DNA of 34,955 bases from a virus (Duplodnaviria; Caudoviricetes), in IMG/VR virus record IMGVR_UViG_3300030376_004325, positions 1-34,955 of that record; one strand, 5' to 3'. The position numbers and the translations under genes were made by a program. This document shows positions 1 through 34,955 of this stretch, piece after piece. The notes under the pieces were generated by a model, which was not told the origin of the DNA, ran no database searches, and saw only the letters and a program-made list of their open reading frames with translations. Each line of letters begins with the position of its first letter. Position 1 is the stretch's first letter.

Positions 1-213
1 GAGAGGGAGACGTTTAAGCGATTCCCCTACCCAGAGGACAAGCCCCAGATGATAGCCGTCTACCGAGAGATCGGTAAGATGTACGGTGAAGAGATTGGAG
101 TAGGCAGCATTCCACCGGAAAGAGTTCACCTGTTGATCTATGCTGAAGGGCTGGATCCTAATTTTAAGAAGTTCTTTGAAGGGCTTGGCCCTGATTCAAT
201 CAAGTTCGAGTAA
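1..213 (+). CDS. 3' end of a hypothetical protein (partial)
   Basis: Frame 1 open (ERETFKRFPY...DSIKFE*); TAA overlaps the next ATG (TAATG). Confidence 0.7.
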   Translation, partial: ERETFKRFPYPEDKPQMIAVYREIGKMYGEEIGVGSIPPERVHLLIYAEGLDPNFKKFFEGLGPDSIKFE

Positions 214-347
214 TGCCTAAGAAGCTGCATCGCAAACTGTCAAAGACTGCCAGCAAGAAGGGGATGTCTGGTGAGCGGAAAAAAGCCTACGTCTACGGGA
301 CGCTCGCCAAGGTCAAGAAGAAGACCGGCGGGAAAAACAGAGCCTAA
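213..347 (+). CDS. Small Lys-rich hypothetical protein (44 aa)
   Basis: Manual translation MPKKLHRKLSKTASKKGMSGERKKAYVYGTLAKVKKKTGGKNRA; coupled to upstream stop; below ORF-track cutoff. Confidence 0.65.
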   Translation: MPKKLHRKLSKTASKKGMSGERKKAYVYGTLAKVKKKTGGKNRA

Positions 348-741
348 CTTCTCCAAGGGGAGGGCAGGGGAGCTGCTGGTAGCAGCCAAGCTGCTCAACC
401 TTGGCTTCGATGTCTTCCTACCTATCTCAGATCGAACTGCTGTTGACCTGATTGCAACCTGCAACCAGCAGACTCTCAGGGTGCAGGTCAAATCTCGCTG
501 GGATCCTGTAAAGAATAAAGGGAGTCAGGTACTGCTAGGACGATGGGATCCCAGCCTTGTGGATGTTTTGATTGTCTACGTCCACCCAGCTATTTACTAC
601 ATCATCCCGGTAGAGGAACTTGAGGCCGGACGATTCAGCCTGTGCTTGTTTCCCTACGGAAGAGGGCGTAAGAGATCGGGGCAATGCCTAGAAGAGTTTT
701 TTGGACGCTGGGATCTGCTGAAATCCCAAAGTGGCCCTTAG
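271..741 (+). CDS. PD-(D/E)XK endonuclease (PDDEXK_5 / homing-endonuclease-like)
   Basis: Motifs KGRAGELLVAAKLL, FDVFLP, VDLI, RVQVKS; start uncertain. Confidence 0.8.
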   Translation: MSGKKPTSTGRSPRSRRRPAGKTEPNFSKGRAGELLVAAKLLNLGFDVFLPISDRTAVDLIATCNQQTLRVQVKSRWDPVKNKGSQVLLGRWDPSLVDVLIVYVHPAIYYIIPVEELEAGRFSLCLFPYGRGRKRSGQCLEEFFGRWDLLKSQSGP

Positions 742-796
742 AGTGGCCCCCAAAAAAAACAGCCCTATAAACAGGGCTTCAAATTAGGGTTAATGT

Positions 797-838
797 TCGA
801 TTACAAATCGAGTGCTCTACCAACTGAGCTAAACTGGC
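797..838 (-). pseudogene. 5' half of tRNA-Thr(UGU) (attP identity block)
   Basis: Minus strand GCCAGTT TA GCTCAGTTGGTAGAGC A CTCGA TTTGTAA TCGA: acceptor 5' strand, D arm, anticodon arm (TGT); no T arm or 3' acceptor strand follows. Confidence 0.92.
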
Positions 839-853
839 TTTTCCTCGAAAGGA

Positions 854-888
854 GGCGGGAAATTGATGTTTTTCCTAAAAGACATCAA
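854..888 (-). promoter_or_regulatory. Putative sigma70-type promoter for the reconstituted tRNA
   Basis: TTGATG-17 bp-CAATTT then GC-rich CCCGCC discriminator-like sequence just upstream of the tRNA half; weak -10. Confidence 0.5.
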
Positions 889-1078
889 GCGTTTTCTGTT
901 TTTTTCTTCTCATCAACCTATGCAGAGATATGCAGGCAAGGGCAGGGATACCCGCCCAAAGTGGCCCCTGAAATGGCCCCCGGTAAAATACGGCTTTTAA
1001 GGGCCACTTTTTTTATCTTTTTTTTCAAACTCTTCAAAAACCTCAGTAAACAAGAGGAAAATCATTTGATTAAAACGC

Positions 1079-1107
1079 TTGACTGTGTACACAGTGTCTA
1101 CTATGGT
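1079..1107 (+). promoter_or_regulatory. Early promoter with operator 1
   Basis: TTGACT-17 bp-TATGGT; perfect palindrome ACTGTGTACACAGT at 1082-1095. Confidence 0.8.
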
Positions 1108-1154
1108 TATCCCCGTTACGGCAATAAAGCCGGACACAAAACAAACACACAGAT

Positions 1155-1427
1155 ATGACAAAAGAACTAAAAGACGCAGTTGCCGCTATTGAGCAGCACT
1201 GGTTTGACGGAAGCGAAGCCCTCAAAGTCGATCACCTTTCCAGATCGCTCAAGTATGCAGTGAAGAGGGCAGACTTCGCAATAGATGGCGGCCCAAGTAT
1301 GTGGGAGTTCGGCAAGAACCTTGAACTGCTTGAGCTTGAGCGCAGCTTAGAGCGTAACGCTCAAATGCTCTTAGACGCTGCGGAAGTAGTGAAGCAAATA
1401 AACAAACAGGAAACAGTTACAGCCTAA
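1155..1427 (+). CDS. Hypothetical early protein
   Basis: First ORF after promoter; start within CACACAGATATG motif. Confidence 0.8.
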   Translation: MTKELKDAVAAIEQHWFDGSEALKVDHLSRSLKYAVKRADFAIDGGPSMWEFGKNLELLELERSLERNAQMLLDAAEVVKQINKQETVTA

Positions 1428-1441
1428 ACACACACACAGAT

Positions 1442-1723
1442 ATGTACTCACTAACACAAAAACAGACTGCGATTCTTTACAGAACACCGAGCAGCCTAAT
1501 GATAGAAGAAAACGGTAAGGCTGTTAAAGCGATAAGGATTTCCGGAGCAGCAGAGCACAAGTCTATGCGCTCCTTGGAAAGCAAAGGCTTGGTAACGGTA
1601 CAACCTGTTCAGGCCTTTGATAACTACTTTGTTTTTATGACAAGGAAAGGGCTGGAACAGATAGTGACTAAGCCGGGGGGTATCCTGAGATCCAACATTG
1701 AGCAAGTTTCTCTTGCAGACTGA
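1442..1723 (+). CDS. Hypothetical early protein, possible winged helix
   Basis: LTQKQ...MRSLESKGLV...VFMTRKG pattern; start within CACACAGATATG motif. Confidence 0.7.
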   Translation: MYSLTQKQTAILYRTPSSLMIEENGKAVKAIRISGAAEHKSMRSLESKGLVTVQPVQAFDNYFVFMTRKGLEQIVTKPGGILRSNIEQVSLAD

Positions 1724-1726
1724 AGT

Positions 1727-1767
1727 CACCCCTCCCCGTTGCCCTCTTCGGAGGGCATAGGGGAGTG
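1727..1767 (+). promoter_or_regulatory. Stable RNA hairpin upstream of integrase
   Basis: CTCCCC..TGCCCTC-TTCG-GAGGGCA..GGGGAG with cUUCGg loop; no U-tract. Confidence 0.65.
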
Positions 1768-1798
1768 ATGCTAAACAACATCACCCACACACACAGAT

Positions 1799-2887
1799 AT
1801 GAAAATACCGACAATAAAGAAGATCACCAAGAGGCTGACAGTTCTCCCTACGGGACGCTATCAGTATCGGGCAATGATTGACGGGGTTAGAACTAAACAC
1901 AGCCCTGAGACTACGGACAAGACAACAGCAGCCCAGCGAGTACAGAAGTGGCTGGAGGAGCTGGCAGCAGGCAACTACGACACAGTGACCAAGCTGGAGC
2001 GGAAGGAGAAGAAGGTGATGACTTTTCAGCAGTGCCTCAGCATCTACGAGCGAGAGGCAGAGGTGAAGGAGTCAACTATCATCGGCAACCGTTGTTGCTA
2101 CAAGAGGCTGCTTCGGGAGAACAACCTGAAGCTCACTGATCCGGCCAGCAAGCTCACTGCTCAGGTCTTGAAGAAGTGGGTGAAGAGCTGCGTAGGCAGG
2201 TTTGGAGATGATGAGGAGAAGGCCAAGCGGAAGGATAAGGCTGCCAGCATCCTCCGCTGTGCTCTCTCGATCTGGGCAGACAAGCTGCTGCAGTACTACG
2301 AGCTGCCGGAGAACTGGGACGTTCTTAACTTCAAGGTGAGCCAGACCAAGATCAAGGGCTGGGCTGCTGCCACAGATGGCAGGTATGAGAAGGCGTTCCA
2401 ATACTTCGACAGTATCAAGGATTCTGATCCCCAGCTCTACATCGCTTTCAAGCTGATGGCAGAGTATGGCCTTCGTAACAGTGAAGCCAGCAGAGCCAAG
2501 CATCATTGGCTGCTGCCTCACGTTTTCTCTGTCTTGGTCAGCAAGGTGGACGGCAAGCCCAGAGATCTCCCTTACCAATCAGAGAGCGACAGGGAGCTGT
2601 TTGAGAGCCACAACAAGGAAGGGGAGCATATCCTAGCCGGCTCTATGACAGAGCGCACAGATAAGGTCTGGAGGCGATTAAACGCCAAGCTCACAGAGCT
2701 GGGCTTTACCAACAAAAAGAAGGCTTATGATCTGCGTAAGTACTTCGGCAGTCAGGTAGCTCTTCAGACCAAATCTGTCTGGCTTGCTGCTGAGATGCTG
2801 GGCAACACCCCAGAGGTAGCTAAGGCCAACTACGTCAGTATGCTGAAGACTCCTGCCTTCAACATCAGAAAGGGGGCAGCAGCGTGA
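1799..2887 (+). CDS. int: Tyrosine recombinase / phage integrase
   Basis: YGLRNSEA (R), YDLRKYFG (HxxR variant), MLGN, ANYV (Tyr nucleophile); N-terminal arm-binding-like segment; near attP. Confidence 0.9.
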   Translation: MKIPTIKKITKRLTVLPTGRYQYRAMIDGVRTKHSPETTDKTTAAQRVQKWLEELAAGNYDTVTKLERKEKKVMTFQQCLSIYEREAEVKESTIIGNRCCYKRLLRENNLKLTDPASKLTAQVLKKWVKSCVGRFGDDEEKAKRKDKAASILRCALSIWADKLLQYYELPENWDVLNFKVSQTKIKGWAAATDGRYEKAFQYFDSIKDSDPQLYIAFKLMAEYGLRNSEASRAKHHWLLPHVFSVLVSKVDGKPRDLPYQSESDRELFESHNKEGEHILAGSMTERTDKVWRRLNAKLTELGFTNKKKAYDLRKYFGSQVALQTKSVWLAAEMLGNTPEVAKANYVSMLKTPAFNIRKGAAA

Positions 2888-3255
2888 AACTAATCAGCAC
2901 AATAGCCCTCTGTGGCCTCGTATTTGGCTGGGTAGTGTCAAGACCCTATGCAACTGAAACAGAGGCTGTAGCGAGCTATTACGGGGCTAAATACGCAGGC
3001 CGGCCAACAGCATCGCATCACCTGAACTGGAAGTACTCTTACTTCGATCCTGAGAAGCTGACAGCAGCTCACAAGACGCTGCCCTTCGGGACTAAGCTGA
3101 AGGTGAGACTTGGGCCAAAGTCGGTGATTGTTGTGATCACAGACCGGGGGCCTTTCATAAAAGGGAGGGATCTGGATCTCTCTCGTAAAGCCTTCCAGCA
3201 GCTCTGCCACACAGATGCCGGGATCCTGAAGGTAAAGGTGGAGATCGTAAAATAG
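2884..3255 (+). CDS. rlpA: RlpA-family lytic transglycosylase (double-psi beta-barrel) with hydrophobic N-terminus
   Basis: ASYYG, GRPTAS, LTAAHKTLPFGT, ITDRGPF, LDLSRKAF signatures. Confidence 0.93.
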   Translation: MKLISTIALCGLVFGWVVSRPYATETEAVASYYGAKYAGRPTASHHLNWKYSYFDPEKLTAAHKTLPFGTKLKVRLGPKSVIVVITDRGPFIKGRDLDLSRKAFQQLCHTDAGILKVKVEIVK

Positions 3256-3288
3256 AGCAACGGTTTTTTAACTGTTGCAATCTGTTGC

Positions 3289-3326
3289 AACTCTCCTGTT
3301 TTTTTTGAAGGCAGGAGGGTTTTTTT
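3289..3326 (+). terminator. Intrinsic terminator of the int-rlpA operon
   Basis: AACTCTCCTG / CAGGAGGGTT stem followed by T-run. Confidence 0.65.
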
Positions 3327-3351
3327 GTGTTTTATTATTGCACTACTTTTA

Positions 3352-3381
3352 TTGACAGTGTACACAGTTTTCACCTATTGG
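3352..3381 (+). promoter_or_regulatory. Promoter with operator 2
   Basis: TTGACA immediately followed by GTGTACACAGT (3358-3368); -10 weak. Confidence 0.65.
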
Positions 3382-3418
3382 ACTGTATTTGTCCCAGCTT
3401 AAAAACTAAAATACACAG

Positions 3419-3613
3419 ATGAAATTACTGATTGATGCGGAGCAATCAAGTTCTCTGAAAGAGGCAGAGAGAACTACGGGGAAAACAAAAGAAGAAATAT
3501 TACAGCTCTGTTTTTCGACGCACCTTCTTAAAGAGCTTGGCAGCCGCCGCCTTACGTCCTTCCTCAGAGTTAATGACTTCATCGAGGTTGAGTCTGATAC
3601 AATTTTCGACTAG
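3419..3613 (+). CDS. Small RHH-like protein, overlapping the repressor antisense
   Basis: MKLLID...LKEAERTTGKTKEEILQLC strand-helix-G-helix pattern; own promoter/operator; ACACAGATG start context. Confidence 0.6.
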   Translation: MKLLIDAEQSSSLKEAERTTGKTKEEILQLCFSTHLLKELGSRRLTSFLRVNDFIEVESDTIFD

Positions 3614-3724
3614 ATCAGTTTTGGTAGTCCCAAGATAGTCGGAGGCAGCCTCAAGCAACTCGTTCAGATCCGCATCAAAGCGGAAGTGTACCAGTTCTTT
3701 GTTTTTCTTGGCCTTGGCGGGCAT
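3500..3724 (-). CDS. Ribbon-helix-helix transcriptional regulator, probable immunity repressor
   Basis: LVHFRFDADLNELLEAASDYLGTTKTDLVENCI (Arc/CopG pattern); only convincing minus-strand gene; divergent arrangement. Confidence 0.8.
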   Translation of the reverse strand: MPAKAKKNKELVHFRFDADLNELLEAASDYLGTTKTDLVENCIRLNLDEVINSEEGRKAAAAKLFKKVRRKTEL

Positions 3725-3733
3725 AACGGCGGG

Positions 3734-3762
3734 AGGCTTGCAAAGCGCGTGTACACAGTCAA
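3734..3762 (-). promoter_or_regulatory. Leftward promoter with operator 3
   Basis: Minus-strand TTGACT followed by GTGTACAC; operator GTGTACACAGT at 3749-3759; predicted -10 ends about 10 nt before ATG (near-leaderless); -10 weak. Confidence 0.6.
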
Positions 3763-3809
3763 CCTCTTTTTTCAGTACATATTAAACCTCAATTATTTAA
3801 AAAAACCCC

Positions 3810-3840
3810 TTGCCTATTCAGTAGCCACAGTGTACACAGT
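3810..3840 (+). promoter_or_regulatory. Rightward promoter with operator 4
   Basis: TTGCCT-17 bp-TACACA; operator GTGTACACAGT at 3830-3840 covers the -10. Confidence 0.6.
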
Positions 3841-3868
3841 TTGCACGCCTATCACTGGCGTGAATGTT

Positions 3869-4021
3869 ATGAGTTATCAGGAGGTAGAGGAGGAAAAAAG
3901 GAAGAGCGTTCACTATCGGTTTCCGCTCTTTGTCATTAGACGGTTAAGGGCATTAGCTAAGTCGAGGAGTATGACAATGACAGGCGTGCTTGTTGAGCTG
4001 GTCTCTCGCGCAAAGCTATGA
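3869..4021 (+). CDS. Ribbon-helix-helix regulator (Cro/Arc-like role), 50 aa
   Basis: KSVHYRFPLFVIRRLRALAKSRSMTMTGVLVELV; ATG 3869 preferred to track start 3686. Confidence 0.8.
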   Translation: MSYQEVEEEKRKSVHYRFPLFVIRRLRALAKSRSMTMTGVLVELVSRAKL

Positions 4022-4134
4022 ACCAGCTCCTTCTAACTAGGACAGTAAGATGCAGGGTTTTTCTTAGTTTGTCCCTGCGAGCACAAGCGTCTCACTCCTC
4101 TACCTCCAACCCTCAAGGAGGATCCCAGTGGTAA
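4018..4134 (+). CDS. Possible 38-aa coupling/leader ORF
   Basis: ATGA overlap with upstream stop; its stop overlaps the start of xis (GTGGTAA). Confidence 0.4.
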   Translation: MNQLLLTRTVRCRVFLSLSLRAQASHSSTSNPQGGSQW

Positions 4135-4289
4135 CTCATATCTCAGTGCAGGCTGCCGCGAAGAGGCTCTCAGTGTCTCCTGACACCATCAGAAGGGCGA
4201 TTAAGGCCAACACCTTGAAAGCGGTAAAACTCAGCCCTCAGATCACAAGAATCAACGTCAAGCATTTGGAGCAATGGGTGGCAAATTAA
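4128..4289 (+). CDS. xis: Excisionase-family (HTH_17-like) DNA-binding protein, 53 aa
   Basis: ISVQAAAKRLSVSPDTIRRAIKANTLKAVKLSPQITRINVKHLEQWV; SD AAGGAGG at 4115-4121; absent from ORF track. Confidence 0.85.
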   Translation: MVTHISVQAAAKRLSVSPDTIRRAIKANTLKAVKLSPQITRINVKHLEQWVAN

Positions 4290-4651
4290 GCAGAGAAAAA
4301 GGCAAAAGGGGCGAACGCCAGTGGCGGGATATGCTACGGGAGTTTGGCTTCGGCAAGAGCTTCAGGAGCCAGCAGTTCTCAGGCAAGTCACCAGACGGAT
4401 CCTCTGCTGATGTCCAATGCCCTGAGCTGCCGGCTATCCACTGGGAAGTGAAGAACGTGGAGAGGCTGAACATCTGGGACGCAATCAAACAGGCTTTATT
4501 TGATAAGGCTGCCGGCAAGATCCCGGTAGTAGCTCACACCAAGAATAATTACGGCTGGCTCTGTACGCTGCCGGCTGAAGACTTTCTCAACATCCTACGC
4601 AGATCAGATCTGGTGCAGTGTGTTGAAGAACTAGAAACAAAAGATAAATAA
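4274..4651 (+). CDS. Holliday junction resolvase-like PD-(D/E)XK nuclease
   Basis: SREKGKRGER, SADV, HWEVK, LNIWDAIKQA motifs. Confidence 0.85.
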   Translation: MGGKLSREKGKRGERQWRDMLREFGFGKSFRSQQFSGKSPDGSSADVQCPELPAIHWEVKNVERLNIWDAIKQALFDKAAGKIPVVAHTKNNYGWLCTLPAEDFLNILRRSDLVQCVEELETKDK

Positions 4652-4656
4652 CAGAT

Positions 4657-5235
4657 ATGTTAATAACACAAAAGGAGAAGAAAGAGTATGAACTAGCCCC
4701 AGAGGGAATGCTTACAGCCGTCTGTGTCGATGTGATCGACATAGGTGAAGCTATGGGAGTGCAGCCTGATGATCTAGGTCGCTACTGTGTACCCAGCAAA
4801 AACCCTGCTTGGCAGCCTAAGCCGAGGGCCAGATTGGTCTTTGAGCTGGAGACTAAGATGCAGGACGGTAGACCGTTTGCAATATCAGCAGATTTCCCTG
4901 CCAGCCTTTTCAAACCAGAACCGGGGCAGACGGGGCAGATTGCGAAGCTACGGGACAATCTGGATAACTGGGGGGTGAAACTACCCACAGAGGGCAATAT
5001 CGACCTGAAGGGGCTTCTACTGGGCAAAGGGGCTACTCTTAACGTCAAGCATAACCCTGACGATAACGGCAGAGTCTGGGCAAACGTCTCAACAATTAAC
5101 CCAGAGACTAAAGCGTTGGAACCCTCCGGCGAGTGGGATCCAACTGCAGCCAGAGATCGGATAAAGGAGCGAGCACTAAAAAACACAGTGCAGGCTGCTA
5201 CTCAGTCAGTGACTGAGGATAACCAACCCTTCTAA
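4657..5235 (+). CDS. Putative ssDNA-binding / replication protein
   Basis: APEG..AVCVDVID, LVFEL, LLGK.ATLNV, WANV; acidic tail ending DNQPF. Confidence 0.7.
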   Translation: MLITQKEKKEYELAPEGMLTAVCVDVIDIGEAMGVQPDDLGRYCVPSKNPAWQPKPRARLVFELETKMQDGRPFAISADFPASLFKPEPGQTGQIAKLRDNLDNWGVKLPTEGNIDLKGLLLGKGATLNVKHNPDDNGRVWANVSTINPETKALEPSGEWDPTAARDRIKERALKNTVQAATQSVTEDNQPF

Positions 5236-5252
5236 TCAGTGAGGACACAGAT

Positions 5253-6101
5253 ATGTTAATAGTACAGCCAAAGAAAATTGAGGCTAAGGGCCAAAGCGGG
5301 GGCCACTGGTACACAGCCAGTGGCTCTCCGCTACATACCCAGCCAGATGGGAAGAACACCACACTGCGACACGCTAGGAAACAGGATCTTTACCCTTCAG
5401 TGACCACACTGCTGGGGATCCTAGACAAGCCACAGCTAACCAAGTGGAAGTGCGACAAGTGTATCGAGGAGAGTTATTACAAGAGGCCACTGGAGGACGA
5501 AGATCTGCAAGGCTACAAGAATCGGATCCACCACAACCTGAAAGGGGAGCAGGGCGAGATCCTAGACTTCGGCACTAGAGTTCACAACCAGATTGAGGAT
5601 TACAACAATGGCATCTTCAATCACGAAAACGATCCTGACGTTCTGCCCTATGTCGTGAAATACATAGAGTGGTCTAAGGATAGACTTGTGAAGGTAATGG
5701 CGGCTGAGAAGGTTGTAGTGAATCACAGGTACGGATATGCCGGCACTGTCGATCTGGTTGGCCAAACAAAATACAACAAGTTCCCCTCGATGCTGATCGA
5801 CTTCAAGACGCAGAACGTAAAGGGGAGTAAAGCTAACTTTTACGATACTTGGGCCTTACAGTTGGCAGCTTATCGCAAGGCATTCAAGCCAATGCCGGCT
5901 TGTATGTCACTGGTAATAAACTCAGCCAAGCCGGAGGCTCCAGTAGAGAAGATTTGGACAACTGAGGAGATGAAAGACGCTTGGAGTATGTTCAGTAAGG
6001 CATTGGAGATCTGGCAGCTTCAAAAGAAATACAAGCCAACTCTGGGAAGGCTGCAGCCTCTGGATCCCAACAACCTAGAGGAGGCTGCTGGTGAGCGATA
6101 A
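5253..6101 (+). CDS. PD-(D/E)XK exonuclease (Cas4/RecB-like)
   Basis: YPSVTTLLG, GTRVH, YAGTVDL, IDFKT, LQLAAY. Confidence 0.88.
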   Translation: MLIVQPKKIEAKGQSGGHWYTASGSPLHTQPDGKNTTLRHARKQDLYPSVTTLLGILDKPQLTKWKCDKCIEESYYKRPLEDEDLQGYKNRIHHNLKGEQGEILDFGTRVHNQIEDYNNGIFNHENDPDVLPYVVKYIEWSKDRLVKVMAAEKVVVNHRYGYAGTVDLVGQTKYNKFPSMLIDFKTQNVKGSKANFYDTWALQLAAYRKAFKPMPACMSLVINSAKPEAPVEKIWTTEEMKDAWSMFSKALEIWQLQKKYKPTLGRLQPLDPNNLEEAAGER

Positions 6102-6264
6102 GCATCAGGTAATTCAAACAGCTCCAGACGGCTCAGATCACGCCCCTTGCTTCGGCAAGGGGGATCTGGGGGAGTTTAAGAGAAAGCTGGAGCGAGTGCT
6201 GGACAAACGAGGGTTAAAACAGAAATCAAGGTTGAAATATGGCAAGCAAACGAAAGGCAAGTAA
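6091..6264 (+). CDS. Hypothetical protein (57 aa)
   Basis: GTG with GAGGAGG SD; stop overlaps next ATG (TAATG); contains a cUUCGg hairpin near 6135-6167. Confidence 0.6.
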   Translation: MSDKHQVIQTAPDGSDHAPCFGKGDLGEFKRKLERVLDKRGLKQKSRLKYGKQTKGK

Positions 6265-6464
6265 TGAAAATAATCAGCAGGGAGCAGCTACCAGAAAACT
6301 CAATTCAGTTCAGCGAACCCTGTCAGTCAGCAAGCGAAAGCTGGATAATCGAGAATATGGTGAAGGATATGAAGGAAGCAGGGAAGACCTTCGCAGTGAC
6401 AAGGGAACAGAGGAAGCTGAAGGGGCAAGAGAGGGACTTTCTGATCCTGTGGAAGGTGCTTTAA
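6264..6464 (+). CDS. Hypothetical protein (66 aa)
   Basis: Translationally coupled to upstream ORF; fills gap before GTG 6470. Confidence 0.6.
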   Translation: MKIISREQLPENSIQFSEPCQSASESWIIENMVKDMKEAGKTFAVTREQRKLKGQERDFLILWKVL

Positions 6465-6469
6465 CCAAC

Positions 6470-6826
6470 GTGCCTGAAAACCCCCCTCTGCCTCTTTATG
6501 AGGCTAATCAGATAATCACTGCAGCAGAGAAATACTGGGGTTTAGATTTTGGTGAAATCAGAGGCAAAAGAAGGAAGTTTCACATTGTTTGGGCTAGGTA
6601 CATCGTATGCTCAATTTTAAACAGGAAGGGCTACACTGTAGGAGCTATCGACACTGTGCTGAACAAGAAGAGAGGAGCAGCAAGGCACGCTTTGAAAGCG
6701 TTTGATTCTATCACTAAAACATACCCAAAATACAAGGATCAGGCAGTACAGTTTGATCGTTATCTCTGGAATAAACAGACAGCTAATTCCAGAGAAGGCT
6801 ACCGTTCTGTAGCTGCAAACCGTTAA
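6470..6826 (+). CDS. DnaA C-terminal (domain IV)-like HTH protein
   Basis: IITAAEKYWGL..GEIRGKRRKFHIVWARYIV...GYTVGAI pattern; GTG 6470 preferred to track start 6239. Confidence 0.7.
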   Translation: MPENPPLPLYEANQIITAAEKYWGLDFGEIRGKRRKFHIVWARYIVCSILNRKGYTVGAIDTVLNKKRGAARHALKAFDSITKTYPKYKDQAVQFDRYLWNKQTANSREGYRSVAANR

Positions 6827-6844
6827 GGGTGAGAGGGTTAGATG

Positions 6845-7025
6845 CCTTTTTTTCGTAATATATAACTAATATAACTAATAACAGTATATATATGATTATT
6901 ACTTTAAATAAACCTGTATCTACTTTTAGTACTAAAAGTAATAATAGTACTATTACTAGAATAGATAATAACCTAGTTAAGAATAATAATAATACTGATA
7001 CTGATAGTAATAATAATAATAAGAT
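6845..7025. other. AT-rich palindromic tract, putative replication origin
   Basis: Very AT-rich; perfect palindromes TACTTTTAGTACTAAAAGTA (6921-6940) and TAATAGTACTATTA (6942-6955); AAT repeats. Confidence 0.55.
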
Positions 7026-7353
7026 TACAGAAGTATACAGAGAACTATCTAGGGGAGAAGTGTGGGGATTCAAGCAGCAGGTGGAGATGCTGCAGAAGCG
7101 GAAGCGAGAGCTGGAGGAGGCTGGGGTCTACTGCGTCAGCGGATCTAACCGGATCCGGCAGGAGCACAAGGCTGAGTACCGGGAGCTGCTGGATGCTATC
7201 AGCATCTTGGAGCAGAAGGCTGCCGGTAAGGTCAACCCTAAGCCAGCCAGCCAGAAGGCTGCCAGTAAGCCTCAGCAGCAACGGCAGAAGCTCTCTGACG
7301 CTGAGAGGCTGCAGTTTGCTGAACAGCTTGCAGAATTAAGGAGAAGCCTCTAG
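6892..7353 (+). CDS. Hypothetical protein, possibly replication-associated
   Basis: Asn/Thr-rich N-terminus over AT tract, helical C-terminus; start uncertain. Confidence 0.6.
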   Translation: MIITLNKPVSTFSTKSNNSTITRIDNNLVKNNNNTDTDSNNNNKITEVYRELSRGEVWGFKQQVEMLQKRKRELEEAGVYCVSGSNRIRQEHKAEYRELLDAISILEQKAAGKVNPKPASQKAASKPQQQRQKLSDAERLQFAEQLAELRRSL

Positions 7354-7432
7354 AAGCCTCTGTAAGGCATTAGTAGACTGTGAGTACTGTGATGACACTA
7401 AAGAGAAATAAAAAGGCACTGGAGGGCTATCT

Positions 7433-7630
7433 ATGGCTCAGGAAAAGCATATTGCTAACCAACAACTGATGACAGAACTGCAAGAGGCGGAGAAAAGCCT
7501 AGCCAGAGAACTGGCAGGTAAGGAAGGACAGGCAGCAGAAATAATCAGGAGAGGACTGCTGCAACTGCAGAAGGTGAAGAACGCAGAAGGGGAGATCTTG
7601 ATGAAGATAGGGGAGAAGCTATGGCAGTGA
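7433..7630 (+). CDS. Hypothetical protein
   Basis: GGAGG SD; overlaps next gene. Confidence 0.7.
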   Translation: MAQEKHIANQQLMTELQEAEKSLARELAGKEGQAAEIIRRGLLQLQKVKNAEGEILMKIGEKLWQ

Positions 7631-7824
7631 ACAAAGACGGGGAGAAAATCCCACCAATGACGGCAAGAATGCTATTTATGCAAGGCGATTCAATACCGTA
7701 TATTGCCAAATACACCGGAAGACCAAAGCAAGAAGTGGAGGAGGCTCTGAGGTTTGAAATCAGAGAGTTACTCGACTACTGCAGAAAGCACCGATATGGC
7801 AGCAAAGAAGAAAAAAACAGCTAA
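7621..7824 (+). CDS. Small HTH-like protein
   Basis: LFMQGDSIPYIAKYTGRPKQEVEEAL HTH pattern. Confidence 0.65.
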   Translation: MAVNKDGEKIPPMTARMLFMQGDSIPYIAKYTGRPKQEVEEALRFEIRELLDYCRKHRYGSKEEKNS

Positions 7825-8737
7825 GAAGAAGCTGCCCAGAAGGGTGAAGCAGACAGACAAAGCTGTAGCGCAGATGTCTGAGGGAGAAAGGATTGAGAGA
7901 GCGCAGCATCTTGAAACGATTCACCTGCCTAAGTCAGTGATGACAGTTACAAGAGATGTGGCTAGAGGGAAACTGATGGGAAGACCGACAGATTACACTC
8001 CTGAAATAGTTGACTCTTTACTGCGATATATTGCTGCAGGCTTACCGATAGAGAGAGCTGCTGCAGCCACTGGAATTACTAGAGATACGCTTTACAGGTG
8101 GAAAAAAACATTCCCTGACTTTTCGGACAGCATAGCGCACGCAGAGAGTCAATATGCCAACCTCTGCCACATAACTATCAACGAGCAAATCGTCAATGGT
8201 GACGGCCACTTGGCCCTGAAAACACTACAGTCTCGCTTCAGTAAAGACTACAGCACTAGCAAGAAGGTGGAGATGCAGACGATGTCTTTCTCTTCGACGA
8301 TCTCACCTGAGCAACTGCTAGAGATGCAGCAGCAACGTAATGCTCTGGACTCATCATCTGACTATGAATCGAATGTTATTGATGTGGATGCTAAGGATCC
8401 TGAGAGGTTGGGGGCCAATCTAGGGGCCAATCCTAGCCAGCCAGAACAAGAGGGGGGCAGCCCCACAACAGGGGAGGGGGTTGATTCCGCCCCCCACCCC
8501 CCTCCTAACCCTCGCACACCTGACTCTCCCCCTCCTAATTTCTCCACAGAATATCAGAAGCCTGACGCTGATCCTGTACCAGCAGAATCGAGGCTGTACT
8601 GCCTGCAATGCAGCAAGAGCAACCCAGTGGAGAAGCTGGAGATACTGGAGGTCAGGCGGGATGATTATTATGACCACTTTGCTAGGTTTGAATGCTTCTG
8701 TGGGCATCGTGGAGAGAGTCCTGTTTTAGGTGGCTGA
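7796..8737 (+). CDS. terS: Terminase small subunit with C-terminal Pro-rich linker and Zn-ribbon-like motif
   Basis: GRPTDYTPE, AAAATGITRDTLYRW, FPDFSD; upstream of terL; CLQC...CFCG. Confidence 0.8.
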   Translation: MAAKKKKTAKKKLPRRVKQTDKAVAQMSEGERIERAQHLETIHLPKSVMTVTRDVARGKLMGRPTDYTPEIVDSLLRYIAAGLPIERAAAATGITRDTLYRWKKTFPDFSDSIAHAESQYANLCHITINEQIVNGDGHLALKTLQSRFSKDYSTSKKVEMQTMSFSSTISPEQLLEMQQQRNALDSSSDYESNVIDVDAKDPERLGANLGANPSQPEQEGGSPTTGEGVDSAPHPPPNPRTPDSPPPNFSTEYQKPDADPVPAESRLYCLQCSKSNPVEKLEILEVRRDDYYDHFARFECFCGHRGESPVLGG

Positions 8738-9017
8738 TGTTGTCCAGAAGACGCTGGAGCTATTTGGCGGCAGGGTTGTGCCGGAGTGGTATATGAAGCT
8801 AGAGGAGGGATATGCGGATAGCTGGGAGGAGCAGAGGCGGCAGCATAGGCCGGCAGGGGTGGACAGTGCCAAGCAGTATTGGACAGAGTTGAGCTTGAGC
8901 CTCCTGATGCAGCCAAAGCCGGACAAGGGGATGGTGAGGACAGCGATAGAGGCAACGAAGATTGGCAACAAGGATTTGCATCGGAAGCTGAAGGAGAAGC
9001 TGAAGATACTGAGGTGA
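8730..9017 (+). CDS. Hypothetical protein
   Basis: Overlaps both neighbours in operon fashion. Confidence 0.65.
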   Translation: MADVVQKTLELFGGRVVPEWYMKLEEGYADSWEEQRRQHRPAGVDSAKQYWTELSLSLLMQPKPDKGMVRTAIEATKIGNKDLHRKLKEKLKILR

Positions 9018-9478
9018 ACGAGGAGGCAGCAGAGAAGGAGAAGGAGGCTGTAGTGAGGTATATCGCTCACAGCCTCAAGCAGGGGAAGAAGCTGTATTAT
9101 GAGGGCAGCGGGGAGCAGATGAGTCATCTGGACGGGATCCTGACCACAGTGGACTATCTGGAGGCTGCAGTAGAGGTGAAGTGGCGGCGGTTTGATTACA
9201 AGGCACTGATGGAGCAGCACAGTGGTGAGATGCTGCTGGGGAGTGACAAGGTGCTGGCAGGGAAGGCGTTTGCCTTTGCCTTTAGAAAGCCTACCAAGCT
9301 GCTCTATTTGTTGAGTGACTGCCTGCTGGTGCAGGAGTTGGTTAGTGGCAGGGGAGACACTCCTGAGATGATTCGGGAGGCTTGGGTGGAAGGCCCAAAG
9401 AGTGATGACAATAGAAGCAAAATCAGAAAAGCAAACTGCTACTACAAAGCAGAAACAGCAGAAAAGATCCGACTCTGA
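9014..9478 (+). CDS. Putative PD-(D/E)XK-fold nuclease
   Basis: SHLDG...AAVEVKWR; GTG 9014 coupled to upstream stop (GTGA). Confidence 0.6.
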   Translation: MNEEAAEKEKEAVVRYIAHSLKQGKKLYYEGSGEQMSHLDGILTTVDYLEAAVEVKWRRFDYKALMEQHSGEMLLGSDKVLAGKAFAFAFRKPTKLLYLLSDCLLVQELVSGRGDTPEMIREAWVEGPKSDDNRSKIRKANCYYKAETAEKIRL

Positions 9479-10838
9479 CTGTGATGTTTTCGCAGAGAAG
9501 ATCTTTAAGCTAAAGCTGCACCCTTGGCAGAAGAAGGTGCTGCAGAGCCTCAGCAAGCCGAAGACTAGGATAGCCCTGAAGGCAGCCAACGGTTCAGGGA
9601 AGACGGCGATGTGTGCGGCTCCTGCAGCCTTGTGGCACGCCCTGCTGTATCCCAACAGCGTTTGCGTTACGACTTCGGGGGTATACCGGCAGGTGAAGGA
9701 ACAGATGTGGCCAACGATCAGGAGCTTGGCCCGGAAGGTTGGAGGCTTGGGGATCCAGATCAATCAGACTGAGCTGAGTACACCTAACGGCAGCAGGGTG
9801 ATAGGGTTCAGTACAGACGATCCCGGCAGGTTTGAGGGTTGGCACGCTGATAACCTTTTGATGATAATTGATGAGGCTAAGACGGTGAAGGATGAGATCT
9901 TTATGGCTTTGGAACGATGCCAGCCAAATAGGGTGCTACTGATGTCATCACCGGGAGGCTGTAAAGGACAGTTTTATAGATGCTTCAGTAAGGAACAGGA
10001 TTTCTGGGATCTGCATACGGTTACAGCCTATGACTGTCCGCATATAGAAAAGGAGTGGATAGATAACCAGATAGAGAAATGGGGAGCAAGTCACCCACTG
10101 ATTGCTTCGATGATCAGAGCGGAATTTATGGAGGAGTCAGGAGAGAGCACAGTGATCCCTTGGGATAGCCTGATGCACTGTCTGGAGAATCCTCCAAAGA
10201 AACAGAAGGGTGAGGTAGTGGCTGCTGTAGACTTTGCAGCAGGAGCTGATGAGAACGTCCTCTGCGTCAGGAACGGCAACCACATCACCAAGCTCCTGAG
10301 CTGGAGAGATCGGAATACGATGGCAGCCTGTGGCAGGTTTGCCTTGGAGTTTGAGAGGGCTGGGCTAAAGCCTCAACAGATCTTTTGTGATGCTGGAGGC
10401 TTGGGGCTGCCAATGGCACAGCAGTTGGCAGAAATGGGTTGGCCTATGCACCAGATCAATTTAGGCAGTCGAGCACACGAACCTGACAGGTTTGCCAATA
10501 GATCGGCAGAGATGTGGTTTAACGCAGCCAGACAGATCGAGAAGTCGGATATTGTTGTGCCTGATGATGAGATCCTGCACGCCCAGCTAACCAACCGGAG
10601 AGTGGCAACAACTAAGACAGGGAAGCTAAATCTGGAGAGCAAAGCAGAATGCAGGGCAAGAGGCTTCAGCAGCCCAGACAGGGCTGATGCCTTTGTAATG
10701 GCAGCTTCCTACACTTCGGAGTTCCTGATGCAGGAGGGGCCAAGGCAGGCCACTCTGGAGGATATATTTGAGGAGGGGCTGCTGGAGTTAAACGGAGAGA
10801 ATCAACTAATCAATTCAATGGGGATCAACACGGGATGA
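9402..10838 (+). CDS. terL: Terminase large subunit
   Basis: LHPWQ, Walker A AANGSGKT, Walker B LMIIDEA, nuclease AVDFAAGADE and SPDRADA. Confidence 0.95.
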   Translation: MMTIEAKSEKQTATTKQKQQKRSDSDCDVFAEKIFKLKLHPWQKKVLQSLSKPKTRIALKAANGSGKTAMCAAPAALWHALLYPNSVCVTTSGVYRQVKEQMWPTIRSLARKVGGLGIQINQTELSTPNGSRVIGFSTDDPGRFEGWHADNLLMIIDEAKTVKDEIFMALERCQPNRVLLMSSPGGCKGQFYRCFSKEQDFWDLHTVTAYDCPHIEKEWIDNQIEKWGASHPLIASMIRAEFMEESGESTVIPWDSLMHCLENPPKKQKGEVVAAVDFAAGADENVLCVRNGNHITKLLSWRDRNTMAACGRFALEFERAGLKPQQIFCDAGGLGLPMAQQLAEMGWPMHQINLGSRAHEPDRFANRSAEMWFNAARQIEKSDIVVPDDEILHAQLTNRRVATTKTGKLNLESKAECRARGFSSPDRADAFVMAASYTSEFLMQEGPRQATLEDIFEEGLLELNGENQLINSMGINTG

Positions 10839-11059
10839 TAGGAATAATTAGAGTAATACTGGAGATACTGAAAGAGGCTTTTGGTTATGCAAAAGAAACA
10901 GAAAAAACACAGATACAGAAGCAGGCTGCTGATCGTCAGTCTGATAAGCGCAGCCGTCTTGACAAGTGGCTGCAAGACCCCGATTCAGTTGGACAACACG
11001 AAGACCCTGATAGAGGGGAACCCGAAGGGATTCAGGGACGCGATGAAGAGCAGCCCTGA
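10835..11059 (+). CDS. Putative i-spanin (Rz-like)
   Basis: Hydrophobic N-terminus then charged helix; overlapped out of frame by a lipoprotein gene. Confidence 0.5.
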   Translation: MIGIIRVILEILKEAFGYAKETEKTQIQKQAADRQSDKRSRLDKWLQDPDSVGQHEDPDRGEPEGIQGRDEEQP

Positions 11060-11135
11060 AGGCCGGAAGTTTGTAGAGGACACTCTGGAGGTGATTATAG
11101 ATCTGGAGTACGAGATTGAGAAAGCAGTGGAGTGA
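10887..11135 (+). CDS. Lipoprotein, putative o-spanin (Rz1-like)
   Basis: Basic n-region, hydrophobic h-region, lipobox LTSG-C. Confidence 0.65.
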   Translation: MQKKQKKHRYRSRLLIVSLISAAVLTSGCKTPIQLDNTKTLIEGNPKGFRDAMKSSPEGRKFVEDTLEVIIDLEYEIEKAVE

Positions 11136-11662
11136 GCTGGATGCAAATAATCGGACTGAGCGGAACCAAGCGAAGCGGTAAGGATACGGTCTGCCGGCTG
11201 ATGCAGGAGATCACCAGAAAGGGCCGGCTCAAGCGGGAGGCATTTGCTGACAACCTCAAGCAGGAGGTTGCTGAGATGCTAAACGTCAAGGTGGAGATGA
11301 TTGAGCAGGACAAGGAGAGGTTTAGACCGATGCTGCAGTGGTACGGTGCAGACTACTGCCGGCACTACTTCGGTAAATCCTACTGGATTGATCAGATGTT
11401 TGATAAAGTAAGATACAACTTTGACAAGAAGCAGATCACTGTAATCACCGATGTCAGGTATCCCAACGAAGCCCACTTCATCCGAAGCAGGGGCGTTCTG
11501 GTGAACGTACAGAGAGACACAGGGCTGCAGGATTCACACAGCTCAGAGAACGCCCTGAAAGACTTTGATGGCTACGATTACACTATCAACAACAACGAAG
11601 GCTTGGAGGAGCTGAAGAAGAAAGTGCAAAAGTTGTTTTGTGAAATCGACGCTATTGCCTAG
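11132..11662 (+). CDS. Deoxynucleoside monophosphate kinase (T4 gp1-like)
   Basis: IIGLSGTKRSGKDT, AFADNLK, RPMLQWYG, ITDVRYPNEA, HSSE. Confidence 0.9.
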   Translation: MSWMQIIGLSGTKRSGKDTVCRLMQEITRKGRLKREAFADNLKQEVAEMLNVKVEMIEQDKERFRPMLQWYGADYCRHYFGKSYWIDQMFDKVRYNFDKKQITVITDVRYPNEAHFIRSRGVLVNVQRDTGLQDSHSSENALKDFDGYDYTINNNEGLEELKKKVQKLFCEIDAIA

Positions 11663-11671
11663 AGTGGCTGT

Positions 11672-11755
11672 GTTGACTGCGGTCTGAATTAGTTCTTATT
11701 CGCGGTTTACATATCTGTGTGGCCGTCCCCTTTTTCTGAGGGGGCGGCTTTTTTT
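11672..11755 (+). ncRNA. Candidate trans-acting antisense sRNA targeting early-gene start codons
   Basis: Candidate TTGTGA-16 bp-TAGAGT promoter (11638-11665); imperfect hairpin 11675-11707; seed TACATATCTGTGTG 11708-11721; terminator 11721-11755. 5' end uncertain. Confidence 0.7.
11721..11755 (+). terminator. Intrinsic terminator
   Basis: GCCGTCCCCT / AGGGGGCGGC stem plus T7. Confidence 0.85.
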
Positions 11756-11923
11756 ATGTCTCCAGAAGATCAAGCAACAGCATTCAGTCAGGATCTGGCT
11801 AAACTAATAGACAGATACGCTCAAGAGTTCGAGCTGAATTACGCAACAATTATCGGCGTTCTGGCGATGCACCAGACAATTTTATCACTGGACGCTGTTA
11901 CCGCCGGAGATGCGGATAAATAA
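11756..11923 (+). CDS. Hypothetical protein (55 aa)
   Basis: ATG 11756; stop abuts portal start. Confidence 0.7.
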   Translation: MSPEDQATAFSQDLAKLIDRYAQEFELNYATIIGVLAMHQTILSLDAVTAGDADK

Positions 11924-13807
11924 ATGCACAGAGAAAAATTAAACGCCAGTGTCCTGCAGGATCTGGCAGATCGTAGCCTCTGGGACACTCGCCAGAGAAT
12001 GTTTTATGAGATGAGGCATCACGGTCTTCGTCGCAAGACGAAGCCTTGGCCAACTGCCTCAGATGTTCACTTTCCGCTGAGTGACTCAATCATCGAGAAA
12101 CTCAAGCCCCACTATTTTCAGCAGCTATTCGCTACTGATCTGGTAGCCAGCTTTATCCCCAACAGCCCACAGGTTGCAGAGCTAACCACTGCAGCAGCTC
12201 AGTGGTTTGATCACCGCCTCAAGCAGAAGAGCAATCTGGAGACTGAGATCCTTACTGTGATCGACAGCACACTGGTAAGTGGTACGGGGTTGATGAAAGT
12301 GGTTTGGAATCACCACAAGAAGTGTTTGGATTACTACGCTGTAGATCCTCAGCACTTGATCGTTCCACCCAACACTAGGAGCTTGGAGACGGCTGACAGG
12401 ATCACGCAGGTGAGCACCTACACAGTGGAGGCTTACAAGCGTAACAAGACTCTAGATCAGGATCCTGAAGTGCTGGAGCAGATTGTTGGCAGCTACGATG
12501 AAGAGTCTGGGGATCTAACAACCAGAGAGATCAAGTATCAGCGGGAGGGTTTAACCTTCGACAGCAAGGGCCGGATCATCGTCTGGGAAGTTTACTATCG
12601 CTGCGAGGAATCAGGGGAGTGGAGGATCTGCACCTACTCACCTACACAGCCGGATCTGAATCTGCGTCCTGTGATGAAGATCCCGTATAACCACGGCAAG
12701 CCTCCCTTTGTTGCTTTCCCTTACGAGATTAAGGATGCCGGATATTACAGCAGCCGGGGAGTGGTGGAACAGGTGGCAATATTTGAGGCACAGCTCTGCA
12801 AGCTGTTGAACGAGAAGAATGACGCAATGACTCTCTTCAATCAGCCTCTGTACCGTACCAGCAGAGAGATCCCCAACGCCGGCAATATCCGAATGTCACC
12901 GGGGCAGATCCTGCCCTACGACATCCAGCCGGTAGCCCAGCAATCCCCTCCAATCAGCTTTGATCAGCAGATGAACCTGATGCGGGAGATTGCCCAGCAA
13001 AGGATTAGCACGCCGGACTTTGGGTTGAACCAGACGCTCGCCTTTCCAGAACGCAGAACAGCCACAGAGGTCGAGGCAGTAAGCAATCTTTCACAGCAAA
13101 GCACAGACTTGAGGATGCGGATCTTCCGCATTGCTTTGGGGAAACTGTACCGTATGAGCTGGAGCTTACTGCAGCAGTACGATTCTACAGATCTGAACTA
13201 CTGGTATCTGGACACTGCACAGGAGATTCCACAGGAAGCACTGGGGCAGAACTATACGATCCAGCCAACTGGATCCGCTGACGGGGTGAATAAAACCTTT
13301 CTGTTCAACAAGGCAATGCAACGCCTGCAGATGTTTAACAATGACCCCTTTATCAACCAGAGCCAACTCAGGAAGTCGGTTCTGGAAGCTGATGACGCGA
13401 CACTGGTCAAGAGACTATTTCAGGATCCAAATATCCAAGCGTCTGATCAGGCTGAACAACAAGCCGAAGAGATCGGCATACTAAGGCTTGGCTTCCCGGC
13501 ACAGGTTAAGCCGGCTGACGATGATCTGGTGCATATCCAAACGGTGATGCAGTACATCCAACAGAGAGCTGCAGAAGGGGCAGCCCCTGAGCCAATAGAG
13601 GGGCAGATGCTACAGCAACATTTAGCTGCACACGTTACGCAGTTGAAGGAGAAGGATCCCAAAGCCGGCAGGGAGATCGAGCGGGATCTAAGCGAGTTTT
13701 TTGAGCAGGCAGCTCAAGCAGCAAATGAAGCGACTAACACAGATATGGAGAACGCTGAGGGCGTTCAACAGGAACAACGGATACCCGCAACCCCCGGAGT
13801 GGGGTGA
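11924..13807 (+). CDS. Portal protein
   Basis: 627 aa after terL; KPWPTASD, GTGLMKV, SRGVVE, RTATEV; Gln-rich tail. Confidence 0.9.
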   Translation: MHREKLNASVLQDLADRSLWDTRQRMFYEMRHHGLRRKTKPWPTASDVHFPLSDSIIEKLKPHYFQQLFATDLVASFIPNSPQVAELTTAAAQWFDHRLKQKSNLETEILTVIDSTLVSGTGLMKVVWNHHKKCLDYYAVDPQHLIVPPNTRSLETADRITQVSTYTVEAYKRNKTLDQDPEVLEQIVGSYDEESGDLTTREIKYQREGLTFDSKGRIIVWEVYYRCEESGEWRICTYSPTQPDLNLRPVMKIPYNHGKPPFVAFPYEIKDAGYYSSRGVVEQVAIFEAQLCKLLNEKNDAMTLFNQPLYRTSREIPNAGNIRMSPGQILPYDIQPVAQQSPPISFDQQMNLMREIAQQRISTPDFGLNQTLAFPERRTATEVEAVSNLSQQSTDLRMRIFRIALGKLYRMSWSLLQQYDSTDLNYWYLDTAQEIPQEALGQNYTIQPTGSADGVNKTFLFNKAMQRLQMFNNDPFINQSQLRKSVLEADDATLVKRLFQDPNIQASDQAEQQAEEIGILRLGFPAQVKPADDDLVHIQTVMQYIQQRAAEGAAPEPIEGQMLQQHLAAHVTQLKEKDPKAGREIERDLSEFFEQAAQAANEATNTDMENAEGVQQEQRIPATPGVG

Positions 13808-14075
13808 TCAGGATACTGAAGCACTAAGAGCTTTCTTCAGTTCCTCCACAGGGCAGAAATTAAATAGTTCACTTCTACAGTTGCACCTGCACCAAATGGA
13901 AAGACTAATTTCGAGCAGCAAGTCGAATCTGACTTATGAAGCAGGTTGGGCTGGAGGATTTAAGGGTGCTCTTGCATCTATTGACGGGCTAATGGTGAGA
14001 CAACCAGAAAAAGCCCCGGTAGCTGAGGGAGTGACAGATGACCTAGCTTGGTTATTGAACCCTAGAAAATTCTAA
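13725..14075 (+). CDS. Hypothetical head-module protein
   Basis: Between portal and scaffold; ATG 13725 preferred. Confidence 0.7.
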   Translation: MKRLTQIWRTLRAFNRNNGYPQPPEWGDQDTEALRAFFSSSTGQKLNSSLLQLHLHQMERLISSSKSNLTYEAGWAGGFKGALASIDGLMVRQPEKAPVAEGVTDDLAWLLNPRKF

Positions 14076-14081
14076 AAATTT

Positions 14082-15026
14082 ATGTCTGACACAGGTACAG
14101 TACAAGCTGGTGAGGTAGAAATCACACGCGATCAGCTATTAGGGCAGCTCTCTGAAATAGATGGCAATGCCCCCGCGAGTGACACTGCGAGCACCCCAAC
14201 CTCTGACAACGCAGCAGAGGAACCAACTAGCGAGACGGTCAACGTAGAAGACAAAGCCAAGGAAGAAGCTCCTGAGCCACAGGATGCGCCAGAAGAGCCT
14301 TCTGAGGAAAAACCAAAGTCGAAGTATACCAGAGCTAAAAAGAGCCAAGAGAGGGCTAATAAGAGCTGGAAAGAAGTAAACGCTGCCAAAGAGGACTTAA
14401 AGGCAGAGCAAGCAAAGTTGGCTGAAGAACGTCAACAGCTTGAAGCTAAAAAAGCAGATGCGTTTTCAGATATTCAGCAACGTAAGGAAGCCGCACAATT
14501 CACCCCAGATGACTACGAGCAGATAGCGAAGGAGTACCGGGAAGAAGGGCGCGATGACCTTGCAGAGTTAGCACTACAGAAAGCTCAAACAGCTAGGGAT
14601 ACGATACAGCAGCAGGAAGTTCTCAACGCGCAGAGGACGGTTATGGAGCAATGGGAGTCAAACTTGAGTCAGCAGGTGAAGGATAATCCTGAACTGAAGA
14701 ATCAAGACTCCGAACTGTATAAATACACTTCTGAACTGCTTGATCGTAAGAAGATTTTGGCAACCTACCCAGAGGGCATCAACGATGCAGTGGAAGCTGC
14801 TAAGGCGTTTCTTAAAGCGAAGAAAGCGGATGACTTGGAGGTCGAAGTGAATCGTCTCAAGAAAGAGAACGAGGAGCTAAACGGCAAATTACAAATAAAC
14901 GGAACAACCGTTGACCAATCGGGTAGATTGGAATCCTTTAACGATATGACAGCAGAACGCCAAAGAAGCGAACTGCTGAAGATAGTCAAGGATCACGATC
15001 AACGGGGTGCAGCTATAAACTTATAA
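14082..15026 (+). CDS. Capsid scaffolding protein
   Basis: Acidic coiled-coil protein directly upstream of the capsid gene. Confidence 0.8.
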   Translation: MSDTGTVQAGEVEITRDQLLGQLSEIDGNAPASDTASTPTSDNAAEEPTSETVNVEDKAKEEAPEPQDAPEEPSEEKPKSKYTRAKKSQERANKSWKEVNAAKEDLKAEQAKLAEERQQLEAKKADAFSDIQQRKEAAQFTPDDYEQIAKEYREEGRDDLAELALQKAQTARDTIQQQEVLNAQRTVMEQWESNLSQQVKDNPELKNQDSELYKYTSELLDRKKILATYPEGINDAVEAAKAFLKAKKADDLEVEVNRLKKENEELNGKLQINGTTVDQSGRLESFNDMTAERQRSELLKIVKDHDQRGAAINL

Positions 15027-15039
15027 ATAGAATAGAACA

Positions 15040-16068
15040 ATGGCAGGAATTACAGATACCTCAAGTGCTGGAATTAGTGACAGCTTACAAAGGTACTTTT
15101 CAAAAGAACTACTCAAGCAGATAGTTCAAAACATCGTTCTGGAACAGTTCGCTAAAAAGGCAAACCTTCCAGAAAAAGCGGGAAAAAACTCAGTGCGTTT
15201 TTTCAGTTATGTTGAACCAGAAACCAGCAATATTAAAGGTCTTACCGAAGGTGACGGACACAGCTCAGGCACAGCTTGGGCCAAAGGTGCGTACAAGGAA
15301 TTGACGCTTAATAAAGTTGACGTTGATCTTCAGCAATACGGTCAAGTGATTGGAATTTCTGATCTCTTAACCGCACAGGCTCTCTTTGATCACCTTGAGC
15401 AGGCTACCACTGTCAACGGTCAGGATGCAGCTCTGCACTTGGATACCAAGATCGCTTACACCTTGGGTGATGACACTTCTATCACTGGAGGGACTGCGAT
15501 GACGGCAAACAAGATCGAACGATTCGCTGGTTCTGCAGCTTATTACGCAGCAGCTCCTACATCATCTCAGGTTATGACAGGTCTTGAGTTGCTGGACACA
15601 GCTACGGCTCTGAAGGTCAACAACGCTCCGGCTACTAATGGCTATTACACTGCTGTTGCGGATCCAAGAGTGTTGCGTGATTTGCAGAATGATTCTGATT
15701 GGATCAGCTCACGCCACTACGGTGATCCTGATGCAATTATGAAGGGTGAAGTTGGTCGTTATGCAGGTATCCGCTGCATCGAGACAACCAACGCCTATCA
15801 GACTGAGCACGGCAACGCTACCAAGCGAGTCACCTATAACGCAACTGGCGGGGTTTACTCCACGTTTGTGTTTGGTGATCAAGCCTTCGGTACTGTGGAT
15901 CTGGCTTCTCAAAGCCCCTACGCTCCGAAGATGCAGATTGCTCAGGGGGCAGATAAGACTGATCCGCTCGCACAGCTCACCACTGTTGGCTTCAAGACCT
16001 ACTACGGTCAGGCAATCCTGCAGCCGAAATTTTTGGCTCAGGTCTACAGTGGTACAAACTACAGCTAA
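15040..16068 (+). CDS. Major capsid protein (N4-gp56-like)
   Basis: QFAKKANLP..GK.VRF, LTEG, LQQYG, GEVGRYAGIR, DPLAQL.TVGFK. Confidence 0.92.
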   Translation: MAGITDTSSAGISDSLQRYFSKELLKQIVQNIVLEQFAKKANLPEKAGKNSVRFFSYVEPETSNIKGLTEGDGHSSGTAWAKGAYKELTLNKVDVDLQQYGQVIGISDLLTAQALFDHLEQATTVNGQDAALHLDTKIAYTLGDDTSITGGTAMTANKIERFAGSAAYYAAAPTSSQVMTGLELLDTATALKVNNAPATNGYYTAVADPRVLRDLQNDSDWISSRHYGDPDAIMKGEVGRYAGIRCIETTNAYQTEHGNATKRVTYNATGGVYSTFVFGDQAFGTVDLASQSPYAPKMQIAQGADKTDPLAQLTTVGFKTYYGQAILQPKFLAQVYSGTNYS

Positions 16069-16076
16069 GATTAACC

Positions 16077-16108
16077 AACTGGGAGGGGGTAATTCCCCTC
16101 CTAGTTTA
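16077..16108 (+). terminator. Hairpin / weak terminator after capsid gene
   Basis: AACTGGGAGGGG / CCCCTCCTAGTT stem, short T tail. Confidence 0.6.
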
Positions 16109-16113
16109 TACTT

Positions 16114-16389
16114 ATGCCAAACGTAATGATACCAGCAGCCAGCTTAATGATGGCTGGAGAAGACGGTGAGATGCTCTCGCCGGAACAAGGTGATTCAGTC
16201 TCCTTCACAATAGAGGGAACTGTATCAGGCGAAGACGGTGATATGCTTGAAATCGCTATGGAGACTGTAAACGGAGAGCCTGCTTACCCAGATGAAACCG
16301 TTAAGGAGGAAGTAGTGGAAGAAGGCCCAAACCGCGACGAACTAATGGCAGAGATGGTAAAAATCGACGCTCAGGGAGGAATGATGTAA
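16114..16389 (+). CDS. Acidic hypothetical protein
   Basis: Clean ORF in late operon. Confidence 0.75.
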   Translation: MPNVMIPAASLMMAGEDGEMLSPEQGDSVSFTIEGTVSGEDGDMLEIAMETVNGEPAYPDETVKEEVVEEGPNRDELMAEMVKIDAQGGMM

Positions 16390-16390
16390 T

Positions 16391-16681
16391 ATGCCGATAA
16401 TTGGAAAACCACTTGAAGGCCGTCAGTTTAAAACTGACGGGAGTAACAGCAACCAGAAGCCTATAGAAATAGAGGCTAGTATTGGAGACGGCACTACAGG
16501 CGGCTCTGCTACCCCTTTTCTAAAGCTAACTGGAACAGCAGCCGCCACAACTGACGGGGATAATAATATCACTACAGTAGACGTAACTGGCAGCGGAGGA
16601 GCACCGGGAGGGATGCACAAGGCAGTCCTCGTTGATGTCCTCGGCACTAAATACTGGATACCGCTGTATGCAGTAAGCTGA
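16391..16681 (+). CDS. Hypothetical virion protein
   Basis: Gly/Thr-rich, ends GTKYWIPLY. Confidence 0.75.
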   Translation: MPIIGKPLEGRQFKTDGSNSNQKPIEIEASIGDGTTGGSATPFLKLTGTAAATTDGDNNITTVDVTGSGGAPGGMHKAVLVDVLGTKYWIPLYAVS

Positions 16682-16941
16682 TGCCACTGCTTGATTATAA
16701 GAATACCGAGACGGGGGAGGTTAGGGAGTTCCTAGCCTCTCCTGATCTTGTTGAACGATTTGAAGGAGGCCAGAAGTGGATCAAGGTGGAAGTACCCACC
16801 AGTTTCAGCTTCGGAGGCCAACACAAACCACTCACACAGAAGCAGGAAGTGAAGCAGGCTTGCAGGTCTGCAGAGCTAAACTCTAAGGGGTGGAAGAGCC
16901 GTTATTCAAAGCGGCAAATGAAAAAGATTTGGAATTTATAA
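16681..16941 (+). CDS. Hypothetical protein (FmdB-like N-terminus lacking Cys)
   Basis: MPLLDYKNTETGEVRE; TGATG coupling. Confidence 0.7.
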   Translation: MPLLDYKNTETGEVREFLASPDLVERFEGGQKWIKVEVPTSFSFGGQHKPLTQKQEVKQACRSAELNSKGWKSRYSKRQMKKIWNL

Positions 16942-16945
16942 GACG

Positions 16946-17305
16946 ATGAGTAGACAGAATGATGCTTTAGCCAACTTTGGCGCGACAACGAACGAGGAAA
17001 TAGCTTTGGTAGCTGGAGAGACTAAGCTGCCAGTAGGATTAAACGATGAGTGTTCACCGGCTTTTCTGCTTATCCAGAACGTGGGCACTACTCCAGTTTT
17101 CTACCGGCTAGGCAACTCAAGTGATGCTCAGTTTGTTGGGACTACGAGCGGCCTATACACCGGCATTTTGGCAGCCTGCACAGCAGACGAGGACGGCACA
17201 GGTGGAGTGATCAGCTTTAGCGGATACACTGGCGGGATGTCATTCACAGTCGCAAGCGGCACAGGCAAGGTAAACGTCAGCCACAGCGGCAGATTGGGAG
17301 ACTAA
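16946..17305 (+). CDS. Hypothetical virion protein
   Basis: Beta-rich, LLIQNVGTTPVF. Confidence 0.75.
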   Translation: MSRQNDALANFGATTNEEIALVAGETKLPVGLNDECSPAFLLIQNVGTTPVFYRLGNSSDAQFVGTTSGLYTGILAACTADEDGTGGVISFSGYTGGMSFTVASGTGKVNVSHSGRLGD

Positions 17306-17308
17306 GCT

Positions 17309-19468
17309 ATGGGTATAGCCAACATAATTAACAACTCCACCACCACGAGTGGCGGGGAGATTGTCCGAGAGTTAGTTAATAGCTCAGACGGGCAGGGCTT
17401 GCATTTTGATGGTGCGGCGGGAAACATCGACATTGCCTCGCCACCAAAATTGGGAACCAAGTTTTCGTTTGAGTTTGTCATCAAAGCCGATAGTTGGACA
17501 ACAAATCCAAAGCAGATTTTTTTGACAGACTTTGGCTCAAGCGGCAGATTTGTTTTCGGAACGGGCAATTTCGCAAGCGGTGGAATTAATGGAAACCTTG
17601 GTGTTTATTCTGGCGGCTGGAGTAACCACGATTTTGGTGTAAAGGTTCTCGATGACTTAAAGGTTCATCATCTCGTTTTAACCGTGGATGGCACTTCGGC
17701 CACGCTTTACGACAACGGGAACCAAGTCGGCACGGCAACAATAGTGCTTCCAACCCTCGACAGCGCGGGGGATTTAGCAATCGGTTCGGCATATAATTCA
17801 GCTTCTACCTATAGTTTCAACGGCACTATATATCGTGCGAGGTTCTGGAACAAGACACTTGAACCAGACGAGGTGCAGACAGCCTTCGAGCGGGCAGACG
17901 TTGATTTTGCTGACCAGTATGGAAACGCATCGAACCAAGTTACCAACGGTAATTTTGAAACAAACACAAGTGGCTGGACATCCGAAAACACCTCTACTTT
18001 TCAACGCAATACTACTTCGCCAATCAGCGGAACTGGCGACTTGGAGTGGACTGGCGACGGCAGCGGATACCCCGGTGCAATAAGCAATTCTTTCAGCTTA
18101 ACTGCGGGGAAAAAATACCGAATTAAATTCACCTATCGGGTGACAAGTGGAACCGTCTACTTAAAGTTTGGCAAAACTGCTGGCGCGACATCGGCGGCGG
18201 TGGCGGGGATTAGCGAAGTGTCTTTAACTGCTTCGTCTAATACGGCATATGAGGCAACTGTTACACCGACAGAATCGACAACTGCTTACATTGTTTTTCG
18301 CGGCAATAACAACACAACCCCGACAATGTTCGTTGATTTGGTGGACTTTGTTCAAATTGGCGCGGCGGTTGACCTAGATTTGGCATTCGCAAACCCTGCG
18401 CAATCGCTGATGGTTCAAGACCGAAGCGGCGCAGCGGATGGCACTTGTTCAGCAAGCGGCGTGACGCAAGTTCAGCCGGTGGTTCAGTTAAACAGCACTT
18501 CAGCACGAATCGGCACTGTTGCAAGTGCTGTTGCAGACGGTTCATTGGCTATTGGTGATAAACAAGCTGATGCGCACTCCGATGCAAATGAATTAATTAT
18601 CGCAACTTCAGCAGGTAACGCTGGGCTGACGATTAACTCGGCAAACAATGCTGGCGGAATGATTTATTTTGCCGATGGCACAAGTGGAGCCGACTTATAT
18701 CGCGGCTATATGCTATACAGTCACACAACTAACGCGATGTCATTTGGGACGAATGCAACCACTCATCTGACGATAGCCAGCACCGGCTTGGCCACGTTTA
18801 CCAATGGCATCACCGTCAGCGGCGGCAACGTGCAAGTCGGCGCGTCAGCAGCGGCAGTTTCTAGCGGAAAGCTAATGTCGTATTTTGACGGCAACATCGG
18901 AAACGGTCTGCAAATTCACGACATAAATACCGGCGCGGGGACGGGTCACTTGGCTGCAATTTTCACGAGAAACACATCAGTAATTGGCAGCATTTCGACA
19001 ACCGCAAGCGCGACTGCATTCAACACAAGTTCCGACTATCGGTTAAAAGAAAATCTTACACCGTTGACCGGCGCACTAGACCGGCTCGACGCTTTGCCAG
19101 TTTACAGATTTAATTTCAAAGCCGACCCCGACACAACGGTTGACGGTTTCGTCGCGCACGAAGTTTCGGAACACGTTCCAGAGGCGATTACCGGCGAGAA
19201 AGATGCGATGCGAACTGTTGTTGTGCAGGAGGCAGTTGAGGCAGTTGAAGCAAAACCGGCAACCTACTGGGAAGAAGGAGACGAACTTCCCGAAGGTGTT
19301 GCAGTTGGCGATGAAAAGACACCGGCAGTTGAAGCGGTTGAAGCGGTTGCAGAAGTAACCGAAGAACAGCCCGATTATCAAGGCATTGACCAATCCAAGC
19401 TTGTGCCGCTTTTGGTTGCTTGCATTAAAGAGCTAAAATCAAAAGTAGAAACTTTAGAAAACGCATAA
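17309..19468 (+). CDS. Tail fibre/spike: LamG-like lectin + CBM-like domain + C-terminal Peptidase S74 chaperone
   Basis: HHLVLTVDG..LYDNG, FNGTIY.ARFWNKTL; VTNGNFE..SGW; TSSDYRLKEN, GFVAHEV, DQSKLVPLLV. Confidence 0.88.
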   Translation: MGIANIINNSTTTSGGEIVRELVNSSDGQGLHFDGAAGNIDIASPPKLGTKFSFEFVIKADSWTTNPKQIFLTDFGSSGRFVFGTGNFASGGINGNLGVYSGGWSNHDFGVKVLDDLKVHHLVLTVDGTSATLYDNGNQVGTATIVLPTLDSAGDLAIGSAYNSASTYSFNGTIYRARFWNKTLEPDEVQTAFERADVDFADQYGNASNQVTNGNFETNTSGWTSENTSTFQRNTTSPISGTGDLEWTGDGSGYPGAISNSFSLTAGKKYRIKFTYRVTSGTVYLKFGKTAGATSAAVAGISEVSLTASSNTAYEATVTPTESTTAYIVFRGNNNTTPTMFVDLVDFVQIGAAVDLDLAFANPAQSLMVQDRSGAADGTCSASGVTQVQPVVQLNSTSARIGTVASAVADGSLAIGDKQADAHSDANELIIATSAGNAGLTINSANNAGGMIYFADGTSGADLYRGYMLYSHTTNAMSFGTNATTHLTIASTGLATFTNGITVSGGNVQVGASAAAVSSGKLMSYFDGNIGNGLQIHDINTGAGTGHLAAIFTRNTSVIGSISTTASATAFNTSSDYRLKENLTPLTGALDRLDALPVYRFNFKADPDTTVDGFVAHEVSEHVPEAITGEKDAMRTVVVQEAVEAVEAKPATYWEEGDELPEGVAVGDEKTPAVEAVEAVAEVTEEQPDYQGIDQSKLVPLLVACIKELKSKVETLENA

Positions 19469-19472
19469 CAGA

Positions 19473-19817
19473 ATGATTGAAATTAACACAGTACCCACAG
19501 CGGAACTAAACGCCAGCAAGGTGGCAATCACACTCAACTCCGCACAGGAGTTTAGTATGCAATTCTCGGTAGCCGCATTTGGCAAAATCACAGATGCAGA
19601 AGGCAACGAAGTGTGGGGGCAGAACCCGCTCTACTCCGGTCTGCTGAATGTGACTGGCGATGCGTGGAACAACTGGGGAAGCGACAAGGATGACGCGACT
19701 TATGTTGGCGATTTAGCATTAGCCCAACTAAACCTCACCAGAGCACCAGAAGAAGCTCCAGAAGCTCCTGCTGAAGAAGCACCTGCAGAAGAGGCTGAAG
19801 AAGAAGCTAGTGAATGA
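19473..19817 (+). CDS. Hypothetical fibre-associated protein
   Basis: Follows fibre; Glu/Ala/Pro-rich tail. Confidence 0.75.
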   Translation: MIEINTVPTAELNASKVAITLNSAQEFSMQFSVAAFGKITDAEGNEVWGQNPLYSGLLNVTGDAWNNWGSDKDDATYVGDLALAQLNLTRAPEEAPEAPAEEAPAEEAEEEASE

Positions 19818-20209
19818 CAAACCTAATAGAGCAGGTAAATGTTGATCAGTTGGCAGAGCAGGCAATCGGACACTACGGTTGGCTGCTGGTTGCCGCTTTT
19901 GCGACACTGCTCTTTAAGGATGTTCTTTTTAATTTCGTACAAGGGATTCTAGTTTTTTGGGGGAGCAACTTTGAGAACGATGAGATCCTTTATATCAGTG
20001 GCCGGCAGGCTAGGGTGATAAGGCTTGGCCTCACCTCCTGTACGTTTTTCCTCACCGACAGGCAGACTAAGATGATAGTTCCCAACAGCCAGCTCAAGGA
20101 GCTTGTAGTGGAAAAGAAACTGCCAACTAACGGAGGGCAGGAGTACCTACCCAAAGGCAGCGAGAAGGGGCCAATGAGAGTTGAGTTGATAGATGCAGAG
20201 GACAAATAA
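19814..20209 (+). CDS. MscS-like (TM + beta domain) membrane protein
   Basis: FKDVLFNFVQGI, F..DEILYISG..ARVIRLGL, IVPNSQL. Confidence 0.72.
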   Translation: MTNLIEQVNVDQLAEQAIGHYGWLLVAAFATLLFKDVLFNFVQGILVFWGSNFENDEILYISGRQARVIRLGLTSCTFFLTDRQTKMIVPNSQLKELVVEKKLPTNGGQEYLPKGSEKGPMRVELIDAEDK

Positions 20210-20354
20210 AATAACTCTAATAATTTTCTTGGTAGCAGTTGCCTACTTCGGTGTACTGCTAACTGGCTGTATTAATTTGGACAAGGTTAAGACGCTAGAG
20301 ATTGACACTCCCTTTGTGGATTTAGAACTTACTGGGAAAGAAGCAAGTGAGTGA
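20193..20354 (+). CDS. Small lipoprotein (53 aa)
   Basis: MQRTNKITLIIFLVAVAYFGVLLTG-C lipobox; absent from ORF track. Confidence 0.7.
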   Translation: MQRTNKITLIIFLVAVAYFGVLLTGCINLDKVKTLEIDTPFVDLELTGKEASE

Positions 20355-20503
20355 ATTTCGACGATTTAAAGGTGCTTGCAGTTTCAGCAGCCGGAGTGGG
20401 GAACTGGGCAATAAATATAGACTTAGGTTTAAAGATAGTGCTGACAGGTTTGAGCATAGTCTATGTGCTCCTAAAGATTAAACAATTACTGAAGAAAGAA
20501 TAA
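20351..20503 (+). CDS. Small membrane protein, holin-like (50 aa)
   Basis: Hydrophobic segments with basic C-terminus LKIKQLLKKE; GTGA coupling. Confidence 0.65.
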   Translation: MNFDDLKVLAVSAAGVGNWAINIDLGLKIVLTGLSIVYVLLKIKQLLKKE

Positions 20504-20508
20504 TAAAG

Positions 20509-20745
20509 ATGTTAAAAAGCAAAACAATTTGGGCCTCTATTACGACCTTGGTAGCAGTAGCTGCCTCAGTGGCCACAGGCGAGGCAACGATCACAGAGGG
20601 GCTACAGATCGCAGTACCTGCGATTCTTGCGATGTTCCTGCGTCACGGTATCTCTAAGACACAGGATGCAGCAGAGGCAGCCGTAGAGGCAGCCAGCAGC
20701 GTAACACCAGCACCCAAGAAGAAGGCAGCAGCCAGCAAGGCGTAA
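20509..20745 (+). CDS. Putative holin
   Basis: MLKSKTIW, two TM segments, FLRHGI, basic tail. Confidence 0.65.
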   Translation: MLKSKTIWASITTLVAVAASVATGEATITEGLQIAVPAILAMFLRHGISKTQDAAEAAVEAASSVTPAPKKKAAASKA

Positions 20746-20748
20746 GCG

Positions 20749-21966
20749 ATGGGAACCTATTTGACGAAAGGGGAAACCTTTGCAACAGGCAACACTGTTA
20801 CGGCTGCCAAGCTGAACAACTTGGTGGACAACGCTACAGTGACAGCCGGCTCAATAGGTTCGACAGAATTAGCTACGAACGCTGTAACTGCTGACAAGAT
20901 CAGCACTGCATCCCCTCAGCCGGTAACTACCGGCACAATCAGGGACGGGGCAGTAAGCAACGCCAAACTGGCAGCTATGGGATCCCAGACTGTTAAGGTT
21001 AGGGCAACCAACAGCACAGGAGACGCTAGTGACTTGGGAATGATAGGGGGAGGAACAAACGGATCCTCTAAGATGCTGGTCGGCACAAGCGACAGCATCA
21101 ACGCTGTAGAAGCCAGCCAGTTCAAGCTGGTCAACAGCAGCAATGCAGATGTCACCAACAACACAGCGGCAAAGCTGAGGCTGCACACTACGGCAGTATC
21201 AGATTGGGACACTGTAGCAGCAGCAACTGACGTTCACGATGATAACGATAGGCTGCTAATCTATGACGCTGACGGGGTTTCCGGCTCCGTTGCATCACTG
21301 AAGCAGATTGCACCTAAGAAGCTCCTGCAGAGTCTGCCGGCTTCAACAGCATCCACAGGTGTGGTGAGAGTAGCCAGTGGGGCAGCAGTAACAGATCCCT
21401 TTAACGCTACAGTGGTAGAGGATGCTTTTGCTCCTACGCAGGCAATCAACTGCCCTATATTTGCAAAGGCTTGGGCGAGTATAAGCAGCTCTTTTCTGTA
21501 CACAGCAAGCACAGGTAATTTCTCATTAGATAATTCTTACAACATTGGTACAGAGCAATCTTCTGGAACACTTACAAGTGCAAAGAAGTACAAGATAATA
21601 GAGTACAAGAGTGGTGACGATTTCACCAACGTAGGAGCTTCTTCAAATGCAACTGGTCAGCAGTTTGTGGCATCAGGAACAACTCCTACAACTTGGACGA
21701 ACGGCAGCAGATTGGTTCTGGTTCCGATAGTGACTAGCCAAGGCGTAATTGAATTTAATTTTTCAGACGCTGTACCTTCAGACGATTATATCGTTCTGGT
21801 TACAAACGCAGTCTCTAAAGCTATAGGAAGCGGGGGGGAAGCCTGTTGGCCGTATGTAGACAATAAAACTACAAGCGGATTTCGAGTCACATTGCGAGAA
21901 GCAAGTGACGGATCGGTTTTGCAGACCCCACAGGTTTGTAAAATCCTAGTATTTGGACTTGGTTAA
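20749..21966 (+). CDS. Tail fibre / tail-associated protein
   Basis: VTAAKLNNLV N-terminus, AVTADKI / AVSNAKL repeats, AKAWA and DYIVLVT C-terminal domain. Confidence 0.75.
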   Translation: MGTYLTKGETFATGNTVTAAKLNNLVDNATVTAGSIGSTELATNAVTADKISTASPQPVTTGTIRDGAVSNAKLAAMGSQTVKVRATNSTGDASDLGMIGGGTNGSSKMLVGTSDSINAVEASQFKLVNSSNADVTNNTAAKLRLHTTAVSDWDTVAAATDVHDDNDRLLIYDADGVSGSVASLKQIAPKKLLQSLPASTASTGVVRVASGAAVTDPFNATVVEDAFAPTQAINCPIFAKAWASISSSFLYTASTGNFSLDNSYNIGTEQSSGTLTSAKKYKIIEYKSGDDFTNVGASSNATGQQFVASGTTPTTWTNGSRLVLVPIVTSQGVIEFNFSDAVPSDDYIVLVTNAVSKAIGSGGEACWPYVDNKTTSGFRVTLREASDGSVLQTPQVCKILVFGLG

Positions 21967-23144
21967 TGACACTTCTAGAAATAGCGAACTACGTCTGTAA
22001 TCTGGTTGGTAAAACTGATAGCACTAGCGTCACCAGATGCAAGGAGTACGTTCGACAGCATCATCAACTGATCTATGACTCAGCCCTCTGGAGGGAGAGC
22101 TTGGAAGTGGACAGGGTGACGATGCAGCCGGACGGCAGGATCGTTTACATCGAGGTCACTAGCGGCGGCAGTGGTTACACAGCAGCCCCTACTGTTGGTT
22201 TTACGAGTTCAACAGGTAGCAGTGCAACAGCCACAGCCAAGCTATTCAACGATTCAGTGGGGGAGGTAGTTCTTACCAATCCCGGCCAGAACTACGAGGA
22301 GGATCCTACAGTAACCTTCACAGGAGGATCCGGCACAGGAGCAGCAGCAACAGCCTACGCTTCTGGGTACGGTGACACAGTGGTGATGCCCCAGAACATC
22401 AGCAACGTATTGGCAATTACAGCAGACAATGACGAGCTTATCCCCTCAGAGATCATCACCCAGTTTATGGCAGATCCGGCATCACTTAACGAGAAAGGAA
22501 CTGCTCGTAAGTTTTCTCCTATTTCCAGTGTGGGCATTAATTTTGATCTCGTTAACGGCAGTGTTTACTTTGAAACAGTTGACGCTTCAGATGCTGGGAA
22601 GAAGGTCGAGGTAGTTGGCCGGCTGAAAGGTGATCCTAATCGGATCTACAAGGAGACGGTAACACTGGCAGCCAGCCCTTCGGTGAATGTCACTTTCGAG
22701 AGTTACTCAGAGATCACCTCACTAAGTAAGGAAGAGACGGCTGACACAATCATCGTAAAGAACATTACCGGCTATAATAAATTTTACTGGAACGCTTGGG
22801 AAACCAAGAGCGAGTTCCAGAGGGTCAGATTGTACAACCGCCCAGAGTTCAACGAGACAGAGCCAATCCAGTTGACGATCTTAGGCAAGAAGAAGATCCG
22901 GCCTTTAGTGGCTGACACTGATGCCCCTATGATCAGCGGGATAGATAACGCACTGATCAAGTACGGCACTGCTGATATGCTAAAGCGTCAGCGGCAGTAC
23001 GGCAAAGCCCAGCTTGAAACAGGTGAGGGCGATAGGTTGCTGGCAGTTGCTAGGGACGCAGAAACAAATCAAACAGCTAAGATTATGAGGATCACCCCTG
23101 AAGATCTTTCAGGAGCCTATACTCGAAATGATTTTAGCTTTTAG
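21966..23144 (+). CDS. Head-tail adaptor / tail tubular protein A-like with inserted domain
   Basis: MTLLEIANYV N-terminus, ALIKYG near C-terminus; position before tubular B. Confidence 0.7.
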   Translation: MTLLEIANYVCNLVGKTDSTSVTRCKEYVRQHHQLIYDSALWRESLEVDRVTMQPDGRIVYIEVTSGGSGYTAAPTVGFTSSTGSSATATAKLFNDSVGEVVLTNPGQNYEEDPTVTFTGGSGTGAAATAYASGYGDTVVMPQNISNVLAITADNDELIPSEIITQFMADPASLNEKGTARKFSPISSVGINFDLVNGSVYFETVDASDAGKKVEVVGRLKGDPNRIYKETVTLAASPSVNVTFESYSEITSLSKEETADTIIVKNITGYNKFYWNAWETKSEFQRVRLYNRPEFNETEPIQLTILGKKKIRPLVADTDAPMISGIDNALIKYGTADMLKRQRQYGKAQLETGEGDRLLAVARDAETNQTAKIMRITPEDLSGAYTRNDFSF

Positions 23145-23146
23145 CG

Positions 23147-24838
23147 ATGCCTGTCTATTTCAATGATGCACTTGACGATACGCTACTGTACGACAGGCAG
23201 GCTAGTTTCATAGGCGGTCAAGTCTCTAACTTTAGAGAAAACCTCCTCAACGAGTCACAGGCTGAACTGATCAAGGATCTGGCTCCTGAGATTAACGGAG
23301 TGCTCAAGACTCGCAGAGGCTTCCACAGATTTGCAAACCTTCTAGGCAGCACCAGCAGCAGCACCAACGTGCAGACGCTGCACTTCTTTGATTCCGACAG
23401 TAGAGAGAGATTGATAGCTGCAGTAAACGGCAGCCTTTACGAGATTGAGAGTAACGGCACAGTCACAGCAATCAGTGCAGTAGCCGGCTCTCTGGATCCA
23501 GCATCTACTCCGGCGTATATGTGCCAGATCGCTGATAAGATGTATTGGAGCAGCGACAGCAGCAGCAACAAGATTTTCGAGTTAAAGTATTCTGGCGGTG
23601 CTTGGGTGAAAACGGTCAGCACAGATACAACCTATCCGGCAGATGCAAAGTACCTGATAGCCAACTCTGGGCGAGTGTTCGCTTATGATCCCAGTGGGAA
23701 CCAGATTTTCGTTAGCACTATCCTCCCAAATTTAGCTTCTACGAGCACTCTGTTCACTACCGGGGGAACCACTATCAATCCCTTCAAAGTAGGCACAGGA
23801 GCCGAAACTGTGACGGGAATGTACTCTTGGGTAGGCACTAACGTGGTAGTCTTCTGTGAGAGTAGTGTTTATGTGGTGGATACCAACCCACTGACAGCAG
23901 CGGCAGCTTCAGCCGGCAACGCTACAAGCACTTTTACGATTCGGCAGGTCAGCAACAAATCAGGAGCTATCAGCCACAGGGCAGTAGCACAGGTAGGGGA
24001 GGATCTTCTTTACCTGAGCCGGGACGGAGTAAGGAGCCTCAAGCGTACAATGGCAGAGGAGATGGTAGCCGATACAGCCGGCGTGATCTCCTACCCAATT
24101 CAGAATTTAATTGATCGGATCAACTGGAGTGCAGCAGTGCAGAAAGCTGCAGCAACATTCTGGGGAGGTAACTACCTTCTCTCTGTTCCGCTTGATAGCA
24201 GTTCAGACAACAATGCCCTGCTGGTCTACAACGTAAACACTAACTCTTGGGGAGGCTTCTGGCAGGGTAATGCCAGCTATCAAGTTAAGGCTATCGACTT
24301 CGCAGTGGCAGCCTTCAACGGTTACGCTGAGAAGCTGATAGTTCTGGACAAGATCGGGAACCCCTTAGAGTTCAGGGACTACGTTAATCCTGACAACGCA
24401 GTAGCCACTGACTATCAGGACACTTTCGACGGGAGCACCTACCGAGACACAGCTTGGCAGGCAGTTACAAGAGGCTTGGCCTTTGGTGATCAGCTTAGTC
24501 CGAAGAGCGGTGACTTTGTAGAGTACGAATTTGATCGCAGTAATGCCAAGGTGGACATAATTCCAATCTTGGACGGGGATGAGGGAGAGAGAATAGTTAC
24601 CAATCTCGAAACAGGGTCAGGAGTAATTACACTAACAGCCTCAGCTCCGGTCTTACCCTTCACCCTGCCAGATGCGAAGGTGAGGAGATTCAGATACAGC
24701 CTCACACAGTACGATCCTTTCAGAGAGCTACAGTTTAAGCTGCAGCAGAGTACAGGAGACACAACAGGAGACAAGTATGTCGCTCTGAGGAGTATACAAG
24801 CCGGGGCGTTTATCGACACTATGGAGGCAGACCTTTGA
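23147..24838 (+). CDS. Tail tubular protein B / stabilisation protein (P22 gp10, T7 gp12 analogue)
   Basis: SFIGG, GVLKTRRG, LLYLSRDGVRSL, LVYNVNTNSW beta-propeller pattern. Confidence 0.8.
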   Translation: MPVYFNDALDDTLLYDRQASFIGGQVSNFRENLLNESQAELIKDLAPEINGVLKTRRGFHRFANLLGSTSSSTNVQTLHFFDSDSRERLIAAVNGSLYEIESNGTVTAISAVAGSLDPASTPAYMCQIADKMYWSSDSSSNKIFELKYSGGAWVKTVSTDTTYPADAKYLIANSGRVFAYDPSGNQIFVSTILPNLASTSTLFTTGGTTINPFKVGTGAETVTGMYSWVGTNVVVFCESSVYVVDTNPLTAAAASAGNATSTFTIRQVSNKSGAISHRAVAQVGEDLLYLSRDGVRSLKRTMAEEMVADTAGVISYPIQNLIDRINWSAAVQKAAATFWGGNYLLSVPLDSSSDNNALLVYNVNTNSWGGFWQGNASYQVKAIDFAVAAFNGYAEKLIVLDKIGNPLEFRDYVNPDNAVATDYQDTFDGSTYRDTAWQAVTRGLAFGDQLSPKSGDFVEYEFDRSNAKVDIIPILDGDEGERIVTNLETGSGVITLTASAPVLPFTLPDAKVRRFRYSLTQYDPFRELQFKLQQSTGDTTGDKYVALRSIQAGAFIDTMEADL

Positions 24839-25266
24839 TCACTTACGAGGATAAAGTAGCGAAGGCTGTAGAACTTTGTGCCGGGGGAAACAGGGAGGCA
24901 CACCTGTATCTGAATGTGATCTGCAAGGCGGCAAGGTTTATTGATGACCTGTTTGACGATCAGGACAAGTGGACAGGGGAGAAGACTTGCGATCTGGCCT
25001 TTCTGCTTCTGGTGGAGTTACCAGATAATCCTTTCTTTATCGCAAACAGGCACAGCCTTCTTCCGCTGCATATAGTTGCCTTGAATGCTTGGAAAGACGC
25101 TAACAGTTGGGAGGATGCTGGGGATACTAAGCGAACTTATGCGCTTGTGATCCGAGACACTTTAACAGAATTAGGCTTGATGACTGCCTTCCTCACAGGG
25201 GGAAAAGAGCATCTTGAGAAAGTTAGTTTGACAGTCAGAGAATTGTTTTTGAAAGAGGAATTTTAG
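24835..25266 (+). CDS. Hypothetical protein with DDxxD motif
   Basis: FIDDLFDD, LPDNPFF. Confidence 0.75.
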   Translation: MITYEDKVAKAVELCAGGNREAHLYLNVICKAARFIDDLFDDQDKWTGEKTCDLAFLLLVELPDNPFFIANRHSLLPLHIVALNAWKDANSWEDAGDTKRTYALVIRDTLTELGLMTAFLTGGKEHLEKVSLTVRELFLKEEF

Positions 25267-25268
25267 CT

Positions 25269-26138
25269 ATGGGAATGTATTCAGCAGATCCACCGGATCC
25301 CCCCGATTACGCAGCAGCGACACGCGAAGGCGTTGAGGCTGATATAGACAGTTTACCACTTAGGAAGCTAATCGAATCAGCCGCACGACAAGGCACTAAA
25401 GTCACCTACACAGATATGGATGGCAAAGAGAAGACTGTGGACTTCACAGGCTTTGGTGACGTTGACGAATCCCGTAAGGAGCTGGATTTCGCTGAAGAGT
25501 CTGCTGATCGGATGGCAAAGGCAATGCTCAACGTGCAAGAGAAGTACGGGGCTGACTTTGTTAAACAACGCCTGAAGGAGCTGGAGATCTCTGATCCTCA
25601 ATTTAGGAAGGTACGGGATGCACTCGGTAAGGCTGCTTTGGAGGATGTTGAGTCAGGTTACAAGCTGGCTCCCGGTATGCGGGATGAGGTGCAGCAAGCA
25701 ACCAGAGCCGCACAGTTCGCCAGAGGGAACGTCTTTGGTGCAGCACCAGCAGCAGAGGAGGCTTTCGAGGTAGGTAATGCAGCCTTCAGGTTAAGGCAGC
25801 AGCGTCTGGCTAATGCAGCCAGCTACCTATCAGGCACTACTCCTGTAGCTCAGTTTGGACAGATCGCAGGAGCACAACAGGGAGCTGCAGCTTTCAACCC
25901 TATGGGGATCCGAAGCGGCATAGGTCTGGATCCGAATGCAGGAGCCAGATCACTGGGCTTGGCACAGGGAGTCTATAATAATCAATTTCAGGATTATATG
26001 AACCAGCAACAGCAAGGGGCTGATATGTTTGGCTCTGTGGTTGGCCTTGGTTTAGGGGCGGCAACTGGCGGCCTGTTGGGAGGGGGAAAAGCGGGAGCTT
26101 TAAAAATGCTTACTAGCGGAGGAGGAGGTAAGTTCTGA
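25269..26138 (+). CDS. Putative DNA ejection / internal virion protein
   Basis: Ala/Gln/Gly-rich with hydrophobic Gly-rich C-terminus; position. Confidence 0.7.
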   Translation: MGMYSADPPDPPDYAAATREGVEADIDSLPLRKLIESAARQGTKVTYTDMDGKEKTVDFTGFGDVDESRKELDFAEESADRMAKAMLNVQEKYGADFVKQRLKELEISDPQFRKVRDALGKAALEDVESGYKLAPGMRDEVQQATRAAQFARGNVFGAAPAAEEAFEVGNAAFRLRQQRLANAASYLSGTTPVAQFGQIAGAQQGAAAFNPMGIRSGIGLDPNAGARSLGLAQGVYNNQFQDYMNQQQQGADMFGSVVGLGLGAATGGLLGGGKAGALKMLTSGGGGKF

Positions 26139-27559
26139 TGTCGATGAGTGGCAAAACATTTCTAGCAGCCTTTCAGGTTGGTTCTAGGCTGTATCCTGAT
26201 GAGGTAGACAGAAGGATTAGCAGAGGGAAGATAGACCTAGAAAAGAACCTTCTCAGAATCAAACAGGAAGCAGAGACAGCCGCGAAAGAAAGAGAGAAGA
26301 CGGGACTTAAAGAGTTTAACGAGTTTAAGCAAGGCTTTGACAAGTTAGATCTTAACAATGTCAACTTTCCTACGCAGTGGAAGAATCTAGTTTCTCAGCA
26401 TATCACTGGCATATCAATGTCACCCACATCAAAGACTATGTATGACAATATAAAGAAAACTGTTGTCGAGTCAGAGATATATAAGAGTTTTGAAGTGGGT
26501 GAAGCTGATGTTGCCAGAGCTGTTCAACACTGGAATCAGAACAACCTAGAGAAGATTACAGATCTTGCTAATCTTCCAGATGACACTAAGCAGTCATTGA
26601 TTCAGTCACACAAGGATTTTCTTAAAGAGGAAGAGAAGCAGAAGCTCAGTGATGAGTTAACCCTCAAGGATGAAGTGACAAGAGAGGGCGATGAGAGGGC
26701 AACCTTCACAACCTTCCTTCAAGAAACTGGCAGCTCCTACAAGCCGGAAGACTTTAACAAGCCGGAAGCTCGCAATGAAATGCGGAGACACAACCAGATC
26801 AAGGAGGTTAATGATCTGGCAATCCAAGCCGGCAAAGACGGCATCCCTCTACTCAAGAGGCTCAAGATTAAAGAAGACGGATCAGGCTACGAAAACCTTG
26901 TGCCTATCAAGGCAGAGCTTCAGGAGATAATTGACGAAAAGAAAAGGAAGAGAGGGCAGGCTGGCAAGTCACTATCTGAAGCTGAAGGCAATGCTTTGGC
27001 CTACTCTGAGAGAATGCGGTTTGATAACAGGATTATGGATCAGGCCGAGATTAACGGGGTTAACCCAAGAAAGGATCTGATAGACGGCTTTATTGCTAAT
27101 TACACGCAGGACAAAAGTTTCAGCATTAGCAATGCGTTACTTGATGAAGGCTTTCAAAGTTTCAAGGTTGCTGCAGACAACTTTATCAGGGCAGTACTTC
27201 GTAAGGAGTCAGGTGCTGCGATTGCAGAGAGTGAGTATATAGGAGCCTTTAGGGACTACATCCCTCTACTGGGAGACAGCCAGAAAGTTGTAGAGCAGAA
27301 GCGAGCACTTAGGAGAGGAATCACTAACACAATGCGGAAGATCTCGGGAGTACCTTGGGATGATTCTGAGTTTGTTAATGCACCACTCCAGTTTTCCGCT
27401 GTTTTGGGTGATGACGGTGAAGTGGAAGCAACTGCCAGACAGCAGGCTGATAAGTACTTTAATCTAGGCTATATACAACCGGGCGACACTATTGAAATAG
27501 AAATGCCAAACGGTTTTCAAAGTTTCATCTACAAACCTAAGCCTCAAAAAACGCCTTGA
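26138..27559 (+). CDS. Putative DNA ejection / internal virion protein
   Basis: Helical; FIRAVLRKESGAAI..SEY motif; position. Confidence 0.7.
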   Translation: MSMSGKTFLAAFQVGSRLYPDEVDRRISRGKIDLEKNLLRIKQEAETAAKEREKTGLKEFNEFKQGFDKLDLNNVNFPTQWKNLVSQHITGISMSPTSKTMYDNIKKTVVESEIYKSFEVGEADVARAVQHWNQNNLEKITDLANLPDDTKQSLIQSHKDFLKEEEKQKLSDELTLKDEVTREGDERATFTTFLQETGSSYKPEDFNKPEARNEMRRHNQIKEVNDLAIQAGKDGIPLLKRLKIKEDGSGYENLVPIKAELQEIIDEKKRKRGQAGKSLSEAEGNALAYSERMRFDNRIMDQAEINGVNPRKDLIDGFIANYTQDKSFSISNALLDEGFQSFKVAADNFIRAVLRKESGAAIAESEYIGAFRDYIPLLGDSQKVVEQKRALRRGITNTMRKISGVPWDDSEFVNAPLQFSAVLGDDGEVEATARQQADKYFNLGYIQPGDTIEIEMPNGFQSFIYKPKPQKTP

Positions 27560-27562
27560 TCT

Positions 27563-30500
27563 ATGGCAGCGAAAGAAAAGACCTCCACCTTTTTAGATGA
27601 CCTTGTTCCTGTCACTAAAGAGAAAGAAGAGTTTGAACTGTCTCCAGTTACTGACTCTCTGAGGCAGATCAGGCCAACGCCTTCGACTACATCCCCAAGG
27701 AAGCCTAAAGAGGACTTCAAGCTAGATCCTGACTTTGTTCCTGTTGGTGAAGTCAGGACTTTCACAGACGATGAGCTTTTCAGAAAGATCGAGGGGAATC
27801 TTGAATACAGCCCCACTGACGCAGAGCTAGATAAATACATTAAGTATAAGGAGCAGAATCCCACAGGAGCCGTAGACTTTATAAAAGGAGCTTGGGATGG
27901 AGCTTGGGGGGTTCTGGGAGAGATTGGATCAGGAGCCAAGGCTATCGTATCGGAACCCCTGAAGAGCTTGGACTTCTTTACAGCAGAAGGCTGGGAGCGG
28001 AAGGCAGCCAATATCTCCGAAGCTGTTGCAAGATCTACTTGGGATTTAGGCGTTCTAGGCCGGGAGTTCAATGAGATGTTTGGCCGGCTTCGGGATGATG
28101 AGCTTCGTGAGGAGATGAAGGAGATGAAGCTGCGGCAGTCAAATCCTGATTACCGAATGAAGGGAGCAATGGGAGGAGAGGCTTACCTCTCACCGGAGCA
28201 GAAGGAGAGTCTTAGAAAGACGTTTGCCGTTGATTATATCAAGGAGAGGATTAGCGACGATCTGGATGACATCGAGGAGACTACAGACAACTTTCAGAAG
28301 CCGGTTGACCAGCTCAAGAGAGAGTTTACCAGAAGAGGGTTGACCTATGTAGAAGATGCAACCAAGAGGGACTACACAACAGCCAACTACATCGACAACA
28401 TACTGGACGATAAGCAGCGTAAGAAGTTGGTGGACGATTTCCCAAACTGGATGAGAGGGAGGCAGCGGGATAGGTGGAGGAGAACCCGCTATATGCAGAA
28501 GATCTCTGAGAGAGCCAGACGGGGAGATCAGACGATAATCGGGGAGTTCTTCGGGCCAGAGTTTGACGAGAAATTTAGGAAGGTAGTCAACCCACAAGTG
28601 GCTACCCTATTGAGCTATGCCGGCGGCCCTCCAGAGGTTGCTGGAGCATTAGCTGCGAGGATCCCAAGGAAAGGATTAACAGCAGGGGCAGCACTCACAG
28701 ATCCGATACAGACAGCCCCAACCTTGGGGGGCAAGGCAACAGAGCTGGCAGGTAGAGGACTAAGGGGAGCCGGGGAGAAGGTCGAGCAGCTAGGTGACTA
28801 TATTGTAGAAACTCCACAGAGAGCTGCAGGGGTTGGTGCTCTGCTGGGAGCTGCAGCATCAAGAGATCTCTCTGGTGTTCCTGCTGGGGCATTAGCTGGA
28901 GCAGTGGAGCAAAGGGTTGGGGTTATCTCTTCAGCCGGTAGAGCACTGCAGAGCGCAGGTGAAACTGCTCAGGCTATCGGTGAGGTAGTTGGAAGGCCGG
29001 GAGGCACTGAGGGCATCCTGAAGGCAGCCAGCAGGGTTGCCCCTACCGAAGAGACAGCCAAGAAGTTGAACGCAATTAGCTTCTTAGATCCTGCAATCAA
29101 TCTAGCTTCAGATCTGGGCAAGGGAGCAGCAACTGGCTCCTTCGTTGGTCTGGCACTGGCAGCCCCTTCAGAAGATGCTGGAGTGATGGGGGCCGGCTTC
29201 GGTGGAGGACTCACAGGCGGCTTTGTAGGGTCAGGAGCCGGCAGGTTCCTGACCAAGGGTGCGCTACTTAGAAACCAGCAGCAGAACGATTGGGAACAGT
29301 TCCGGCAAAGGCTATCGCCCAAGCAGATCGAAAGCATCAAGAAGTATGCCCCTGACATAAACACAATGGGGCAGGTGATGAGTCAGGTGAGAATGCTGGA
29401 GGGTGTTCTTACTCCTGAGAGTCGAGGCAATGTAGATTTTGATTTCATATCTCCCCAAGAGTTTATTAACAGGTTTGGTGCAGCTCGCGGTGTTGTAGTT
29501 ACAGGCAACAGGGTTAAGCCTGAGATAATTATCAACACAGGTTGGCGCGGCCCTAACAGCCTTTTCCACGAGGCTTGGCACGCAATGAAACGCTTCGCCG
29601 GCACTACAGAGCAGGTAAAGGTTGCCGGTGAAGGCAAGCAGGAGCAGCCAGTACTCCAGCCTTACCTGAAGAAGGTTCAGACAATCCTATTCGGTGAGGA
29701 GCTTGGAGGGCAGCAGGTAGTCAAGGGGCTATACGATAAGGAAACAATCCTGAATGATTTTGCCGATCAGTACACTGACAAGATGACTGATGAGCAAAAA
29801 GCGAAGTGGGAAGATAGCTTTAAGCAGGATCCTGTCACCAAGGAGAAGTTTACCCCAGAACAGGCAGAGCAGAACAAGCTGAATTACCTGATGGAGGAGC
29901 TGGAAGCTGAGAGCTTCAGGTATCTGATGAGTGGATCAGATCCAAGAGGGATTGCATCAGGCCAGAGAAGTGTCACGCAGAAGTTTGTGGATCATATACT
30001 CCTCGCTGAACACAGCAAGACGCTAAGAGGAATGAAGAAGGCTCTCAGTTCTGTAGGAATCAGGTTCAAGGGATCTGGAGAACCTTCTGATATATTTGCA
30101 GAGAAGGACAGCAAAGGAAGGTGGAAAGGGCTAACCAACAGCCCAGAGCTAAACGCTGCTTTAAGGGACTATGTGAGGGCTTGGGAAGGGCTGCAGTACA
30201 GAACCCGATATATTGATGACGTAGAGCCTTCTGGCTTCCAGATAGGAGGGCAGGGAGTGACCGGCAGCAGGGTAGTAGAGTTTCAACTTCGCAAGCCTGA
30301 GAACAATTTTCTAAGGGAGCACTTTAAGAGTTCCGACATCATCAAAAAGGATGACAAAGGTGAGCCTGTACTAATGCCTGACGGTGTTACTCTTGAGCTA
30401 CTTTCGGAAGGGCAGATCAGGAAGCTGCAGGAAGACAGGGCTGAACTGGTCAAGAAGGCTTTAGAGGATACTGAGGATCCCAACGGGATGACCTCAAAGG

Positions 30501-33500
30501 TAAACGATAAAGGTGAAGTATCTTTCAGTGGCGTACCAACTCCAAGGCAGTTGGATGCTATTGATACGATCCCCAGCAACATCCTCACACCTAACCAGAA
30601 GCAGATAATCAGGGAAGTCAGCACAATGATGGCAGACGATCCCGGTGCTCCTCTACAGTTCCTCTATAACGCTGCAATCGGCAAAGGTAAGAGGTACAGC
30701 AGCAGCCTAAGCAGCAGCCACAGGATAGCTGTGCCTTTGGGCTTCCACGTTAGCAAAGCACAGAACTTTTATTTCACCTCTTTGGATCTGGGTGCTTATC
30801 AGAACAAGCTAAAGGCTTGGGCTGATGACACTAAGAAGGCATTGCACAAGGGAGGGCATAAACTGGCTCTCTGGGATAAGGATGTGAAAGCCTTTGAGGC
30901 TGATCTCTTCAAGTATCTGGACAACCACAAAAACGGTAGACCGGGAGACACAGGGCTTGCCCCAGATCAGAAGACTGCAGAGCAGAAGAGGAACGTCCTG
31001 AATGACTTTTTTAATATCAACAAGGGAGAGGACGCTCAAGGGACTCAAAGCAACTTCAACCCTATAGCTGCAGCTAGGAGAGCTGTGGATCCTAAGACCG
31101 GCAAGCAGAAGAAAAGAGCTTACAGGAATCTGGAGAACCTTATCAGATCCTACCGGCTGGACAGGGTGCTAGATGAGGACTTTGGTAAGTCACTGAGCTA
31201 CTCGCTTGGTAAGCCTCTGCCGATGAAGTCACAGGCTGATTTCTACCGGAGACAACTGGAGAACTTTATGGCTCTGCCTAACCAGCAGCAGGGTGCTCGC
31301 TTTATGCCGGCTCCTGCAGAGGGGGAGAATATGGTGGCAGTGCATAACCTCTCTGCAGACAACTTGAGGCACAGCTTAAAGATGGGAGGGATAGCCAACC
31401 CCTCTATGGCAATCCTCGACGTAAACAAGGGTGGAGGCTTTGACAGCTACGGTGACATCACTCTGGTAGCCTCCAAGGAGCTGATAGATCCGAAGAAAGG
31501 GGCAAAGGTTTTCGGGGCTGACATATACAGCCCAAGGTATCCTGATATTACAGTAATGATGCCTAAAGAGACTCGGAACAAGATCGAGAAATACCTAGAG
31601 CCTTATCAGAACATAAACGATAAATATGTAGAGGGATCTAGCATCTGGACGTTAGACCTAGAAACTGAAGGGTGGAAAAGGGCGGCAACGCACCACACTG
31701 GCATAAGAACAGCCTACCTAAAAGAGAAGGGGCTAATGCCTGAGATCGCAGAGGGTGAAAACGCCAGCAGTAAGATCAACCAAGCAGCAAGAGGTAACTT
31801 TGATGACTTTTCCAAGTGGGTTCAAGATCTTCCAGAGAGAGAAGGCTGGCAGTTTGAGGAAAAGATATTTAGAGGCTTCACTCCAGCCGGGAACAGAAGG
31901 TACACCCCTCACACTCTTGATAATGTTGTGAAGATAATGAAGCGCAACATCAGGGGAGGAGAGAACTTCAACTACGGCTCAGGATCAGTGAGGGCTAAGG
32001 TTGCCCCTCAGTTTAGATCTGTTGCACAGATTAAGAAGAGCAGAGGCAAGCTAACAGATCCAAGGTCTATGGAGAGGGTGAAGGATGAGGTCAACGCTGA
32101 TTTGAATATCTTGGCTGATGAGTTTGAGCCTTATATGAGCTTTAGCCGGGATTACTTGGATCTTGGTCTTTTCACTGAGCACCTGCAAGAGGCTGCAGAA
32201 AGAGGTACAAGATCACTAAGAGCTTACTACGAAGAAGGTGCTCCCTTTGACAAAGCTGCCGGCTTCCTGAACAAGCTGAAGGATCTACCCAGTGACTACT
32301 TTGAGGCTAAGTTTCCGAGGGCTGTACAACTGGAAGAATTTGAAGCTGCTATCATCCCCGAAGATCTGGATCCAAAACTAAAGAAGGTTTTAGAGGATAG
32401 AGGGCTGGAGCTGAGAGAGTATGATGTGGAGCAGGCTGATATATTTCCCACTTCAAGGAAGGGAGTTCTGCAGAAACAAACAGAGGAGGCTGGGCTTCGC
32501 TTTATGCCACAGCCAACCTTCTACTCCAAAGCAGAGAGAGCAGTAGAGGGAGCTAAGGCTGGCATCTTCAACAAGGAGGGGATGACTTCAGTGGGTCAGG
32601 CAAAAGCATTGCTTGAGAAGAATGCTCCACAGACAGAGCTGGAGTGGAGCGGGGTACTGGACTATCTGGATCTGCAGAAGGAGGAAGGCAATAAGGTTTC
32701 CAAGCAGGATCTCCTGAGCTACCTCAAGAATAACGGGGTGGAGGTTGAGGAGGTTTATAGGGGAGGGGCAGATCCTAAAGACTTTGAGGCAAGTGTAGCT
32801 TTCTTAAATTTTCCCCCAGTACTTACCCCTTATAACACAGGGAAGCCTATACCAAAGAAGATGCGGGATTCCTTTAATGCAAAAGCAAAGGACACAGACG
32901 GCAACGTGGAAGAGTTTTCTATTGTTAGAGAAAAAGACGGAGAGGATTATACTTATTACGTTGTAGGAGAGGATAACAAGAGAGTTAACATCGAGGAAGA
33001 GGCTCCTGCAGGTAAGCAGGATCTCAAAGATGTTGAGGCTGCAATAATCAAATTTATGGAGGATAAGTATAAGCCTGAAAGGCAAACTATCCCAGAGGGA
33101 GCAGAAGGCCCAACTTACTTCAGTCCCACAGAACAATTTGCAGGAGGGCCGGCAGCTCTCCCCGGTGGAGAGAACTACAGCGAGCTAGTGCTGAAGCTGC
33201 CTGATGGCTCTTTGAAGGGAGGAGAGACAGAATACTTTGAAGTACCTTCTGGCCACAGATTCCCTGAAGACAACATACTGGCTCACGTTAGATTCACAGA
33301 GAGGACAGATGCAGACGGTAAGAGGATGCTGTTCCTCGATGAGGTGCAGAGTGATTGGAACAGTGAAGGCAGGGAAAGAGGATTTAAGGTTAAAAAGATA
33401 CCAACACAACCGAACGGGCTGCCTGAAGGGTATCAAGTGAAAAGACAAGGCTCTGGACACTACGCTGTTTTCAAAGAAGAAGGAGGCACTGGTAATCCGA

Positions 33501-34339
33501 TAGCTCCCTTTGGATCAAGGTTTAGCCAGCGAGAGGCTATAGAGTACGCTATTAACCACTTCAAAAAAAATCAGCCTGTTACTGGCGTTCCAGATATGCC
33601 CTACAAGGGTAGCAAGTGGCAGGATCTTGTAATGAAGAGAATGATCCGCTGGGCAGCAGATAACGGTTACGACAGGCTGGGCTGGATCACTGGTAAAGAT
33701 ACGGCTGACAGATATGACCTAAGTAAGGCAGTTGATGAAATTAAGTATATCCCAGAGCAGCAAAGGCTAATCGCTTCTAGGGGAGAGTATGGGAAACAAA
33801 GCTACGAGAGAGTGGTAGACAAGGAGCAGGTGACACCTGAGAACCTTGAATCTTATATCGGTAAGGACTTGGCAAAGAAGCTAATTGAGTCACCAGAAAA
33901 AGAAGGTGGAGTTGAAGGTGAAGGTGATATTGTAAAGACCAGAGTTTTGTCAGGTAAGGATCTCCAGATAAGCCCAGCTTGGGCAGAGAACCTCTACGAC
34001 AAGAGCCTTCCAAAGATCGCCAGAAAGCTAACCAAGAAGAAGGGTGCAGTGGGCAGGGTTGGGATCTACGGATCCAACGGTAAGCTAAACGGTGCTCTGG
34101 CTAAGAACGGCATCAAGCCGAAGTACGAGGCCAACTATGTTGACATCTCCCCAGAGGTGAAAGAGCTGGCTCAGGAAGGGTTCAGCTACTTTATGCCGGA
34201 GGGTAGAGGAGGAGCAGCTACAGCCCCAGTACAGACTGCAGCACCTCAGCCTCCTAGTGGGGTAATTATCCCCAAGGTAAAACTGACAGAGGATGAGAAG
34301 GAAGAGAGCAGGAAACTACTGCAAAGTTTAGGACAATGA
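27563..34339 (+). CDS. Giant internal virion / polyvalent protein (2258 aa)
   Basis: Gly/Ala hydrophobic region, HEAWH zincin-like motif (29567-29581), further modules (VHNL..PSMAI..YGDITLV; LPGGENY..HVRF..LDEVQSDW). Confidence 0.85.
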   Translation: MAAKEKTSTFLDDLVPVTKEKEEFELSPVTDSLRQIRPTPSTTSPRKPKEDFKLDPDFVPVGEVRTFTDDELFRKIEGNLEYSPTDAELDKYIKYKEQNPTGAVDFIKGAWDGAWGVLGEIGSGAKAIVSEPLKSLDFFTAEGWERKAANISEAVARSTWDLGVLGREFNEMFGRLRDDELREEMKEMKLRQSNPDYRMKGAMGGEAYLSPEQKESLRKTFAVDYIKERISDDLDDIEETTDNFQKPVDQLKREFTRRGLTYVEDATKRDYTTANYIDNILDDKQRKKLVDDFPNWMRGRQRDRWRRTRYMQKISERARRGDQTIIGEFFGPEFDEKFRKVVNPQVATLLSYAGGPPEVAGALAARIPRKGLTAGAALTDPIQTAPTLGGKATELAGRGLRGAGEKVEQLGDYIVETPQRAAGVGALLGAAASRDLSGVPAGALAGAVEQRVGVISSAGRALQSAGETAQAIGEVVGRPGGTEGILKAASRVAPTEETAKKLNAISFLDPAINLASDLGKGAATGSFVGLALAAPSEDAGVMGAGFGGGLTGGFVGSGAGRFLTKGALLRNQQQNDWEQFRQRLSPKQIESIKKYAPDINTMGQVMSQVRMLEGVLTPESRGNVDFDFISPQEFINRFGAARGVVVTGNRVKPEIIINTGWRGPNSLFHEAWHAMKRFAGTTEQVKVAGEGKQEQPVLQPYLKKVQTILFGEELGGQQVVKGLYDKETILNDFADQYTDKMTDEQKAKWEDSFKQDPVTKEKFTPEQAEQNKLNYLMEELEAESFRYLMSGSDPRGIASGQRSVTQKFVDHILLAEHSKTLRGMKKALSSVGIRFKGSGEPSDIFAEKDSKGRWKGLTNSPELNAALRDYVRAWEGLQYRTRYIDDVEPSGFQIGGQGVTGSRVVEFQLRKPENNFLREHFKSSDIIKKDDKGEPVLMPDGVTLELLSEGQIRKLQEDRAELVKKALEDTEDPNGMTSKVNDKGEVSFSGVPTPRQLDAIDTIPSNILTPNQKQIIREVSTMMADDPGAPLQFLYNAAIGKGKRYSSSLSSSHRIAVPLGFHVSKAQNFYFTSLDLGAYQNKLKAWADDTKKALHKGGHKLALWDKDVKAFEADLFKYLDNHKNGRPGDTGLAPDQKTAEQKRNVLNDFFNINKGEDAQGTQSNFNPIAAARRAVDPKTGKQKKRAYRNLENLIRSYRLDRVLDEDFGKSLSYSLGKPLPMKSQADFYRRQLENFMALPNQQQGARFMPAPAEGENMVAVHNLSADNLRHSLKMGGIANPSMAILDVNKGGGFDSYGDITLVASKELIDPKKGAKVFGADIYSPRYPDITVMMPKETRNKIEKYLEPYQNINDKYVEGSSIWTLDLETEGWKRAATHHTGIRTAYLKEKGLMPEIAEGENASSKINQAARGNFDDFSKWVQDLPEREGWQFEEKIFRGFTPAGNRRYTPHTLDNVVKIMKRNIRGGENFNYGSGSVRAKVAPQFRSVAQIKKSRGKLTDPRSMERVKDEVNADLNILADEFEPYMSFSRDYLDLGLFTEHLQEAAERGTRSLRAYYEEGAPFDKAAGFLNKLKDLPSDYFEAKFPRAVQLEEFEAAIIPEDLDPKLKKVLEDRGLELREYDVEQADIFPTSRKGVLQKQTEEAGLRFMPQPTFYSKAERAVEGAKAGIFNKEGMTSVGQAKALLEKNAPQTELEWSGVLDYLDLQKEEGNKVSKQDLLSYLKNNGVEVEEVYRGGADPKDFEASVAFLNFPPVLTPYNTGKPIPKKMRDSFNAKAKDTDGNVEEFSIVREKDGEDYTYYVVGEDNKRVNIEEEAPAGKQDLKDVEAAIIKFMEDKYKPERQTIPEGAEGPTYFSPTEQFAGGPAALPGGENYSELVLKLPDGSLKGGETEYFEVPSGHRFPEDNILAHVRFTERTDADGKRMLFLDEVQSDWNSEGRERGFKVKKIPTQPNGLPEGYQVKRQGSGHYAVFKEEGGTGNPIAPFGSRFSQREAIEYAINHFKKNQPVTGVPDMPYKGSKWQDLVMKRMIRWAADNGYDRLGWITGKDTADRYDLSKAVDEIKYIPEQQRLIASRGEYGKQSYERVVDKEQVTPENLESYIGKDLAKKLIESPEKEGGVEGEGDIVKTRVLSGKDLQISPAWAENLYDKSLPKIARKLTKKKGAVGRVGIYGSNGKLNGALAKNGIKPKYEANYVDISPEVKELAQEGFSYFMPEGRGGAATAPVQTAAPQPPSGVIIPKVKLTEDEKEESRKLLQSLGQ

Positions 34340-34955
34340 AACTCTTAGAAGATAGAAAGATGAGGGAGAGGCGAAGGCTCAAAGGGGGCCAGAGGCTGAT
34401 GGAGATAGCTAGGAGATCCAAGAAGGAGCCAGCCAAGAAGCAGGAGGCAAAGCCGGCAGTGGCTGGATCCGACAGGCTCAGACTTGGCCCTGTTGGTGAC
34501 AAACCGATGTTTGAGAACTTCAACTACTACAGCATCGCATCAGATCCAAAAGAAGAGGGAGGCTTGATGCAGAAGGTGCTGCAGGCGTTCAAAGGGGATC
34601 GAGATTACAGCCAGCCAGTTAATCCAGATCAAGAGAAGCAGGAGAAGGAGCTGGGTGAGGCTGTGAGCCTCCTGAAGAGCATTGAAACAGGTTTAGGTAA
34701 GATCACCCCCTCTACCACTAAACTGCCGTCAGAGGACAAGGAGGCGATGCTGGAGAAGGGTATGAAGCGCAGGCTAATCAGGGAGCTGATAGATCTGGAT
34801 AACCTGCCGGAGATTAAGGAGACAGCCGCTAAGATCCGAAGGGATAAGAAGAGGGGCAGACTGAAGACTGTAACCGATACAGTGGATAAGGAGGCAGTGA
34901 TGCAGAAGCTGACAGATCTGGAGGCAGCGATAGGTGATCCTGATGATGACTCTTT
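34336..34955 (+). CDS. 5' part of a hypothetical protein (runs off window)
   Basis: ATGA overlap with giant gene; open for 206 codons. Confidence 0.75.
   Translation, partial: MKLLEDRKMRERRRLKGGQRLMEIARRSKKEPAKKQEAKPAVAGSDRLRLGPVGDKPMFENFNYYSIASDPKEEGGLMQKVLQAFKGDRDYSQPVNPDQEKQEKELGEAVSLLKSIETGLGKITPSTTKLPSEDKEAMLEKGMKRRLIRELIDLDNLPEIKETAAKIRRDKKRGRLKTVTDTVDKEAVMQKLTDLEAAIGDPDDDS

Follow-up and report, generated by a model that had tools for sequence, protein, structure and literature searches.

Upstream of the portal gene of the phage studied here, just ahead of its structural operon, lies a ten-nucleotide sequence, CATATCTGTG (11710-11719), that mirrors its own early genes: the reverse complement recurs as a tag over five of their start codons. 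The DNA analysed (hereafter the window), 34,955 bases long, makes up an entire virus record that is 96% complete; among its gene products are an integrase, a repressor-like protein, an excisionase, RusA, an exonuclease, a terminase, a dNMP kinase and a capsid protein. As it encodes an integrase, a repressor-like protein and an excisionase, and has a partial tRNA that we read as the attachment site, the phage is very probably temperate. Comparison of its relatives indicates that the locus (Table 1) is real and conserved, and very probably a functional RNA element.

Table 1. Positions in the window of the predicted RNA, of the tagged start codons and of neighbouring features.
Feature	Position	Strand	Remarks
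Partial tRNA (5' half, anticodon TGT, Thr)	778..838	-	Inferred attachment site; 25.4 bits, below gathering score
Integrase-operon promoter, TTGACT-17-TATGGT	1079..1107	+	Operator-like palindrome in spacer (1085-1101)
Tag on ORF1155 start	1146..1157	+	12 nt; swappable cassette gene
Tag on ORF1442 start	1433..1446	+	14 nt; swappable cassette gene
Tag on integrase start	1790..1801	+	12 nt; kept in integrases down to 52% identity
Integrase	1799..2887	+	phrog_1, E 1e-12
Weaker tag on start of 192-aa ORF ("SSB-like"; PHROG of unknown function)	4651..4660	+	10 nt; near-identical phages only
Tag on exonuclease start	5245..5256	+	12 nt; near-identical phages only
Deoxynucleoside monophosphate kinase	11132..11662	+	phrog_139; upstream neighbour of element
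Candidate promoter, TTGTGA (11638-11643), 16 nt, TAGAGT (11660-11665)	11638..11665	+	Inferred; without operator palindrome
Predicted small RNA	11672..11755	+	About 84 nt (80-110 nt in relatives)
5' hairpin	11672..11710	+	Core stem 11675-11682/11700-11707; pairing conserved, sequence and length variable
Invariant seed CATATCTGTG	11710..11719	+	Longest match in window genome 11708-11721
Intrinsic terminator hairpin and T run	11721..11755	+	Next ORF from 11756
Portal protein	11924..13807	+	29.5% to annotated portals; between terminase and capsid; near head of structural operon

Some features of the surrounding genome deserve mention. The attachment site of the window is the inverted 5' half of a tRNA-Thr, a less usual arrangement; in the clade of a related genome (G001) it is the 3' half of a tRNA-Lys, upstream of an integrase of the same family (L169). 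Short repeats, GCAGAGATAT, lie between the attachment site and the promoter (921-950), stand in tandem in L107 and L108, have a different sequence in the tRNA-Lys clade and are possibly arm sites for integrase or excisionase; the outgroup genome G002 has tandem GGTGACAT repeats near its attachment site. An operator-like palindrome, GTGTACAC, recurs at early promoters (1085-1101, 3358-3365, 3749-3756 and 3830-3837), reads GTAGACAC in G001 and has a similar counterpart in G002. It is probably a repressor site, and a repressor-like ORF is found at 3500-3724 on the - strand (phrog_876, E 4e-4). Two further ORFs are candidate regulators: a small helix-turn-helix-like one at 7621-7824, with a sigma region 4-like fold as a lead only, and one at 6239-6826 with a weak match to the DnaA C-terminal helix-turn-helix (E 3.5e-4). 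Several relatives came from Tara-labelled contigs. The host search returned one genome contig, with a portal 51% identical, and no host names, and the partial tRNA gave no match above 95% among 401 genomes of one phylum.

Could the resemblance between seed and tag be fortuitous? All of the matches listed by the first-pass annotation, which had proposed the pairing, were present on re-checking. The reverse complement of 11708-11721 is matched over 14 nt at ORF1442, the longest match, over 12 nt at ORF1155, the integrase and the exonuclease and over 10 nt at the SSB-like gene, as well as over 11 nt at 13737-13747, in ORF13725, and 8 nt at 3413-3420, at ORF3419. Two more sites were found, one of 11 nt at an internal in-frame ATG (25408-25418) and one of 9 nt (33708-33716). 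The core ACAGATATG occurs eight times on the + strand, five of them being start codons, and once on the - strand, at the element itself. With up to two mismatches allowed, TACATATCTGTG gave 12 matches against a mean of 1.96 in shuffled sequence (largest 6), and none of 100 shuffles reached 12. The tag precedes 5 of 35 hand-set ATG starts vs 3 of 430 other + strand ATGs (Fisher p 8.7e-5), and CATATCTGT is the sole 9-mer antisense to five start regions. The chance expectation for the 10-mer is 0.008-0.016 copies on a genome strand and, within the 93-nt gap, 2e-5 to 4e-5 copies. An unbiased k-mer scan against all start regions ranked the seed first in the window and, at 10 nt, also in G001, with nothing comparable in G002 or G003. 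Chance does not explain the match. The exact matches of 10-14 nt lie 6.5-10.6 kb from the element, so that the locus is separate from its targets.

The seed is also conserved. A portal search retained 80 of 111 loci, 27 with a portal identity of at least 80% and 53 at 72% or below, five in each group being too short upstream for assessment. CATATCTGTG stood upstream of the portal in all 22 assessable loci of the first group and in none of the 48 of the second, and it was invariant while the flanking sequence diverged. A metagenome pattern scan gave 58 matches, of which 25 were added as family loci and 33, lacking any gene of this phage family, were dropped as chance; it is uninformative on seed invariance since the seed was fixed in the pattern. 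A seed-free pattern scan, covering 51 of 64 parts, found no family member with a changed seed. Indeed, no compensatory change of seed and tag was found in that scan, in the portal-anchored comparison or in a covariance-model search of 74 sources, where the model served as a sequence profile as its automatic structure mispaired the seed; both partners are invariant. Seed and tagged start occur on one contig in the window, G001, L136, L004 and L164. The near-complete genomes of the outgroup, G002 and G003, lack both, and no different seed/tag pair was found in them, the best match in G002 being one of 10 nt inside the kinase gene.

At the same place, 28 of the 53 outgroup loci have a TTGCnn hexamer, a variable spacer of 12-13 nt, an inverted repeat and a T run, which points to an origin of the seed within the spacer of a pre-existing element. 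In L016-L040 and L069-L080 this unit, upstream of the portal operon, reads TTGCCA, 12-13 nt, an ACGCACC...GGTGCGT hairpin and a T run, and is possibly a late control element of some kind. The outgroup genomes also repeat leaders without an intergenic mirror, G002 with ACAAAGCCATGA at two starts (L102 14684-14693 and 14993-15001) and G003 with another leader (L105 near 8907 and 9167).

The first-pass annotation had placed the seed between a hairpin and an intrinsic terminator, and both are present: the predicted fold of 11672-11758 (-35.6 kcal/mol, z -6.6) has a hairpin on either side of the seed, and the terminator (11721-11749; 12 pairs and a T run) tops the terminator scan list for 1-14500. 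When folded from the candidate promoter start, the seed is predicted to be unpaired with a probability of 0.70-0.88 in 17 of 17 representatives; these were hand-picked from 27 distinct elements and have a common ancestry. The 5' hairpin had a z of -2.6 or lower in 15 of the 17, and the + strand folded better than the - strand in all 20 elements compared. Across relatives the pairs of the 5' hairpin stem switch among C-G, U-A and U-G, and the terminator has C-G/U-A switches at four positions; two-sided changes are found in both hairpins, in pair tables that derive from single-sequence folds and so lean towards pairing. The GTT before the seed is invariant, and its pairing partners vary.

The promoter that had been suggested upstream of the element is a candidate with a constant position: in all 17 representatives the same pattern (TTG, 16-17 nt, xAxxxT or TAxxxx) stops 6 nt short of the hairpin base, the background being 0.0045 per position. 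This offset is constant though the distance from promoter to seed ranges from 43 to 71 nt, and it is kept in one clade with an unrelated upstream gene. The pattern itself is weak, was set after seeing the data, is present in its strict form in 12 of the 17 and overlaps coding sequence or a stop codon; in the window, TAGAGT overlaps the kinase stop codon. A second candidate, TTGACT-18-TATTCG at 11673, which would give a 47-nt RNA, was rejected as its offset is kept in only 2 of 17. Contigs from two RNA runs (12 runs listed) leave the element uncovered within 11000-12600, in a type of data from which short RNAs are lost.

Which starts would such an RNA recognize? ACAGAT-ATG opens every ORF from the operon promoter through the integrase, that is 19 of 19 starts in the eight loci that hold the integrase start. 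Eleven of these starts belong to cassette genes, which apart from three pairs are unrelated to one another; ten of them were scanned against Pfam, and no significant family was found. The tag is kept in integrases that are 52-58% identical, including those of phages using the tRNA-Lys site, and with or without a preceding Shine-Dalgarno sequence. It is absent from the RlpA-like gene behind the integrase and from the capsid and scaffold starts. Among distinct orthologue contexts, 4 of 16 had the exonuclease tag and 3 of 14 the SSB-like tag; all of these came from phages at least 94% identical, and even there the tags vary. (In L164, near 3019, the SSB-like ORF has 442 codons vs 192, perhaps from a fusion or an assembly error.) The full tag at ORF3419 recurred in none of nine contexts and that in ORF13725 in 4 of 38, all 90% identical or more; we reject the latter as a general target, as we do the 25408 site, which is altered in G001. 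Binding predicted for the whole RNA against 47 starts agrees in part with the proposed list: ORF1442, the integrase, ORF1155 and the exonuclease were the best four (-17.3 to -14.8 kcal/mol), the next start having -10.8, while the SSB-like start ranked ninth (-8.8 kcal/mol), not above background. The dispersed five-gene regulon of the first-pass annotation is therefore too wide in general; from these comparisons, the conserved target set would be the integrase operon, from promoter to integrase, plus lineage-specific additions.

We propose that 11672-11755 is transcribed from its own promoter into an RNA of about 84 nt, starting near 11672 and ending at the terminator, whose single-stranded seed would pair with the ACACAGAU-AUG tag on the starts of the integrase and the genes before it. 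Small RNAs that cover start codons block 30S loading, and the pairing here would span about -8 to +4 of each tagged start, with the same outcome. The RNA would be present in the lysogen and would accumulate after DNA entry, setting a threshold below which leaky integrase-operon mRNA stays mute in the lysogen, so that the integrase and cassette proteins would be made only in a short pulse right after entry or induction. The lineage of the window would have added the exonuclease, and perhaps the SSB-like gene, to the target set. An operator-like palindrome marks the integrase-operon promoter but is missing from the candidate RNA promoter, and no such site was found in the three element promoter regions checked, which favours expression in the lysogen. 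As no other promoter-like pattern was found between terminator and portal, the RNA may also be the terminated leader of the structural operon, like the StxS RNA discussed below.

To this reading as a whole, an own-promoter RNA of about 84 nt that is present in the lysogen and mutes the integrase operon, we assign a probability of roughly 0.55. Repression of tagged starts by base pairing, whichever its timing, is a good deal safer, and we regard it as likely. At the level of sequence the support consists of exact complementarity, an invariant seed, a tag on every operon start and flanking hairpins that keep their pairs. From these features we infer transcription, pairing in the cell and repression, and, with less support, the presence of the RNA in the lysogen and its role as a leader. 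As a prediction from DNA, a trans-encoded RNA that pairs with start codons is well supported by its conservation, structure and promoter placement.

The same pairing could be timed differently. The seed may be the 3' end of, or cut from, a long lytic transcript that starts from a promoter near 3830 and runs through the terminase and kinase genes; it would then appear only after the lytic operon has been read, and would turn off the integrase and recombination genes at the early-to-late switch. In 9 of the 12 elements looked at, the stop codon of the upstream gene indeed falls within the predicted RNA, 11-45 nt in, only weak + strand terminators are listed between 3830 and 11721, and lambda lowers its integrase post-transcriptionally in lytic growth, according to the accessible part of that account (PMC5300877). 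However, the promoter-like pattern tracks the hairpin base in every representative, and the seed becomes less open when 75 nt of upstream context are included (0.30-0.77). We consider this timing clearly the less likely of the two. In four loci the kinase tails that overlap the RNA (L059, L060, L061 and L063) have an alanine-rich C-terminus, two ending in FVAA-stop, which we take to resemble a tmRNA-type degradation tag.

Alternatively, the 10-mer might be a DNA site bound by a phage protein, serving for activation in a late promoter and for repression at the early genes. The outgroup unit described above keeps this alive at low odds: the seed occupies the corresponding spacer, preceded by TTGACA-like letters, the GTT before it is invariant while its pairing partners are not, and ORF7621 resembles a helix-turn-helix protein (as a lead only). 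A protein site would nonetheless leave it strange that the conserved copies all stand in exact ATG register on the coding strand, also far from promoters. Moreover, the real operator-like palindrome is another sequence, no -10 hexamer lies at 17-18 nt and the outgroup spacer is variable, so that we think this explanation improbable. Scarcely better placed, and if anything a little behind it, is the idea of a sensor, in which early mRNA pairing with the seed would alter terminator read-through into the structural operon. The unit stands directly before that operon, and terminator and portal have no further promoter-like pattern between them, which would suit such a device, but the invariant 10 nt end short of the terminator stem, no alternative antiterminator fold was found and the start-codon register is left unexplained.

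It could also be that the tags merely mark sites of recombination or provide a good start context, and that the inverted copy is a functionless leader left by a leftward gene since lost. Between promoter and integrase lies a swappable cassette with 0-3 small unknown genes (window 1155-1723; L095, L106, L107, L168, L169 and L170); its swaps break at tagged leaders (joints 1160 and 1162 to 1427), and recombination by itself could thus maintain the repeated tags. Since outgroup leaders also repeat without a mirror, no RNA is required for the tag to be repeated; one is called for only by the inverted copy, which is invariant and set in a structured unit. In unrelated phages (L178, L199, L209, L225, L251, L255, L285 and others) terminators of the same type are often found on the other strand from a gene leader that has a ribosome-binding site, and cis-antisense RNAs would result from this layout. 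At the element, a leftward mini-gene was tried and rejected: across 20 elements the leftward frame has 1-39 codons, with no peptide common across clades and no consistently placed promoter. Since, in addition, a relic should neither keep its seed invariant among diverging flanks nor leave the capsid and scaffold starts untagged, we find it very doubtful. Finally, host mRNAs as the main targets, with the phage tags secondary, have a parallel in StxS (PMC7547250) and SviR (10.1101/2022.04.08.487710), which in the available parts of these reports act across genomes, but nothing favours a host target and the phage's own tag is exactly complementary on all 19 operon starts, which makes this the least probable explanation.

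If small-RNA repression of the integrase operon holds, it would be a compact way to time integration. More tentatively, and with odds well short of even, the tag may act as a barcode, being both the crossover point for early-gene swaps and the binding site of the RNA, with RNA cross-immunity across the clade. Each newly acquired early gene would then come under the same switch on arrival. Since the seed is common to phages with different attachment sites and with integrases about 55% alike, a prophage would mute the integrase operon of incoming clade members, a cross-immunity that would be RNA-based and repressor-independent. The start-codon-tag rule can be tested by reporter fusions without the host, and the seed/tag mirror offers a sequence signature for regulons in uncultured phages.

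How does the element compare with described phage RNAs? StxS, of Shiga-toxin lambdoid phages, is a terminated late-promoter transcript in the part of its description available (PMC7547250), and the element would similarly give a short RNA ended by a terminator just ahead of late genes, from a candidate promoter. StxS is present in the lysogen and represses a phage gene at its ribosome-binding site, as we propose here; yet it is a 74-nt RNA that is cut by RNase E from a 258-nt transcript and binds Hfq, whereas the RNA of the element is predicted to be primary. Its targets in the same account are stx1B and the host rpoS, whereas the element complements one tag on many distant starts of an early operon (PMC7547250). 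As for a Q-like antiterminator, no Q family match was found among the window ORFs scanned, and ORF7621 is no more than a helix-turn-helix lead.

The c4 RNA has a cloverleaf fold with two pairing sites and is processed by RNase P, and the P4 CI RNA is another phage RNA whose short exposed complementarity controls a lysis-lysogeny function. The predicted element differs from c4 in having two hairpins, one seed and targets 6-10 kb away. It would share with P1/P7 c4 (RF01695) the short exposed complementarity and the control of a phage lysis-lysogeny function, but c4, in the accessible portions of these sources, controls the antirepressor operon that contains it, whereas the element has kinase and portal neighbours and integrase-operon targets (PMC8201110, PMC2864571). 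The Rfam c4 model RF01695 had no match at E up to 1 in the window or up to 5 in five element-bearing loci, and Rfam gave no family for the element in either; a weak match to BcKCsr2 (18-21 bits vs a cut-off of 40) was set aside. Without an Rfam match and in a different context, the element is, as judged from sequence, not a c4 RNA.

Sar, OOP and aQ are cis-encoded, and no conserved leftward gene lies opposite the element to suggest a cis-antisense origin of the Sar or OOP type. These antisense RNAs of P22 (Sar) and lambda (OOP), with aQ, lower a regulator, Sar by blocking translation initiation, but have one target each in the part of the source available, whereas the element would be trans-encoded with several (PMC12197685). 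The sib element of lambda serves the end proposed here, a post-transcriptional lowering of integrase from an early promoter, though as a cis element downstream of int, as far as the accessible text goes, whereas our RNA would act in trans on the start codon (PMC5300877). SviR, from the PLE satellite, resembles the predicted RNA in being a conserved small RNA that acts in trans on several targets, among them operons of the mobile element that encodes it, but it uses different seeds per target and acts on the helper phage, and a start-codon tag is undescribed in the portion available (10.1101/2022.04.08.487710).

A literature search, with subscription papers mostly outside it, found neither the element described nor any case of a start-codon tag that a single phage RNA mirrors. 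With its separate locus, conserved accessible seed and intrinsic terminator, the element is predicted to work like a trans-encoded base-pairing small RNA. Described phage antisense regulators, as far as the available parts of their reports extend, act on one adjacent gene or operon or use different seeds for each target; here, one invariant seed would control the integrase and a changing set of unrelated early genes through a tag on their start codons.
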